Shown here: one piece after another, positions 1 to 64,000 of the stretch
Position numbering within the stretch: position 1 is the stretch's first letter
Layout: each line of letters begins with the position of its first letter
Assembly (NCBI GenBank): GCA_016927565.1
Contig: JAFGMK010000015.1
Coordinates: 1,149 to 65,148 of the forward strand
Direction: 5' to 3'
DNA length: 64,000 nt
From: Minisyncoccota bacterium
Lineage (GTDB): Bacteria; Patescibacteriota; Microgenomatia; PFEM01; JAFGMK01
Notes under the pieces: generated by a model
The model's database searches: none
Told to the model about the DNA's origin: nothing
What the model saw: only the letters and a program-made list of their open reading frames with translations
Program-made: the position numbers and the translations under genes

Positions 1-891
1 CTGGGTTTTTTTGCCTGGCAGTTTGCTTTCGGCGATTTTCTCCGACGGGTTTTTATCACCCGGAGGATTTCGTTGGGAATCTTTAATCATTTCTCCTTTT
101 ATCATGCCTTTTTTTGGCGGGAATATGGCCTGATTTCCTTCTTGGCTCTTTTGGGTCTGATCAGGGGTTTTTTGACCAAAGAGAAGAAACACTTTTTCCT
201 GGCAACTGTTTTGGGGGTATATTTAGGAATAGTTTTCTTTTTTTTGCCTTGGCTGGACATTAAATATCTGTTGGGGGTTTTTCCGGTTTTTTTCTTTGCT
301 TATTTGGCGTATTTTTTGGATGATTTGGCAGAAGGTTGGTTTGGAAAAAAAGGCCTTATTAAAGCCGTTTTTTTGTTTTTATCAATTGTTTTCATTATTT
401 TTAATGGTCATAAGTTTACCTTTAGGCCCCGGGTTTATTATTCGCCTAATGCCGACATGCGGCGGATTCCTTTGGTAGATTATAATTTGGTTTATGCCAA
501 GATAAGGTCTCAAGTTGGTAAGGGCGATCAGACCGTTGCAGTGGTGGATACCTGGGGGGACAGGATTGCCTGGTATTTGGGACGGGATTATCCGGCTGCT
601 TTTTGGTTACGAAAACAGAAGAACTATCAATTGAAAGGCGGAAAAAAAATTGATACGATTTACCACTACGGGGTAATTTTAAATGAAGCTGATTTGAAGT
701 CGGTTATTCAAGATTATCCGCAGGGATTTATCTTTATTGACGGCCATGAATTGCCCTTTTTGCCAATTGATGCGCTTGATTACCTTCGGGATAATTTAAA
801 GCCGGAGCTGGAGTTTACCCGCTTTTCCTTAGACCCTGATCCCTATGACACTTGGCCGGCTTGGCTTTATTCTTGGGGCGTGAAAGGGTAA
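1..891 (+). CDS. C-terminal part of a GT-C (GT39/ArnT-like) membrane glycosyltransferase; gene continues upstream of window (open frame from nt 1)
   Basis: Frame open from position 1 with no stop. Hydrophobic N-part, then a soluble C-terminal domain resembling the C-termini of the other GT-C paralogs in this cluster (3090..4694, 11942..13408). Confidence 0.45.
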   Translation: MGFFAWQFAFGDFLRRVFITRRISLGIFNHFSFYHAFFWREYGLISFLALLGLIRGFLTKEKKHFFLATVLGVYLGIVFFFLPWLDIKYLLGVFPVFFFAYLAYFLDDLAEGWFGKKGLIKAVFLFLSIVFIIFNGHKFTFRPRVYYSPNADMRRIPLVDYNLVYAKIRSQVGKGDQTVAVVDTWGDRIAWYLGRDYPAAFWLRKQKNYQLKGGKKIDTIYHYGVILNEADLKSVIQDYPQGFIFIDGHELPFLPIDALDYLRDNLKPELEFTRFSLDPDPYDTWPAWLYSWGVKG

Positions 892-2120
892 AATCAAATC
901 CAGTGAAGCGAAAAATTGCTAAAGACACCCTGGTTTTACTGTTTTCCCGCTTTGGTTCCCGGCTTTTGATTTTCGGTTTTGGAATTTATGCGGCAAGGGT
1001 TTTGGGTTCAGTCAATTTTGGGAAAGTCGTTTTTGCTTCCGCTTTTATCTTAACTTTTACTCCTTTGGCTGATTTTGGGCTGGAAAACTTTCTTTTAAGA
1101 GAAGTTAGCCGCCGCCCGAATCAGAGAATGAAGATAATTAAAGATCTTTTTTACCCCCGAATTCTTTTGGCCGGCCTGGCGTATTTTTTAGCGCTGGCAT
1201 CAGCTGTTGTTTTGGGTTTCGAAAGTGAAGATTTAATTAATGTCAGTCTTTATGGCTTGATGTTGATCCCCTATTCTTTGAATTATTTTTTTCTGGCCTA
1301 TTTTAATGCCCAGGAAAAGTTTATTAAGTCGGCTTTGCTTAAGTTTTTTTACCCCCTGGCTCATGTTTTGCTGGGCCTGCTTTTTTTAATCTTGGGATTT
1401 TCCTATCGCTGGCTTTTTTTGGCCGTGGTTTTGGGAAACCTGTCTTCGGCTTTGGTTTTGCTTTTTTTCTATCCGCAAATAATTAAACAGTTTTCTTTTT
1501 CCGGCCGGCTGTTAAAAAAAGTCCTTTGTCAAACTTGGCCGTGGGCGGCTTTGATTTTTATTGCTGTTTTTTATCTGCGGCTGGATGTGATTATTTTAAA
1601 AAAAATTGCCGGTAGTCAGGCGACCGGACTTTACGGGCCGGTATCAAATCTGGTTCAGACCAGTCTTTTAATTCCTCAGTCATTCGCCTTGGCTCTTTTT
1701 CCCCTTAGTTCTCGATTGGTTAAGTTGAACAAATTCAAAATGAAAAGAGTTTATCTCCGCGGCTTGGGGATTTTATTTTTGGCTTCTTTACCCATTGTTG
1801 GTTTCGGGATTTGGCTTAGTCCTTTTTTAATCCCTTTGATTTTTGGCCAAGAATACCAGGTTTCAATCCCGGCTTTTCAAGTGGCTTTTTTAAGTCTGAT
1901 TTTGTTTTTTGTCAATGCTTTGCCCGGGAATGTAATTCTTAATTCCAAAAAAGTTAAAGGCTTTATTCCCTGGGCGATAGCAAATTTGATTGTTAATCTT
2001 GGTTTAAATTTAACTTTAATTCCTTGTTTGGGTTTTACCGGCGCAGCTTGGGCAAAGCTTTTTTCCGAATTTTTTGGTTTCTTAACTAATAATTTATATG
2101 TTTATCGGATTCTGGGTTAA
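852..2120 (+). CDS. Wzx-like polysaccharide/oligosaccharide flippase (MOP superfamily), multi-TM; alternative GTG start at 903
   Basis: About 12 predicted TM helices. N-terminus VKRKIAKDTLVLLFSRFGSRLL is typical of Wzx/polysaccharide biosynthesis proteins. An AAAGGG RBS-like motif lies 15 nt before the GTG at 903. Confidence 0.6.
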   Translation: MAGLALFLGRERVKSNPVKRKIAKDTLVLLFSRFGSRLLIFGFGIYAARVLGSVNFGKVVFASAFILTFTPLADFGLENFLLREVSRRPNQRMKIIKDLFYPRILLAGLAYFLALASAVVLGFESEDLINVSLYGLMLIPYSLNYFFLAYFNAQEKFIKSALLKFFYPLAHVLLGLLFLILGFSYRWLFLAVVLGNLSSALVLLFFYPQIIKQFSFSGRLLKKVLCQTWPWAALIFIAVFYLRLDVIILKKIAGSQATGLYGPVSNLVQTSLLIPQSFALALFPLSSRLVKLNKFKMKRVYLRGLGILFLASLPIVGFGIWLSPFLIPLIFGQEYQVSIPAFQVAFLSLILFFVNALPGNVILNSKKVKGFIPWAIANLIVNLGLNLTLIPCLGFTGAAWAKLFSEFFGFLTNNLYVYRILG

Positions 2121-3085
2121 TGAAAAAAAAGATTCTGAGTTTGATAATTCTTTCTTACAACACTAAGAAAATATTGCAGGATTGCTTAGGAAGTCTCCGG
2201 AAGGCTTCTGTTCCGGGAGGCTATCTGTTGGAAATAATTGTAGTCGATAATGGCTCTGTTGATGGCAGTGCGGCATGGTTGCAGAATTGGGCTTCCCGCT
2301 CTCTGACGAACCGGTTTGTCAGAGAAAAGAAAAACTTGGGATTTGCTCTGGGGAATAATCATGGATTAAAGATTGCTTCGGGAGATTTTGTTATGCTTTT
2401 GAACTCAGACACGATTGTTCGGAAGGATGTGTTTGAAAAGCTGGTTTTTTATCTTGAAAAAAACCCTCGGATAGGAGCGGTTTCTCCTCTTTTGCTCCTT
2501 CCGGATGGTCAGCCCCAAAATGATTATTATTTCCGTTTTCCCAATCTTTGGCAGCTGGCTTTTTATCATCAGCCTCTTTTGAGGCCGCTGGTGATGAAAA
2601 CACCGCTGAAATGGCTGGTAGTTAGTCGAGGAAAGACGATGACGGATCGCCTGAAACCTCCGGTTCAAGATCGAATTACTCAACTTGCTTTTGAAGTTGA
2701 TCAACTTCCCGGCGCCGCTCTTTTAGTTCGTCGGAAAGTTTGGAACAAGGTGGGGGGATTGGATTCAGACTATCACTTCTTATTTGAGGATGTTGACTGG
2801 TGTTGGCGAGCCAGAATTAGAGGTTTTAAGCTCGCGGTTGTTCCTGAAGCAAAAATTACTCACTTAGGAGGGGCAAGCTGGAAAAAAAAGCTTCAAAAAA
2901 ATAAAAACCAATTTTATTACCAATATTTTGCCTCAATGCTATTGTTTGTTAACAAGCATTATTCTTTTTTTGCTTCTTGGGTTTTTTTTCTTTCAATTCT
3001 GGTTAATTTTTTAACCACTTTTAAATGGATTTTGGCCTGGGATTTTTTAAAAAACCAAGGTAAACAAAAGAAACTTTGGGTTTAG
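2120..3085 (+). CDS. GT2 family glycosyltransferase (Dpm1/polyprenol-phosphate sugar synthase-like)
   Basis: N-terminal LSLIILSYNTKKIL...VVDNGSVDGS, then DxD region (NSDTIV), as in GT2 enzymes. Confidence 0.75.
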   Translation: MKKKILSLIILSYNTKKILQDCLGSLRKASVPGGYLLEIIVVDNGSVDGSAAWLQNWASRSLTNRFVREKKNLGFALGNNHGLKIASGDFVMLLNSDTIVRKDVFEKLVFYLEKNPRIGAVSPLLLLPDGQPQNDYYFRFPNLWQLAFYHQPLLRPLVMKTPLKWLVVSRGKTMTDRLKPPVQDRITQLAFEVDQLPGAALLVRRKVWNKVGGLDSDYHFLFEDVDWCWRARIRGFKLAVVPEAKITHLGGASWKKKLQKNKNQFYYQYFASMLLFVNKHYSFFASWVFFLSILVNFLTTFKWILAWDFLKNQGKQKKLWV

Positions 3086-3089
3086 AAAG

Positions 3090-4694
3090 ATGCTGTTTTT
3101 AATTTTGACACTAGCCTTAGGATTGCGTCTGATTAATTTGAATCAATCCTTATGGCTGGACGAAGCGGTTCAGGCGATTACCAGCCAGGAAAATTTTCCG
3201 GCTCTTTGGGCCGAGCTTCAGGGCGACTTTCATCCGCCCTGTTATCATCTTTTAATGTGGGTTTGGGTCAGGTTTTTCAAAGCCTCGGAAATTTCTTTAA
3301 GACTGCCCTCAGTTTTGTTTGGAGTGGGAACGGTGGGAGTGATTTGGAGAATAGGAAGGCAGTTCCTATTAACTGGTTCTACAGGCGCTTCAGAGAAAAC
3401 AATCCTGGATCGAACCGGCGCTTTAGAAAATAACGCTTTCGGGTTGTTGTTTCCAGGCTTAGCTGCGTTTTTTCTGGCAATTAATCCTTTTCATGTCTAC
3501 TATTCCCAAGAAACGCGGATGTATTCAATGGCTGCTTTTTTTACTGCTTTGTCAATGTTTTTTTTTCTTAAGGCAATTGGCAGTAGGGGAAAAATCAGAA
3601 AAACAAAATCGACTTCGTTTTTGAGTTGCTCTTGGGGGGGATATTTTTTAGCAACCTTGGTATTGGTTTATACCGACTATTACGGTTGGTTAATCCTGTT
3701 AGCTCAAAATCTGATCTTTGTCTTTTTCAAAAGGCGCCATCAGCAGTCTGATGAATCGGTTTGCCGGACCGGGTTAACCTTGAGGAAATGGGTCGGAGTT
3801 CAAGCCCTGATCGGTTTTTTTTATTTGCCGTGGTTGGGAATGTTCTTGACTCAACTAAAAACCGGTCAAATGGCTATGACCAGCCTGCCCGAGTGGGGGC
3901 AATTAGTCAATTTAATTTTTTTAAAGGCCCTGCCTCTAACTATGCTTAAGTTTATCATTGGCCGGATAACGATCTTTAACAAAAAAATTTATTTCCTGGT
4001 AGCTGGCAGTCTGTTGGTGTTTTATGGTAGTTTGATTGGTCCCGGCCTTTGGAAAGAGAAAAAAAATCGATTTATGATTAATTGTTTGCGATCAACTGTT
4101 CTTGTCTGGCTCTTTTTGCCGTTGCTGGCGGCTTGGTTGATCTCTTTGCGGGTACCTAATTACCAGCCTTTTCGATTGCTTTTAGTTCTGCCTGCTTTTT
4201 GTCTCCTTCTTGCCTGGAAAATCACTCAAACTAAGAGTTCAATGATTCGAATCATTGAACTCTTAATGGTAGTAGGAGTCAGTCTGGTTTCACTGCGAAC
4301 TTATTACTCTAATCCTTATTTTCACCGCGAGGATTGGCGGGGTTTGGTCCATTTTCTTGATCATGATTGGCAGACAAATGCCATCTTGCCCTCCGCTACC
4401 AGCAGCTGGCCAATCAAGTATTACACCAGGCGGTTCTGTCTCTGGGATCGATCCTTGGTTTGGTATCACGGAATTAGCCAGGGGATCAGACCGGTCCGGA
4501 ATGAAGACCGCTTTGTTCTTCAGACCCACCTTCAAGGAAAAGAAAAAATTTACTTTATCCGTTACCTTGTTCCTCTTTTTGATCCCGAGGAAAAAATTAA
4601 TGCCTGGTTGGAGGAAGAAGGATTTGTTAAAATTAAAGAAATCAGCTTCAACCAAATCCCTCTTTGGGTATTTGAGAAGCAGGAAAGCTCATGA
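3090..4694 (+). CDS. GT-C fold membrane glycosyltransferase (GT39/PMT/ArnT-like)
   Basis: Polytopic membrane protein whose first loop carries SLWLDEA, the DE motif of GT39/GT83 enzymes. Soluble C-terminal domain. Confidence 0.65.
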   Translation: MLFLILTLALGLRLINLNQSLWLDEAVQAITSQENFPALWAELQGDFHPPCYHLLMWVWVRFFKASEISLRLPSVLFGVGTVGVIWRIGRQFLLTGSTGASEKTILDRTGALENNAFGLLFPGLAAFFLAINPFHVYYSQETRMYSMAAFFTALSMFFFLKAIGSRGKIRKTKSTSFLSCSWGGYFLATLVLVYTDYYGWLILLAQNLIFVFFKRRHQQSDESVCRTGLTLRKWVGVQALIGFFYLPWLGMFLTQLKTGQMAMTSLPEWGQLVNLIFLKALPLTMLKFIIGRITIFNKKIYFLVAGSLLVFYGSLIGPGLWKEKKNRFMINCLRSTVLVWLFLPLLAAWLISLRVPNYQPFRLLLVLPAFCLLLAWKITQTKSSMIRIIELLMVVGVSLVSLRTYYSNPYFHREDWRGLVHFLDHDWQTNAILPSATSSWPIKYYTRRFCLWDRSLVWYHGISQGIRPVRNEDRFVLQTHLQGKEKIYFIRYLVPLFDPEEKINAWLEEEGFVKIKEISFNQIPLWVFEKQESS

Positions 4695-5818
4695 AGATTG
4701 GCATTGACATTTCTCAAATTGTTCATGGCACCGGCGTTTCTTTTTACACCCGGAACCTGGTGCGGGCTTTGGCTGAGATCGATAAGGAGAACGACTATCT
4801 CTTAATTGGCACTTCTCGGGGAAGATATCAATTCTTAGCTGATTTTGGGACCGAAATTAATAAAATTAACCCTCTTTTTTTAAACCGTTTTTTCCGCTGG
4901 CCGGTCAGCCTGGCTGAGATTTGGGCTAATCGGTGGCGGTTTGGCAGCTTGGAAAAGTTGGTTGGCCCGATGGATATCTTTCATTCTTCAGACTGGCTCC
5001 AGCCGCCGTGCCAAGCTGTTAAGGTGACCACAATTCACGACTTTGGCTTTTGGCGCTATCCCCAAACTGCCCATCGGAAGATCAGATCCGTGATGAAGCG
5101 GCGGTTGCTTTTGGTCAAAAAAGAGGTTGATAAAATAATCTGCGTTTCCCGGGCAACCGCTAAAGATGCGGTGCAATTGCTTAAGGTTCCTCCGGAAAAA
5201 ATTGAAGTCATTTTTGAAGCTCCGGGGTTGAAGTTTCGAAAAGTACCGATCTCGAAGGTGGCAAAGATTAAGGATAAATATGAGATTAAAGGTGACTACT
5301 TTTTGGCTGTTGCTACCATTGAGCCCCGGAAAAACTTTGGTGGAATTCTGGAAGCGGTGGCCCCGATTTTAAAAAAAAAGCCTAATTTGTCGCTGGTGGT
5401 AGTTGGCCGGCTGGGTTGGGACAAATTAATGGGGCGGATAATGAGTCAGACCGATCGGGTGAATTTGGTTGGCTATATCCCAACCAGTGATCTGGTTGCC
5501 TTGTATAATGGATCTTTAGGCTTAATTTATCCTTCTTTATACGAAGGTTTTGGCCTGCCTGTTCTTGAAGCCTTTGCCTGCGGTTGCCCGGTGGTGACCT
5601 CCAACATTTCCAGCCTGCCGGAAATTGCCGGCCGTTCAGCAGTTCTGGTCAATCCTTTGAAGGCTGAAGAAATTGGCGCAGGGATTAAGCAAGTCCTGGC
5701 TAAAAGAGAAGAGCTCATTCGCCGGGGTTTTGAAAGGGTTAAAAAATTCTCTTGGAAAAAAACAGCAGAACAAACACTTGCTCTTTATGAAAAAACTTAC
5801 CGAGCTTTTAAAAACTGA
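4691..5818 (+). CDS. GT4 family glycosyltransferase (GT-B, retaining)
   Basis: N-terminal MKIGIDISQ...; C-terminal EGFGLPVLEAFACGCPVVTS, the GT4 EX7E region. Confidence 0.8.
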   Translation: MKIGIDISQIVHGTGVSFYTRNLVRALAEIDKENDYLLIGTSRGRYQFLADFGTEINKINPLFLNRFFRWPVSLAEIWANRWRFGSLEKLVGPMDIFHSSDWLQPPCQAVKVTTIHDFGFWRYPQTAHRKIRSVMKRRLLLVKKEVDKIICVSRATAKDAVQLLKVPPEKIEVIFEAPGLKFRKVPISKVAKIKDKYEIKGDYFLAVATIEPRKNFGGILEAVAPILKKKPNLSLVVVGRLGWDKLMGRIMSQTDRVNLVGYIPTSDLVALYNGSLGLIYPSLYEGFGLPVLEAFACGCPVVTSNISSLPEIAGRSAVLVNPLKAEEIGAGIKQVLAKREELIRRGFERVKKFSWKKTAEQTLALYEKTYRAFKN

Positions 5819-7286
5819 AACAGTTTGGCTGATCTTGTTATTTGGCCTGGCGGCCACTGTCCGGTTCCGCGGTTTGAACCAATTGGCTTTCTTTACCTAT
5901 GACCAGGCGCGGGATGCTTTTTATATTAAAAGAATTCTTGACGGCGAGTTCAGATTAATCGGCACTCAAAGTTCTATTCCCGGACTTTACACCGGCCCTC
6001 TTTATTATTACCTGATGGCGCCCTTTTTGTTTCTTTTCCGCTTAAACCCTGTTGGTTTGGACTATGCCACTGCTTTCATTTCTCTGTTGACTTTGTTTTT
6101 ACTGTTCGGGCTTTTAAAAAAAACTACGAAGAGTTCCTTTCTGGCGATAATTTTTACCGCTCTCTATGCTTTTTCGCCCCAAATTGTCAATCAAAGCCGT
6201 TTTGCCTGGAATCCGAATCCCTTGCCTTTCTTAACCCTCTTGTTTTTATTTTCCCTTAAAAAGATTATCTTTCAGGGTGAAAAGATTTTTTTGCTAATTT
6301 TGGCCTTGACTATCGGCGCCGCCATTAATCTCCATTATTCGGGTTTGGCGCTAATTTTTATTCTCCTGCCGATTGGCTTTTTTTTTGCCAAATCTTTAAA
6401 AGAGACGTTTGATTTAAAAATGGTTGTTATTTTTCTAGTTTTCCTGGGATTATTTTTCCTGCCTCTTTTTCTTTTTGACTGCCGGCACGGTTTTATCAAT
6501 GCCCGAAGTTTAATTTCTTATCTCCGGCAAGGGCCGGCCCCCGAAATTTCCCCGCCGCCGTTTTGGACCGGACTATGGGATAAGTTTGTTTTTCTTTTTG
6601 GGCTGGCAGTGCCTCTGACTGGTTTTTGGCTAAAATTTTTAACCGGAGTCAGTCTGTTTTCGGGTTTGGGGTTTTTTGTAAAGAGCTTAAAGGAAAAAAC
6701 CTTTTTTTCTCTGGTTTTTTTAAGCCTTTTTTCCGGCGTTCTGTTTGCCTGCTTTTATCAGGGTAGTTTTTTTAATTTTTACCTGACATTTTTGTATCCG
6801 CTTCCCTTTTTGTGGCTTGCCTCTTTTTTTGGTCAAAAACCTGAGAGAAACAGGAGCTGGTTTTTTTTGGGTCTAGTGGTGGTTATAATTCTGGGAAGAA
6901 ATTTTAAAAGCCTTTCCCGCCCGTTTCGCCCGGCCCGAACTATTAAAGATCTGGAGAGAGTAGCTTTATTTTTAAGTCAGAAGATAAACCCTGGAGAAAA
7001 CTTTAACCTGGCTGCTCTTTATCGGGGGCAGAACCGTTTTGATCATAATGCGGTTGATTACCGCTATTTTTTGGAAGCAAGATATAAAATCAAAGTTCCG
7101 GGATGGGATGTTTTGGATTACCGGAATGCTCAAATTTGTTACTTAATCAGTGAAGTCGGTCAGGTTGAGATTGGGGCAGTTAAATTTTGGGAAACTCAAT
7201 TAATGGGAGCTCTCAAAGAGGAAAACCATTGGGATTTGGGGGAAGATTATTTGGTTTACCGGTTGGTTAAAGACAAAATGGAGTAA
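5787..7286 (+). CDS. Polytopic membrane protein, probable GT-C glycosyltransferase; start moved to in-frame ATG at 5787 (MKKLTELLK...)
   Basis: The longer ORF (5673) overlaps the previous gene by 146 nt, so the ATG at 5787 is more plausible. Many TM helices; YDQARDA loop motif near the N-terminus resembles the GT-C DE-type motif. Confidence 0.5.
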   Translation: MKKLTELLKTETVWLILLFGLAATVRFRGLNQLAFFTYDQARDAFYIKRILDGEFRLIGTQSSIPGLYTGPLYYYLMAPFLFLFRLNPVGLDYATAFISLLTLFLLFGLLKKTTKSSFLAIIFTALYAFSPQIVNQSRFAWNPNPLPFLTLLFLFSLKKIIFQGEKIFLLILALTIGAAINLHYSGLALIFILLPIGFFFAKSLKETFDLKMVVIFLVFLGLFFLPLFLFDCRHGFINARSLISYLRQGPAPEISPPPFWTGLWDKFVFLFGLAVPLTGFWLKFLTGVSLFSGLGFFVKSLKEKTFFSLVFLSLFSGVLFACFYQGSFFNFYLTFLYPLPFLWLASFFGQKPERNRSWFFLGLVVVIILGRNFKSLSRPFRPARTIKDLERVALFLSQKINPGENFNLAALYRGQNRFDHNAVDYRYFLEARYKIKVPGWDVLDYRNAQICYLISEVGQVEIGAVKFWETQLMGALKEENHWDLGEDYLVYRLVKDKME

Positions 7287-7295
7287 AATAAAACA

Positions 7296-8405
7296 ATGTT
7301 GATCGGGATTGACGGGAACGAAGCCAATGTCAGAAGCCGGGTAGGAAGTAATCAGTATTCTTTTGAAATTCTCTGGGGCTTGTATTTGTTAAGCCGAAAA
7401 CGAGATTTTGATTTTTTGATTTATTTAAAAGAAGCTCCGTTGGCTGATTTGCCGCCGGAAAAAAGCCGCTGGCAATACCGGAGAATTGGTCCCAGCAGGT
7501 TTTGGACTCGTTTCGCTTTGCCGCTGGAACTAACTTTCCGGCGGCCCCGGCCGGCGGTCTTTTTTTCTCCCGGCCATTACAGCCCCTGGTTTTTACCGAT
7601 GCCTCTGGTTGTTTCTATCATGGATTTGGGATATCTTCGTTTTCCAAAGCAATTCCGGCGGCGCGACCTTTATCAGCTGACCAGCTGGACTGAGTCTTCG
7701 ATCAGGAAGGCCAGGCGGGTGCTGGCTATCTCCCGGTTCACTCGGAATGATATAATTAAAACCTACCGGCTTGAGCCTGAAAAGGTAGTAGTGACACCTC
7801 TTGGGTATAAAAAAATACGGATAAAAAATTATAAACTGCAAATCGAAAGAATCAGGAGAAAATATCGGATTAGAGGTGATTATATTTTGTTTCTGGGAAC
7901 TTTAAAACCGAGTAAGAACATCGAGGGCTTAATTGAAGCTTTTGCCAGACTGGATTTGGCCGGAAACAATCTAAAACTGGTGATTGCCGGTAAAAAAGGC
8001 TGGTTTTTTAAAGATATTTATGAAAGGGTAAAAACTTTGAGTCTTGAAAAAAGGGTTATTTTTACTGATTTTGTTCCGGAAAAAGAAGCGCCGATTTTAT
8101 TAGCTGGGGCTTTGGTTTTCGTTTTGCCTTCTTTTTGGGAAGGATTTGGTTTGCCGGCCCTTCAATCAATGTCCTTGGGAACGCCGGTGGTGGTTTCCCG
8201 GGTAGCGAGTTTGCCTGAAGTAGTTGGACCGGCGGGGATTTTGGTAAACCCTCAAAAGCCTGATGATATTGCCCGGGGAATTAAGAAAGCTTTTAAGGAA
8301 AGAAAAAAAAGAAGCCGGCTGGGCTTGCTCCAGGCGAAAAATTTTTCTTGGGAAAAGTGCGCTCGGAGAACTTTAGCAGTCCTGGAGACTGTCGGTCAGG
8401 AATAA
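7296..8405 (+). CDS. GT4 family glycosyltransferase
   Basis: MLIGIDGNEA... N-terminus; EGFGLPALQSMSLGTPVVVS C-terminal GT4 motif. Confidence 0.8.
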   Translation: MLIGIDGNEANVRSRVGSNQYSFEILWGLYLLSRKRDFDFLIYLKEAPLADLPPEKSRWQYRRIGPSRFWTRFALPLELTFRRPRPAVFFSPGHYSPWFLPMPLVVSIMDLGYLRFPKQFRRRDLYQLTSWTESSIRKARRVLAISRFTRNDIIKTYRLEPEKVVVTPLGYKKIRIKNYKLQIERIRRKYRIRGDYILFLGTLKPSKNIEGLIEAFARLDLAGNNLKLVIAGKKGWFFKDIYERVKTLSLEKRVIFTDFVPEKEAPILLAGALVFVLPSFWEGFGLPALQSMSLGTPVVVSRVASLPEVVGPAGILVNPQKPDDIARGIKKAFKERKKRSRLGLLQAKNFSWEKCARRTLAVLETVGQE

Positions 8406-8409
8406 GAAA

Positions 8410-9048
8410 ATGTTTTTTTCTGAAAATGTCCATTTTACTCAAAAAGGTTTGGTTTTTACCGATAAGGACGGCTGTGAACTAAGCTCAAATCAGGCTTTTA
8501 AAAAAATGACTAACCGGTTTTACAACTGGTGGCTTGATTTTAAACTGTTGATAGTAGACTTGAGCGGGTATTGCCCTTTCTGGTTCTGGCGAAAACTGAT
8601 TTACCAATTGGCGGGATTGAAAATCGGCCGTCAAAGCAAGATCCATTTCGGGGCTCGTTTTTTTGAACCCGGAAAAATCAGTATTGGCCGGGATACACTG
8701 GTCGGCGAGTTTGCTTTTTTGGACGGCCGGGCTCCGTTAACGATTGGCCATCATGTTGATATTGCTTCTCAGGTTTTAATTTATAATTCCGAGCACGATA
8801 TTCACTCGGAGAAAATGTCAGCCATTGAAGCGCCGGTTGAGATTGGTGATTATGTTTTTATCGGTCCCAGAGCAATTATTTTGCCGGGAGTTAAAATCGG
8901 CAGGGGAGCGGTAGTAGCGGCCGGTGCAGTGGTGACCAAAGATGTTTCCCCGAGAAAGATTGTTGCCGGGATTCCGGCTAAAGAAATTGGCAATCGGAAA
9001 ATTAAAAAGTTCACTTATCGGCTTGGCCGATCTCGGCTCTTTTCATGA
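8410..9048 (+). CDS. Left-handed beta-helix (hexapeptide repeat) sugar O-acetyltransferase, WcaF/NeuD-like
   Basis: C-terminal hexapeptide repeats IGDYVFIGPRAIILPGVKIGRGAVVAAGAVV. Confidence 0.7.
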   Translation: MFFSENVHFTQKGLVFTDKDGCELSSNQAFKKMTNRFYNWWLDFKLLIVDLSGYCPFWFWRKLIYQLAGLKIGRQSKIHFGARFFEPGKISIGRDTLVGEFAFLDGRAPLTIGHHVDIASQVLIYNSEHDIHSEKMSAIEAPVEIGDYVFIGPRAIILPGVKIGRGAVVAAGAVVTKDVSPRKIVAGIPAKEIGNRKIKKFTYRLGRSRLFS

Positions 9049-9641
9049 AGAAAATTACCCGGTTTATTTCTGGTTTTTTTTACCTCATTGGCCTGGTTTA
9101 TCTTTGTCTGCCTTTGGGAGAGATGCCGGCGTTGCCGGATTCCTTAAAATCAAAAGAGCCCGGGGATACAGTCGAAATTCCCGGAGTTTCGGCCTACTAT
9201 ACCAATTTATCCCGTTACGAAGTCTTGGAATTTTATCGGCAGAATTTTTCTCGTTCCCGATTGGGAAATCTGCCCTTGCCCGTGGTGGTTTTAAATCATC
9301 CGCCGGAATACACCCGGGAAGCGATCAGGGACACTGTTGATTCTACTTTTCTTTACGAACTGGTTCACCCGGGCCGGGATTCTTTATTTATCAATGGTTG
9401 GGATCCGGCCGAGGACCCTAAATTTAAAAAAAATAAAAATCTTTCCCAAGTTTTAAAAGAAGATAATCGTTTTTGGGAGCGAAAAGTGACTTTGCGTTTG
9501 TTTTCTTCCGGAACGATTTTACGGCTGATAATCTTTTCCGTTGCTTATTGGCTTATAATTGGCCTGTCAAAAGAGGCATTAAAAATGATTTTTTTAATTT
9601 TTAAATACTTATGGCTGAAAAAAGAATCGATCTTTCGATAA
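9045..9641 (+). CDS. Hypothetical membrane protein (N- and C-terminal TM helices)
   Basis: ORF with typical host codon usage, embedded in the glycosylation cluster. No recognisable motif. Confidence 0.35.
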   Translation: MKKITRFISGFFYLIGLVYLCLPLGEMPALPDSLKSKEPGDTVEIPGVSAYYTNLSRYEVLEFYRQNFSRSRLGNLPLPVVVLNHPPEYTREAIRDTVDSTFLYELVHPGRDSLFINGWDPAEDPKFKKNKNLSQVLKEDNRFWERKVTLRLFSSGTILRLIIFSVAYWLIIGLSKEALKMIFLIFKYLWLKKESIFR

Positions 9642-10492
9642 TTATTATCAGTTTTAATACCCGGCAGCTTTTAAAGAGTTGTCTAATCAGTCTTTTCCAA
9701 ATTACTGACAAGCTCTTTTTTGAAGTAATTGTAGTTGATAATAATTCTCAGGATGGTTCGGTCGAACTGGTTAAAAAAGAATTTCCTCAAGTCAAATTGA
9801 TAGCTAACAAAGATAATTTAGGTTTCGGCCGGGCAAATAACCAGGGCCTGAAAGAAGCTCGGGGTAAAATGATCTTGTTTTTAAATTCGGATACGATTGT
9901 TCATTCTCGGGCGCTGGAAGAGCTGACGCATTTTTTAAAATTTAATCCCAAAGTGGGAGTGGTGGGCCCCAAGCTTTTAAACCGGGACGGAACCGATCAG
10001 GCTTCAGCGGGAAGTTTTCCCTATTTGGGGATTTGCGCTATTATGCTTTTCGCCGAACATTTCTGGCCTAACCGGCTGGTTCGGGGATCGGGCGCGCAGA
10101 TACGACTGGTTGATTGGGTGATGGGAGCGGCAATGGTTTTCAGAAAAGAAGTTTTAGATCAGGTCGGGGGCTTTGATGAAAATATTTTCATGTATCTCGA
10201 GGAGGTTGAATTATGTTACCGGGTGAAAAAAGCTGGTTGGCAAATCGCCTTTTTTCCCGAAGCGGTAATCACTCATTTCGGTCAAGGGAGTTCCCAAAGC
10301 GGCCGGAAAGGGCCAATTTTGGGTATTTATAAGGGGTTGGCTTATTTTTACCGGAAACACCGGCCCGGCTGGGAAGGGCGATTCCTTAAATTGATGCTGA
10401 AAATTAAAGCCGGCTCAGCTTATTTGCTTGGCAGTTTAACTAAGAATGATTATTTAAAGGAGACTTATGGTCAGGCATTCCGGCTGGTTTGA
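9611..10492 (+). CDS. GT2 family glycosyltransferase
   Basis: IDLSIIIISFNTRQLL...VVDNNSQDGS...LNSDTIV, a GT2 signature arrangement. Confidence 0.75.
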   Translation: MAEKRIDLSIIIISFNTRQLLKSCLISLFQITDKLFFEVIVVDNNSQDGSVELVKKEFPQVKLIANKDNLGFGRANNQGLKEARGKMILFLNSDTIVHSRALEELTHFLKFNPKVGVVGPKLLNRDGTDQASAGSFPYLGICAIMLFAEHFWPNRLVRGSGAQIRLVDWVMGAAMVFRKEVLDQVGGFDENIFMYLEEVELCYRVKKAGWQIAFFPEAVITHFGQGSSQSGRKGPILGIYKGLAYFYRKHRPGWEGRFLKLMLKIKAGSAYLLGSLTKNDYLKETYGQAFRLV

Positions 10493-11939
10493 TAAAAATA
10501 TACTTTCCTGGCTGGTGATCAGTCTTTTGTTGTTTGTTCCTCTTTATCCGAAGTTTCCTCTTTTTGAAGTGCCGGGAACATATGTTGCCGTCCGTTTGGA
10601 AGATTTTTTGATCGGAGGGGTTTTGTTGATTTGGTTCTTAAAAGAAATAAATCAGGGATGGCCGACTCTGAAACAGCGGGTTTCCCGGCTGGTTTTGCTT
10701 TATTTTTTGGCCGGATTGGTTTCGTTAGCCAATGCTCTGCTGATTAGCCGGGTGATTACTCCTCATTTGGCTTGGCTGCATTTCTTCCGGCGAATAGAAT
10801 ACATGTCTTTGTTTTTTGTTGCTTTGGCTTCAGTTCGGGAAAAAAGACACATCCTGAGCTATGCGCTAACTCTTTTTTTGGCCGCTGCCGGGGTTTTTCT
10901 TTTTGGTTTAGGTCAAAAATATCTCAATTGGCCGGTAATTTCGACGATGAACGAAGAGTTCAGCAAGGGAATGGCTTTGTATTTGAGCAAATGGACCAGG
11001 ATTAATTCTACTTTTGCCGGTCATTACGACTTAGCCGCCTTTGCGGTTTTAATTTTTTCTCCTTTCCTGGGTTTTATGATGGGGGTTAAAAGAAGGTGGC
11101 TGAAGCTGGCGGGGCTGACGGTAGCGGTAATGGCTTTTTATCTTTTAATTTTAACAGCTTCAAGAATTTCTTTCGGAGCGTATTTGATTAGCGCTGTTCT
11201 GGTCCTTTTTTGGCTAGGGAAAAAGAAATTGGCTTTGCCGTTGGTTGGTTTGAGTCTGGCAGTGATGCTTTTAACCGGAGACTTGGGGCAAAGATTTGCC
11301 GCTACTTTTAATCTTGATTTGAAACTGAACCTGCCGAAGATTAAATTAGGCCAGAAGAAAGTGGCTCAATTGCCGCAGGCAACAGTGACGCCATTACCGC
11401 CGCCGCCAGCGGAAAATCAGCCGGAGGTTGATGAACTAAAGCCAAAAAAGGCAACAGGTGAGGGCGAAATTCAGGAAAAAAAGAAAGCGACAGTCGAGGT
11501 TTATTTTCCCGAGCCCGAGTCGGTTGAATTGGCTGCTCAGCGATCGGGGGAGATCCGTTTTAAAGTTGAATGGCCGCGGGCAATAAGAGCTTTTCTGAAG
11601 AATCCTCTGGTAGGAACGGGATTTTCCTCAGTAACTCTGGCCACTGATAATGACTACTTACGGATTTTAGCCGAAACCGGCCTTTTGGGCGGAATTAGTT
11701 TTGCCTTGATTTTTTTGGAATTTTTCAAAAAGTTTTTTGTTTTTCACCGGAAAACCAAGTGGTGTCCTCAAAAGGCAGTAGTTACCGGCATCGCCGGAGC
11801 AATGGTCGGTTTTTTGGCAAACGCTGTTTTTATTGATGTTTTTGAGGCTTCCAAGGTGGCTTTTCTGTTTTGGATGCTTATGGGAATTATGGTGGGAACA
11901 ATTAATTTATATCAAACAAGGGATTTATTTCAAAATTAA
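10467..11939 (+). CDS. O-antigen ligase/polymerase-like (Wzy_C) membrane protein with an inserted Pro/Lys/Glu-rich low-complexity loop
   Basis: Multi-TM protein. C-terminal PLVGTGFSSV...DNDYLRILAETGLLGGISF matches O-antigen ligase family ends. About 90 aa of TPLPPPPAENQPEVDELKPKK... are inserted. Confidence 0.55.
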   Translation: MVRHSGWFDKNILSWLVISLLLFVPLYPKFPLFEVPGTYVAVRLEDFLIGGVLLIWFLKEINQGWPTLKQRVSRLVLLYFLAGLVSLANALLISRVITPHLAWLHFFRRIEYMSLFFVALASVREKRHILSYALTLFLAAAGVFLFGLGQKYLNWPVISTMNEEFSKGMALYLSKWTRINSTFAGHYDLAAFAVLIFSPFLGFMMGVKRRWLKLAGLTVAVMAFYLLILTASRISFGAYLISAVLVLFWLGKKKLALPLVGLSLAVMLLTGDLGQRFAATFNLDLKLNLPKIKLGQKKVAQLPQATVTPLPPPPAENQPEVDELKPKKATGEGEIQEKKKATVEVYFPEPESVELAAQRSGEIRFKVEWPRAIRAFLKNPLVGTGFSSVTLATDNDYLRILAETGLLGGISFALIFLEFFKKFFVFHRKTKWCPQKAVVTGIAGAMVGFLANAVFIDVFEASKVAFLFWMLMGIMVGTINLYQTRDLFQN

Positions 11940-11941
11940 AA

Positions 11942-13408
11942 ATGAAAAAAAAGACAGGGATAATTCTTATTTTGATTATTTTATTGGGATTCGGACTTCG
12001 TTTTTATAAGTTAAATATTCCCTTGGCCGATCATCATTCCTGGCGCCAGGCTGATACCGCGGCGGTTGCCCGGAATTTTGCCGAAGAAAATTTTGATTTT
12101 TTAAGGCCTCGGATTGATAACCTGGCTCCGCTTCATGCTCCTGACCTGCCGAATCCTCAGCGTCTTTTTTTGGCTGAGCCGCCAATTTACAATTCAATTG
12201 TAGCCGTTTTTTATCGCCTTTTTGGGGTGAAAGAAAGTCTTGCCCGCCTGGTTTCGGTCTTTTTTTATCTGGGATCGGGGTTTTTCCTTTTTTTCCTGTT
12301 AAAGGATGCCTTTTCTGAATCGATGGCGCTTTGGGCTGTATTTTATTTGGTTATTTTACCGTTCGGAGTTTTTTATTCCCGGGCTGTTTTACCGGAGTCG
12401 CTGATGATTTTTGTCAGTTCGGGAATGTTGTTTACTTTTTCCAGGTGGCTTGAGAAGAAAAGTCTTTTCAGTTTTTTGACGGCAACCGTTTTTGCCGCTT
12501 TGGCTTTGACCCAGAAAGCCTTTCCTTTTTTTCTGGGATTACCTATGGCTTATTTGCTTTTAAAAAAATGGGGGGTAAGTTTTTTAACTCAGAAAAAAAA
12601 AGCAATATCTCTTTTGGTCTATTTGGTTCTGATTTCAGCCCCGATTTTTTTCTGGCGGCAATGGATTCACAATTTTCCTCAGGGAATTCCTCCTTTTGAT
12701 TGGCTTTTTAATCAAGGAGGAATTCGCTTCCGGCCTGCTTTTTTCCGTTGGATTTTTTTTGAAAGGATCGGGAAACTAATTTTGGGAATCTGGGGATTAC
12801 CGCTTTTTTGCCTTGGTCTGGCGGTTAAAGTGAGAAGAAAATTTGGCTGGTTTTTTCATCTTTGGCTGATTGCCTTTTTAATCTATGTTTTTGTTTTGGC
12901 CTCCGGCAATGTCACTCATGATTATTATCAAATTCCCTTTTTGCCCCTGGCGGCCATTTTTTTGGCTCGGGGAACCGATTGGCTTCTCAAAGCTTCCGGA
13001 CAATCTTTTTCCCGGATAATTTCTTATCTGCTGTTTTTCATTTGTTCGGTTTTTATGCTGGCTTTTTCCTGGTATCAGGTAAGAGATTTTTATTTTATCC
13101 AGGGAGGAGTTGATCTGGCCGGCCGAGCAGTGGATTTATTGACCCCCAAAGAAGCTCTGGTTTTAACCGGTGATTCAAATGATGCCACTTTGCTTTATAA
13201 TTGCCATCGTCACGGCTTTACCGGCGGCTATGCCTCTTATTTCCCTAACGATCCGGAGTCTTTGGAAAGAGCCAGATCTCAAGGAGCCTCTGTTTATGTG
13301 ACGACTAAAATTAGCGAACTGGAATTTTCTGAGTTTGGCCGGTATCTGCGGGAAAACTATCAGTTGATTCAAGGGAGCAATCAGTATTTAATTTTTGACT
13401 TAAGATGA
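11942..13408 (+). CDS. GT-C fold membrane glycosyltransferase (GT39/ArnT-like)
   Basis: HHSWRQADTAAVARNF in the first periplasmic loop is typical of GT39/GT83-like enzymes. Polytopic. Confidence 0.65.
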   Translation: MKKKTGIILILIILLGFGLRFYKLNIPLADHHSWRQADTAAVARNFAEENFDFLRPRIDNLAPLHAPDLPNPQRLFLAEPPIYNSIVAVFYRLFGVKESLARLVSVFFYLGSGFFLFFLLKDAFSESMALWAVFYLVILPFGVFYSRAVLPESLMIFVSSGMLFTFSRWLEKKSLFSFLTATVFAALALTQKAFPFFLGLPMAYLLLKKWGVSFLTQKKKAISLLVYLVLISAPIFFWRQWIHNFPQGIPPFDWLFNQGGIRFRPAFFRWIFFERIGKLILGIWGLPLFCLGLAVKVRRKFGWFFHLWLIAFLIYVFVLASGNVTHDYYQIPFLPLAAIFLARGTDWLLKASGQSFSRIISYLLFFICSVFMLAFSWYQVRDFYFIQGGVDLAGRAVDLLTPKEALVLTGDSNDATLLYNCHRHGFTGGYASYFPNDPESLERARSQGASVYVTTKISELEFSEFGRYLRENYQLIQGSNQYLIFDLR

Positions 13409-14622
13409 AAATTTTGATGATTACGCCCTATTTGCCTTATCCGCCTTCCTCCGGGGGGCAGGTAAGGTCTTACAATCTTATCAAGCAATTGGCGACCCGT
13501 CATGAAATTACTCTTTTTTCTTTAATTAAAGACCCCGGTGAAAAAAAATATGTCAAAAAACTTTTACATTATTGTCGAAAGGTGGGCGTTTTTGCCAGAT
13601 CGAAAAAAGCCTGGAATCTTAAAAATATTTTACAGACCGGCTTTGGCCTTTTCCCCTTTTTAGTGGTCAGGAATTTTTCCTCTGAGGCTAAATGGGCTTT
13701 AGTCAAAGAGCTTAAGAATTATCATTACGATTTGATTCATGCGGAAACTTTTTATGTAATGCCCCATCTGCCGATGTCTGCGGTTCCGGTTTTGCTGGTT
13801 GAGCAGACAATCGAATATCAGGTTTACGCCCATTTTGCCAAAAACCTGACCGGTTGGGCCAGGCTTTTAAAACCACTGCTTTATCTTGACGTGGCTAAAC
13901 TCAGGTGGTGGGAAAAATACTATTGGCAAAAAGCCGAGGGGGTGATCGCTGTTTCGGAAGCGGATAAGAATAAAATGATGACTCTTTGCCCCCGGCTTAA
14001 AGTAGGGGTTGTGCCCAATGGAGCGGGAGAAGATTTGATGAAGCTTTGGGGGAAGACAAAGCCGGCTAAAAAGCCGACTTTCTTTTTCCAGGCCAATTTT
14101 AGCTGGTTGCAAAACATTGAAGCGGCTCGGATTTTGGCCAGAGAGGTTTTTCCCCGGATTAAAAAAGAAATTCCCGAGGCGGAGTGCTGGATTGTAGGCC
14201 AAAGCGCCAGAGATAAAATTGGCTCCTTGAGTTCGGCTGATGTTAAAATTGTTGATCTTAAGACAGCTGATATCAAAGGAGTGGTTGAGGCTTATAAGCA
14301 AGCTACTGTTTTCATTGCTCCTTTACAAGGTCCGGGAGGCACTCGGTTGAAAATCCTGGCGGCAATGGCAGCCGGAGTGCCGGTGATTACGACTCGCGTG
14401 GGGATTGAAGGAATTGATGCTCGTGATGGCCGGGAGATTATTATCAGGGATAATTGGTCTGAAATGGCCAGGGCGGCTGTTCTTTTGATTCGTCAGAAGA
14501 AAGCCCGTTTCGGGTTGGCCTACTCTGCCCGCAAATTGATCGAAAGGCGTTACAGTTATCAAAGCATTGCCCGGTCATTGGCCCGGGTTTATCGGGAGAT
14601 TGCCGATGAGAAAAAAAGTTGA
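13405..14622 (+). CDS. GT4 family glycosyltransferase
   Basis: MKILMITPYLPYPPSSGGQVRSYNL N-terminus typical of GT4. C-terminal GT-B domain. Confidence 0.75.
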   Translation: MKILMITPYLPYPPSSGGQVRSYNLIKQLATRHEITLFSLIKDPGEKKYVKKLLHYCRKVGVFARSKKAWNLKNILQTGFGLFPFLVVRNFSSEAKWALVKELKNYHYDLIHAETFYVMPHLPMSAVPVLLVEQTIEYQVYAHFAKNLTGWARLLKPLLYLDVAKLRWWEKYYWQKAEGVIAVSEADKNKMMTLCPRLKVGVVPNGAGEDLMKLWGKTKPAKKPTFFFQANFSWLQNIEAARILAREVFPRIKKEIPEAECWIVGQSARDKIGSLSSADVKIVDLKTADIKGVVEAYKQATVFIAPLQGPGGTRLKILAAMAAGVPVITTRVGIEGIDARDGREIIIRDNWSEMARAAVLLIRQKKARFGLAYSARKLIERRYSYQSIARSLARVYREIADEKKS

Positions 14623-15529
14623 TCTTTCAGTAATAATCCTCAGTTTTAATACCAGAAGCCTGCTTTATGATTGTCTTCGGTCAGTCTTGAAAGCGGCGAA
14701 AACGGCTTCTGCTTATCAAATTCAGATAATTGTGGTTGATAATGCTTCTAAAGATAAAAGCTCTCAGATGGTCAAAAAAGCCTTTCCTCAAGTTGGTTTA
14801 ATCCAAAACAGAAAGAATCTTGGTTTTTCTGCCGGGAACAATGTCGGGCTTAAAAAGGCCCGGGGAGGATATGTTCTGTTTTTAAATTCCGATACCATAG
14901 TTTCCCCCCGGGCTTTTCAGGAAATTATCACTTTTCTAAATCAGAATCCCGGGGCCGGAGCGGTTTCGGCTAAAACAATGCTGGCCAGCGGCAGGATGGA
15001 TCCCGACTGTCATCGGGGTTTTCCCACTCCCTGGGCCTCTTTGACCTATTTTTTGGGCTTAGAACGGCTTTTTCCCCGAAGCCGTATTTTTGGCCAGTAT
15101 CATCAGTTTTTTAAAAATCTGGATAAGGTTCACGAAATAGATGCCGGCGCAGGCGCTTTTATGGTTGTGAGGAGAAAGATGCTTCGGCAGGTTGGTAACT
15201 GGGATGAAGGTTATTTTTTTTACGGCGAAGATTTGGATTTTTTCTACCGGATTAAGAAAGGCGGCTGGCAGGTATTGTTTTATCCCCGTCCTTTATTAAC
15301 CCATTATAAGGGGGCCAGCTCAGGTTTGAGAAAAGAATCCCGGGGAAAGACCAGGCCGAGCCGGAAAACCCGTCTTCAGGTTGCCAGGGCTTCAGTTCAG
15401 GCGATGGAAATTTTTTACCGTAAGTTCTATCGGGATGTTTATCCCCGATGGCTAACCTGGCTCGTTCTTTTAGCCATCAGACTGAAAGGTTTTTTGAGAA
15501 TCACCGCTAATTATCTAAGAAAAGATTAA
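14606..15529 (+). CDS. GT2 family glycosyltransferase (start moved to ATG 14606, MRKKVDLSVIILSFN)
   Basis: VDLSVIILSFNTRSLL...VVDNASKDKS...LNSDTIV. The longer ORF would overlap the upstream gene by 56 nt. Confidence 0.7.
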   Translation: MRKKVDLSVIILSFNTRSLLYDCLRSVLKAAKTASAYQIQIIVVDNASKDKSSQMVKKAFPQVGLIQNRKNLGFSAGNNVGLKKARGGYVLFLNSDTIVSPRAFQEIITFLNQNPGAGAVSAKTMLASGRMDPDCHRGFPTPWASLTYFLGLERLFPRSRIFGQYHQFFKNLDKVHEIDAGAGAFMVVRRKMLRQVGNWDEGYFFYGEDLDFFYRIKKGGWQVLFYPRPLLTHYKGASSGLRKESRGKTRPSRKTRLQVARASVQAMEIFYRKFYRDVYPRWLTWLVLLAIRLKGFLRITANYLRKD

Positions 15530-15554
15530 TTCTGGCCGAATTAAAAGAGGTTTT

Positions 15555-16688
15555 ATGAGAATTGGGATTGATGCCCGCTTCTGGGGGCTGGAGCATACCG
15601 GTATTGGCCGCTATGTAATGGCCCTGGTTAGCCACCTTGAAAAAATTGACTCGGGAAATGATTACTTTATTTTTTTAAGAGAAAAATACTTTAACCGGCT
15701 GGAATTTTCCAATCCCCGGTTCAGAAAAGTTTTGGCTGATTTTCCTCATTATTCTTTAAAAGAGCAGATCGCTTTCCGGCGGGTTTTGCTCCGCCAGAAA
15801 CTTGATTTGGTTCATTTTCCCCATTTTAATTTGCCTGTTTTTTACCCCGGTCGTTTTGTGGTGACGATTCACGATTTGATTAAACATGAATCAAGGGGGC
15901 CTTTAACAACTACCCGCTTCAAAGCCTTTTATTACTTTAAATACCTGGGTTATTTACTGGTTCTGAATTTAGCCTTGAGGCGAGCGAAAAAAGTGATTGT
16001 TCCCAGTTTTTGGTGGAAACGAAAGTTAATCAAAAAATTCGGTCTGGAAGCGGATAAAATCGGAGTGACTTATGAATCGGTGAGTGAGGCTTTTTTTCGC
16101 AAAAATGATTTGAAGATCGGAAAGAAAATTTTGACCAAATATGGCATTCAGACTCCCTTTGTGATTTATACCGGCAATCTTTATCCTCATAAAAATGTTT
16201 TAACCTTAGTTAAGGCGATTAAAAAAATTAATCGGGAAAGGCGGCTTTTTTTAGTAATTGTTTGCGCCAAAAGTGTTTTTTGGCAGCGTTTCCAAAAAGA
16301 AATTAGTCAATTGGGGGCGGGAGATTTAGTTATTTTGGCCGGTTTTGTCTCTGATGCGGAGCTGACGAATCTTTATCGGTTGGCAGAGGCATTTGTTTTT
16401 CCGACTCTTTTGGAGGGTTTTGGCTTGCCGGGTCTGGAGTCAATGGCGGCTGGCTTGCCGGTTGTTTGTTCCCGCTCTTCTTGTTTGCCTGAGATTTATC
16501 AAAAAGCGGCTTTGTATTTTAACCCCAAAAAAGCGATTGATATTAAAGAAAAAATTGAACTGCTTTTGGAAAATAAATATCTACGAAAAGAACTTATTCG
16601 AAAAGGTAAAAGTCGGGTAAAGGGTTTTAGCTGGGAGAGGATGGCTCGGGAAACGATTGAGATTTATCAACAGGCAATTGAGGTTTAA
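15555..16688 (+). CDS. GT4 family glycosyltransferase
   Basis: MRIGIDARFWG... N-terminus; C-terminal EGFGLPGLESMAAGLPVVCS. Confidence 0.75.
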   Translation: MRIGIDARFWGLEHTGIGRYVMALVSHLEKIDSGNDYFIFLREKYFNRLEFSNPRFRKVLADFPHYSLKEQIAFRRVLLRQKLDLVHFPHFNLPVFYPGRFVVTIHDLIKHESRGPLTTTRFKAFYYFKYLGYLLVLNLALRRAKKVIVPSFWWKRKLIKKFGLEADKIGVTYESVSEAFFRKNDLKIGKKILTKYGIQTPFVIYTGNLYPHKNVLTLVKAIKKINRERRLFLVIVCAKSVFWQRFQKEISQLGAGDLVILAGFVSDAELTNLYRLAEAFVFPTLLEGFGLPGLESMAAGLPVVCSRSSCLPEIYQKAALYFNPKKAIDIKEKIELLLENKYLRKELIRKGKSRVKGFSWERMARETIEIYQQAIEV

Positions 16689-16703
16689 ATCAGCCTTCTT
16701 ACT

Positions 16704-17867
16704 TTGGAAATGAACGCCGGTGTGAAGACAGACTTAGATAAATTGCGCGTGGCCTTGGTTTATGATCGGGTCAATAAATGGGGTGGGGCGGAAAGAGTTT
16801 TATTGGCCCTTAAAAAAATTTTTCCTCAAGCTCCTCTTTTTACCAGCGTTTATTTACCAAAATCGGCTTCTTGGGCTAAAAATTGGCCGGTCAAACCCTC
16901 CTTCGGGCAAAGATTTCCTCTGGTTAAAAAACGGCATGAATTTTTTCCCTGGTTAATGCCGTTTATTTTTGAAAGCTTTGATTTTAGGGGTTATCAACTG
17001 GTAATTTCCGTTACCAGTGCCGAAGCCAAAGGAATTATCACACCGCCGGAAACATGTCATCTTTGTTATTGTCTGACGCCGACCCGATATCTTTGGAGCG
17101 GACGGCGGGTTTACTTTGATTCGCCGGGTTTTGGCTGGCTGGACGGAATTGCCAAAAAGGCTTATCGTTTTTTTCTGCCGTTTTTGTTAAGGTGGGATAA
17201 GGTAGCGGCGCAAAGGCCGGATAGTTATCTGGCCATTTCCGGAGAAGTTCGGCAAAGAATAAAAAAAAATTACCGGCGAGATGCGGAGATAATTTATCCG
17301 CCGGTAGACCTTGATAAATTTAAAATTAAAGATGATAAATTTAAGACCAGAAAAAAAAATTACTTCTTGGTGGTTTCCAGGCTGGTGCCTTATAAGCGGA
17401 TTGACTTGGTAATCGAAGCTTTTAATCAGCTTGACCGACCGCTTAAAATTGCTGGTATCGGCTCTCAGATGTCCTTTTTAAAGAAGATGGCGGGGCCGAA
17501 AATTGAATTTTTGGGCCAGTTGACAGAAAAGGCGCTTTTAAGCTACTATAATTCTTGCCGAGCGGTCATTTGCCCGCAGGAGGAAGATTTTGGCTTGGTT
17601 CCCCTTGAAGCTCAAGCTTGTGGTAAGCCGGTAATTTCTTACCAAGGAGGAGGGGCTTTAGAGACGGTCGTTAAAAACCGGACAGGGGAATTTTTTTATC
17701 CGCAAACAGCCGATGCCTTAGCCCGGACAGTACTCGGTTTTAATGTCGGCAGGTATTGTCCGGATGATTGTCGGAGAAACGCTCAAAGATTCAGCCAGAA
17801 ATTATTTATTAGGAAATTTACTAAGAAAACGGAGGAGATATGGAAAAAATTCTCTCAAGAAAATTAA
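16704..17867 (+). CDS. GT4 family glycosyltransferase
   Basis: GT-B fold with C-terminal EEDFGLVPLEAQACGKPVIS motif. Confidence 0.65.
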   Translation: MEMNAGVKTDLDKLRVALVYDRVNKWGGAERVLLALKKIFPQAPLFTSVYLPKSASWAKNWPVKPSFGQRFPLVKKRHEFFPWLMPFIFESFDFRGYQLVISVTSAEAKGIITPPETCHLCYCLTPTRYLWSGRRVYFDSPGFGWLDGIAKKAYRFFLPFLLRWDKVAAQRPDSYLAISGEVRQRIKKNYRRDAEIIYPPVDLDKFKIKDDKFKTRKKNYFLVVSRLVPYKRIDLVIEAFNQLDRPLKIAGIGSQMSFLKKMAGPKIEFLGQLTEKALLSYYNSCRAVICPQEEDFGLVPLEAQACGKPVISYQGGGALETVVKNRTGEFFYPQTADALARTVLGFNVGRYCPDDCRRNAQRFSQKLFIRKFTKKTEEIWKKFSQEN

Positions 17868-18970
17868 AAAAACACCTCTATGTCTCAATTCTTTGCGGGG
17901 GGGTGGGAACAAGACTCTGGCCGCGGTCGCGTAAAAAAACTCCTAAGCAGTTTATTGATCTTTTTGGGGAAAAAACGATTTTTCAAAGGACAATTGATCG
18001 GGCAAAAAAGATTACCACCCCGGATAAAATTTTTGTTGTTACCGGGTCGATTTACGTTGATCAGGTTTTAACTCAGGCGCCGGATTTACTTTTAAGAAAT
18101 ATCATTGCCGAACCGCAGGGTAAGGACACTGCTCTGGCAATGGCTGTCGGGACGGCTTTCATTTACCAAAAAGACCCCGAGGCAATAGTGATTAATCTGG
18201 CCTCTGATCATGCCATCCCGCTTAAAGAAACCGAAACGTTTGTTAAAGATCTTCACGCCGCGGCTCGAGCGGCTGAGGAATTAAAGGACAAAATAATTAC
18301 TGTCGGCATCAAGCCGTCTTATCCTCATACCGGCTATGGCTACATTGAAGCAGGTGATTATCAAACTAAAATTGCCGGCAAGAAAATTTATGAAGTGGCT
18401 CAATTTACGGAAAAGCCGGATCGTCAGACAGCTGAGAAATTTATTGCCACCAAAAAATATTTCTGGAATGCCAATCTTTATACCTGGAAAGCAAAAGTTT
18501 TCTTGGCGACAATTAAAAAAATTGCGCCTAAATTAAGCCAGTCAGTGGACAATATCAGGGAATCAATCGGCAAGTCGGCGGAGGCTAAAGTTCTACGACG
18601 GGTTTATAAAGAGGCAGAAAAGATCTCAATTGATTATGCCGTATCGGAGAAAGCTGAGAATCTGGCTTTAATTGCCGCTGATTTCGGCTGGGATGACATC
18701 GGCGATTGGAATGTGGTTTATGAACGGGCCAAAAAAGACAAAGACGGCAATGTGGTGATTAAATGGGGGGGCAATGGCGGTTATGTGGTGGTTGAAAGCA
18801 ATAATAACCTGATCCATTTTAATAATCAGTTGTTGGCTTTGGTTGGGGTAAAAGATCTGATTGTGGTTGATACTGACGATGCTCTTTTAATCTGTCACCG
18901 CCAGGAAGCTCAGAAGGCAAAAGAAATTGTTAATAAAATTAAAGAAGAAGGCAAGTTGAAATATTTATAA
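17840..18970 (+). CDS. manC: Mannose-1-phosphate guanylyltransferase (GDP-mannose pyrophosphorylase)
   Basis: ILCGGVGTRLWPRSRKKTPKQF N-terminal NTP-transferase motif and overall ManC/CpsB-like length. Confidence 0.7.
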   Translation: MEKILSRKLKKHLYVSILCGGVGTRLWPRSRKKTPKQFIDLFGEKTIFQRTIDRAKKITTPDKIFVVTGSIYVDQVLTQAPDLLLRNIIAEPQGKDTALAMAVGTAFIYQKDPEAIVINLASDHAIPLKETETFVKDLHAAARAAEELKDKIITVGIKPSYPHTGYGYIEAGDYQTKIAGKKIYEVAQFTEKPDRQTAEKFIATKKYFWNANLYTWKAKVFLATIKKIAPKLSQSVDNIRESIGKSAEAKVLRRVYKEAEKISIDYAVSEKAENLALIAADFGWDDIGDWNVVYERAKKDKDGNVVIKWGGNGGYVVVESNNNLIHFNNQLLALVGVKDLIVVDTDDALLICHRQEAQKAKEIVNKIKEEGKLKYL

Positions 18971-18984
18971 AAACAGAAGCTGAT

Positions 18985-19608
18985 ATGTTTTATGAGACAG
19001 TTAAAAGGGTTTTGGATCTTTTGGTGGCAGTCATTTTGGCGATTATATTTTCACCCTTTTTCCTGATTGTTCCGGTAATTATTAAATTGACTTCTCCGGG
19101 GCCGGTTTTCTACGGTCAAAAGAGAGTCGGCAAGAATGGCCGGGAATTTACCCTTTATAAATTCCGGTCAATGGTAGTCAATGCAGATGAAATTATTGCC
19201 AAAGACAAAGACCTGTTAAAAAAATTTCAGGATTCTGATTGGAAACTGGATATGAAGGATGATCCGAGGATTACTAAATTTGGGGCCTTTATTCGGACTT
19301 TTACCATTGATGAATTTCCTCAAATTTTAAATGTTTTTCGGGGGGAGATGAGCGTGGTTGGTCCCCGGGCTTACCGTCAGGAGGAAATAAAACAACAATT
19401 GGCTAAATATCCCAAGGCCAGATCCTTGATGAAAGATATTTTGAAGATAAAGCCGGGAATTACCGGACCCTGGCAAACCTCGGGTAGAAATGAAGTTCCT
19501 TTTCTTCAGCGAGCCAAACTGGATGCGGCTTACTATCGTTCCCGCTCGATTTGGCAGGATATCTTAATTTTATTGAAAACTCCCAAGGCGATGTTATCTA
19601 AATGGTAA
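18985..19608 (+). CDS. Polyprenyl-phosphate sugar-1-phosphate transferase (bacterial sugar transferase, WbaP/CpsE C-terminal type); initiating enzyme
   Basis: RVLDLLVAVILAIIFSPFFLIVPVIIKLTSPGPVFYGQKRVGKNGREFTLYKFRSM is the canonical Bac_transf domain. Confidence 0.8.
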   Translation: MFYETVKRVLDLLVAVILAIIFSPFFLIVPVIIKLTSPGPVFYGQKRVGKNGREFTLYKFRSMVVNADEIIAKDKDLLKKFQDSDWKLDMKDDPRITKFGAFIRTFTIDEFPQILNVFRGEMSVVGPRAYRQEEIKQQLAKYPKARSLMKDILKIKPGITGPWQTSGRNEVPFLQRAKLDAAYYRSRSIWQDILILLKTPKAMLSKW

Positions 19609-19617
19609 AATAGAAAA

Positions 19618-21588
19618 ATGGACTTGGAAAAAATAAAACTGATAGAAAATGATGATTCTTCTGCTTCCGCGGAGGAAGTGGACAAAAAGCGTCCGGAAAA
19701 TAAAAAAAGGTTTTTTTTATTCAGACCCGGTGTCCTTCTTATCTTGTCAGGTCTTCTGATTTTAGCAGGGGCTGCGTTGATTTTTTTTCTGGTTTCGCCC
19801 GCCCGCCGTCTCCAGAGTAGTTTTTCGCTTTTGAATCAGGAACTGGGGAAAACGGCTGTTCTTTTTGAAACCCAGGATTTCAAAGGCGCTCTGGCTCAAG
19901 CAGAGGTGATTGATCAGAGTTTGGGAGAAGTAGCCGATGACTATCAAAAACTGACCTGGATCCGGATTCTGCCGTATTTCGGCCGTTTTTATCAGGATGG
20001 AGAGCATTTCTTAAAAGGGGGCCGGCATTTAATCTCTGCTGCCAAAATTACTACAACAGCGCTTCTGCCTTATTATGACCTTCTGGGTTTTGAAAAAGCC
20101 GGAACTCCATCGGCTCCGATGACGATCGAGGAGCGTTTGGCTTTGGTTCTTGACACTCTGGACAAGATAATGCCTCAGGTTGATGAGATCAGCCGGGAAC
20201 TTTCTTTGGCCAAAACTGAAATTGACAAGGTTGATTCCGGCCGATATCCCGAGGAGCTTTTTGGCCAAAAAATCAGGAGCCGGCTGATTGGAGCCGGTAA
20301 TTTAATAAAGGGACTGGAGTTGACGGTTGCCGAAATTAAGCCGATTGCGGCCTATCTTAAACCTCTTTTGGGGATTCCGGAGAAGAAAACCTATTTCTTG
20401 CTTTTTCAGAATGATGCTGAGCTCAGGCCAAGCGGCGGTTTTATGACGGCCTATGCTTTTTTATCGGTTCATCAGGGTAAATTTACTCCGCTGGAGTCCC
20501 ATGATATTTACTGGCTTGATAATCAATTCGGCAATCGGCTTAAAGCGCCCGAACCGATTTTAAAATACTTACCGAATGTTGATTCATGGCATTTAAGAGA
20601 TATGAATTTATCACCTGATTTTGCTGCTTCGATGGCTGTTTTTTGGGAAAATTATCAAAAGCTTCCCGGGGCCCAAAAGGTTGATGGAATTATTGCTTTG
20701 GATACGAAAGTTTTGGTATCTATTTTGGAAGTTTTGGGTGAAATCGGTGTTTCCGGTTGGGGTAATTTTTCCGCCGAAACTGATCCGCGCTGCGATTGTC
20801 CTCAGGTTTTCTATGAGCTGGAGCGGTTTGCTGATCAGCCGGTGAGCACCTGGCGGAAGGAGCGGAAAGCCATTATCGGCCCTCTGATGCATTCAATTTT
20901 AGCCAACATTATGAATTCTCCCCGGAAAAAATGGCCGGAATTTCTGAATGTTTTCTTTACCAGTTTAAAAGAAAAACATTTACTGTTTTATTTTTTTGAC
21001 CCTGATCTCCAGAAAGCGATTGAGGCTTTAAATGCCGGCGGCCGGATCAAAAATTTTGAAGGAGATTATTTTCATCTAAATGACTGTAATTTTGCCGGAG
21101 CCAAGTCTAATATGTATATTCAGCAAACTGTGCTTCAGGATGTTGAGATCAGTTCGGATGGGTCGGTGGCCAAAAAAGTAACTGTGACTTATAAAAACCC
21201 GGCACCAGCGAGCAATTGCAATCTTGAAAAAGGCGAATTGTGTCTTAATGGTTTTTACCGGAACTGGTTCCGGATTTATGTTCCTTTGGGGAGCGAGCTT
21301 CTGGATTTTAAAGGATCCGAAGAGGAAGTCTTGACTTATGATGATTTAGGCAAGACTGTTTTTGAAGGATTCTTCGGCAAAACTCCGGGAACCTCACTTA
21401 AGCCCGAAGGGAAATTAACCTTAACCTTTAATTATCGTTTGCCTTTTAAAGTTAACAAAAGCCAGTTTTATCGTCTTTTAGTTCAGAAACAGCCGGGAGC
21501 CCTGAGTCATGATTATGAGCTCAAAGTTAACAGCCAATCAGAAAACTTTGAATTAAGCTCTGATCAGGAATTTGAGATCCGATGGTAA
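19618..21588 (+). CDS. Large membrane-anchored extracytoplasmic protein, DUF4012-like
   Basis: Single N-terminal TM helix, 650 aa. FLLFQNDAELRPSGGFMTAYAF resembles the conserved DUF4012 core, recalled from memory and not searched. Confidence 0.4.
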   Translation: MDLEKIKLIENDDSSASAEEVDKKRPENKKRFFLFRPGVLLILSGLLILAGAALIFFLVSPARRLQSSFSLLNQELGKTAVLFETQDFKGALAQAEVIDQSLGEVADDYQKLTWIRILPYFGRFYQDGEHFLKGGRHLISAAKITTTALLPYYDLLGFEKAGTPSAPMTIEERLALVLDTLDKIMPQVDEISRELSLAKTEIDKVDSGRYPEELFGQKIRSRLIGAGNLIKGLELTVAEIKPIAAYLKPLLGIPEKKTYFLLFQNDAELRPSGGFMTAYAFLSVHQGKFTPLESHDIYWLDNQFGNRLKAPEPILKYLPNVDSWHLRDMNLSPDFAASMAVFWENYQKLPGAQKVDGIIALDTKVLVSILEVLGEIGVSGWGNFSAETDPRCDCPQVFYELERFADQPVSTWRKERKAIIGPLMHSILANIMNSPRKKWPEFLNVFFTSLKEKHLLFYFFDPDLQKAIEALNAGGRIKNFEGDYFHLNDCNFAGAKSNMYIQQTVLQDVEISSDGSVAKKVTVTYKNPAPASNCNLEKGELCLNGFYRNWFRIYVPLGSELLDFKGSEEEVLTYDDLGKTVFEGFFGKTPGTSLKPEGKLTLTFNYRLPFKVNKSQFYRLLVQKQPGALSHDYELKVNSQSENFELSSDQEFEIRW

Positions 21589-21592
21589 TCAC

Positions 21593-21630
21593 TTAAGAGC
21601 TGGGGGCCGATACTCTCAGGTTTTTGTTGT
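21593..21630 (+). terminator. Possible rho-independent terminator after the glycosylation cluster
   Basis: Imperfect stem cttaagag/ctctcagg (one mismatch, one GU pair) with a 13-nt loop, followed by TTTTTGTTG. Confidence 0.3.
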
Positions 21631-21644
21631 ACGAATGAATTCCA

Positions 21645-22193
21645 ATGAACAATTTTAAAACCGAAGCGATTGTTTTAAAAGCAATCAAATTTGCTGAGGC
21701 TGACCGGCTTTTAACTGTCTTTTCCCGCCATTATGGCCGGGTTAAAGTTTTAGCCAAAGGGATCAGAAAGGTCACCAGCCGCAAAGGGGCCAGCCTGGAA
21801 CTTTTTAACCGGACAAAGCTTGTTTTGGCAAAGGGAAGAAATCTTGATATAATTACCGAAGTTGAAGTTCTTGATGCTTATCGGAATTGGCGGCAGGATT
21901 TAGTCAGAGTCGGTGTCGCCTATTATCTGGTTGAGCTGGTGGAAAGGTTAATTCCTGAAGGGGAAGAGAATCGCCGAGTTTATCGCCTTCTGGTTAACTC
22001 CCTTGAGAATCTCAGTCAGGCTCGGATAGGGGATTTGATAAGGCGATTTGAAGAGGAAATGCTGACGGATTCGGGCTTTGGCATTCCTGAGAACTATCGG
22101 GACAATGCCGCCAGTCTGTCGGCCTACATTGAAGAAATTATTGAAAGAAATTTAAAAAGCAAAGACATTTTAAAGCTGATTAAATATGCCTAA
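21645..22193 (+). CDS. recO: DNA repair protein RecO (short form)
   Basis: N-terminal EAIVLKAIKFAEADRLLTVFSRHYGRVKVLAKGIRK matches the RecO OB-fold consensus. Confidence 0.6.
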   Translation: MNNFKTEAIVLKAIKFAEADRLLTVFSRHYGRVKVLAKGIRKVTSRKGASLELFNRTKLVLAKGRNLDIITEVEVLDAYRNWRQDLVRVGVAYYLVELVERLIPEGEENRRVYRLLVNSLENLSQARIGDLIRRFEEEMLTDSGFGIPENYRDNAASLSAYIEEIIERNLKSKDILKLIKYA

Positions 22194-23556
22194 AAACAAT
22201 CTTTTGGAAAAGATAACAGCGCTTTGCAAAAGGCGGGGTTTTATTTTTCCCTCATCGGGGATTTATGGCGGGATTGCCGGAATTTATGATTATGGCCCGC
22301 TGGGAGTCGCCTTAGCCAAAAATATTAAAGATCTCTGGTGGCAGGATATGGTGGAAAAAAGGACTGATATGTACGGTCTGGACGGATCAATCCTGATGCA
22401 TCCTCGTTCCTGGGAAGCCAGCGGTCATGTTGCCGGTTTTACTGATCCTCTGGTTGATTGCGGCGACTGTCAAAAAAGATTCCGGCCCGACAAGCTTGAG
22501 GGATGGAAATTAAAAAAAGACAATCAAACCGGCCAATTCCGGGTTATTAAGACGGGTTCCCTGAAGTGTCCTGTTTGCGGAGGAAGGCTGATTGCCAAAG
22601 TCAGGCAGTTTAATGTTCTGATGGAAACTTCTCTGGGGGCGATTGAAGGAGAAAAGATGAAAGCCTATCTTAAGGGGGAATCTTGCCAGAACATTTATCT
22701 TGATTTTATTGATATCGTCAACAGCTTTTCACCTAAACTGCCTTTCGGAATTGCTCAGATCGGCAAAGCCTTTAGAAACGAGATCACTTTGGGAAAATTT
22801 ATTTTTAAGACACGGGAATTTGAACAGTTTGACATCGAATATTTTACCCGGCCGCAGGACTCGACAAGATTCTATCGGGAATGGAAAAAAATTCGCTGGG
22901 ACTGGTACCGGAAACGGTTGGGTTTGAAAGAAAAAAATCTCCGCTGGCGCCAACATGACGAGGATGAACGTATTTTTTATGCCAAGGATGCTTGGGACAT
23001 TGATTATTTTTATCCGTGGGGATGGGATGAGCTCGAAGGAGTTCACGATCGGAGTGATTATGACCTGACGCAACACGCCAAATTTTCCGGGAAAAAGCTT
23101 GATATCCCGGATCAGGAAACCAACCAGAGAATTGTTCCTTTCATTGTGGAGTGTTCGGGAGGTGTTGGCCGGACGATGTTAGCAGTGCTGCTCGATGCTT
23201 ATCGGGAGGAAGAGGGGACAAATGGTATTCGAGTATTTTTATCCCTCGATGTTAAAATTGCTCCTTACAAAGTGGCTGTTTTCCCGCTATTGGCCAATAA
23301 GGCTGAGTTGATTAAAAAAGCCAGGTCAGTTTACGAAAATTTAAAGGATCATTTCCGGGTGACCTGGGATGAGATCGGCAATATCGGCAAGCGCTATCGT
23401 CGTCAGGATGAGGCCGGTACTCCCTGGTGTGTGACAATTGATTATCAGTCTCTCAAGGATGAAATGGTGACGGTTAGGGATCGGGATACTATGGCGCAAA
23501 AACGGCTGGCAGTGGCCAGGCTGGCAGATTTTTTTAAAAAAAAGCTGAATAGTTGA
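22186..23556 (+). CDS. glyQS: Glycine--tRNA ligase, single-chain (class II, GlyQS type)
   Basis: IFPSSGIYGGIAGIYDYGPLGV...GFTDPLVDC... and full-length class II architecture. Confidence 0.9.
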   Translation: MPKNNLLEKITALCKRRGFIFPSSGIYGGIAGIYDYGPLGVALAKNIKDLWWQDMVEKRTDMYGLDGSILMHPRSWEASGHVAGFTDPLVDCGDCQKRFRPDKLEGWKLKKDNQTGQFRVIKTGSLKCPVCGGRLIAKVRQFNVLMETSLGAIEGEKMKAYLKGESCQNIYLDFIDIVNSFSPKLPFGIAQIGKAFRNEITLGKFIFKTREFEQFDIEYFTRPQDSTRFYREWKKIRWDWYRKRLGLKEKNLRWRQHDEDERIFYAKDAWDIDYFYPWGWDELEGVHDRSDYDLTQHAKFSGKKLDIPDQETNQRIVPFIVECSGGVGRTMLAVLLDAYREEEGTNGIRVFLSLDVKIAPYKVAVFPLLANKAELIKKARSVYENLKDHFRVTWDEIGNIGKRYRRQDEAGTPWCVTIDYQSLKDEMVTVRDRDTMAQKRLAVARLADFFKKKLNS

Positions 23557-23668
23557 TTAGGGCAATCCCGAGTCGTCGGATATTTTTGATCCCGGATCGG
23601 ATAAGCTGTCTGAGTAACAAAAAGCCAAAAATCTCTTCTGCGGGACGTCTGTATATTACGCCTCGGAG

Positions 23669-24448
23669 ATGAGATTTAGAAAAATGAAAAAAACAGCCAT
23701 TGTTTTAATTATTCTCCTGGTAATCGCGGGTTTAGCCGGGGGTGCTTTTTTTCTTTCCCGGGGCAAAAAGGAAGAAGGAAAGCCGGTATCGACACCGACG
23801 CCTCCGGTTTTTGTTGAAACGACTATTAATGAACGCCCTTTTGTCAGTCTTATCCCTTCAGAAGACGGTCATTGGTTGACGCTTAAAATCGGGCGGATTC
23901 AAAAGGCAGAGACTTTGGAATACGAGCTTTCTTATACCACCGGTGAGGGATTGGTCCAGGGAGCCTATAGCAGTCCTTTTGATCTGGGTGGGGAAACTGA
24001 TTATGAGAGAAAAATTCTTTTAGGGACTGAATCGAGCGGCAGATATCGTTATCACGAGGGAGTTAGGGAGGGGAATATCACTGTTCGTCTTGAGGGCGGT
24101 CCGGGGCCAAGAAAATATGTCAGCGAATTCAAGCTTCAACAGGGGGAAAATAGGCTGGTTTCCCCAGACAACGAGTTTGTCTTGGAGGCTGATTTTAATC
24201 CAGATCAGTTTTATTTGGTTATGCCGACAGCCGGTTTGCCGGGAGAGATAACGATTGAATCCGCCAGTTTGTATGGCGTTTTTACCTCGGGAAAGAACTC
24301 AATAAAAAACGGCCAGGCAGCCATTGGCGATTCAGAAGTTTATTTTTGGAATCTGGGATCCTGGGAATTGCTGGAAAATGGGTCAGCTGATCAGGTAGGA
24401 GTTTTTGCCGGCGCTGCCGGATCTGGTCTGCCTGAGCTGATTGAATAA
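23669..24448 (+). CDS. Hypothetical membrane-anchored extracellular protein
   Basis: N-terminal signal anchor (TAIVLIILLVIAGLAGGAFFL), then a Pro/Thr linker and a beta-rich domain. No motif recognised. Confidence 0.4.
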   Translation: MRFRKMKKTAIVLIILLVIAGLAGGAFFLSRGKKEEGKPVSTPTPPVFVETTINERPFVSLIPSEDGHWLTLKIGRIQKAETLEYELSYTTGEGLVQGAYSSPFDLGGETDYERKILLGTESSGRYRYHEGVREGNITVRLEGGPGPRKYVSEFKLQQGENRLVSPDNEFVLEADFNPDQFYLVMPTAGLPGEITIESASLYGVFTSGKNSIKNGQAAIGDSEVYFWNLGSWELLENGSADQVGVFAGAAGSGLPELIE

Positions 24449-24885
24449 AAAATGACTGAATCTGGTGAGAAAGCTGTTTTTTCCAGAAACAAAAAAACCT
24501 TACCCGCTTCAACCTGACACTTGCAGGAGAGATTGGCGCTGTTTAAAAAACAAAGTGCGAAACTTGCATCATTAGAGTTTTTTTTAACTACTCATTGTTC
24601 GGATAAGCGTTTCACAGTTCCACCCGGGGTAAATAATTTTGGTTTCGTGAACCGGCTCATAATGCCAAAATTAGACTATTTAGCCCAAATTACAAACCTG
24701 GTTAAAAATGGCTTTTTCCCGTCTTTGTCAAAAATTCTGATATACTTATTAAAGCAGGATTTTCCAATCCTTATTGGAGTTGTTGATATCTGGTTGGAAT
24801 TAAGGGTAATTGACCTGATTAATTGTGTTTAGGACATAAGTTTCCGCGCCTGTCATTGTCAGGATTCTAAAAAACCTTTTTAATT

Positions 24886-25731
24886 ATGTGGGAAACAGAC
24901 GATGCCTGGTTGTCTCCAGGTGAGATCGGAGAGGGTTTGTACTCAAGCCCTGAATTATATAGCCGAGCTATTTTACGACGACGGGTTATTCCGGAAACTC
25001 CGGAATCAATGCCCTCTGAAATCCGACTTGATCCTAAATATTATGGTGATTTGGAAACTGCCATTCTTGACACCGGGGGCCAATTTGTCCAGGGCGATGG
25101 TCGGGAAAGATATCAGGGAACATATTTAGGAAAGCCCGGGGCCAGAGATAGTCTGTCCCTGACCCGGACAGAATTGGGCATAGGAACCGAGCATAGCACC
25201 AGTGAATGGTCTGTGGTCCAGGATATTTTGGGAAGAGTCTGTCTTGGAAAAGCTATTGTTGACTATCATACTCATCCTAGGAGTCTTTTGTTTCCGAGCT
25301 TAACTGACGCGGCTCTTTTTCGAGCCGGCTACGGCGGGCATCTTAATTTAATTGGGACTGACGTGGGAGTTTTGGGATTTGCTTCTACGGAAAAGTCATT
25401 ACAGAGACGGATTCCTGCTTTTATTAACCGCCTTTTTTTTGATTCTCACAAAAGGAAACTTAAAAGAGGGGGGTTTAGTTATCCCCAGTTTAACGAGTTA
25501 ATTAGTTTTTGGAGAAGTCTCTTCAAAGATCCTCTGGGCAGGGGACTTAATCATGATCAGGATCAGTATCAGCTAGAAAAGACAGGCAGAGCTCTAGGAT
25601 CAATAGAGGCTGCTGGCCTAACCACCTATTTATGGCTTCCTCAATATGCCCCGCTTGATGGAAATAAATTAGAAGGTGGAATGGTAATGAAAAAAATTTC
25701 AGCTTCAGTTTTTTTTGGCGGGAACAATTAA
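24886..25731 (+). CDS. JAB/MPN+ (JAMM-motif) domain protein with about 100-aa C-terminal extension
   Basis: Exact JAMM signature H-x-H-x7-S-x2-D in DYHTHPRSLLFPSLTD, with an upstream candidate Glu (ELGIGTEHS). No partner E1/E2/Ubl gene adjacent. Confidence 0.55.
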   Translation: MWETDDAWLSPGEIGEGLYSSPELYSRAILRRRVIPETPESMPSEIRLDPKYYGDLETAILDTGGQFVQGDGRERYQGTYLGKPGARDSLSLTRTELGIGTEHSTSEWSVVQDILGRVCLGKAIVDYHTHPRSLLFPSLTDAALFRAGYGGHLNLIGTDVGVLGFASTEKSLQRRIPAFINRLFFDSHKRKLKRGGFSYPQFNELISFWRSLFKDPLGRGLNHDQDQYQLEKTGRALGSIEAAGLTTYLWLPQYAPLDGNKLEGGMVMKKISASVFFGGNN

Positions 25732-25811
25732 CTGGCAATTTCTCCAGCCCTAGTAAAACTAAAACACACCGGGAGCGACAAACAAAACAATAGCGGCGAT
25801 ATATTTTGCCT

Positions 25812-25841
25812 CTTGACAAAGATGTTCAAATTGGTAAAGAA
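25812..25841 (+). promoter_or_regulatory. Candidate sigma70-type promoter upstream of mraZ (TTGACA -35 with a weak -10)
   Basis: Perfect TTGACA at 25812-25817. Only weak -10 candidates (AAGAAT/TAAAGA) at 16-18 nt spacing. Confidence 0.25.
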
Positions 25842-25850
25842 TGGAACAAA

Positions 25851-25880
25851 GTGGTGAAAAGTAGTAATAAGTAGTCAGGG
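25851..25880 (+). promoter_or_regulatory. MraZ-box-like triple direct repeat (GTGGT/GTAGT/GTAGT on a 10-bp register) in the mraZ leader
   Basis: GTGGTGAAAA GTAGTAATAA GTAGTCAGGG immediately 5' of the mraZ GTG start. MraZ operators in other bacteria are three GTG(G/T)-type repeats at 10-bp phasing. Confidence 0.4.
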
Positions 25881-25886
25881 GGCAAG

Positions 25887-26294
25887 GTGTTTTTTGGTGA
25901 ATACCAAATCAAATTTTTAGGCAAGGGCCGGATTGCCCTGCCGAAAAAAATTCGCAGCCGGCTTTCGGGAGACAGGGTAGTTTTAAGCCGCGGTTTCGAA
26001 AGATGCATCTTTGGTTGGGAGAAAAAAACTTGGCAGGAAGCTTCGGCTAAACAAACCGAGGTTCCGGTGACTGAATCAAGGGGCCGGGCTGTCAGGCGTT
26101 ACTTATTTTCGGGGGCGATGATAGTTCAGTTTGACGTTCAGGGAAGAGCAGTTATTCCCAGTTTTTTGCTTGATTATGCCGGAGTGAAAAAAGAAGTGAC
26201 AGTAATAGGAGCAGGTGATCACTTTGAAATTTGGGATACTCAGGCTTGGCAAGAGGAGCTCGGTTCTATCGAAACTGATAAATTGTCAGGCTAG
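25887..26294 (+). CDS. mraZ: Division/cell wall cluster transcriptional regulator MraZ (GTG start)
   Basis: Duplicated MraZ half-domains (GRIALPKKIRSRL... / GRAVIPSFLLDYAG). First gene of the dcw cluster. Confidence 0.85.
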   Translation: MFFGEYQIKFLGKGRIALPKKIRSRLSGDRVVLSRGFERCIFGWEKKTWQEASAKQTEVPVTESRGRAVRRYLFSGAMIVQFDVQGRAVIPSFLLDYAGVKKEVTVIGAGDHFEIWDTQAWQEELGSIETDKLSG

Positions 26295-26413
26295 ATTTTT
26301 TTGAAAAGGGGGCAATTTGATTCACTTAAACGGTGGCCGGATGAGAGAAAAACTTGAACGGCTTTTAAGAGAAGCTGACCCGGAACAGGAAAAATTGAAG
26401 AAGAGGACGCCTC

Positions 26414-27310
26414 GTGTTCAAGATAAAGTTTCATGAGCCGGTCTTAAAAATTGAAGCCTTAGAACTTTTAAAAGTTAAAAAAGGAAAGAAATATCTGGAT
26501 GCCACTGTTGGCGGAGCCGGGCACGCCGAGGAGGTTCTTAAAAAAGGGGGAACTTTACTCGGACTGGACTGCGATCCCCAAGCTCTGGCTTTCAGCAGGA
26601 AGCGCTTGGTTTCTGCCTGCCCTCCAAGCGCTTGCTGCTGGAAGCTGGTTAAAGGTAATTTCGCACGTTTAAAAAAAATTGCCCGGGACGCCGGTTTTTT
26701 ACCGGTTTCAGGGATCATCTTTGATCTGGGAGCTTCCTGGTTTCAACTGAAAGAGCCGGGCCGGGGATTTTCTCTGAGAAGCCGGATTTCTCTGGATATG
26801 AGATTGGATCCGGAAATACCGGTCAGTGCTTTTGACCTGGTTAACCATTTAAGTCAAAAAGAATTGATCTTAATTCTGAGGCGGTTTGGTGAGGAAAGGC
26901 GGGCGAGTCGTATTGTCAGAGAGATAGTTTCAAGCCGCCGGAATAAACCGATCAGGACGGGTGAGGAATTAGCGGAGATCATTGCCTCGGCATTGCCGGG
27001 ACGGAAAGGCCGGATTCATCCGGCAACCCGTTCCTTTCAGGCTTTGAGGATTGCTGTCAATAATGAGTTGGAAAATTTAAGTCAAGCCTTGCCGCAGGCA
27101 GTAGAACTCTTGGAAACGGAAGGTCGTTTGGTGGTAATCAGTTTTCACTCTTTAGAGGATAGAATTGTAAAAAATTTTTTAAGAAATCGGCAAGCCGGAG
27201 GGGAACTTAAGATTTTGACTCCGAAGCCGATCTGCGCTTCGCCGGTGGAGGTCAAAAATAATCCCGGCAGCCGGAGCGCGAAATTAAGAGCAGCCGAAAA
27301 GACAAAATGA
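26414..27310 (+). CDS. rsmH: 16S rRNA (cytosine1402-N4)-methyltransferase RsmH/MraW (GTG start)
   Basis: HEPVL...LDATVGGAGHAEEVL and full-length RsmH architecture, positioned after mraZ. Confidence 0.9.
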   Translation: MFKIKFHEPVLKIEALELLKVKKGKKYLDATVGGAGHAEEVLKKGGTLLGLDCDPQALAFSRKRLVSACPPSACCWKLVKGNFARLKKIARDAGFLPVSGIIFDLGASWFQLKEPGRGFSLRSRISLDMRLDPEIPVSAFDLVNHLSQKELILILRRFGEERRASRIVREIVSSRRNKPIRTGEELAEIIASALPGRKGRIHPATRSFQALRIAVNNELENLSQALPQAVELLETEGRLVVISFHSLEDRIVKNFLRNRQAGGELKILTPKPICASPVEVKNNPGSRSAKLRAAEKTK

Positions 27311-27606
27311 CCAGGAAAAAACAATCGAAATTCTGGCCGGGTTTAAAATATATTTTTGGCGGAATTTTACTGCTTGCTCTGATTCAGCTATTTGCTTCGC
27401 ACCGTTTAGCAACTGCCGGTAAATTGGTAGCTGAAATTGAAGCAGAGGCGGCGGTGATAAAGACGCAAAATGATTATTTTATTGAAGATCTCGACCGCTT
27501 GAGTTCCTTGACGAACATTTCCGGTAAAGCCAGGGGGCTTGGTTTTATTCCCGCCGGCGAAGTCTTGTATCTTGCTCCTCAGATTCCGGTTGCCTTAGGC
27601 CGCTAA
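27307..27606 (+). CDS. ftsL: FtsL-like bitopic cell-division protein
   Basis: 99-aa protein with one TM helix plus a coiled-coil, in the canonical position between rsmH and ftsI. Confidence 0.45.
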   Translation: MTRKKQSKFWPGLKYIFGGILLLALIQLFASHRLATAGKLVAEIEAEAAVIKTQNDYFIEDLDRLSSLTNISGKARGLGFIPAGEVLYLAPQIPVALGR

Positions 27607-27614
27607 AAAAGATT

Positions 27615-29321
27615 ATGAATACTTCTTTTCGCTTAAAATTAGTTTTGTTTGGCTTTTGGCTTCTTTTCGGGTTGGTTATCGGGCGTCTCTTTTACTGGCA
27701 AGTTTTAGAAGCCGACCAGCTGGCAATTGCGGCTTTGAAACAGCATCAGGATTTAAAAACCATTCCGGCTTCAAGGGGCCGGATTTTAGCGGCTGACAAA
27801 TCTTCTCTGGCTGCCAATGAGGAAGTTTTTTTGCTTTTTGCTGATCCTTCTCGGCTTGAAATGAAAGCTGATTTGGCGGCGGAAAAATTGGCTTTTTTGC
27901 TGGCAGGTGAAGAAGAGGAAGCCGAACTTGAAGAAACAATAAAAAATAGACTTAATCAGCCGGATTCGCTTTGGGTGCCCCTGCGGCGCCAGGTTTCCCG
28001 CGAAGTGAAAAAAACCATCGAAGAACTGGAAATTGCCGGCTTGGGATTTGAGCGGGACCAAAAGAGGATTTACCCTGAAGGAACCGCTTCGGCTCATTTG
28101 TTAGGTTTTGTCGGCCATGACCATCAGGGAGAGCCGAAAGGTTATTTTGGCCTGGAAGGTTTTTATGATCTTCAGCTGGCTGGTCAGCCTGGCGTAGTCA
28201 GGCGGGAAAAGGATGCCTCCGGGAAACCGATCTTGCTGGGATTTTCTTATAAAGAGGAAAAAAAGGACGGGCGTGACCTTTTAACCACTCTTGATCGTAC
28301 CGTTCAGTTTTTAGTAGAAAGAAAACTAAAAGAGGCATTGATTAATTACGGAGCGGTTAGCGGCTCAGTGGTGGTGATGGATCCCGACAGCGGCGCAATT
28401 TTAGGGATGGTTTCTCTGCCGGCTTATGACCCGGTGACCTATTTTAATTTTGCGGAAGAAGACTTTCCAAATCCGGTAATTGCTTCTTCTTTTGAGCCGG
28501 GATCGGTTTTTAAAATTTTGGTTGCCGCCTCGGCCGTTAACGAGGGAGTAATTACTTCTGAAACCCGCTGCCTGACTTGTTCCGGACCGAGGAAAATTGG
28601 CGGCTTTGAAATTCATACCTGGAATGATCGTTACTATCCGAATTCAACCGTTGCTGAAATTTTAATTCATTCGGACAATGTCGGGATGATTTTTGTCGCA
28701 GAAAAGCTGGGCAGGGAGAGTTTTTTAAAATATCTTAAAGGGTTCGGTTTTGCTGAGCCGACGGGAATTGATCTTCAGGAGGAAGATGTTTCTCCCCTCA
28801 GGCCGGCCGAAGAGTGGAAAGAGATTGATTTGGCAACAGCTTCTTTTGGTCAGGGAATAGCTGTTACTCCGCTTCAGATGATACGGGCCGCAGCTGTTAT
28901 TGCCAATCGGGGTTGGTTGATAGATCCTCATGTAGTTTCCGGAATAATTGAAGCGGGGGAGGTTAAAGAAATCAAAAACCGGCTTCCCAAAAGGGTGTTA
29001 AAATCGAGCGCGGCCGAATCAGTTAGCGCGATGATGGTCGAAGCGGTTGAGAAGGGAGAGGCTAAGTGGGCCAAGCCCGAAGGATTCAGGATAGCAGGCA
29101 AAACCGGAACAGCCCAAATCCCGGTGGAGGGTCATTATGATAAGGAAAAAACGATTGCCTCTTTTGTCGGCTTTGCTCCTGCCGGCCGGCCCCGCTTTGT
29201 GATGTTGGTGACCTTGAAAGAACCGAGCAGCTCTCCCTGGGGATCAGAAACTGCAGCACCTTTATGGTTCGAGATTGCCAGAGAACTCTTTATATATTGG
29301 GGAGTGATGCCTGAAAGATGA
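27615..29321 (+). CDS. ftsI: Peptidoglycan D,D-transpeptidase FtsI (class B PBP)
   Basis: N-terminal TM helix. SxxK (SVFKI), SxN (HSDNVGM) and KTG(T) (AGKTGTAQ) transpeptidase motifs. Confidence 0.85.
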   Translation: MNTSFRLKLVLFGFWLLFGLVIGRLFYWQVLEADQLAIAALKQHQDLKTIPASRGRILAADKSSLAANEEVFLLFADPSRLEMKADLAAEKLAFLLAGEEEEAELEETIKNRLNQPDSLWVPLRRQVSREVKKTIEELEIAGLGFERDQKRIYPEGTASAHLLGFVGHDHQGEPKGYFGLEGFYDLQLAGQPGVVRREKDASGKPILLGFSYKEEKKDGRDLLTTLDRTVQFLVERKLKEALINYGAVSGSVVVMDPDSGAILGMVSLPAYDPVTYFNFAEEDFPNPVIASSFEPGSVFKILVAASAVNEGVITSETRCLTCSGPRKIGGFEIHTWNDRYYPNSTVAEILIHSDNVGMIFVAEKLGRESFLKYLKGFGFAEPTGIDLQEEDVSPLRPAEEWKEIDLATASFGQGIAVTPLQMIRAAAVIANRGWLIDPHVVSGIIEAGEVKEIKNRLPKRVLKSSAAESVSAMMVEAVEKGEAKWAKPEGFRIAGKTGTAQIPVEGHYDKEKTIASFVGFAPAGRPRFVMLVTLKEPSSSPWGSETAAPLWFEIARELFIYWGVMPER

Positions 29322-29364
29322 TATAATAAAGGGGAATAATTTAATTTTTAGGCGGTGATTTTTA

Positions 29365-30663
29365 GTGGCAGAATGGTCTGTTTTTAAGGATAAATTAAGT
29401 TCTTTTCTTCCCCGTCAATTAGTCAATTTTTTCTATCACTTTCCCCGGGCGGTTTTGGCAAACCTCTACTATCGTTTTCCGGCCAAAGGATTAACGGTTG
29501 TCGGGGTAACGGGAACGGACGGCAAGACAACTACCGCCAGTTTGATTTATCAGATTCTTTTGCTGGCTGGGAAAAAGGCGGCTTTAATTTCCACAGTTTC
29601 TGCCAAAATTGGCCCCGATGAGTTTTCAACGGGTTTGCATGTTACTTCACCTGACCCCTGGGTTCTGGGAAGATTTTTAGCCGAAATCAGAAAAGGGAGA
29701 ATGGATTATCTGATTCTGGAGACCACTTCTCACGGTTTGGATCAACATCGGTTCTGGGGAGTGGACTTTGAAGTAGCAGTTCTCACTAATGTCACCCGGG
29801 AACATCTTGATTATCATCGGACTTTTAAAAAATACCTTAAAGCCAAAGGGAGATTGTTTAAAAGAGTCAAAACTGCCGTTTTGAATAAGGACGATCCTTC
29901 TTTTGATTATTTTAATTCAGTTCGAGCCAATCGTTCCCGCTTGCTGACTTACGCACTTTTCCGGGAAGCGGATTTGACTCCTCGGAATTTCTCTTTTAAA
30001 ACGGGCCTGCCGGGGGATTTTAATCAACTTAATTGTCTGGCTGCAGCGGCTGCCGGCCAGGCTCTGGGAATTAACCGGGCGGTAATCAAAAAAGGCCTGG
30101 CCTCGTTCAAGGGAGTGACGGGACGGATGGAAAAGATTGAATTGGGCCAGCGATTTCAAGTTCTGATTGATTTTGCCCATACGCCTAATGCCTTAAAAAA
30201 TGTCCTGACCACCCTGAGGAGTCAGAAAGCCGGAGGGCGGTTAATCGTTGTTTTTGGTTGTGCCGGCCTAAGGGATCAAAGCAAAAGGGAAAAAATGGGT
30301 CGGATTGCCGGGCGGCTGGCTCAAATAACGCTTTTGACAGCCGAAGATCCGCGGACGGAAGATGTCAATCGGATTATTACCCAAATTGCCGATGGTTGTT
30401 TGGCGGTTGGGGCCGAAGAAGCGGTTTTTAAGAATGAATTGCTTTGTCAAACTGGGAAAAGATTATTTTTTCGCATTCCCGATCGAAGAAAAGCAATCAG
30501 GTTGGCAATTGAAAAGCTGGCTCAAAAAGGAGATCGGGTAATTATTTGCGGTAAGGGCCATGAGCAAAGCCTTTGTTTTGGCCGGGTTGAAAAACCCTGG
30601 AGCGACCATCGGGAGGCAGAAAAGGCTCTTGAAAAAAGACTTAAAATGGACAACGGAAGATGA
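29365..30663 (+). CDS. murE: UDP-N-acetylmuramoyl-L-alanyl-D-glutamate--2,6-diaminopimelate (or L-lysine) ligase MurE
   Basis: Mur ligase P-loop VVGVTGTDGKTTT. C-terminal LTAEDPRTED corresponds to the MurE DNPR motif; the Arg is retained, suggesting DAP specificity. Confidence 0.8.
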   Translation: MAEWSVFKDKLSSFLPRQLVNFFYHFPRAVLANLYYRFPAKGLTVVGVTGTDGKTTTASLIYQILLLAGKKAALISTVSAKIGPDEFSTGLHVTSPDPWVLGRFLAEIRKGRMDYLILETTSHGLDQHRFWGVDFEVAVLTNVTREHLDYHRTFKKYLKAKGRLFKRVKTAVLNKDDPSFDYFNSVRANRSRLLTYALFREADLTPRNFSFKTGLPGDFNQLNCLAAAAAGQALGINRAVIKKGLASFKGVTGRMEKIELGQRFQVLIDFAHTPNALKNVLTTLRSQKAGGRLIVVFGCAGLRDQSKREKMGRIAGRLAQITLLTAEDPRTEDVNRIITQIADGCLAVGAEEAVFKNELLCQTGKRLFFRIPDRRKAIRLAIEKLAQKGDRVIICGKGHEQSLCFGRVEKPWSDHREAEKALEKRLKMDNGR

Positions 30664-32090
30664 ACAAGTCAAAGGTGCTTGAAAAGGTTAACGAGATCCA
30701 TTTCACCGGTATTAAAGGAGTGGGAATGACAGCGTTGGCTTGTTGTGCTCAGGATTTAGGAATGAGGATCACCGGCTCTGATGTTAACGAAATTTTTGTG
30801 ACCAATGAGGTGCTTAAAAGGAGAAGAATCCGCTGGCAAAGCGGATTTTCGCCGGAAAATATCAAAAAACCGGACCTGCTGATTGCTACCGGGGCTCATG
30901 GAGGGTTGGCGAATCCTGAGGTGAAGACGGCTCTTAAAAAGGGCATCAGAGCAGTTACTCATGCTGAGGGTCTGGCAATGTTTGCCGGTGATCAGGAAAC
31001 AATTTCGGTTTGCGGTGTCGGCGGCAAAACCACTACTTCGGCAATGATTGCGACTGTTTTGAATAATCTTGGCTTAAATCCGAGTTATGCGATCGGGGTG
31101 GCAGGGATTAATCCTCTGGGTGATCCGGGTAAAAAAGGAAAAGGAAAATACTTTGTGGCCGAAGCTGATGAGTATGCCGTTGATCCGGGAAGAGATAATC
31201 GGCCCCGTTTTTGCTTTCAAAAGCCAAAAGTGGTTGTGGTAACTAACATTGAGCACGACCACCCCGATATTTACCAGAATTTGACCCAAACAAAAAAAAC
31301 ATTCCGCCGGTTTTTTAAAAAAATTCCCCCGGATGGTTTATTGGTTGCCTGTATTGATAATAAAAACATTGCCAATTTGCTGAGTTCGGCAAAAATCAAA
31401 GCCCCGATTCAAACCTATGGCTTTTCACCGCAGGCAGATTGGCGGATAACCCGATTGGCTTTTGCTCCGGGAAAAAGTTTTTTTAACCTGAGCTACCGCG
31501 GTATCGAGTTTCGGGAAATTGTTCTTTCTGTCCCGGGCAGGTTTAATGTTTTAAATGCGACTGCGGCTTTTGCCGTCGCTTGTTTCTGCGGCGGCAGTAG
31601 CCGCCTAATCATTAAAGGCCTGGCTGAATTCGGCGGAACCCGGCGCCGGTTTGAAATGATTGGCGAGTCGGGCGGTGTTAAGCTTTACGATGATTATGCC
31701 CATCATCCGATTGAGATCGAGGCGACTTTGGCGGCAGCGAGGGAATGGTTTCAAGATAAAAAACTAGTGGTTATTTTCCAGCCTCACACCTTTACTCGCA
31801 CTCAAGTCCTAATGGAAGGCTTTGCCCGCTCTTTTTCTCAGGCCGATGAAGTTATAGTCACTGATATCTATGCCTCGGCCCGGGAAAAATCAATTTCCGG
31901 AGTTACTTCCGGAAATTTGGCTCGAAATATTTCCCGGTATAAAAAAAGAACTTTTTACTGTTCCACCAAAGAAGCTGCCTGCAGTCATTTAAGAAAAAAT
32001 CTTTCTGGCGGAGAAATCGTTTTTACTCTTGGCGCCGGAGATATCTTCCTTTGGCATCAGGACCTCTTAAAACTTTTTAAAAAATTATAA
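30660..32090 (+). CDS. murC: UDP-N-acetylmuramate--L-alanine ligase MurC
   Basis: IHFTGIKGVGMTALA N-terminal MurC signature and GVGGKTTTSAMIA P-loop. Confidence 0.85.
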   Translation: MNKSKVLEKVNEIHFTGIKGVGMTALACCAQDLGMRITGSDVNEIFVTNEVLKRRRIRWQSGFSPENIKKPDLLIATGAHGGLANPEVKTALKKGIRAVTHAEGLAMFAGDQETISVCGVGGKTTTSAMIATVLNNLGLNPSYAIGVAGINPLGDPGKKGKGKYFVAEADEYAVDPGRDNRPRFCFQKPKVVVVTNIEHDHPDIYQNLTQTKKTFRRFFKKIPPDGLLVACIDNKNIANLLSSAKIKAPIQTYGFSPQADWRITRLAFAPGKSFFNLSYRGIEFREIVLSVPGRFNVLNATAAFAVACFCGGSSRLIIKGLAEFGGTRRRFEMIGESGGVKLYDDYAHHPIEIEATLAAAREWFQDKKLVVIFQPHTFTRTQVLMEGFARSFSQADEVIVTDIYASAREKSISGVTSGNLARNISRYKKRTFYCSTKEAACSHLRKNLSGGEIVFTLGAGDIFLWHQDLLKLFKKL

Positions 32091-32833
32091 GTGACAAACT
32101 TTATTTTTGCCAATTTTGTTTATTTCTTCGATCAAAAGATTAGAATTTTAGGGGCTGGCCTTTCCGGCTTAACGGCCGTGATCAAATTGGCCAAAGCTGA
32201 TTTTGAGGTCGAGGTATTTGAAAGAGGTTCCGGGGTTGGTTGCCGGTTCGGAGGCGATGTTCTGGGAATCGAAAGTTGGTCAGAAAAAGAAGGGGTTAAA
32301 CAGTTTTTTAAGAGGATGAATCTTGAGATTAATTTTGATCTTGAGTTCTGCAGTCAGATTTGGTTTACCAATGACTGCCTTAATCGGAAACTTTCCTGTT
32401 CCAAACCGCCTTTTAATCTGGACAAGCGGGAATCATTATCGGGGAGTTTGGATCGGGGTCTTAAAAAGCAGGCTTTGGGTTTGGGAGTTGGTATCCGCCT
32501 TGGCCAAACGATGCCTGGCGGCCGGGCGGCAATTATTGCGACCGCGGGCCGCGCTTGGAGTTGGCCGTGGGAATTTTTTCCGGGATTGTTTTTAAAACCG
32601 ACCACTCAAAACAGCAAACTCAGCTGAATAATTTTTTGGAAGGAACCAGAAGTTTATTAGTTAAAAAGTCCGATCTTGAAATCCGCTCTTCACGGAGAGT
32701 GGGGGGAAGAGGCCAATCTCTTTTAGTCGGCGAAGCAGCCGGCTTACAAGATTTTTTTGCCGGCTTCGGGATAAAATATGCGATTGGCTTGGGGATGGGC
32801 CAAAGTGAATTACCCCCAGATTTTTTATTCTGA
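32091..32833 (+). pseudogene. Frameshifted, internally shortened FAD-dependent oxidoreductase (geranylgeranyl-reductase-like) remnant
   Basis: N-terminal Rossmann GxGxxG (RILGAGLSGLTAV...EVFERGSGVGCRFGGD) in frame 0. C-terminal GEAAGLQDFFAGFGIKYAIGLGM motif in a different frame (ORF 32555..32833). Total span about 250 aa versus about 380 expected. Confidence 0.5.
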
Positions 32834-32862
32834 GGTATAATTAGCTTGAAGAAGGAGAAAAA

Positions 32863-34185
32863 ATGGCTAAGTTTATCGTTCAAGGGGGGAGGCCCTTAAA
32901 AGGATCGGTCCGGATCGGGGGGGCAAAGAACGCCGGTTTTAAATTAATGATTGCCTCCTTATTGCTTTCCGGCGAAACCCGTCTTTTAAATCTTTCCCGG
33001 ATTGGCGATGTCGAGATAACCGCCAAGATTCTGACAAGTTTGGGTGCCAGATTGGAAAGCCGGGGCGAGAGGACTATTTTTATTAAGGCTAAGGGATTGT
33101 CAGCTTGTGAAATCCCGCTTTGTTTCGGTAAAGTTTCCCGGACGGCGCCGCTTTTTGTCGGGCCGCTTTTAGCCCGTTTCGGCCGGGCGGTTTTTCCTCT
33201 GCCGGGGGGGGATCCTCTGGGGTCCAGGCCAATTGAAAGATTTTTAGCCGGTTGGGAAATTTTCGGCTGCCGGATAAAAATAAAAAAAGAAACGGTTAGG
33301 ATTGATTGCCCCTATTTAAAAGGCGGATATTATCGGTTTGCTAAGCCAACCCATACCGGAACTGAGGCGATGATAATGACTGCCGTGCTGGCTAAAGGAA
33401 AAACAATTCTGGAGAATGCGGCTTTGGAGCCGGAAGTTGATGATTTAATTAAATTTTTAAATAATGCGGGAGCCAAAATCAAGCGGGAGCCTTTCCGTCG
33501 GATAAAGATTGAAGGAGTTAAACAACTTGGGGGCGTGATTCATTCGGTGATGCCTGATCGTAATGAAGCGGTTTCTTATGCCTGTGCCGCTTTGGCGACC
33601 AGAGGGGATGTCATCATTGAAAATGCCCGGGTGGAAGACATGAAGGCATTTCTCGATAAGGTGAAGGAAGCCGGCGGTAAATTTGCAGTTGACAGTTTCG
33701 GCATCCGTTTTTGGTATGACAAGCGGCTTCGGGCGAGCGATATCATTACCCGGCCTCATCCCGGTTTTATGAGCGATTGGCAGCCTCTCTGGACCGTGCT
33801 GATGACTCAGGCTAAAGGGACCAGCCGGATCGTGGAAACAGTTCATAATTTCCGTTTTCATTTTGCCAATGATATTAATCGGATGGGAGGAAAAATTGAG
33901 TTTTTCAATCCTGAACCCGCAGATCCCGAGACTTTTTATAATTTTACTTTAGATCCGGACCAGTCAGAAAACTTTCACGGAGCCAAAATAATCGGGCCGA
34001 CTCCACTTGAGGCCGTTAAAACCGAGTTTGCCGATATCAGGGCCGGGGCAACTTTGACGATTGCCGCTTTGATTGCCAAAGGTAAATCAATTTTAAAAAA
34101 GGCCGAAGAAGTTGACCGGGGTTATGAGGACTTGGATGGCCGCTTAAGAGAGCTGGGAGCAAAGATAAAACGAGTGGCAAGCTGA
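32863..34185 (+). CDS. murA: UDP-N-acetylglucosamine 1-carboxyvinyltransferase MurA
   Basis: EPT-fold with RIGGAKNAGFKLMIASLL N-terminal motif and MurA-like length, inside the cell-wall cluster. Confidence 0.75.
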   Translation: MAKFIVQGGRPLKGSVRIGGAKNAGFKLMIASLLLSGETRLLNLSRIGDVEITAKILTSLGARLESRGERTIFIKAKGLSACEIPLCFGKVSRTAPLFVGPLLARFGRAVFPLPGGDPLGSRPIERFLAGWEIFGCRIKIKKETVRIDCPYLKGGYYRFAKPTHTGTEAMIMTAVLAKGKTILENAALEPEVDDLIKFLNNAGAKIKREPFRRIKIEGVKQLGGVIHSVMPDRNEAVSYACAALATRGDVIIENARVEDMKAFLDKVKEAGGKFAVDSFGIRFWYDKRLRASDIITRPHPGFMSDWQPLWTVLMTQAKGTSRIVETVHNFRFHFANDINRMGGKIEFFNPEPADPETFYNFTLDPDQSENFHGAKIIGPTPLEAVKTEFADIRAGATLTIAALIAKGKSILKKAEEVDRGYEDLDGRLRELGAKIKRVAS

Positions 34186-34949
34186 TGGAGAAAAAGATTA
34201 AGCTGGATAAACTGGAAATACGGTATTTTCAAGAGGGAAAGAAAGCTCCTTTAATACTGCTTCACGGATGGGGAAAGTCGGGTCGGGTTTATAGTTTTCT
34301 GCAAAGATATTGCCGGCAGGAGTTTTGCTCAGCGGCTTTGGATCTGCCCGGCTTTGGCCAAAGCCCTCTTCCTCCGGAAACATGGGGAGTAAGAGAATAT
34401 GCTGATTCAGTCTTTAATTTTGCCGAAAAAAAGAAATGGGGATCTTTTTATCTTTTGGGTCATTCTTTTGGCGGCCGGATCGCTCTGGAAATGGCAATTT
34501 CTCACCCTGAAAGGATTAAAAAGTTAATCTTAACCGGAGTGCCTGTCCTGCGGAAATCTTCTTTTAAGCGTTGTTTATTTTGGCTGATCGCTAAGTCAGC
34601 CGGTCTTTTTTTTAAAATTCCGCCCTTTTCTTTCTCAAAAAAGTTTTTTTCTAAAGTTTTATATCATTTTACCGGCGAGCGGGATTATTCTCAAACCTCA
34701 GGCCGCTTAAGACAAATTTTTAAAAAAGTTATCAATTATGATCCCCGTTCCGGCCTACACGAAATTAAGGTTCCCACCTTAATTGTTTGGGGTGAGGATG
34801 ACAAGGTTACCCCGTTAAAAAATGCCTTTTTTCTTAACGAAAAAATTAAAAACATCCAGCTAAAGATAGTCAAAAAGGCTAATCATAAACTGCCCTATCA
34901 AAAACCAAAAGAGTTTGCCAGAATTGTTCTGGGTTTTTTAAAAGGTTAA
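34185..34949 (+). CDS. Alpha/beta-hydrolase fold protein
   Basis: LILLHGWGKSG and nucleophile elbow GHSFGG (LLGHSFGGRIAL). Confidence 0.65.
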   Translation: MEKKIKLDKLEIRYFQEGKKAPLILLHGWGKSGRVYSFLQRYCRQEFCSAALDLPGFGQSPLPPETWGVREYADSVFNFAEKKKWGSFYLLGHSFGGRIALEMAISHPERIKKLILTGVPVLRKSSFKRCLFWLIAKSAGLFFKIPPFSFSKKFFSKVLYHFTGERDYSQTSGRLRQIFKKVINYDPRSGLHEIKVPTLIVWGEDDKVTPLKNAFFLNEKIKNIQLKIVKKANHKLPYQKPKEFARIVLGFLKG

Positions 34950-34952
34950 AAG

Positions 34953-36542
34953 ATGAATCAGATTTTCTTAAAATGTTTATTTTGCTTCTTTTTTATGCTG
35001 GTCAACTTGGAGAACTTAAGCCGCTGGCTTTTTTGGTGGCAGACCAAAGAATACCGTTTCGACCGGATGCGGGTCCACCTTAAGACACCCAAGGGAAGAA
35101 AGGGACTTTTTGGTTTTTTTTATATTTTAAAGCTTTTTTTTGTAATCGGGCCAGGCCGCCTGAGCGGTTTTTACTTCTTCCTTTTTGCCCTGGAAAGCTT
35201 TTCTTTATTTTTAAGGTTCTTAAAAAGATCTCTTAAAAAACCCAAATTTACCTTTAAAATCTGGCTGCTTCTGGGGGAGAGTTTATTTTTTCAGGGAAGT
35301 CTGATCTTTTTCCTTTGCCCCTGTCCAACTCTTTCCTTGACTGTCCGGCCCTTTTTTACTGCCAATCTCCTTCTTCCGGCAATAGTTGCTCTGGGAGTCG
35401 CCGTTTTGGCAATTCCCACCTTACTTATTAAAAAAAGGATTATCAAAAAAGCGAGGCGAAAAATTAAAAAACAGCCAAATTTAACGGTGATCGGAATTAC
35501 CGGCAGTTTTGGCAAGACCAGCACCAAGGAATTTTTAAAAGTTATTCTTGAAAGTCAATTCCGGGTCTTAGCAACTACTGATCATGAAAATACTTTAATC
35601 GGAGTGGCAAGACAGATCAACCGGTATTTAACTGATAAACATCAGTTCTATATCGTGGAAATGGGAGCTTATAAAAAAGGTGAAATCAAGGCGATTTGTG
35701 ATTTGGTCACGCCCAAAATGGCCATTATTACCGGTATCGGCTTCCAACATCTGTCCCTTTTTGGCTCCCCAGAAAATTTGATTGAAGCCAAAAATGAACT
35801 GATAGAAAGCTTGCCGGCCGACGGACTGGCCTTCTTTAACGGCGATACATCGGGTTCTCTTTTAATGAGCCGTCGCTGCCGGGTGAAGAAAAAAATTTTT
35901 GCCCTGGATTATCCTCCGGCTGATTTTCGGGCGAAAGAAATTAAGATCTCCCGGAAAAGCTTGCGTTTTAAGATTTCTGCCGCTGGTTTTGACCGGTTTC
36001 AAATATTCTCTGCCGGGCTTTTGGGAAAACAGAATATTTCGAATCTCCTTTCAGCAATTGCCTTAGGTTTTAGTCTGAAAATGAATCCGCTCCAAATTGC
36101 ATTGGCAATTAAAAAACAAAAGCCGTTGACAGGAACGATGAAATTGGTTTCGGGTCCGGGGCAAATTAATCTGATTGATGATAGCTATAACAGCAATCCG
36201 GAAGGGGTTTTAGCAGCGCTTGATTATCTCGGGGTTTTTCCTAAAAATAAATACCTGGTTTTTCAGCCAATGATTGAGCTGGGAGAAAAGACTGAAGAGG
36301 AGCATCGGCGGGTATCCAAAAAAGCCCTGAAAATTTGCCGTCTGATCTTTTTAACTAATCAAAATTTCTATCGGCGGTTTGTCAATTCTCGTGATCGTGA
36401 TCGGGTTTTTATAGTTCGTTCACCCCGGGATTTTTTAAAAAAAATCCTGCCTTATCTCCGGCGGGACGAGGCGATTCTTTTTGAAGGAAGAGAGGCGGAC
36501 CCTTATTTAAAAGCTTTCTTAAGGGAGGTCAGAAAAAAATAA
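34953..36542 (+). CDS. murF: UDP-N-acetylmuramoyl-tripeptide--D-alanyl-D-alanine ligase MurF with an unusual about 170-aa polytopic membrane N-terminus
   Basis: Mur ligase P-loop VIGITGSFGKTSTKEF starts near residue 181 (normally about 105) and is preceded by 4-5 hydrophobic helices. The C-terminal Mur ligase domains are intact. Confidence 0.7.
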   Translation: MNQIFLKCLFCFFFMLVNLENLSRWLFWWQTKEYRFDRMRVHLKTPKGRKGLFGFFYILKLFFVIGPGRLSGFYFFLFALESFSLFLRFLKRSLKKPKFTFKIWLLLGESLFFQGSLIFFLCPCPTLSLTVRPFFTANLLLPAIVALGVAVLAIPTLLIKKRIIKKARRKIKKQPNLTVIGITGSFGKTSTKEFLKVILESQFRVLATTDHENTLIGVARQINRYLTDKHQFYIVEMGAYKKGEIKAICDLVTPKMAIITGIGFQHLSLFGSPENLIEAKNELIESLPADGLAFFNGDTSGSLLMSRRCRVKKKIFALDYPPADFRAKEIKISRKSLRFKISAAGFDRFQIFSAGLLGKQNISNLLSAIALGFSLKMNPLQIALAIKKQKPLTGTMKLVSGPGQINLIDDSYNSNPEGVLAALDYLGVFPKNKYLVFQPMIELGEKTEEEHRRVSKKALKICRLIFLTNQNFYRRFVNSRDRDRVFIVRSPRDFLKKILPYLRRDEAILFEGREADPYLKAFLREVRKK

Positions 36543-36543
36543 G

Positions 36544-37803
36544 ATGTTTGAACCGGTTAGTGTTTCGCTTTCACCGAATGCTTTTAAAGCGGATGTTTGG
36601 CGGTCAATGAGGGTTTTGGCCCGGCCATCCGATTGGTGCCGGGGCGAAGAACCGGCCAGGCTGGAAACGGAGTTTGAAAATTTTTTTCCCGGGGTTAAAG
36701 CCGCCAGCTTTGCCAGCGGCCGGACAGCCTTTTGGGCAATCCTGAAGGCATTAAAAATCGGCAAAGGCGACGAGGTGATTTGTCAGTCTTTCAGTTGTGT
36801 CGTGGTTGCCAATGCGATTCTCAAAGTTGGCGCCCGGCCTGTTTTTGGAGATATTAAAAAAGAAAGCTTCAATCTTGACCCTGAGGATTTATTAAAAAAA
36901 ATAACTCCCCGGACCAAAGCGATTGTAGTTCAGCATACCTTCGGCTTGCCGGCCGAAACGGAAAAAATTTTACAGATTGCCAGAGAGTATTCCTTATCGG
37001 TGATCGAAGACTGTGCTCATGGAATCGGTTTTGAGTATAAAGGTCAAAAAACAGGGGTTTTGGCTGATGCCGCTTTTTTAAGTTTTGGCCGGGACAAAGC
37101 AATTTCCTCTGTTTTTGGCGGAATGAGTTTGACGCGCCGTTTTGGACTTGCCCAGCAAATTAAAGGAATTCAGGAATCGCTTAATTATCCCTCTCCGGCT
37201 TGGGTAAGACAACAGCTTTTTCATCCGCCGCTGATGGCGGCTTTGTTGCCCGTTTACAATTTATTTTCTTTGGGAAAGATTATCTTATTGGGGTCCCAAT
37301 TGGGCCGGCTTTTATCCTTTCCTCTCAGTCAGGGTGAAAAAAAGGGTGTTTTTAATGAGAAGCTGATGGCCCGGATGCCTAATGGTTTAGCCGGGTTGGC
37401 CCGTTTTCAATTTTCCCGGCTTTCAAGATTCAATCAGATTCGTTCCCGAATGGTAGCTTATTATGCCGAAAATCTAAAAGAATTACCGGTTGAGTTGCCC
37501 GAATTCCAATCTCCAGACAAACAGCCGTTCCCTCTTTTGCGCTTTACGATCCGGATTGATAACCCCCAGGATCTTTATAAATTTGCCAAAAAACGGGGGG
37601 TGCTTTTAAACAACTGGTATTATCCGGCTGTCTCCCCCCAGGGAGTAGATTATAAAAAAATTGGCTATCAGCCGGCTGATTGCCCGGTAGCTGAAGCGGT
37701 TTCTGCCCGAGTAGTTAATTTGCCCACCCATCCGAAAATGACTTTAAATCAGGCTCAAAAGGTAGTTAAGATAATTAAAGATTTTTACAAAGAGAAAAGA
37801 TGA
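36544..37803 (+). CDS. DegT/DnrJ/EryC1/StrS family PLP-dependent sugar aminotransferase/dehydratase
   Basis: Fold-type I aminotransferase. SFSCVVVANAILKVGARPVFGDI and FGRDKAIS (PLP-lysine region) are typical of DegT-family enzymes. Confidence 0.75.
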   Translation: MFEPVSVSLSPNAFKADVWRSMRVLARPSDWCRGEEPARLETEFENFFPGVKAASFASGRTAFWAILKALKIGKGDEVICQSFSCVVVANAILKVGARPVFGDIKKESFNLDPEDLLKKITPRTKAIVVQHTFGLPAETEKILQIAREYSLSVIEDCAHGIGFEYKGQKTGVLADAAFLSFGRDKAISSVFGGMSLTRRFGLAQQIKGIQESLNYPSPAWVRQQLFHPPLMAALLPVYNLFSLGKIILLGSQLGRLLSFPLSQGEKKGVFNEKLMARMPNGLAGLARFQFSRLSRFNQIRSRMVAYYAENLKELPVELPEFQSPDKQPFPLLRFTIRIDNPQDLYKFAKKRGVLLNNWYYPAVSPQGVDYKKIGYQPADCPVAEAVSARVVNLPTHPKMTLNQAQKVVKIIKDFYKEKR

Positions 37804-38816
37804 TTAAAATAGAACCGGTTGCCGACAAGAAAATCTGGGAAAAGTTTGTTTTATCCCAATCGCCCACCACCTTTCTTCAATCGTGGAATTGGGGCGATTT
37901 TCATCAAAGTTTGGGAAAAAAGATTTTCCGGATTGGTTTTTGGGAGAAGAAAAAAATAACCGGAGCAGTTCTTCTGATTAAAGAAGAAGCTAAAAGAGGT
38001 GTTTTTCTGACTTGTCCCGGCGGGCCGCTGATTGATTGGGAGAACGGGCTTTATTTTCGGTTATTTGTAAAAAAAGTCAAAGAGCTTGCCAAAGAGGAAG
38101 GATGTGTTTTTGCTCGGGTTAGGCCGTCAATTAAGGCGATTGAAAAAAATAAAACGCTTTTTAAAAAAGCCGGCTTTGTCAAGGCGCCGATGCATCTTCA
38201 TGCCGAAACAACCCTCCAGATTGATCTCAACCGCCCGGAAACTGAGATAATAGCTAACATGGAAAAAAAGACCCGCTATTGTCTGCGCCGGGCTCTGAAG
38301 AACAAATTGACTGTTGAGATAAGCCGGAAAATTGAGGACATCGAATTGCTTTACCGGTTGCAAATGGCGGTGGTCGGGCGGCGGGGATTTGTTCCCTTCT
38401 CTAAAAACTTTTTTAAAAAACACTTTTTAGCTTTTGCAGAGGATAATCAAATCGCTCTGATCAAGGTTAGCTTAGACAAAGAGCTGTTGGCGATTGGAAT
38501 GTTTGTTTTCTACGGCGATACCGCCGTTTATCATTATTCCGGATCTGTTACCACTCAGCCTCAGGCTTTTGCTTCCTATGCCATGATTTGGGCTGCTGTT
38601 AAAGAAGCGAAAAGAAGAGGTCTTAAGGTTCTGGATCTGTGGGGAATTGCTCCCAGCGATGATCCTCGGCATCGTTTTGCCGGGGTGACCCGATTTAAAA
38701 AAGGGTTTGGCGGTAATCGCGTCGATTGGCTTCCTGCCCGCGACTTGCCTTTTTCTAAAAAATACTGGGGCATTTTTGCTTTTGAGAGCTTGCGCCGCAT
38801 TTTACGTCACTTGTGA
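37800..38816 (+). CDS. FemAB-family peptidyltransferase (peptidoglycan interpeptide bridge formation / lipid II aminoacyl transferase)
   Basis: N-terminal FLQSWNWGDFHQSLGKK...; C-terminal YHYSGS...DLWGI, typical FemABX signatures. Confidence 0.7.
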   Translation: MIKIEPVADKKIWEKFVLSQSPTTFLQSWNWGDFHQSLGKKIFRIGFWEKKKITGAVLLIKEEAKRGVFLTCPGGPLIDWENGLYFRLFVKKVKELAKEEGCVFARVRPSIKAIEKNKTLFKKAGFVKAPMHLHAETTLQIDLNRPETEIIANMEKKTRYCLRRALKNKLTVEISRKIEDIELLYRLQMAVVGRRGFVPFSKNFFKKHFLAFAEDNQIALIKVSLDKELLAIGMFVFYGDTAVYHYSGSVTTQPQAFASYAMIWAAVKEAKRRGLKVLDLWGIAPSDDPRHRFAGVTRFKKGFGGNRVDWLPARDLPFSKKYWGIFAFESLRRILRHL

Positions 38817-38916
38817 AAGCCAATCGGAAGGCAGGTCAAATGATTTTCTAATCGCTTGACTTGGGTAATTAGGTTATAATAGACTAATAAATTAGCCGGG
38901 CAGGATAGAGGGATAA

Positions 38917-39297
38917 ATGGCCAAAAACGGCAACCATAAACAAGCTTTTAAAAATGCCCTTGCCGGTTTATGGCTTTCGTTCAAAACAGAAAGAAATCTA
39001 AGATTAATGGGGATCATTTCTGTTTTGGTTCTGCTGCTCTCTTTTTTTTTGAAGGTTTCCCTGATTGAATTTACGATTATTGTCTGGGCAATCTTCGCCG
39101 TTTTGGCAGTGGAGATGATTAACACTTCGCTGGAGGCGATTACTGATTTGGTCAGGGAGGAGTGGCATCATCAGGCTAAGTTAGCTAAGGATGTTGCCGC
39201 CGGAATGGTTCTGTTGGCGGTTTTGGGATCGGTTGTCGTCGGCAGTCTGATCTTTATCCCCAAGATTTTAAACTTAGTATTTAGTATTTCTGCCTAA
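38917..39297 (+). CDS. dgkA: Diacylglycerol kinase / undecaprenol kinase family (DgkA)
   Basis: 126-aa three-TM protein; N-terminus FKNALAGLWLSFKTERNLRLM...VLAVEMINTSLEAI matches the DgkA family. Confidence 0.7.
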   Translation: MAKNGNHKQAFKNALAGLWLSFKTERNLRLMGIISVLVLLLSFFLKVSLIEFTIIVWAIFAVLAVEMINTSLEAITDLVREEWHHQAKLAKDVAAGMVLLAVLGSVVVGSLIFIPKILNLVFSISA

Positions 39298-39314
39298 TAA
39301 CCGGCTTTTATGAC

Positions 39315-40346
39315 ATGGTGCTTTATCTTGGGCTCTTAATTTTTTCCTTTATTATTACTTCGGTTTTAATTATTCCTTTTATCAATCTTCTTTATCGGCT
39401 TAAGTTTTTGAGAAGGAAACAGAAAACTAGGGATTTTCTGGGCCAAAGAACAAGAATTTTTGACCATTTCCACAGTAAGAAAGCGGGCACTCCGGTGGGA
39501 GGAGGATTGCTCATCATTATTGTTGTAAGCCTTCTCTATGCGATTCTCTTTCCGACAATCAGTTATTTGGGAGTTTATATCAGTGCTTCTCATCCTTTGG
39601 GAGATGAGCTTAATGTGATCTTTTTTACCTTTCTCTTTTTTGGTCTTTTGGGCCTTTATGATGATTTTAAGAAGTTTTTCGGATTTGAAAAAAAAGGTTT
39701 TTTTGGCCTTCGTTTGCGGGAAAAATTCCTGATCCAATGGATTCTGGCTTTGGTGATTGCTTTTTTGTTGCGTTTTAATCTGGGAATCGATTTTGTTCAT
39801 ATTCCTTTTTTAGGTCAAGTTCAGCTTGGTTTTTGGTATATTCCTTTTAGCGCTTTTATTATCGTTGCCTTTGCCAATGCCTATAACATCACTGACGGTC
39901 TGGACGGTCTTTCAACCGGCCTTTTAATGATTTGTCTTTTTGCCTTCTGGCTTTTGTCATCTGCTGTCCTGGATACGGCTCTTTCGGCTTTTATTGCTCT
40001 TTGGTTGGGCGGGATAATTGCTTTTTTGTATTTTAATGTTTATCCGGCCCGGATTTGGCTGGGCGATGTTGGCGCCCTTTCTTTCGGAGCCACTTTGGCG
40101 GTGGTCGGTTTATTAATTGGCAAGATTGCCGCTCTGGGTGTTATCGGCGGATTTTACTTACTTGAAGGAATGACCAGTTTACTTCAAATTCTGGCTAAGA
40201 AAATTTTTAAAAAGAGAATTTTTACCGTTGCTCCCTTCCATTTATGGCTTCAGAATCGAGGCTGGGAAGAGTCTAAAATTGTGGCCCGGGCATGGTTAGC
40301 GGGATTAATGCTGGCGATTTTTGGCCTTTGGCTGGCAATGATTTAA
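39315..40346 (+). CDS. mraY: Phospho-N-acetylmuramoyl-pentapeptide transferase MraY
   Basis: NAYNITDGLDGLSTG and polytopic membrane architecture. Confidence 0.9.
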   Translation: MVLYLGLLIFSFIITSVLIIPFINLLYRLKFLRRKQKTRDFLGQRTRIFDHFHSKKAGTPVGGGLLIIIVVSLLYAILFPTISYLGVYISASHPLGDELNVIFFTFLFFGLLGLYDDFKKFFGFEKKGFFGLRLREKFLIQWILALVIAFLLRFNLGIDFVHIPFLGQVQLGFWYIPFSAFIIVAFANAYNITDGLDGLSTGLLMICLFAFWLLSSAVLDTALSAFIALWLGGIIAFLYFNVYPARIWLGDVGALSFGATLAVVGLLIGKIAALGVIGGFYLLEGMTSLLQILAKKIFKKRIFTVAPFHLWLQNRGWEESKIVARAWLAGLMLAIFGLWLAMI

Positions 40347-40373
40347 ATCAGAAAACCCGCAATTGTTCCCGGA

Positions 40374-41816
40374 ATGCCCGTTACTTCCGGTCCGGAATTG
40401 AAAGTTAATGATAAAAAAAATACGATGGACTTTAAAGATAAAAAAATCGCTATTTTGGGGTTGGGAATTGAAGGTCTGAGTCTGATCCGCTTTTTTACCC
40501 CGAAAAAGGCTTTGTTAACTGTTTTTGATATTAAAACCCCGGCTGAATTAGGGTCAATTTATGCTGATCTTAAAAAACAGAATCTCAAAATCTCCTGGGG
40601 TAAAAACTATCTTAAAAATGGTCTTTTAGACTTTGATTTTATTTTCCGCTCGCCGGGCGTTAAGCTTTCTCTGCCGGCTGTAGTACAGGCCCGCAGGGCA
40701 GGAATTCCTGTCTCCAGCGCGACCAGGATTTTTTTTAAAGAATGCCCGGGAAAAATCATTGGCGTTACCGGAACTAAGGGCAAAGGAACCACGGCCACCC
40801 TTATTTATGAAATTTTAAAAAAATCAGGGAAGCAGGTTTTTCTTGTCGGCAATATCGGCCGGCCGGCTTTAGATGTTTTGCCTCGGCTCAATTCTTCTTC
40901 CTGGATTGTTTATGAGCTTTCCAGTTTTCAGCTTCAGGATTTAAACCGGAGTCCCCAGATTGCTGTAGTTTTATTTGTGACTGCCGATCATCTTGATTAT
41001 CATCAAACAGTAGGAGAATATGTTGAAGCGAAGAAGAAAGTTGTTTTTTTCCAGTCTGCAAAGGACTGGGCAGTTTTAAATGCTGATAATTCGACTTCGG
41101 CTGGTTTCTCTTCCCTGACCAAGGCCCGGATTTGTTATTTCAGTCGCCGAAAGAAAGTAAAGAACGGGGCTTATGTCCGGCGGAACCGGCAATTGATCCT
41201 TTCTCGGGACGGCAGAGAGTCAGTTCTTGGCCAGGTTAGCAATCTCAAACTTTTGGGCCGGCACAATTGGGAAAATGTGGCCGCGGCGGCCGCGGCGGCC
41301 CGTCTCGCCGGGGCGAGTCTGCCGGCGATAAAGCGGATTATTTTTTCTTTTACCGGCCTGGAGCATCGTCTCGAATTAGTAGCGAAAATTAGGGGAGTTA
41401 AATTTTATAATGATTCTTTTTCGACCACTCCGGAAACAGCCGCGGCTGCTATCCGGGCATTTTCTCAACCGGTGATTTTAATTGCCGGCGGTTCGGAAAA
41501 AGGAGCTGATTTTACTGATTTGGGGCGGACAATTGCCGGTTCTTCAGTAAAAACCCTGGTTTTAATTGGCCGGATGAGTCATCGGATTGAAAAAGCGGCT
41601 TTGAAGGCCGGTTTTGCGGGTCATGTAGTGGCAGGTTTAAGTTCAATGAAGGCTGTTCTTGAAAAGGTTTGGGAAATTGTCCTTCGGGGAGAGGTGGTTT
41701 TACTTTCGCCGGCCTGCGCCTCTTTTGATATGTTTTTAAACTATAAAGATCGCGGCTGCCAGTTTAAAGCTGAAGTTTCGAATTTGAGGCGTTTCAAAAA
41801 AAAGGGGAAAGACTAA
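40374..41816 (+). CDS. murD: UDP-N-acetylmuramoylalanine--D-glutamate ligase MurD (true start possibly the internal ATG at about 40425, MDFKDKKIAILGLG)
   Basis: KIAILGLGIEG Rossmann N-terminus and IIGVTGTKGKGTTATL P-loop. Confidence 0.85.
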   Translation: MPVTSGPELKVNDKKNTMDFKDKKIAILGLGIEGLSLIRFFTPKKALLTVFDIKTPAELGSIYADLKKQNLKISWGKNYLKNGLLDFDFIFRSPGVKLSLPAVVQARRAGIPVSSATRIFFKECPGKIIGVTGTKGKGTTATLIYEILKKSGKQVFLVGNIGRPALDVLPRLNSSSWIVYELSSFQLQDLNRSPQIAVVLFVTADHLDYHQTVGEYVEAKKKVVFFQSAKDWAVLNADNSTSAGFSSLTKARICYFSRRKKVKNGAYVRRNRQLILSRDGRESVLGQVSNLKLLGRHNWENVAAAAAAARLAGASLPAIKRIIFSFTGLEHRLELVAKIRGVKFYNDSFSTTPETAAAAIRAFSQPVILIAGGSEKGADFTDLGRTIAGSSVKTLVLIGRMSHRIEKAALKAGFAGHVVAGLSSMKAVLEKVWEIVLRGEVVLLSPACASFDMFLNYKDRGCQFKAEVSNLRRFKKKGKD

Positions 41817-42929
41817 ATGAAGCGAGGCAGAAAAAAGACACGGAAGTATAATTTGAAACCGGCTTGTCATGCTCCTGATTGGTGGCTGGTGGGATTAGTT
41901 TTGCTATTGAGCGTCTTTGGCCTGATAATTGTGGCTAATGCCTCAGCGGTGGCGGCCTTTCGTGATTTTGGCAATAAACTTCATTATTTCCGGCTTCAGT
42001 TCCAATGGCTGATTTTAGGTTTGACGGCTTTTGCCGCTGCTTGTTTTTTTCCCTACCAAAAATGGCGGAAACTAGTGCCTCTTTTACTTTTTTTAACTTT
42101 TCTGAGTTTGGTTCTGGTTGTTTTGCCGAAATTCGGCTTTCGGCGTTTTGGAGCCCGACGCTGGCTTAATTTAGGCGGTTTCAGTTTTCAGCCGGCCGAG
42201 TTAACTAAGCTGAGTTTCATTACCTATCTGGCGGCTTATCTGACCAAAAAGGAACAAGTTTGGCCCTTATTGCTGGTTTCCGGGTTGATCCTTTTTTTAG
42301 TCATGCTTCAGCCGGACTTGGGAACGACTTTAATTATTTTGGCGATTGGTTTTGTTGTTTATTTTGTGGGCGGGATGCCCTGGTGGCAAATGCTTGTTCT
42401 GGGATTGGGAGCCTCTCTGGGCAGTTTTTTGCTGATAGTCTTTTCTCCCTACCGGAGGGAGCGGTGGCTGACTTTTTTAGATCCCCAACGAGATCCTCTT
42501 GGAGCTTCTTATCATATCAGGCAGGTTTTGATTGCGCTGGGATCGGGTGGTCTTTTTGGAGTGGGGCTGGGTCAGTCAAGACAAAAATATGAATATCTGC
42601 CGGCGGTAAGTACTGATTCTATTTTCGCAGTAGTGGCTGAAGAATTGGGTTTTGCCGGAGCGGCTGCTCTTGTCCTTGTTTTTGCTTTTTTGATCTGGCG
42701 GGGAATTCGGGTAGCTCAGCTGGCTCCGGATCATTTTGCTCAATTGCTGGCGGTAGGAGTGACAGCCTGGGTTGCTCTCCAAACTTTTATTAATTTGGCG
42801 GCAATGGTAGCTTTGGCACCTTTGACCGGAACGCCGCTGCCTTTTATTTCTTACGGCGGCTCGTCATTGCTTTTAATTCTGCTGGGAATGGGCATCCTGG
42901 TTAATATCTCCCGGCAAACCCTTTCTTAA
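41817..42929 (+). CDS. ftsW: SEDS-family peptidoglycan glycosyltransferase FtsW
   Basis: 10-TM SEDS protein with STDSIFAVVAEELGFAGA motif, between murD and murG. Confidence 0.85.
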   Translation: MKRGRKKTRKYNLKPACHAPDWWLVGLVLLLSVFGLIIVANASAVAAFRDFGNKLHYFRLQFQWLILGLTAFAAACFFPYQKWRKLVPLLLFLTFLSLVLVVLPKFGFRRFGARRWLNLGGFSFQPAELTKLSFITYLAAYLTKKEQVWPLLLVSGLILFLVMLQPDLGTTLIILAIGFVVYFVGGMPWWQMLVLGLGASLGSFLLIVFSPYRRERWLTFLDPQRDPLGASYHIRQVLIALGSGGLFGVGLGQSRQKYEYLPAVSTDSIFAVVAEELGFAGAAALVLVFAFLIWRGIRVAQLAPDHFAQLLAVGVTAWVALQTFINLAAMVALAPLTGTPLPFISYGGSSLLLILLGMGILVNISRQTLS

Positions 42930-42932
42930 AAA

Positions 42933-44030
42933 ATGAGCGGAAAAAAAGTTGTTATTACCGGCGGCCATCATAATTGTGCTTTAGTAGTGGCGGAGAAACT
43001 GCGCCGGCGGGGCTGGCAGGTTTTCTGGTTTGGTCACAAATTCACGATGCTGAAAGATCAGCGCTTGAGCGCTGAATATCAGGAGGTTAAGAAGGCGGGC
43101 TTTGATTTTTATGAGATCAAGGCCGGCAAGATCAGCCGGAATGACCGGTTAAGCTATCTTTTTCGTTTGCCTCAGGGGTTTGTTCAGTCTGCCGACCGGC
43201 TTCTCAAAATAAAACCTGATTTGATTATTTCCTTTGGCGGTTATCTGGCAGTGCCGGTGGTGGTGACAGGCTGGTTCTTGAGGATTCCTTCAATTACCCA
43301 TGAACAAACGGCAGTTTATGGTTGGGCTAATTGCCTGATTGGCCGATTGGCTCAAAAAATCCTTGTTTCCTGGTCCAGTTCTCTGAAACATTTTCCGGCC
43401 AAAAAGGTAGTTTTCACCGGCCTTCCTCTCCGTAAAGAAATTTTTTTAAAAGGAAGAAAAATATCGTTTAACAATAAAAAACCGACTATTTACATTACCG
43501 GCGGTAAGCAGGGATCTCATTTGCTAAATCAGGCTGTCGGTTCTTCTCTTAAAGCACTTTTATTGAGTTATAATCTGATTCATCAATGTGGCAGCAATAG
43601 CATTTTCAATGATCGGCTTTGGCTTGAAAGATTAGCTCGGCATTTGCCTTCCGGGCTTAGGAAAAATTATCTGGTCAGGGACTATTTTTACCGAGACCAA
43701 ATCGGTCCGGTTTTTGCTTCAGCTGATTTAATAGTCAGCCGGGCCGGAGCCCATACTGTTTATGAGATCGCTGCTTTGGGGAAGCCGGCACTTTTGATTC
43801 CCATTCCCTGGAGCCATGCCCGGGAACAACAAAAAAACGCTCAAAGACTAGAAAAAATTGGACTGGCCGAAATTTTGCCTCAGGACCGGCTCAGTCCTAA
43901 GAGTTTGATTGAAGCTCTTGCCGGAATGGCGGCTGATCTTGATTTTTACCGGCAGAATGCCCCCAAAGCCCTAAATCTGATTTCGCTTGATGCGGCGGAA
44001 AAAATTGTTGATCTGGTCGAGAAATTATGA
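42933..44030 (+). CDS. murG: Undecaprenyldiphospho-muramoylpentapeptide beta-N-acetylglucosaminyltransferase MurG
   Basis: GT28 architecture. N-terminal VVITGGHHNCALVVAEKL; C-terminal YITGGKQGSH motif. Confidence 0.8.
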   Translation: MSGKKVVITGGHHNCALVVAEKLRRRGWQVFWFGHKFTMLKDQRLSAEYQEVKKAGFDFYEIKAGKISRNDRLSYLFRLPQGFVQSADRLLKIKPDLIISFGGYLAVPVVVTGWFLRIPSITHEQTAVYGWANCLIGRLAQKILVSWSSSLKHFPAKKVVFTGLPLRKEIFLKGRKISFNNKKPTIYITGGKQGSHLLNQAVGSSLKALLLSYNLIHQCGSNSIFNDRLWLERLARHLPSGLRKNYLVRDYFYRDQIGPVFASADLIVSRAGAHTVYEIAALGKPALLIPIPWSHAREQQKNAQRLEKIGLAEILPQDRLSPKSLIEALAGMAADLDFYRQNAPKALNLISLDAAEKIVDLVEKL

Positions 44031-44824
44031 GAGGGCCGGTTTTGTTTTTAAAAACATTACTAATTTTGGGGGCGCTTCTTTTGTTTCTGGTTCTTTTGCT
44101 CAAATGGGGCCGGACTGATCTTTTCCGGGTGAAAGAAGTAGTTTGTTTTAATGGCGGCGGTCGGTGTTCTCCGGTTGTTTGGGCGGGTATTTTTAACTTA
44201 GCATCCCAAAAGCCACTTTTTTTGCTTTCTCCAAGTCGTTTGGAACAGGAGATTGTTCAGGCTTTTCCTCAGTTTGAAAAAGCAAAAATTGCGGTTTTTT
44301 CTTTGCGGAGAATTGAAGTAAAGCTGGATGAGCGTTCGTCTCTGGCGGAAATTTTTTTTGTTCCGGAAGATGGTTCTTTTCTTGAAACTGATCCTGAATC
44401 AATCAATCAGAAATTTCAGCAGCTCAGATCTACAGTAATGAGTTCCTGGTTGGTAGCCAGGGGAGGGATTATTCTAAGAGAAGGGTCTGAGGAAAAAGAT
44501 TTGCCCCGATTATTTTTGGCAACTAAAGAAACTTTGGCTGTTTCAAGAGGAATGAAATTGGCTGATTATTCCTTTGGGGCCGTTTTTGAAGCTCTTGAGG
44601 AATTGGAAAAAAGGGGGATTGTTGTCTGCGAAGGGTTGATTGAGGAAAAAGACAATCTGGCCTTGTTTCTTTTGGCCGACAATCAGGTGTTTCTTTCTCT
44701 TGGGAAAGATCCTGTTTTGCAGGTTGACTCTTTACAAGCAATTTTTAAGCAGGCTAAAATAGAAGGCAAACGGCTCCGGATAGTGGATTTGAGATTTAAT
44801 AAGCCGGTGGTCAGTTTTTTTTAA
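44027..44824 (+). CDS. ftsQ: FtsQ/DivIB-like cell-division protein (TM helix plus POTRA-like domain)
   Basis: Single N-terminal TM helix; positioned between murG and ftsA. Sequence is divergent. Confidence 0.5.
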   Translation: MRGPVLFLKTLLILGALLLFLVLLLKWGRTDLFRVKEVVCFNGGGRCSPVVWAGIFNLASQKPLFLLSPSRLEQEIVQAFPQFEKAKIAVFSLRRIEVKLDERSSLAEIFFVPEDGSFLETDPESINQKFQQLRSTVMSSWLVARGGIILREGSEEKDLPRLFLATKETLAVSRGMKLADYSFGAVFEALEELEKRGIVVCEGLIEEKDNLALFLLADNQVFLSLGKDPVLQVDSLQAIFKQAKIEGKRLRIVDLRFNKPVVSFF

Positions 44825-44826
44825 AA

Positions 44827-46161
44827 ATGTCCAAAGCTAAGATTATTGCCGGAGTTGATGTCGGTTCTTCAAAGGTGGCGACTACTATTGCTTCTGAAGG
44901 TGAGGGAGAAAAGACGATTCGGGTTCTTGGTTCAGCCTCAATTCCTTCCCGGGGAATCAGAAAGGGTCAAATTGTTAACATTGAAGAGGCTTCGGATGTT
45001 ATTATCGAATCGGTCGAGGCGGCGGAAAGAATGGCCGGGTATAGCTTGGGCCATGTTTTCGTTTCAGTTGGTGGCCAGCAAGTGGCTTCTCAGAATTCTA
45101 AAGGAGTAGTTGCTGTAGCTGAGCCGGAAAATGAGATCAATCAGGAGGATGTCCGTCGGGTGACTGAGGCGGCTAAGGCGGTTTCATTACCTTCTTCAAG
45201 GGAAATTGTTAATGTTTTGACCCGAAGTTATTCGGTTGACGGCCAGGGAGGAATTGCTGACCCGGTAGGAATGTCAGGGGTTCGTTTGGAGGTTGAGGCT
45301 CACATTGTCACCGGAGCGACAACGGCGATTAGAAATTTGACAAAGTGCGTTTCTGAAATCGGAGCGGATATTGCCGGTTTGGTAATAACCGGAGTTGCTT
45401 CGGCTGAGGCAGTCTTAACGGAGACTGAGAAGGAGTTGGGGGTAATCTTGATCGATTTGGGTGGGGGAACTACCAGCATGGTGGTTTTCCTTGAGGGGTC
45501 GCCGGCCTACACTTCAATTTTACCGGTTGGAGCGCGAAATGTTACCAATGATTTGGCTATTGGGCTTCGCTTGCCGCTTGATGCGGCGGAAAAGGTTAAA
45601 GTGTATTTGAGTAAAAATCAAAACAGGCCGAAAACAGAAGAACTGGAAAAGAAAAAAAAATCCAAAAGAAGTAAAGATAAACTTCCGATTGTTCCGAAAA
45701 AAGAATGGGAAGATGAGTTCGACTTGGCAATGATTGGCGCGGCGGAAGATTCAAAAAAAGTTTCCCGGCGGACTCTGGTTGAGGGAATTATCCGGCCGAG
45801 GTTGAATGAAATTTTTAATTTGGTAGGGATGGAGCTTAAGAAAAGCGGCTTGGGGGGGATGACTCCTTCCGGAGTGGTTCTTTGCGGCGGAGGAGCTAAG
45901 ACAGTCGGAGTTGTTGATTCAGCCAGAAGAACTCTTTCTTTGCCGGTTAGAGTCGGCTTGCCTCAGGATGTTACCGGCTTGGTTGATGATGTTTTGACGC
46001 CGGAATTTGCCGCTTCGGTTGGTTTGGTTAAATACGCTTTTAAAAAAGGATTTAAAACTAATAAGAGATTTTCTAATCTGGTTGGTCAGACTTTGGCCAA
46101 ATTTAAAGTTCGGGGTCTTGCTGAAAGGGCTTTTGATCTGGTAAAATCGGTTTTACCGTAA
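44827..46161 (+). CDS. ftsA: Cell-division protein FtsA (actin-like ATPase) with a Lys/Glu-rich insertion
   Basis: AKIIAGVDVGSSKVATTIA N-terminal phosphate-1 motif, actin-fold length, upstream of ftsZ. Confidence 0.85.
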   Translation: MSKAKIIAGVDVGSSKVATTIASEGEGEKTIRVLGSASIPSRGIRKGQIVNIEEASDVIIESVEAAERMAGYSLGHVFVSVGGQQVASQNSKGVVAVAEPENEINQEDVRRVTEAAKAVSLPSSREIVNVLTRSYSVDGQGGIADPVGMSGVRLEVEAHIVTGATTAIRNLTKCVSEIGADIAGLVITGVASAEAVLTETEKELGVILIDLGGGTTSMVVFLEGSPAYTSILPVGARNVTNDLAIGLRLPLDAAEKVKVYLSKNQNRPKTEELEKKKKSKRSKDKLPIVPKKEWEDEFDLAMIGAAEDSKKVSRRTLVEGIIRPRLNEIFNLVGMELKKSGLGGMTPSGVVLCGGGAKTVGVVDSARRTLSLPVRVGLPQDVTGLVDDVLTPEFAASVGLVKYAFKKGFKTNKRFSNLVGQTLAKFKVRGLAERAFDLVKSVLP

Positions 46162-46242
46162 AATAGATGATTTTTCTCCTGCCCTGGATAAGCCGAGCGG
46201 TCGGCTTTGGAAGTTTCGCAGTCTTTATTTTAAACTCAAATT

Positions 46243-47457
46243 ATGGCTCTGGTTAAACCTGACACTGCTCGTTTTGCGAAGATCAAGGTTTTGGGGATTG
46301 GCGGCGGGGGCGGGAATGCAATTGATTCCATGATTGCCGATAATCAAATACAGGGGGTTGATTTTGTGGCAATCAATACTGATGCTCAGGCTCTTTTGGC
46401 CAGCAAGGCGCCGATTAAAGTTCAAATCGGGGAAGATCTGACCCACGGGTTGGGTTCGGGAGCTGATCCTGAAACCGGCCGTCAGGCGGCGGAAGAATCC
46501 CGGGAAAAGATCAAGGAGATTGTATTTGATGCCGATATGGTTTTTCTGACTGCGGGAATGGGAGGGGGAACCGGAACCGGAGGAGCTTCAGTAATTGCCG
46601 ATGTAGCTCGCGAGAACGGGGCTTTAACAGTAGCGGTGGTAACGAAACCTTTTGCTTTCGAAGGAACGAGGCGGATGGTAGTGGCTGAGGACGGCATCGA
46701 AAAACTTAAAGAAAAGGTTGATACTTTAATTGTTATTCCTAATCAGCGATTGTTGGATGTGGTTGATCGAAAAATGACTTTGATTGAGGCTTTTAAGCTG
46801 GCAGACGGCGTTTTAGGCCAGGGGGTGCAGGGAATTTCCGATCTGATTACTGTTCCGGGGCTGATTAATCTCGACTTTGCCGATGTCAAAACAGTAATGA
46901 GCAGTGCTGGTTCGGCGCTTTTGGGAATTGGAACAGGGGTCGGGGACAATCGGGCTCAAACTGCCGCCCGGGCGGCCATTTCTTCACCTTTGCTTGACGT
47001 TTCGATTGAGGGGGCAAAAGGAATTCTTTTTAATGTTGTCGGTGGCCGTGATTTAACCATGAATGAGGTTGATGAGGCGGCTAAAATTATTGCCGGCGCG
47101 GCTGATGCTGATGCGAATATCATTTTCGGAGCAACAATTAATGAAGAGTTGGTTGATCAGCTAAAAATTACGGTTATTGCTACCGGTTTTGACGAAGCCC
47201 AGCTGAAGCTGGCTTCCTTTGTGTCTCAGCCTAATCGGCTCAGCGCTACCGGGATTGTTTCCGAGAAACCGAAAGACAAGGACAAAATAAGAGAACCGGA
47301 AGTGATTAAAACCGCTGATGAAGAAGATGAAGAAGGCCTTAAAGCTTCTTCAGACAAAACTGAAGAAAAAAGCAAATTTGAACCTCCGGAGGGCTTACCG
47401 GCCGAGGAATTTGAAGAGGAGATTGACATCCCTGCCTTTCTGCGGCGCGGTCACTAG
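46243..47457 (+). CDS. ftsZ: Cell-division GTPase FtsZ with acidic C-terminal tail
   Basis: Tubulin signature GGGTGTG ([17 protein letters not shown]), NTDAQAL, and a conserved C-terminal peptide (IDIPAFLRR). Confidence 0.95.
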
Positions 47458-47520
47458 GATTGGCTTTGGTTAAAGACCTGATATTATACTCCCTTATTTT
47501 TCTGAACAGGGTGTGCTAAA

Positions 47521-48105
47521 ATGAAACCAGGAATGGGGAAAGCAAATAAAACACTGCTTCTTGTATCTGCTGTTTTTATTTCTTTTTTACTTATTTTTTT
47601 AATTAAATTTTTTTTTCTTGATAATCCGGCATTTAAGAATTATGAACCGGGAGAAATTATTGTCGGATTCGGAGACAATGCTTCATATTCGGAAATTGTC
47701 GAAGCGATAGAGTCTGAGGATCTGGATTATCGCTTGGGATATCGGAATCTTGAACCCAGTGCCTTTGTTTTAATTTCTCCTGATAATTTGGAAACAATGT
47801 CCGAAAGACTGAAACAAAATAATCTGGTGGCGGCGGTGGCTCTTGCCAATAAAGACATCAAGGATAAAATGGAAGTAAAATTTATCCTCGGCACTACCAA
47901 GGCGGAAGCGGAAGAAGTGATTAATCGGGCGGGCCTGCAAGTAAACAGTTTTTACCGCTTTGCCTTTCTTACGATAAAAGTTCCTCCGGGTAAAGAGCGA
48001 TTTTATATAGATAGATTTAAAAAACTTCCTATTGTTGAGTCTGCCCAATTAAACTACCGGGTGGAAGCAGGCGGCGGCAAAGTCGAGTCTTTGCCCGTGA
48101 TGTAA
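47521..48105 (+). CDS. Hypothetical membrane-anchored protein with two tandem small alpha/beta domains (possibly peptidase-propeptide/I9-like fold)
   Basis: N-terminal TM helix. Two repeats of a pattern (GEIIVGFGDN...; MEVKFILGTTKAEAEEV...LTIKVPPGK...PIVESAQLNY) reminiscent of subtilisin propeptide/inhibitor I9 domains. Pattern match only. Confidence 0.35.
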   Translation: MKPGMGKANKTLLLVSAVFISFLLIFLIKFFFLDNPAFKNYEPGEIIVGFGDNASYSEIVEAIESEDLDYRLGYRNLEPSAFVLISPDNLETMSERLKQNNLVAAVALANKDIKDKMEVKFILGTTKAEAEEVINRAGLQVNSFYRFAFLTIKVPPGKERFYIDRFKKLPIVESAQLNYRVEAGGGKVESLPVM

Positions 48106-48174
48106 ACAGCAAAAATTCCCTTTTCCTGCTTGAACTCTACAAATCAATCTTTTTTTCTGCTAAAATGGCGCTAT

Positions 48175-51036
48175 ATGTCCAGAAAAAAAGGTTATTTTAA
48201 ACCCGTTCCCCCGAAAATTGACTTTCCCGAATTGGAAGAGAAAATCCTTAAGTTTTGGCAGAAAAACAAAATTTTTGAAAAATCGATTAAACAACGCTCG
48301 GCAGAGAGGCCTTATTCTTTTTATGACGGTCCGCCCTTTATTACCGGCTTGCCTCATTACGGCCATCTGACCGGCTCGATCGCCAAAGATCTGATTCCCC
48401 GTTACCAGACGATGAAAGGTAAAAGAATCCGCCGGGTTTGGGGATGGGACTGTCATGGTTTACCGGTAGAGGAAAAAACTGAAAGGAAGCTCGGTTTGGC
48501 CAATCGGCGGGCGATTGAAAAGATCGGTATAAAAAGGTTCGTTAAGGAATGCCGAATTTATGTTTCGGAAACTTCAGCCGAATGGAATTGGTATATCAAT
48601 CGGATTGCCCGCTGGGTTGATATGGAAAATGCTTATAAAACGATGGATCTCCATTATATGGAGTCGGTTATTTGGGCTTTTAAGAAGCTTTACGATCAGG
48701 GTTTAGTCTATAAAGGTCTGAAAACCTTGCTTTATTGCTCTCGCTGCGGGACGCCGGTTTCCAAGTTTGAAATTGCGATGGATGACAGCTATGCCGATAT
48801 GGAAGATCCGGCGGTGACAGTTGAATTTCCGATTGTTTCCCCGGGCAAATTTCAGGGAGTCCGGGTGCTGGCCTGGACGACTACTCCCTGGACTCTTCCT
48901 TCAAATCGGGCTTTGGTGATAGATCCTGGGAAAGACTATATCCTGTTTAAATCAAAAGACCCCGAGGCGGTTTATTTGGCGGCTCGGGAACGTCTTAAAG
49001 CGGTTTTAAAGGAAGATCGGCTTCGGATGATTAAAAAGGTAAAAGGAGCAAAATTAATTGGCCTTTCTTATTTACCGCCGTTTGATTATTTTCCTTCCAA
49101 TTCAAAGGATTTTAAAATTTACGCTTTTCCGGGAATGGTTAATATGGAGGAGGGAACCGGAATTGTCCATTCAGCGCCGGGTTTTGGTGAAATCGATACC
49201 CGGATGGGTCTGAAATATGGTTTGACAATGATGTTCAGCGTTGATGATGAGGGTAAATTTGTCAAGGAGGTAAAAGATTTTAAGGGTTTATATGTCAAAA
49301 AAGCTGATCCTTTAATCATTGATAATCTTAAAAAAAGAAATCTTCTTTTCAGAAGCGAAAAGATCGTTCATCGTTATCCTTATTGTTACCGCTGCCGGAC
49401 GCCGCTTCTGCAAAAAGCGGTTAAAGCCTGGTTTGTAAGGGTTAAAAAAATTAAAAAAAGAATGCTGATTTTAAATAAAAATGTTAATTGGGTACCGGCT
49501 CATTTTAAGGAGGGCCGGTTTAAAAATATTATTGCTGAAGCCCCTGACTGGTGTCTTTCCCGAACCCGTTATTGGGCGACAGTGATGCCGATATGGGAGT
49601 GCGAAAAGTGCCGGACCTTAAAAGTGGTGGGTTCAGTTAAAGAAATCGAAGAAAATTCAACACAGCCGGTCAAAATAACTGATCTGCATCGGCCGGCAGT
49701 CGACCCGATTGTTTTTAAGTGCCCGAAGTGTCAGGGTTTGATGAGGCGGATTCCGGAGGTGCTTGATGTCTGGTTTGAGTCGGCTTCAATGCCTTACGGA
49801 GAACGCCATTATCCCTTTGAAAACAAAGCTGCTTTTGAAAAATCTTTTCCGGCTGACTATATTGTCGAATATACCGGCCAGCTTCGAGCCTGGTTTTATT
49901 ATCTTCATGTTCTCTCGACTGCTCTTTTTGACTCCAACTGTTTTAAAAATGTAGTGGTTACCGGTGTTATGGCCGGAACTGACGGCCGAAAAATGAGTAA
50001 AAGTTTTGGTAACTACCCCGATCCGAGGGAAGTTTTGGAAAAATATGGCGGAGATGCTCTCCGGCTTTATCTAATGGGAACCAGATTGATGGTTGGGGAA
50101 GATATTAATATCACTAAAGGGGAAGAGCTTTACGAACAAGTAAAGAATACTCTTTTGCCTTTTTGGCATTCTTATAAATTTTTGGTGACTCAGGCTCTCC
50201 TTTTCAGGTTTAAACCGGAGAAAAAGAAACTGATTCTGTCACAAACTTTAAATCGCTGGCTAAAGGCGAGGACCCAGCAATTTATTAATCAAACTGATCA
50301 GTTTTTGTCATCATATCAGATTCCTCAAGCTGTTCGCTTGATAAGACCGCTTATTGAGGACCTTTCAACTTGGTATATCAGGCGGAGCCGGGACAATCTC
50401 AGTCGGGGAGACGGCGAGTCATTGCAGCTTCTCTATCAGGTTCTGGAGAAATTATCCCGGGCTTCCGCGCCAATAATGCCTTTTATTACCGAGGCAATCT
50501 ACCAGAATCTTTTTGAGCCTTTTTGCCCGAAAGGCAACTCTTCAGTTCATCTTTGCGATTTTCCCAAATTAAGGCCTTTGACTAAGTTTGAAAAAGATTT
50601 ACTGGTTCAAATGGATCTTGTTCGAGAAATTTGTTCCCGGGCTCATGCCATTAGAAAAAAGAAAAATCTCAAGGTGAGACAGCCTCTTTCCCGACTGAGC
50701 TATTATTGGCCGGAAAAATTGGGAAAAAGTCTTGAGAAATTAATTGCCGAGGAAGTGAACGTTAAGGAAGTAGTCTGGAAAGAAAAGATGGCAAAAATTC
50801 CCGGGGTTCGTTTAGTCACTCGATTAAACGGGCGGCTGATAGCTGAAGGGAAGGCCAGAGATTTAATCCGGGCGATTCAAAAGCTGAGAAAAGAGGCCGG
50901 TTGTCGTCTGGATGAGCCGGTTGAGGTGGTTGTTCCCCAGATTCCCCGGGACAGGCAATTGGTGAAAATGATTCAGAAAAAGACCTTGGTCCGGAAATTA
51001 GTTTCCGGCAAAGAGTTGGCAGTTAAAAGATTTTGA
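48175..51036 (+). CDS. ileS: Isoleucine--tRNA ligase (start set to ATG 48175, MSRKKGYFKP...)
   Basis: HIGH-class motif PHYGHLTGS and KMSKS (GRKMSKSFGN). CP1 editing domain, about 950 aa. Confidence 0.9.
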   Translation: MSRKKGYFKPVPPKIDFPELEEKILKFWQKNKIFEKSIKQRSAERPYSFYDGPPFITGLPHYGHLTGSIAKDLIPRYQTMKGKRIRRVWGWDCHGLPVEEKTERKLGLANRRAIEKIGIKRFVKECRIYVSETSAEWNWYINRIARWVDMENAYKTMDLHYMESVIWAFKKLYDQGLVYKGLKTLLYCSRCGTPVSKFEIAMDDSYADMEDPAVTVEFPIVSPGKFQGVRVLAWTTTPWTLPSNRALVIDPGKDYILFKSKDPEAVYLAARERLKAVLKEDRLRMIKKVKGAKLIGLSYLPPFDYFPSNSKDFKIYAFPGMVNMEEGTGIVHSAPGFGEIDTRMGLKYGLTMMFSVDDEGKFVKEVKDFKGLYVKKADPLIIDNLKKRNLLFRSEKIVHRYPYCYRCRTPLLQKAVKAWFVRVKKIKKRMLILNKNVNWVPAHFKEGRFKNIIAEAPDWCLSRTRYWATVMPIWECEKCRTLKVVGSVKEIEENSTQPVKITDLHRPAVDPIVFKCPKCQGLMRRIPEVLDVWFESASMPYGERHYPFENKAAFEKSFPADYIVEYTGQLRAWFYYLHVLSTALFDSNCFKNVVVTGVMAGTDGRKMSKSFGNYPDPREVLEKYGGDALRLYLMGTRLMVGEDINITKGEELYEQVKNTLLPFWHSYKFLVTQALLFRFKPEKKKLILSQTLNRWLKARTQQFINQTDQFLSSYQIPQAVRLIRPLIEDLSTWYIRRSRDNLSRGDGESLQLLYQVLEKLSRASAPIMPFITEAIYQNLFEPFCPKGNSSVHLCDFPKLRPLTKFEKDLLVQMDLVREICSRAHAIRKKKNLKVRQPLSRLSYYWPEKLGKSLEKLIAEEVNVKEVVWKEKMAKIPGVRLVTRLNGRLIAEGKARDLIRAIQKLRKEAGCRLDEPVEVVVPQIPRDRQLVKMIQKKTLVRKLVSGKELAVKRF

Positions 51037-51042
51037 AAAAAA

Positions 51043-52107
51043 ATGTCTTCCGGGTTTAATTGGCTGATTCTCGTCTTAGTAATAATTCTGTTTATTTTTA
51101 GTCTGGCGCTTATTTTTAGTCTGGCGCCGGCGGATTTAGCCTTTCATGCTCTCTCGGTTTTGATCGGGCTGATCGGTTTCGGGGTGGCCAGTCGGATTGA
51201 CTATCGGCTACTGGATCGCTTTTCGGGCTGGCTGTTTTTTTTAACCAGCTCTTTTTTGCTGATAACTTTGTTTTTAGGGAGCCGGACTCGCCAGACGTTG
51301 CGCTGGATTAAACTTGGGTCTTTAACTTTTCAGCCTTCAGAGATAGTTAAGCCTTTTTTAATTTTGATTTTTGCTTCGTTGGCGGCTCGATCCAACTGGT
51401 CGTTCAAAGATTTTCTCATATCCTTGGCTGCTCTTATTTTGCCGGCTTTTCTTATTTTCCGGCAGCCTGATTTGAGCAGTGCTTTGATGATTGCTTTGGT
51501 TTGGCTGGTTATTTTTGTTTTCAGATTGAATAAAAAACAGCTGATTTTGTTGGGTTTTATTTCGCTGGTCGGAATTTTAGGAGGAAAATTTATCCTGAAA
51601 GATTATCAGGCAGATCGGATTTTCGGCTTTTTAAACCCTCAAGAAGACCCCTTGGGAATCAATTATCACTTAATCCAATCAAGAATTGCGGCCGGCTCCG
51701 GTAAGTTTTTCGGCCGGGGTTTGTTTCGGGGAACTCAGTCTCACCTTAGGTTTTTACCGGAAAGACAAAGCGATTTTATCTTTGCTTCTTTGGCCGAAGA
51801 GTTGGGTTTTGTAGGTTCGATTTCTCTTTTGACAATTTATTTTTTCTTGTTGGCCCAGATTCTAAAAACGGCTCGCCGGGCGAGCGATGAGTTTGGTTTT
51901 TTTATCTGTCTTGGCGTTTTCGGTCTTTTTTTCGGTCAGATATTTATCAACGTCGGCATGAATTTAGGCCTTTTGCCGGTAACCGGGATAACTTTGCCTC
52001 TAATTTCTTCGGGAGGTAGTTCTATTTTGGGCTTGATGATGGGTTTGGGGTTAGTGGAGAGTGTGGCCGGACGGGTAAAACCGGAAAGATGGATTGAAAT
52101 CAAATAA
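51043..52107 (+). CDS. rodA: SEDS-family protein RodA/FtsW paralog
   Basis: Second SEDS protein (QSDFIFASLAEELGFVGS motif), not in the dcw cluster. Confidence 0.7.
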   Translation: MSSGFNWLILVLVIILFIFSLALIFSLAPADLAFHALSVLIGLIGFGVASRIDYRLLDRFSGWLFFLTSSFLLITLFLGSRTRQTLRWIKLGSLTFQPSEIVKPFLILIFASLAARSNWSFKDFLISLAALILPAFLIFRQPDLSSALMIALVWLVIFVFRLNKKQLILLGFISLVGILGGKFILKDYQADRIFGFLNPQEDPLGINYHLIQSRIAAGSGKFFGRGLFRGTQSHLRFLPERQSDFIFASLAEELGFVGSISLLTIYFFLLAQILKTARRASDEFGFFICLGVFGLFFGQIFINVGMNLGLLPVTGITLPLISSGGSSILGLMMGLGLVESVAGRVKPERWIEIK

Positions 52108-52129
52108 AACGAATGCTATAATCTCTTTT

Positions 52130-52453
52130 ATGTCAAACGCAAAGTGGGCTATTTTGAAGTTTCAGGGCAAACAGTACAAAGTGAAAGAGGGCGATGAGCT
52201 TGATTTGGCTAACATTGACCTTGAGGAAGGAAAAGAAATCAAGTTCGAGCAGATCTTGGTTTTGGTTCAAGATGATAAAATTGCCATTGGCCAGCCGATG
52301 TTGTCGAAGGTTGTGGTTCAGGGTAAGGTGATTGGCCATCAGAAAGGGAAAAAAATCAGAGTTGCCACCTACAGGGCCAAATCACGCTATCGGCGGGTAA
52401 AAGGCTTTCGTTCCCGTCTTACTCGAGTCAGGATTGAAAAAATTATCAATTGA
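52130..52453 (+). CDS. rplU: 50S ribosomal protein L21 (start moved to ATG 52130)
   Basis: WAILKFQGKQYKVKEGDEL matches the L21 N-terminus (AVIKTGGKQYKV...). The longer ORF would overlap rodA. Confidence 0.85.
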   Translation: MSNAKWAILKFQGKQYKVKEGDELDLANIDLEEGKEIKFEQILVLVQDDKIAIGQPMLSKVVVQGKVIGHQKGKKIRVATYRAKSRYRRVKGFRSRLTRVRIEKIIN

Positions 52454-52480
52454 CACCCGTGAAAATTTCTGTTTTAATGA
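52451..52480 (+). promoter_or_regulatory. Candidate sigma70 promoter upstream of rpmA
   Basis: TTGACA (52451-52456), 17-nt spacer, TTTAAT, then an AGAGGGAG RBS before the rpmA ATG at 52496. Confidence 0.3.
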
Positions 52481-52495
52481 AAAAGAGGGAGAGTT

Positions 52496-52741
52496 ATGTC
52501 TAAGACAAAAGCGGGCGGTAAAACCAGACAAAAACCAACCCGGCCGGGCCAGCGCTTAGGGGTAAAAATTTATGGCGGCCAGAAAGTGATTGCCGGGAAC
52601 ATCATTGTCAGGCAGAGAGGAACTAAGTTTCACGCCGGCAAAGATGTCGGTTTAGGTCGGGATCATACTCTTTTTGCCCTTAAAGAAGGCAAGGTGAGTT
52701 TTGGAATTAGCAAGGGAAAGAAGATGGTTTCGGTAATTTAA
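52496..52741 (+). CDS. rpmA: 50S ribosomal protein L27
   Basis: [29 protein letters not shown] is a near-consensus L27 N-terminus. Confidence 0.9.
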
Positions 52742-52750
52742 AAGACAAAA

Positions 52751-53584
52751 GTGGCAGGCGCAGACCAAAAAATTGTTCAAATAGCAGTTGAGGAGCTTCA
52801 GGCTAATCCGCTTCAGCCTCGTGGTCAGATAACTCCCGAGTCTCTGGTTGATCTGGTTGATTCAATTAAGCAGCACGGAGTTTTGGAACCTCTAGTAGTA
52901 GCCAAAACACCGGCCGGATATCAAATTATTGCCGGTGAACGCCGCTGGCGGGCTTCCCGGATTGCGGGTTTGGAAACAGTGCCGGTAGTGATTAAGGAAA
53001 CCACTCCTCAGGGAATGCTGGAGATGGCTTTAGTAGAGAATGTTCAGCGGACTGATCTTAATCCTCTGGAAAGGGCTCAGGCTTTTGAAAGGCTGATGAA
53101 TGAATTCCACCTAACTAATAAAGAGATTGCGAAGCGGATCGGCAAGAGTGCGGCTTATATTTCAAACTCGCTTAGACTGCTTACCCTGCCGGATGCCTTG
53201 AAAGACGGCTTGCTGCAGAGCTTAATAACTGAGGGCCATGCTCGGGCGCTGGCGGCAGTAAATGATCCGCGGCTGATGGTGGAAGCATATAAAATTGTTT
53301 TAAAAAACTCGAGTTCGGTGAGAAAAACCGAGGATTTGGCCCGGCGGATGAGGAAAGTAGAAGGAAATTCACCCACCGGTCAGAGAGGAAAAAAACCTTT
53401 TGTGGTTGACGATTCAATTGATCAATTAATGGAGCAAATGCACCAGGCCCTTGGGGGAGGAGAAAAAATAAAAGTAAAACTTACCCGCTCCCGGGCTGAA
53501 ACTAAAATTTTGATTCATCTGAAGGGTGATCTGGAAGCAACCGAAAAAACACTTCAGCGGATTGTCAAAGGCATTTGCATCTAA
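52751..53584 (+). CDS. parB: ParB/Spo0J-family partition or nucleoid-associated protein (GTG start); no parA nearby
   Basis: ParB N-terminal box LQPRGQITPESLVDLVDSIKQHGVLEPLVV...IIAGERRWRA (GERRxRA motif) and an HTH region. Confidence 0.8.
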   Translation: MAGADQKIVQIAVEELQANPLQPRGQITPESLVDLVDSIKQHGVLEPLVVAKTPAGYQIIAGERRWRASRIAGLETVPVVIKETTPQGMLEMALVENVQRTDLNPLERAQAFERLMNEFHLTNKEIAKRIGKSAAYISNSLRLLTLPDALKDGLLQSLITEGHARALAAVNDPRLMVEAYKIVLKNSSSVRKTEDLARRMRKVEGNSPTGQRGKKPFVVDDSIDQLMEQMHQALGGGEKIKVKLTRSRAETKILIHLKGDLEATEKTLQRIVKGICI

Positions 53585-54168
53585 GACGAATTAGTAAATT
53601 CGTATTCTTCCTTTTTGATTTTTCCGATTTTATTAAGCGGCCAATAACGAAGCCAGACGCGCCCGACTAAATTTTCTTTGGGAACCGGACCCCACTCGCG
53701 TGAATCAGAGCTGTGTTCCCGGTTATCTCCCATTACCAGATATTGATCCGGCTCGAGAGTAAAGGATTGATTGTTTTTAAAAAGCTGGCCGGCTCGGGTG
53801 ACAAAGCTTTCCGGCAGATAAATTTCTTCTAATTTTTGCCCGTTGATAAAAATCTGATTGTTTTGGATTTTAATTTCCTCGCCGGGAAGGCCGATGATTC
53901 TCTTGATATAATCAAAGCGGGTATCGACCGGAGCCTTAAAAACGACGACATCGCCGCGCGAGGGTTCTTTGAGGCGATAGGTTATTTTGTCGGTGATCAA
54001 GAACTGTCCGTGTTCAAAATTAGGCAGCATCGAGTTGCCTTTGACTTCATGAGGTTGAAGAATAAAAAGATAAACAACTACAAAGATCGAAAGGGCAATA
54101 ACGCCGGTTTCAACGATATCTAAAAAGAACAGGCTGATCCTTCTGATGATTTTCAAAAGCAATTTCAT
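53581..54168 (-). CDS. lepB: Signal peptidase I (LepB)
   Basis: N-terminal TM helix. Catalytic Ser region GNSMLPNF (SMxP), RGDVVVF, and Lys/GDNR box (VMGDNREHSSDSR). Confidence 0.85.
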   Translation of the reverse strand: MKLLLKIIRRISLFFLDIVETGVIALSIFVVVYLFILQPHEVKGNSMLPNFEHGQFLITDKITYRLKEPSRGDVVVFKAPVDTRFDYIKRIIGLPGEEIKIQNNQIFINGQKLEEIYLPESFVTRAGQLFKNNQSFTLEPDQYLVMGDNREHSSDSREWGPVPKENLVGRVWLRYWPLNKIGKIKKEEYEFTNSS

Positions 54169-54209
54169 TTCAATTTAATTATATTTTTTCAGAGTTTGTT
54201 TGGCAAGAT

Positions 54210-54221
54210 GAGAAGTGATAA
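54210..54221 (+). promoter_or_regulatory. Extended -10 promoter element (TGaTAAAAT) 14 nt upstream of tRNA-Val
   Basis: GTGATAAAAT at 54211-54220, directly before the tRNA 5' end at 54236. Confidence 0.3.
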
Positions 54222-54235
54222 AATCAGTTTGAATT

Positions 54236-54307
54236 GGGCTCGTGGCTCAGGGGTAGAGCGTTCCGTTCACATCGGAAAGGTCGATGGTTCGAATCCATCC
54301 GGGCCCA
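54236..54307 (+). tRNA. tRNA-Val (anticodon CAC)
   Basis: Hand-folded cloverleaf. Acceptor GGGCTCG/CGGGCCC (one GU pair), D-stem GCTC/GAGC, anticodon stem TTCCG/CGGAA with loop TTCACAT (anticodon CAC). T-arm GATGG-TTCGAAT-CCATC, discriminator A. No encoded CCA. Confidence 0.8.
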
Positions 54308-54430
54308 CAATAAAATTGCGGTGTCCGGATGAGACGAGAACCATTCACAGGCGGAGGAGAGATTGAGATTTTTGACTTGCTTGAATAACAAATGTTTCTC
54401 AACAAGTTAAAAAGGCCTTTTCGAGGCGTC

Positions 54431-54452
54431 TTCGAATCCATCCGGGCCCACA
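54431..54452 (+). repeat. Direct repeat copy 2 of tRNA-Val 3' end (att-like core)
   Basis: Exact 22-nt identity to tRNA positions 54288-54309. Confidence 0.8.
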
Positions 54453-54679
54453 ATTTTGAAGAATTTGAGCCGCCGCAAAAATAAAGAAAAAAAATAGCAA
54501 AATTTTAAAGAACTAAAACTTAAAGTCGAAGAATCCCCGCCGAAGGGAATTCTTCGACTTTGCTCAGGATGACAGTGAGAAAATTATCACTCAACAGCCT
54601 CAGTAAAGTTTTGCGGAACTCTTGAAACTAAAATTTATATATATCTTTAAAAAAGTGCGAAAATAGAAAGGCGGAAATT

Positions 54680-55516
54680 ATGGATCAATTAGAACAACCT
54701 CGACCCGCAAGAACCGAGAAGAGTAGTTCTGCTTTTGCTGTAATGTTAGAGGCTTTACGAGCACAGGAGAGCAGACTAGCTTTATTAGGACAAAGAGATG
54801 CAAGAGCTACTCGTGTATTTCAAGATTATCATCTCCCTGGGCAGGAATTTACAAGACAACAAGATGGAAAACAAGTGGAAGTGGTTAGGGGTTTAGTCGA
54901 CCCCGAAGAATATGCCATTCTCGTAAATAAATATAATGGTGGAGCTCAATTGCTAAAAATAGTAGATGAAGATCAAAAAGCATTAGCTGAGGGTTGGAAA
55001 ACAATTGGGCTGAAAGGTGAACCGCCCTTACATTCTTCTTTGGAAATTATTGTTGGCAATATAAACGATCCAAAAACTTGTTATAGGTATAAGGTTTTAG
55101 ATGCGCGCTCGACGGATGATTCTACCGGAGTAGTTATTACGGTTCAACAAAACATTGAACACGAAAGAGAAGGAGGGGCATTTATGCCATTTAGAGTTTC
55201 GGCTGGGAAAGAAAAGCCAGAACTAAGAGGAGAAACTTCCGTTCGCGACACTCCCCCATTATCAATGGCGGTGGTAAGCGACAGCGGGTTTACTGATTCT
55301 CAAAGAAGGTTAATGAGAAAAGATAATTTCCCACCTAAACTAGCGCTTGGAAGACGAACTGGAAGTCTAATAGCCCATCAACGAGTCCCTGAGGGAATGA
55401 CAAGATTTGCAGACGATGTCGCTAATTTAGAGATAGATTTACAAAGAGATAATCTCTGGGTAGTGGCGATAAGCGGAGACGCTGTAGAAGCCCAATGTAA
55501 AGCATTAAAATTGTGA
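54680..55516 (+). CDS. Hypothetical protein of foreign origin (no recognisable domain)
   Basis: Codon usage differs from neighbours: AGA Arg, TTA/CTA Leu and A-ending Ala/Gln codons, versus CGG/CGC Arg and CTT/TTG Leu in flanking genes. It is flanked by the att-like repeats. Confidence 0.5.
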   Translation: MDQLEQPRPARTEKSSSAFAVMLEALRAQESRLALLGQRDARATRVFQDYHLPGQEFTRQQDGKQVEVVRGLVDPEEYAILVNKYNGGAQLLKIVDEDQKALAEGWKTIGLKGEPPLHSSLEIIVGNINDPKTCYRYKVLDARSTDDSTGVVITVQQNIEHEREGGAFMPFRVSAGKEKPELRGETSVRDTPPLSMAVVSDSGFTDSQRRLMRKDNFPPKLALGRRTGSLIAHQRVPEGMTRFADDVANLEIDLQRDNLWVVAISGDAVEAQCKALKL

Positions 55517-55565
55517 TGAGTACCACTGAAGAATAGGTAGATTTTCTACTGAAAATCAGGAAAAT

Positions 55566-55603
55566 TAAAAGACAAAAAACTGATTCGAAGCGTCTTCGAA
55601 TCC
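55566..55603 (-). terminator. Rho-independent terminator for the minus-strand methyltransferase gene, overlapping att-like repeat copy 3
   Basis: On the minus strand: hairpin GATTCGAAG-ACG-CTTCGAATC (9-bp perfect stem, 55583-55603) followed by AGTTTTTTGTCTTTT. Confidence 0.45.
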
Positions 55604-55616
55604 ATCCGGGCCCACA
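55595..55616 (+). repeat. Direct repeat copy 3 of tRNA-Val 3' end (att-like core)
   Basis: Exact 22-nt identity to tRNA positions 54288-54309; 27-nt identity to copy 2 including the upstream GCGTC. Confidence 0.8.
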
Positions 55617-55620
55617 GGAT

Positions 55621-57156
55621 TCATTCTTTATTCAAAATTGCCAAAAAATCATTTCCCCAAAGGATATTGAGAGGGAAATAATTGCTGATTGGATAAAGAT
55701 AAATCAGGCGGTTGTATAACTTATCTTTCCAACTAAGTTCTGGTTTGATTACCGTCAGGTTAGTAGTTTTAATCTTGCCCTTAAAGCCATTTTTTTTAAA
55801 CAGCTTTCTCAAGTAGAAGTAGGTCGGCTCGTTGACATGAACTTTTTTCTGGTGCTCGGTTCTCAAGTCATGCCATCGAGGCAAGTTAGGATATTTTTTG
55901 CCTGTTAACCAATTAGAAAATGAGATTAGGAAAGTGCTGATTGGATAGCACCAAAATCGATAAATTAAGTCGTTAAACCACCGATTAGGAGCGGTATGGA
56001 CAATCAGAACGCCGTTAGATTTAAGAATTCTTTTAATTTTTTTCAAAATTATTTCCTGTTCCCAAAGATAGAGATGTTCCAGAATCTCAACTAAAACCAC
56101 CACATCGAAACTGTTTTTTCTAAAACTTAGTTTTTTTGCATCCATCAATTTAAAGCCGGCTCTTTTTCTTACCCCGGGAGGCTGTTTTTCGAAGGCTTCT
56201 TGGGCTAAGTTAATTGCCTCTTTTGAGTAGTCAATTCCGATGGCATTTAAGCCTTTTTTGGCTGCCCAAAAAACTAACTCGCCTCGGCCACAACCAATAT
56301 CAAGGAGCCTGAATCCTCTTTCCAGAGGAATTTCACCTGCAATCCGTTTTAAGCGGGGTTCAAGTATTTGCCCCTGGCTTTTTTTAAATTCTTTATAGCC
56401 GGAACAGGATTTTAAGAAATACTGTCGAGTATAGAGTGCCGGGTCAACTCTTTCAGAAGGTAAGTTTTTTTTCTTCTGAATGTAAAAGATTGTTCGAATG
56501 GTGGATCCCAGGTCGAAAATCGGCAGAATCGGGTTAAGACAGAAAAGCCAAAACCGCCGATAGCGGAGAAGGTGATAAAGCCGGGGAATTTTAAAATAAA
56601 TTTTTTGAAAAAGAAGCCAAAAAGTTAAATTGGCATTTTTCCCGGTGGTTATTTTGGCTCGAGGATCAGCCTGCCGGATTAAATTTAAAATAGTTTCTTT
56701 TTCCGGATGACCCAATTTGAGGTGTTCTTCGAGATAGCCGTGTTTTTGACAGGACTGACGGTGACAAAGAAACTGATGAAATTTTCTATGAGCCTCGAGA
56801 GATTGGTGGCCGGTGGGAACAGCCAAAATTACCGTTTTCCTGGCAACGCGGAGCATTTCTTTAATTGCTTCAGCTTGCTTTTTTTGACTGGTCAGATGTT
56901 CGAGAGTGTCAACAGAGACAACTAATTCAGCGCTTTTGTCCGGTAGTGGCAGTTTTTCGGCGCTGGTTTTGATTAGTTCGGTGTTGGGCAGGGGTTTTTT
57001 GACAAAATTCAGGTCGCAGTCAATAATCCGGTAGTCAGGCAAATACCATCCCAAGCCTTCGCCAGTACCGCCAATCTCGACAATTTTTTTGCTTTCAAGC
57101 TTATTTTTTTTGATTGCCCGAACAATCGGCGCGTATCTTTGAATGATATCCAGCAT
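55621..57156 (-). CDS. Tandem two-domain class I SAM-dependent methyltransferase
   Basis: Two Rossmann methyltransferase motif-I regions (IVEIGGTGEGLG... and LLDIGCGRGELV...), each followed by a motif-III/post-I acidic region (SVDTLEHL / VLVEILEHL). Confidence 0.7.
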   Translation of the reverse strand: MLDIIQRYAPIVRAIKKNKLESKKIVEIGGTGEGLGWYLPDYRIIDCDLNFVKKPLPNTELIKTSAEKLPLPDKSAELVVSVDTLEHLTSQKKQAEAIKEMLRVARKTVILAVPTGHQSLEAHRKFHQFLCHRQSCQKHGYLEEHLKLGHPEKETILNLIRQADPRAKITTGKNANLTFWLLFQKIYFKIPRLYHLLRYRRFWLFCLNPILPIFDLGSTIRTIFYIQKKKNLPSERVDPALYTRQYFLKSCSGYKEFKKSQGQILEPRLKRIAGEIPLERGFRLLDIGCGRGELVFWAAKKGLNAIGIDYSKEAINLAQEAFEKQPPGVRKRAGFKLMDAKKLSFRKNSFDVVVLVEILEHLYLWEQEIILKKIKRILKSNGVLIVHTAPNRWFNDLIYRFWCYPISTFLISFSNWLTGKKYPNLPRWHDLRTEHQKKVHVNEPTYFYLRKLFKKNGFKGKIKTTNLTVIKPELSWKDKLYNRLIYLYPISNYFPLNILWGNDFLAILNKE

Positions 57157-57219
57157 TAAGAGAATTTTAACATTTCTTGCCTATTGAATTTTTTCTGTTA
57201 TTCGTTTTATTATTAAAGT

Positions 57220-57636
57220 ATGGATCTGGCTGATTTTAAAAGCAAAGCGAGATTGGCTGACTCTTTTTTTGAAGAGCTTTCTGCCCGGCTTGATTTTAGA
57301 TCTTTGGTAGTGCTTTTGCTGGTGGCGCTGGTGGTTCCGATTTCGCTGATGGTGGCTTTGTGCCGGAATAATCTTTCCGTAGATGAAGCGATAATTAAGG
57401 CAAAACTTTTAACGACTTCGGGCAAACCCGCTCAGGCAACTAGGTTGTTGATGTCTTTAAGAAAGAAGAATTTGACCGAACAGTCTGAAAAAAAATTGAT
57501 TTTAGCGCTGATGGAGAATAACCGCCTTGATCAGGGACAGGTAGCAGGCGCTTCAGCTAAGCCGACGGTTACCCCCAAAGTCTCTGAAAGAGGAAGTGAT
57601 TTTACTTCTGATCTTGAAGCCTGGTTGACTGAATAA
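57220..57636 (+). CDS. Hypothetical protein with one TM helix
   Basis: ORF only. No motif recognised. Confidence 0.3.
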   Translation: MDLADFKSKARLADSFFEELSARLDFRSLVVLLLVALVVPISLMVALCRNNLSVDEAIIKAKLLTTSGKPAQATRLLMSLRKKNLTEQSEKKLILALMENNRLDQGQVAGASAKPTVTPKVSERGSDFTSDLEAWLTE

Positions 57637-57910
57637 GCATTGGCGGAATCATTTATCCGGCATAAGTTTCCTCTTCTTTTCCAAGCGGCAGTATTTTAAA
57701 ACCCAAATCCGGTTATTGAGGGGTTTGCCTCGGGATTGCGCCTCGCTCCGCCATTTTAAGCCTTGAAATATCTTGCCGATAAGGTTAAAATCCCGAATTA
57801 TACTAAGAGTCTGCTCCTCGGGTTCTGCTCTTGAAAAAGGATTGGTCTGTTTTGTGTGGGTCAAAAAAATCAGCCAGCCCTGCCAGCCCTAAAACAAAAA
57901 ATCCAAAAAC

Positions 57911-58708
57911 ATGGATATTAAAGTAAGAAAAGTTGTTATTTTTGCCGCCGGGAAGGGTACTCGTCTTTCACCGATTACTTCTTATATTCCCAAAGAAATG
58001 CTCCCGATTATTAACTTTCCGGTAATTCATTATGTTTTGGAAGAAAGTCTCGTGGATGGAATAGAGCAAGTCATCCTGGTTATTAAAAAGAATAAATCAT
58101 TAATTGCTGAATACGTCCGAGATTATCTGAACCGGAGAGAGGGAAAAAAGAAAGTTGGCTTGGAAATTGTTTATCAAAAAGATACCCATTACGGTACGGC
58201 GGCAGCCTTGATTGATGCCCGAAATCACTTAAAAAAAGAGCCTTTTTTAACAATGTTTGCCGACAGTTTTGCTCTCAAAAGAGATAATCGTCTCAAATTT
58301 TTGCTTCGAGTCTATCGGCAATATCGGGCTCCGGTTATAAGCCTGATCCCGGCAGGACCAAAAGAAGCCTGCACTTATGGAATGGTTGAGGCCGAAGAAG
58401 TAGAAAAGGACGTGGTATCAATTAAAAGACTCGTCGAGAAGCCGGGAAGGAATCTAAAACCGCCGGCGTATGCAGCGCCAAACGGCTATCTTTTAACTCC
58501 CGGCATTATTCCTTATCTTGACCGGTTAACGCCGGAAAAAAATGGCGAATTATCGCTTGTTGCGGCGATTACCGAGTATCTTGAAAAGAATAAAGTATAC
58601 GGGTCGGTTTTCAAAGGTCTTTTTTTTGAAGCGGGGAATCAGGTTGATTTTGTTGATTCCCAGACAAAAATGATTTTAGAGAGAAAAGATTTAAAAAGAG
58701 GGTATTAA
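57911..58708 (+). CDS. Sugar-1-phosphate nucleotidyltransferase, UTP--glucose-1-phosphate uridylyltransferase (GalU)-like
   Basis: KVVIFAAGKGTRLSPITSYIPKEMLPI N-terminal signature; the G-x-G-T-R-x-x-P and KEMLP motifs are typical of GalU. Confidence 0.7.
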   Translation: MDIKVRKVVIFAAGKGTRLSPITSYIPKEMLPIINFPVIHYVLEESLVDGIEQVILVIKKNKSLIAEYVRDYLNRREGKKKVGLEIVYQKDTHYGTAAALIDARNHLKKEPFLTMFADSFALKRDNRLKFLLRVYRQYRAPVISLIPAGPKEACTYGMVEAEEVEKDVVSIKRLVEKPGRNLKPPAYAAPNGYLLTPGIIPYLDRLTPEKNGELSLVAAITEYLEKNKVYGSVFKGLFFEAGNQVDFVDSQTKMILERKDLKRGY

Positions 58709-58850
58709 GTACGATTTCCGGCTATTCCGGGTAAGCTTCTGGTGGATTTTGAAACTTTACGACTGGATTTCTTCGGCAGAAAATCTTGGAGAAAGTAAAC
58801 TCTAAGTCCTATAGTATAGACTTTTATCTGTAGATATAATCTCATAAAGT

Positions 58851-59321
58851 ATGACCATTGAAGTACTGCTACCTAGAAAAAATTTAGATCCGTTTCGGAG
58901 AGAAAGTTTAAATGATCGTGAAGCTGGATTATTGAAAGCCCTACTTGCGGAATATGGAGTGACTTCAGAAACTCACTCCCGGGTTGTTGAGTTGTTTGCC
59001 GGAGATGCTCCTCATGCATTAATGATGGCAAATTTAGGCCGGGATGTGAGAAATATAGTTTGTGTGGATCGTTATTTGCCGGTTGAACCTCTTGTTGAGG
59101 GGGTGAAGTGGCGGCATCTTGATTTGTTTCAATTATCCGAAGCTTTGATTTTTGGCGAACCTTTACCCCAATCGGTGATAAATCTTCAATATAAAGGAGA
59201 CGTCGTTATTGCGATCAACGAATGGTGGAGAAATAGGGAAACGTTTGATAATGTCGTTGATTATTTTTGCAGGCCTGGTGGATTAGCTTATACACTTCGA
59301 GGTGTGAGAATCCGGGAATAG
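58851..59321 (+). CDS. Hypothetical protein
   Basis: ORF with somewhat atypical codon usage. No confident motif. Confidence 0.3.
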   Translation: MTIEVLLPRKNLDPFRRESLNDREAGLLKALLAEYGVTSETHSRVVELFAGDAPHALMMANLGRDVRNIVCVDRYLPVEPLVEGVKWRHLDLFQLSEALIFGEPLPQSVINLQYKGDVVIAINEWWRNRETFDNVVDYFCRPGGLAYTLRGVRIRE

Positions 59322-59642
59322 AACGAAAACTCTCAGTATTATCCTTGACTCTCCTTAGAATTCTAAGCCAGATACAAATTGGGGCTATCTTGGTGAGGTT
59401 TAGATGCCCGTCTTAGTGGTGGCCGATTAAATTTTTTTAGGATCCGATTGCCAATTAAAAGCCCGATTGATCTAAAAATAAGAGCCAGGGTAGCGGCAGT
59501 GGCAACCAAAAAAGTCTCTATCATGCAGGCGGCAATCATGAGGTTGCTTTTGCAATTCAAGCTGGCCCAGGAAATTCAAATAACATCAATTACCGGAGTC
59601 AAAAGCTAATAAAAGCGAGCAAGTGAGAGTCCCAAAAATTGG

Positions 59643-62276
59643 CTAATTCAGCAACTTTGGCAGAAAAAACATTAATTGGAAGTTATACATCCAAGCCATA
59701 TCTGACTGATTTTGCTCTAAAGCTTCTCTAGCTTTTTCAAGTAATTCATTTGAATACTCGAAATAAATTACTTTAATCAGAGGAATGGTTTGGCCTTTAT
59801 CTGTTTTGCGTTGTAAGTCTTTAGCCAGTTTTTGTAAAATTTTCTCTTGTGCCCAAATTTTTTTGTCGGTAATTTTAGGCTGTAATTTAACTTTAGCTTT
59901 GCTTACAATAACTTTCCAGGTATCAAATAGATCATTAATTATTCCTTCATACCCGGGAAAACTTTTCACTATTTCTTCCTGCTCTTGCTTTAGAAAACAA
60001 TGATTTAAAGCTATTAAAGAAGTTTGGACTAGGCTTTTGGCCTGGTTAAATTTTTGCTGTTTAAGGCTTTTTTCAAGCAGGTTTAAAAAAGGAATTATTT
60101 TGCAATTCTCTAGGTTTAATTCAAAAATTCGAGCTTTGGCGCTTTGGAAAGAGTTTAAGCCTTCAGGATCTTCTAGGGAAAAGTTAGGTTTAGCCGGGTC
60201 AAGCAAAAAAGAATCTACTTTAAGTTGATGGGTGGGAAACTGGTACTCGCGGATCTCAACATTTTCATCGGTATCAAGCCGGCCGAGCAGCAGGCGATAG
60301 TAACCCTGACCAGTACCGGTGATCCTAATTTGATATGTCTCATCTAGGGGATTAGGAATTAAAACAAAGTTTGCCTCACTATCATAAAAAGCATTAGAAA
60401 TTTCCGGTCCGGTGGTCTGATGGCCGATTTGATTCCCATGAATATCGGTGATAAGAATTTTGGCCGGCGATCGGATTAGAAAAATCAAAGCATTCTTAAG
60501 TTTCTCGAGTGGTGACAGGGTCGGGTTGGGAGAAAGATCAAGTAATCCGAAGAGTTGTTGGATTGCCTCTGGTTCTTTAACTAAGTCGTTGTGTTCCAGG
60601 GCAAAGTCATAAGCCTGAACTCCATTAAAAGTGGCGCTTTTAACCAGAACTGTTTCATCTCCCTGATTGGAATAAATCTTTGCGGATGAATAATCTTTGG
60701 CCCTATCATTATATTCACAGGTTGTTCCCGGGCAGAAATGGATAGGCTCGCCATCTTCCCAGAGGCCGAGGGCATAGTGAGCCCAGTTGGCATGGGGAGT
60801 TGTAATCGAGCTGACTTTAATTGATTCAAGGGTAGGAAAGCCGTAGCCGTAAAAAAGGCTGGTTTTGTTTTTGAGGTCTTGAGAAAAAGTTTGATTTAGT
60901 TGGCTTAAAGTTTGATTCTGATGAATATGATCAGCAACGTCTTTGAAGAGGCCGCTTTTACTATCAATCAGGAAATCGTGAGTAGGGAGAAGGTCGGCAA
61001 CTGAAGGAAAAGCCCGCCGGATGGTGTCTTTGGGATGTTCTCCTGGCTTCTTATTGGTAAACAAAAGTGTTTCTAAAAATAATTTGTATAGATTTTTAAC
61101 TTCCCAGATTTGACCGCCCTCCCAAGCGGCATAGGCGTGTACTGCTCCTTGATGGGGACTACCCAAAGTAATTAGTTTTTCGGTTTTATCTGGGTTAGCC
61201 TGAGCAAAAACTCGGCTAATCATTCCTCCCATGGAGTGGCCTACGAGATCCACTTTTTCTGTTGGATCTGTTTTGGCTTCGACAAACTCTTTAAGTTTGG
61301 CGGCGTTATCGGAGAATGGTTTGCGCCAATCATAACAAAAGAGATGCCAATCCTGATCTTTTTCAAGTCCGGCTTGATAGAAAGCATTAATTAGATTGTG
61401 GTAAAAAAAGAATCTGGCAGGTGAAAATAAATGCCAATTTTCTCCATTTTCCCCGCTAATCAATCCTTTATTCCAGCACGCTGTCATTCCAGGAAGAAAG
61501 ATGAGGGGAGTATATTCCATGTCATATATGAGAATAGAATCGACAGTTAGGCTGGTCCAGAGATCCCCAATTCCTTGGGTTGAGTTATTGCCAAACCATA
61601 TTGTATCGGGCCGCATGAGTGTTTCGGGTGAAACATATTTGAGCTCGTCATCAATAAAGATACTATATTTGTTATCTTTGTATTTAAGTTCTACAAAATG
61701 AAAGTCTAAATCAATTCCATTTGATTGGAATTTTATAATTTCACTTAAGGAGCAGTTTGGGGTATTATAGCAAGTTCCTGTATAAGATAAAATTAATCCA
61801 TAAACATTGTCTTGCCAAATTTGGAAAAACTTATATTGCGAATAAAGTGGATTGTTAATTGGCGTGTCGGTGGTTGTGTGGTATGGTGGTAGCTTTGTTC
61901 CGATTGCAAAGCCGACTCCTTTAGATTCCACTCGATTATATTTGAAGCCTACTTTAAGAGTAAAATCGCCCTGATTTGGAAATGGTCTAGGAATGTCATC
62001 TCTATAGGCAACGAAGGGGAAGGTTGAAGTTTTCTCTGCAGCGAGGAGGATTTTTCCAGCTTCTAAGGTTATTTGTCCTTCTTTTTCATAAGCCTGCCAA
62101 GTATCAGAATTCAGAGTGTTGAAATCCTCTTTAAAAAATATATTTTTAGCAAAAGCAGAGCCTCTAATATTAAGAAGTAAGGAAAACCAGAAAAGTAAAA
62201 ACAAAATACCTTTTGCATGTTTAGATCTCTTTGTTTTAAAATTAGCAAGAAAAGACACCTTGTAGAAATTAGACAT
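59643..62276 (-). CDS. Large secreted multi-domain protein: signal peptide, ConA-like lectin/glucanase-like N-domain and LCAT/PGAP1-like alpha/beta-hydrolase (lipase/acyltransferase) domain
   Basis: Signal peptide (LFLLFWFSLLLNIRGSAFA). YDWR motif followed by nucleophile elbow GHSMGG (CYDWRKPF...VDLVGHSMGGMISR), as in LCAT/PDAT/PGAP1-type lipases. AT-rich codon usage unlike the core genes. Confidence 0.6.
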   Translation of the reverse strand: MSNFYKVSFLANFKTKRSKHAKGILFLLFWFSLLLNIRGSAFAKNIFFKEDFNTLNSDTWQAYEKEGQITLEAGKILLAAEKTSTFPFVAYRDDIPRPFPNQGDFTLKVGFKYNRVESKGVGFAIGTKLPPYHTTTDTPINNPLYSQYKFFQIWQDNVYGLILSYTGTCYNTPNCSLSEIIKFQSNGIDLDFHFVELKYKDNKYSIFIDDELKYVSPETLMRPDTIWFGNNSTQGIGDLWTSLTVDSILIYDMEYTPLIFLPGMTACWNKGLISGENGENWHLFSPARFFFYHNLINAFYQAGLEKDQDWHLFCYDWRKPFSDNAAKLKEFVEAKTDPTEKVDLVGHSMGGMISRVFAQANPDKTEKLITLGSPHQGAVHAYAAWEGGQIWEVKNLYKLFLETLLFTNKKPGEHPKDTIRRAFPSVADLLPTHDFLIDSKSGLFKDVADHIHQNQTLSQLNQTFSQDLKNKTSLFYGYGFPTLESIKVSSITTPHANWAHYALGLWEDGEPIHFCPGTTCEYNDRAKDYSSAKIYSNQGDETVLVKSATFNGVQAYDFALEHNDLVKEPEAIQQLFGLLDLSPNPTLSPLEKLKNALIFLIRSPAKILITDIHGNQIGHQTTGPEISNAFYDSEANFVLIPNPLDETYQIRITGTGQGYYRLLLGRLDTDENVEIREYQFPTHQLKVDSFLLDPAKPNFSLEDPEGLNSFQSAKARIFELNLENCKIIPFLNLLEKSLKQQKFNQAKSLVQTSLIALNHCFLKQEQEEIVKSFPGYEGIINDLFDTWKVIVSKAKVKLQPKITDKKIWAQEKILQKLAKDLQRKTDKGQTIPLIKVIYFEYSNELLEKAREALEQNQSDMAWMYNFQLMFFLPKLLN

Positions 62277-62348
62277 TATAATTTTTTCTTTGTCAAGGTC
62301 TTTGAATGCTTTTAAGAAAGCAACTAAAAAAAGAGACCTAGTTTAAAT

Positions 62349-63158
62349 TTGAAAAAATCAAGCAATAAGGAATTAGATAACATAGTGCGGCTTTTTTCGG
62401 ATAAATTGTGGTATAGTCCATCAGATATTTTTATAAGGGCAGCAGAAGCCTTAATTTGGAATCATCAGAAATTTACTCCTCCGGTTTTGGAAATTGGCTG
62501 TGGAAATGGCAGAATCAGTAGCCTTCTTTTTATGAATAAAACAAAGGTTGATGTTGGCGTTGATATTGATGCGCATGAAATAGAGAATGCTAAAAAAATA
62601 AAACTATATAGCAGATTGGCCGTTGCAGATGCGGCCGAGCTTCCCTTTCAAGATAGGAAATTTAATACCGTTGTAGCCAATAGTACTTTTGAACATATAA
62701 GAAAAGACATTTCTTCGGTGTGCGAGGTCTTTCGTATTTTAAAGGAGGGTGGTTCTTTTATGTTTACTGTTCCCACCAGAAGGTTTGAGAGCGCTCTTTT
62801 GTCTACAATAATAAATAAAAATAATTTACAAAAAATTAATGATAGACTTAAGCATTTTCATTATAGAGAAGTTGATGAATGGATCGCAATACTGAAGAAT
62901 AATGGTTTTAGCATGACTAGTTATCAAGAATATATGTCGGATAACGCTGTTAAAGATTGGTATAAGCTTTTTAGGCTTAGCACTTTCAAAGTGAGAGGTC
63001 GCGAATTGTGGTCTTATTTAGAAAATTTTTCTCATAAAAAAATAATTCCGAAGAAAATTTTTTCCATTTTGGTTTCAAGTTTTTTGCTAAAACTTTACCA
63101 TGAAATGTTTGTGCCGGGCGGCACTTGGTTATTTATTGCTGCTCGAAAATTAAAATGA
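62349..63158 (+). CDS. Class I SAM-dependent methyltransferase
   Basis: Motif I VLEIGCGNGRIS and motif post-II/III ...TVVANSTFEHI. Confidence 0.7.
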   Translation: MKKSSNKELDNIVRLFSDKLWYSPSDIFIRAAEALIWNHQKFTPPVLEIGCGNGRISSLLFMNKTKVDVGVDIDAHEIENAKKIKLYSRLAVADAAELPFQDRKFNTVVANSTFEHIRKDISSVCEVFRILKEGGSFMFTVPTRRFESALLSTIINKNNLQKINDRLKHFHYREVDEWIAILKNNGFSMTSYQEYMSDNAVKDWYKLFRLSTFKVRGRELWSYLENFSHKKIIPKKIFSILVSSFLLKLYHEMFVPGGTWLFIAARKLK

Positions 63159-63240
63159 TGCGACGAAAAACATGTAGCACGTTTCTGGGATAATCAGAGT
63201 CAATTAAAAGTTGTCCCGGATAGGGGGGGTGCCATGAATT

Positions 63241-64000
63241 ACGTCGGCATCGATTTGCATAAAAGGTTTTCGCAGCTTACGGTTTTTAATGAAGCAGGAG
63301 AAATTTTGGATAGAGAAAAAGTTGATAACTAAAAAGCAGCGATAGTTTCGCGCCTTAACAATTTTGATCAACCCGGTAAAGCAGTTATTGAAGATACTTT
63401 TGCCTGGGACTGGTTGGCAGACTTGCTGGCTGATAATAGAATAGAGGTAATGTTAGCTCATCCCCAAAAAGTCAAGATAATTGCCCCGGCCCAAATTAAG
63501 ACAAACAAGAATGGCTCTGAAATCTTGACTAAGCTTTCAAAAGCCGATCTGATTCCTGAGGCTTGCTATTCGCCTAAGGAAGAAAGAGAGGCTAAAGAGG
63601 TAAGATGTCGGGCTTCTCTGGTTGGGCTTAAAGACTCAGATCAGGAATCGAATCCATTCCCTTTTCTGCAAGACTAACAGTCAGGAAGCGGAGGGGGTAT
63701 GGCGATCTGTTCGGCAAAAAAGGCCGGCTCTTTTTAAAAGGACTTGATTTAGGAGAGAAGTTTAACTTTGCTCTTAAGCGGTATTTGGCAATACTGGAGT
63801 TTCCAGAAGTCCAAGTCAAGGAAGCTGATCAAGAGCTAAAGGGGATCTCTAAAGAGGATAAGCAAACCAAACTGCCCGAGCAGTTGCATTGCGGCGCTCT
63901 AATCCTTATCCTGGCAGGCTTTTTATCAGAAGATAAACAGCAAGAAGGGTCATGGCAAAGCCAGGGTGGCTGCGGCCGGAAAGATGCTTAGTCAGATTTG
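63241..64000 (+). mobile_element. IS110-family transposase gene, frameshifted/degenerate (pseudogene), continues past window end
   Basis: MNYVGIDLHKRFSQLTVFNEAGEIL matches the IS110 (DEDD) N-terminal VGIDVxK motif and then hits a stop. VMLAHPQKVKIIAPAQIKTNKNGSEILTKL...LIPEACYSPKEEREAKEV and following segments continue the IS110 consensus in two other frames. Confidence 0.6.

Follow-up and report, generated by a model that had tools for sequence, protein, structure and literature searches.

On the minus strand of the window (the whole 64,000-nucleotide stretch of DNA that was analysed), we located a complete ORF of 877 codons that runs without interruption in the ORF listing (Table 1). An NCBI protein identical to the 877-residue product is annotated 'alpha/beta fold hydrolase [Candidatus Pacebacteria bacterium]', and the full-length AlphaFold model of the protein had a pLDDT of 92.8 and a pTM of 0.80. 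From the N-terminus onward, the chain is ordered as a signal peptide, a ConA/laminin-G-like domain, an alpha/beta-hydrolase, an Ig-like domain and a helical bundle. Sequence and model together indicate a predicted secreted four-domain hydrolase of an ultra-small CPR bacterium; that the host is a bacterium with a reduced genome, as the first-pass annotation had supposed, was borne out.

Table 1. Features of the hydrolase gene, with positions in the window and in the protein
Feature	Residues	Window positions	Strand	Basis or remark
Complete ORF, 877 codons plus stop		59643..62276	-	ORF listing; coordinates checked by translation
Predicted Sec-type signal peptide	1-43	62148..62276	-	Sequence inspection and hydrophobicity scan
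ConA-like/laminin-G-like beta-sandwich	44-254	61515..62147	-	Foldseek and profile searches
Alpha/beta-hydrolase domain	255-585	60522..61514	-	Pfam, Foldseek, secondary structure from model
YDWRKP block, LCAT-family hallmark	315-320	61317..61334	-	Alignment of 72 sequences
Nucleophile elbow GHSMGG	346-351	61224..61241	-	Predicted catalytic Ser348 at 61233-61235
Subfamily-specific loop CPGTTCEYNDRAKDYSSAK	515-533	60678..60734	-	Just upstream of the predicted catalytic Asp
GDETV motif	539-543	60648..60662	-	Predicted catalytic Asp540 at 60657-60659
Predicted catalytic His within EHNDL	562	60591..60593	-	Invariant in 72 sequences
Ig-like beta-sandwich	596-692	60201..60491	-	Two structure models
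Helical bundle, seven helices	707-877	59646..60158	-	Model

The N-terminus had been read as a signal peptide, and all three of its regions were recognizable: a basic n-region with six Lys/Arg residues, an h-region (ILFLLFWFSLLL) with a hydrophobic core of 12 residues and a mean Kyte-Doolittle value of 2.83, and a c-region, SAFA↓K, in which AFA↓K at residues 41-44 has the pattern of a signal peptidase I site. The same pattern was present in 27 of the 30 homologs with an intact N-terminus, right before the conserved FxDDF that opens the next domain, and export of the protein via Sec is predicted. Cysteines point the same way. C267 and C314, the latter directly preceding the YDWRKP block, co-varied perfectly (both in nine sequences, neither in 61, one alone in none), and Cys725 and Cys760 of the helical bundle co-occur; because co-varying pairs of this kind imply disulfides, we counted them toward secretion. 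No anchor motif was found in the 877-residue protein.

Pfam searches placed the hydrolase domain among enzymes of lipid esters. The LCAT model (PF02450) scored 46.3 bits against a gathering threshold of 21 (E 4.5e-12) and the PGAP1 model (PF07819) 38.4 bits against 24.3 (E 1.5e-9), with further matches to Abhydrolase_1, Palm_thioest and Lipase_2. Generic alpha/beta-hydrolase models aside, every family matched at E <1e-3 (LCAT, PGAP1, Palm_thioest and Lipase_2) acts on lipid or lipid-like esters, and LCAT, PGAP1 and Palm_thioest were each matched by all 32 aligned homologs. The LCAT/PGAP1-type motifs that had been proposed from the sequence, YDWRKP and GHSMGG, were thereby corroborated, and an alignment of 72 sequences supported a complete Ser348/Asp540/His562 triad with all three residues invariant. 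H347, G350 and G351 around the nucleophile, G539 beside the Asp, and W317 were likewise invariant, and Y315, D316 and R318 were conserved in at least 90% of the sequences. The description of YDWR as a lid motif did not hold: the AlphaFold model puts it in the core, flanked by strand 310-312 and helix 321-335 and immediately ahead of the nucleophile strand. The cap, about 150 residues long, is an insertion that follows the GSPHQG turn and precedes the Asp strand. The loop preceding the Asp is confined to the closest relatives; its Cys515/Cys520 pair was complete in six sequences and half present in one, and the loop was absent from 65. The best reading of these motifs and of the model is that the domain is a catalytically competent serine acyl-ester hydrolase of the lipase/LCAT/PGAP1 clan.

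Identity to characterized enzymes was 13-16% over structural alignments, and sequence similarity was limited to short motifs. Within those limits, the sequence profile found its best PDB matches among the family I.1/I.2 lipases of Burkholderia cepacia, B. glumae, Pseudomonas and Proteus (e.g. PDB 1YS1, 3LIP, 4GW3; E 1.8e-7 for 1hqd/1ys1). The matched region covers VDLVGHSxGG...GTPHxG, so that the GHSMGG segment aligns with the GHSQGG elbow of the Burkholderia lipases, and NDGxV...SA...H follows in register. GDETV aligned with the NDGVV that contains the catalytic Asp264 of B. cepacia lipase, at a low score but with exact spacing; His562 aligned with the lipase His, and its distance of 22 residues from the Asp is that of the family I.2 enzymes (D540/H562 in the target, 264/286 in the lipase chain). 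Structural searches agreed, with lipases of Proteus, Acinetobacter, Pseudomonas and Burkholderia found by Foldseek at E 8e-7 to 9e-6 and family I lipases reaching a TM of 0.41-0.55 on the target. Unlike the target, these are single-domain enzymes of about 320 residues, and none was detected by the profile of the YDWR segment. No gene for a lipase-specific foldase (Lif) adjoined the target or its orthologs in 34 related loci.

The best Foldseek match overall was BlEst2, a lipase of Bacillus licheniformis (PDB 6WPX/6WPY; E 1.3e-9, 558 columns against a 450-residue chain, rmsd 17.7). It is grouped with the related EstA3 of Thermoanaerobacter tengcongensis in bacterial lipolytic family XIV. In BlEst2 a C-terminal beta-sandwich comes after the alpha/beta-hydrolase, a domain order that the target seems to share, and the BlEst2 alignment runs past the hydrolase into the Ig-like region. 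In EstA3, which is BlEst2-like, the C-terminal sandwich is required for C12-C16 substrates (PMC10816834); the title of an unpublished reference cited in PMC10816834 states that the BlEst2 sandwich inhibits the pro-form. The two proteins nevertheless differ in several respects. Identity to the target is 14%, the sequence profile matched BlEst2 at E 0.099 only, the target sandwich alone did so at a non-significant E of 0.24, and the YDWR-segment profile did not match it; moreover, at 487 residues, BlEst2 has no room for the N-terminal lectin-like domain or the C-terminal helical bundle.

The YDWR segment has its own affinities. When the PDB was searched with a profile of residues 255-343, which excludes the elbow, LCAT (E 0.014-0.02) and LPLA2 (E 0.58) were the sole families detected, the aligned stretch reading YDnLik..agy...YDWR. 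Along PG...YxxL...GY...YDWR the target runs collinearly with LCAT (LCAT/LPLA2, PF02450; PDB 4XWG, 4X90), residues 3-10 (PVILVPG) and 99-128 (YLHTL...YDWR) of the LCAT chain aligning with about 258-264 and 292-318 of the target, and both proteins have the Ser/Asp/His triad and GHSxG, then a G-x-P-x-x-G turn. Both LPLA2 and LCAT combine phospholipase A with transacylase activity. Membership in the LCAT Pfam family and the LCAT/LPLA2-specific segment would be expected if LCAT-type transacylation were the main activity, with an acyl group passing from a donor phospholipid to a lysolipid, sterol or alcohol and scavenged lipids being remodeled at the cell surface. We consider this quite unlikely. 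The LCAT model aligned over only 150 of its 392 positions (66-215), to target residues 289-442, and about 90 residues separate PVILVPG from YLHTL in LCAT versus about 28 in the target, an LCAT insertion of about 60 residues being absent after the first strand. The region after the first core strand is the membrane-binding subdomain of LCAT and LPLA2. The Asp-His spacing, 22 in the target and 32 in LCAT/LPLA2, and the overall fold follow the hydrolytic bacterial lipases, neither LCAT nor LPLA2 was among the best 50 Foldseek structural matches, and the sequence gives no sign of an acceptor site.

The N-terminal domain had been described as lectin-like, and the fold was recovered as a beta-sandwich. 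Foldseek matched it to the carbohydrate-recognition domain (CRD) of the L-type lectin Emp47p (E 4.6e-9, TM 0.59-0.63 on the target) and also to GH16 glucanases (lichenases) and a legume-lectin domain, while homologs matched Pfam Laminin_G_2/G_3 and PF06439 and the N-domain profile matched neurexin LNS domains at E 0.0028. The domain type is not fixed. Among orthologs at the same locus, the N-module is swapped between ConA-like domains, Kelch/NanM-like propellers, and GH130-, GH43- or GH32-like propellers (E 1.7e-12, 3.2e-14 and 1e-7, respectively), and the catalytic core stays the same; all of the exchanged modules are sugar-recognition folds. Carbohydrate esterases, too, typically have lectin- or GH-like modules fused to the esterase, an observation that we counted against lipid scavenging.

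The exchange of the ConA-like domain for these propellers, together with a GH16 laminarinase that was touched by a mixed family profile (E 2.2e-4), led us to weigh a feeding carbohydrate esterase that would strip acetyl or acyl groups from environmental polysaccharides under the guidance of its lectin- or GH-like modules, comparable to the multidomain esterases that act on plant cell walls. Such an enzyme seems unlikely here, as the significant matches of the catalytic domain, generic alpha/beta-hydrolase models excepted, are to lipid-ester families and the CE1-type Pfam 'Esterase' model reached an E of only 0.044; the structural neighbors found by Foldseek are lipases, and the cap is typical of lipases. 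In the N-domain of the target, a GH16-type ExDxxE motif was absent, no Asp or Glu was invariant (the invariant positions being only Trp, Pro, Gly and Cys), and with a clean profile the domain resembled laminin-G binding domains instead. We presume that the domain is a glycan-binding module without a catalytic signature.

C-terminal to the hydrolase, the first-pass annotation had described a helical region of about 350 residues. The AlphaFold model revised this view: the hydrolase extends to about residue 585, a beta-sandwich follows, and only the last 171 residues are helical. A separate model of residues 590-877 was also of high confidence (pLDDT 95.5, pTM 0.91). The Ig-like sandwich opens with a conserved SPA motif, in which S603 and P604 were invariant among 32 relatives; searched alone, it gave non-significant matches only, among them DUF4425 (E 0.03) and CopC as well as BlEst2. 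The helical bundle had no Foldseek match in the PDB and no Pfam or NCBIfam match. Most of the best 150 of the 3,656 relatives aligned up to about residue 670-720, and the bundle was detectable in about 22 of those 150. As judged from sequence and model, it appears to be an orphan domain, with no detectable relative outside its own family.

The distribution of the gene bears on where it came from. A reading along the lines of the first-pass annotation would make it an effector gene of eukaryotic LCAT/PDAT type, foreign in composition and acquired recently. GC is mildly low (0.386 against a mean of 0.431 for the 51 ORFs of the window), and the upstream flank carries an IS110-like remnant at a distance of about 1 kb. 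However, the z-scores were only -1.53 for GC and -1.56 for GC3 (0.351), and the mild AT shift is common to the neighbors, several of which deviate more. The family, with thousands of bacterial members, numbers 3,656 cluster representatives at E<=1e-3, and every full-length relative comes from Microgenomates-group CPR. In more than 20 Microgenomates-type genomes the gene is found at one and the same syntenic location, and among solved structures bacterial lipases come closest. Foreign acquisition is contradicted by composition, synteny, family size and nearest structures alike and is very improbable, and neither the foreign composition nor the eukaryote-typical character attributed to the gene could be upheld. 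The gene is a vertically inherited core gene of its lineage.

Its surroundings also raise the question of whether the enzyme acts on the cell that makes it. Across Microgenomates-group CPR, the conserved neighborhood contains an IleRS-type synthetase, FtsW, L21, L27, ParB, a signal peptidase and the hydrolase, and the gene has a core-genome position amid cell-division and envelope genes. In relatives of only 24-49% identity, it lies divergent from a GT2(-GT4)/Wzy_C/Big_6 block 29-115 bp away, and tblastn placed a GT2/Wzy_C/Big_6 block upstream of the gene in a dozen loci. No gene was conserved up- or downstream across the 34 related loci; a methyltransferase-like protein of about 230 residues was common only to the two closest relatives. 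The divergent GT2/Wzy_C glycan cluster beside the gene in many relatives could point to a role at the cell's own envelope, and we counted it against the lipid-scavenging reading.

Under an own-envelope role, the enzyme would deacylate a surface glycolipid or acylated glycopolymer of the cell, or transfer its acyl groups, much as PGAP1 takes an acyl chain off GPI, with the ConA-like domain holding it on the glycan made by the neighboring glycosyltransferase/Wzy_C genes; in a protein that lacks an anchor motif, glycan binding could also retain the enzyme on the cell. PGAP1, the GPI-inositol deacylase, offers a conceptual parallel as a serine hydrolase acting on a glycolipid, from which it takes off an acyl chain; besides the Pfam score above threshold, the profile matched about 35 residues of its structure (PDB 8K9R) with an E of 6.7e-4. 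The Pfam match spans just about 50 residues around the elbow (target 332-381, model positions 83-135 of 233), though, and PGAP1 is a large eukaryotic ER membrane protein whose accessory domains are not common to the target. In the window, a methyltransferase and an IS-like remnant replace the GT2/Wzy_C block beside the gene, which is still intact. The N-module type changes while the Big_6/Wzy_C/GT2 block stays constant, so the two do not co-vary, and adjacency in tiny, highly syntenic genomes is a weak sign of a functional link. On balance, we regard an own-envelope role as possible but on the unlikely side; an esterase with envelope or glycan substrates is nonetheless a serious rival to the lipid-scavenging reading.

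CPR bacteria account for a large share of bacterial diversity. Neither fatty acids nor phospholipids can be synthesized by most of them, but their membranes consist of normal acyl lipids with an enrichment of lysolipids, for which phospholipase A has been proposed as the source (PMC7242380). In Vampirococcus, a secreted phospholipase has been proposed to damage host membranes and yield usable lipids (PMC8080830). The Vampirococcus lugosii protein Vamp_34_196 (PMC8080830) resembles the target in this proposed logic, in which a CPR bacterium that makes no phospholipids would export a lipolytic enzyme. All full-length relatives of the target that were found belong to Microgenomates-group lineages; the target therefore cannot be a general CPR route for lipid uptake. 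In keeping with these published ideas on lipid acquisition (PMC7242380, PMC8080830), scavenging or remodeling of host or neighbor membranes, as had been suggested for this gene, is plausible.

Together, the triad, the lipid-ester family matches, the predicted export and the sugar-recognition modules favor a secreted, glycan-targeted enzyme of lipase or phospholipase type that may plausibly serve lipid scavenging, a reading to which we assign a probability of roughly 0.5. As a glycan-targeted lipase, the protein would be exported by Sec and cut by signal peptidase after Ala43, and its ConA/laminin-G-like module would then bind a glycan on the target surface. Ser348 would serve as the nucleophile with His562 and Asp540, and the oxyanion hole may be formed by the backbone after Pro262-Gly263 plus Met349. 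Acyl esters of membrane lipids or glycolipids would be cleaved to fatty acids and lysolipids, with the Ig-like sandwich perhaps acting, like those of BlEst2 and EstA3, on access or on the preferred chain length. The most likely purpose would be the harvest of lipids from host, neighbor or dead cells by a CPR bacterium unable to make them, and the swappable N-module would set which surface is attacked.

For the question of where CPR bacteria obtain their lipids, a conserved, predicted exported lipase-type enzyme offers a concrete and expressible candidate; the high-confidence model and clear catalytic residues leave the gene open to direct tests. Within one major CPR group the gene keeps a constant place in the core genome, and the targeting module of its product is exchanged among sugar-recognizing folds. 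Should the enzyme act on its own envelope or on polysaccharides, it would still represent a large uncharacterized family, with more than 3,600 cluster representatives and an orphan helical domain. A bolder version of the scavenging reading, which we hold to be doubtful, is a lineage-specific lipid-harvesting device of Microgenomates-type CPR bacteria: a surface-released LCAT-clan phospholipase A/transacylase that would be steered by its interchangeable glycan module to the envelope glycans of particular host or neighbor cells and would supply lysolipids and fatty acids for the membrane. If so, the N-module would be a determinant of host range, and a part in lipid handling might fall to the orphan helical bundle.

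The hydrolase is encoded by an uninterrupted 877-codon ORF, and its product is identical in sequence to an NCBI protein that carries no name beyond 'alpha/beta fold hydrolase [Candidatus Pacebacteria bacterium]'; Pacebacteria fall within the phylum Minisyncoccota (Patescibacteria, or CPR). The sole plausible start is the ATG at 62276. No clear Shine-Dalgarno sequence was found before this ATG, and scanning for promoters and terminators near the gene gave no more than shuffled sequence did (12 promoter-like sites vs 11.2 expected). A perfect TTGACA upstream of the start is followed, after 10 nt, by a TATAAT that overlaps the ATG (62275-62296, minus strand), a spacing that does not fit a sigma-70 promoter. 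An AlphaFold2 model built from 72 homologs (pLDDT 92.8, pTM 0.80) gave the domain layout in the table, with coordinates verified via translation, and residues 590-877 modeled separately gave the same picture (pLDDT 95.5, pTM 0.91). The first-pass annotation had described an about 350-aa helical C-terminal region, but this layout indicated that only 171 of these residues are helical, while about 130 belong to the hydrolase, including its catalytic Asp and His, and about 100 form a beta-sandwich.

Features of the window (nucleotide positions) and domains of the hydrolase (residues, AlphaFold2 model)
Feature	Position	Strand	Content or remarks
Surface-polysaccharide locus, about 20 kb	852-21588	+	Wzx-type flippase, GT2 and GT4, three PMT-like membrane proteins, hexapeptide acyltransferase, mannose-1-phosphate guanylyltransferase (ManC), initiating Bac_transf, DUF4012 protein
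Wzy_C of the same locus	10467-11939	+
dcw/peptidoglycan cluster	26414-47457		MraW, PBP, Mur ligases, MurA-like, MraY, MurD, FtsW, MurG, FtsA, FtsZ
Small extra alpha/beta-hydrolase inside dcw cluster	34185-34949		Abhydrolase_1 E 4e-29
DegT-type aminotransferase inside dcw cluster	36544-37803
FemAB-family protein inside dcw cluster	37800-38816
Conserved block leading to hydrolase	48-54 kb
Second FtsW/RodA paralog	51043-52107
tRNA-Val	54236-54308
278-aa orphan	54680-55516		GC3 0.27 (z -3.3), codon-usage outlier (z +3.4), no Pfam match
511-aa double methyltransferase	55621-57156	-	In related loci L001 and L002, N-terminal half forms its own ~230-aa gene
Sugar-nucleotidyltransferase	57911-58708
138-aa ORF			Between tRNA-Val and hydrolase
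156-aa orphan			Between tRNA-Val and hydrolase
Hydrolase	59643-62276	-
Disordered segment	residues 1-20
Hydrophobic helix of signal peptide	residues 21-35
N-terminal beta-sandwich	residues 46-252
Alpha/beta-hydrolase	residues 258 to about 580		Large inserted cap
Second beta-sandwich	residues 596-692
Seven-helix bundle	residues about 707-877
Class I SAM methyltransferase	62349-63158		Divergent from hydrolase, 72 bp apart
Three short ORFs in different frames	63234-63747		Run to window end

The N-terminus carries six Lys/Arg, the stretch ILFLLFWFSLLL (mean Kyte-Doolittle 2.83) and a SAFA/K junction, and such a signal-peptide arrangement stands directly before the conserved FxDDF of the next domain in 27 of the 30 homologs having an N-terminus. 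The eight cysteines form four within-domain pairs that co-vary in the family: C267 and C314 occur together in 9 sequences, are both absent from 61 and are never found singly, and C515/C520 and C725/C760 behave similarly. This is how disulfides in an exported protein would be expected to look. The hydrolase has no lipobox or sortase motif, and its gene is 5.5 kb from one for a type I signal peptidase.

Pfam searches matched the hydrolase to LCAT (46.3 bits vs a gathering threshold of 21, residues 289-442 on model positions 66-215 of 392) and to PGAP1 over about 50 residues (38.4 bits vs 24.3), with weaker matches to Abhydrolase_1, Palm_thioest and Lipase_2; an NCBIfam search returned nothing but elbow matches far below threshold. 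Invariant across 72 sequences were W317 (YDWRKP), H347-S348-x-G350-G351, P374 and G377 (GSPHxG), G539-D540 (GDxTV) and H562, and these include a complete Ser348/Asp540/His562 triad. Judged from its sequence, the protein is almost certainly a serine esterase that is both exported and active. A profile limited to residues 255-343, which tells LCAT-specific similarity apart from that of the generic nucleophile elbow, was run against the whole PDB and found LCAT (E 0.014-0.02, in an alignment that includes the PVILVPG segment), LPLA2 (E 0.58) and no other meaningful match. Because this elbow-free profile meaningfully matches LCAT and LPLA2 alone, the YDWR block is a real mark of the LCAT family, as the first-pass annotation had proposed. 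A single-sequence PDB search with the 60-residue YDWR segment gave only spurious titin and APOBEC matches; the family profile succeeded instead. The description of YDWR as a lid motif had to be abandoned: in the model it sits within the core, following strand 310-312 and preceding helix 321-335, and the C267-C314 covariation links it to the loop after Pro262-Gly263. In LCAT, about 90 residues that form a membrane-binding subdomain separate PVILVPG from the aligned segment containing YDWR; the target has about 28 there. It is very unlikely that the enzyme works mainly by LCAT-style transacylation.

The best PDB matches of the family profile were family I.2 lipases (E 1.8e-7), followed by PGAP1 (6.7e-4), LPLA2 (7.5e-4), LCAT (0.014) and BlEst2, a Bacillus licheniformis lipase (0.099). 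The NDGVV...SA...NH of Burkholderia lipases runs in register with GDgTV...SA...nH of the target family profile, and D540 and H562 fall on Burkholderia chain positions 264 and 286, the known catalytic Asp and His; both pairs are 22 residues apart. Foldseek placed BlEst2 first (E 1.3e-9) and returned next, at E 8e-7 to 9e-6, lipases of Proteus, Acinetobacter, Pseudomonas and Burkholderia, with LCAT and LPLA2 absent from the top 50 structures. From these profile, motif-register and structural matches, the domain is therefore a member of the lipase clan: its N-terminal half is of LCAT type, its catalytic Asp and His are placed as in family I, and its overall build appears to follow BlEst2. The class of the family matches and structural neighbors favors acyl-lipid or glycolipid as the likely substrates.

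The lectin-like fold suggested for the N-terminal domain was borne out. Residues 44-254 matched the L-type lectin domain of Emp47p in a Foldseek search of the PDB (E 4.6e-9, TM 0.59-0.63 on the target), as well as GH16 lichenases/laminarinases, a legume-lectin domain and botulinum-toxin binding domains, and 6 of 32 homologs matched the ConA-like Pfam family PF06439. A clean profile of the target-type domain matched neurexin LNS/laminin-G domains (E 0.0028), and its members matched Laminin_G_2, Laminin_G_3 and PF06439. GH16 glucanase activity was considered and rejected: the GH16 match in the sequence-profile search came from a mixed profile, and the alignment of the domain contains no invariant acidic residue, no ExDxxE motif and no conserved catalytic acids. 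Given this and the laminin-G matches, the domain is a predicted binding module of ConA/LamG type and no glucanase.

The second beta-sandwich, which opens with an SPA motif invariant among 32 relatives, is common to most of the family; alignments of the top 150 representatives typically run from residue ~25 or 255 to ~670-720, and about 22 of these representatives also have a detectable helical bundle. Residues 590-877 alone gave nothing significant against the PDB (the best were Ig-like sandwiches, DUF4425 at E 0.03 and then CopC), the C-terminal part of BlEst2 matched them only at E 0.24, the bundle had no PDB match, and Pfam and NCBIfam had none over the C-terminal domains. In EstA3, a BlEst2-like esterase, deletion of the C-terminal sandwich abolished activity on C12-C16 esters, and an unpublished reference cited in the same paper speaks of inhibition by the C-terminal domains of BlEst2 (PMC10816834). 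By analogy with these two enzymes, the target sandwich probably modulates access or chain-length preference.

The gene had been described as foreign in composition and eukaryote-typical, and neither description survived. Against the window's 51 ORFs its GC is 0.386 (z -1.53), its GC3 0.351 (z -1.56) and its codon-usage distance unremarkable (z 0.71), and several neighbors are more deviant. Four relatives at 27-49% identity have the same neighborhood, of which the window order is the mirror image: on one side, a class I tRNA synthetase, FtsW/RodA, L21, L27, ParB, S26 signal peptidase and 1-3 small ORFs lead to the hydrolase, and on the other a divergent GT2(-GT4)/Wzy_C/Big_6 block begins 29-115 bp from it. 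Tblastn with the neighboring genes as probes located S26 and ParB downstream (usually L27, L21 and FtsW too) in 22 of 34 related loci, the others being mostly short contigs or ending soon after the hydrolase gene. When all intervening ORFs were searched by tblastn across the 34 loci, neither a foldase of Lif type nor any other partner gene, fused or adjacent, proved to be conserved. An exhaustive search yielded 3,656 cluster representatives at E<=1e-3, of which 436 reached E<=1e-30. From the shared synteny and the family size, we conclude that the gene has been inherited vertically and is a positional ortholog within a large bacterial family; composition and synteny lead us to reject a foreign origin, and there is next to no chance of a recent foreign acquisition. 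The GT2/Wzy_C adjacency, together with the PGAP1 analogy, would suit a role on the cell's own envelope, which we consider unlikely.

Scanning species-representative genomes turned up 372 relatives, and the full-length ones were all from the Microgenomates group of CPR (Shapiro-, Collier-, Beckwith-, Roizman- and Woesebacteria). Some MAGs labeled Pseudomonadales or Gammaproteobacteria, with the same CPR synteny, were also among the relatives. Related loci L007, L008, L012, L022, L031 and L033 and further 'MAG TPA_asm' loci, whose records bear the title 'uncultured Pseudomonadales' or 'Gammaproteobacteria', carry the hydrolase and the S26-ParB-L27 neighborhood, usually with L21 and FtsW. Their labels are almost certainly wrong, since this synteny is of the Microgenomates type.

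At the shared syntenic locus, a single ORF keeps the hydrolase-plus-sandwich core while its N-terminal module varies. The module is ConA-like (target type or PF06439) in the window and in related loci L012 and L016 (Pfam E 1.4e-7 and 3.3e-10), a Kelch/NanM-like propeller in L015 and L031 (8.6e-16 and 3.5e-14), a GH130/GH43/GH32-like five-bladed propeller in L024, L025 and L029 (1.7e-12, 3.2e-14 and 1e-7), and 300-400 aa with no Pfam match in L020, L023 and L034. All of these ORFs begin with signal peptides, the recognizable modules are all carbohydrate-recognizing folds, and the neighboring Big_6/Wzy_C/GT2 block is constant whatever the module. This swapping strengthens the prediction that the enzyme is directed to glycans and suggests that lineages differ in the glycan they target. 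The GH-like modules in orthologs could also point to a carbohydrate esterase for feeding, which is quite unlikely. In CPR, lipid synthesis is generally missing, lysolipids are abundant, and phospholipase A acting on the lipids of other cells has been suggested as their source (PMC7242380); for Vampirococcus, a secreted phospholipase was put forward for lipid acquisition (PMC8080830). Because of these proposals, we rank first, at a probability of about 0.5, a glycan-targeted lipase or phospholipase that harvests external lipid. The first-pass annotation was thus largely correct in what it observed, apart from the helical extent and the composition, and its interpretation is partly supported. 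Literature searches on LCAT-like lipases of Patescibacteria found no paper on this family; the protein is a multidomain secreted lipase-clan hydrolase whose architecture is undescribed and whose helical domain is an orphan, and it offers a candidate on which lipid acquisition by CPR can be tested.

The window consists of core CPR genome. The five ORFs between tRNA-Val and the hydrolase (54.7-59.3 kb) have no counterpart at this position in relatives, and this stretch (54309-59600) looks like a small insertion beside a tRNA gene. In many relatives a small, conserved, secreted Ig-like protein with Big_6/Glucodextran_B matches (1368-2030 in related locus L001, 2409-3131 in L002, 3560-4279 in L005) occupies the far end of the hydrolase-adjoining GT2/Wzy_C block; it is absent from the window. 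The divergent methyltransferase sits where relatives carry that block, is the most AT-rich ORF of the window (GC 0.337, z -3.2) and has its sole homolog among the fetched loci in L015 (43% identity). The three short ORFs beyond it (MNYVGIDLHKRF..., ...HPQKVKIIA... and ...LKTQIRNRIHSLF), when joined conceptually, match PF01548 at E 4.4e-4 and 20.5 bits, below the cut-off of 29, and look like a putative frameshifted remnant of an IS110-family transposase, which, near the contig end, may explain the missing GT2/Wzy_C block.
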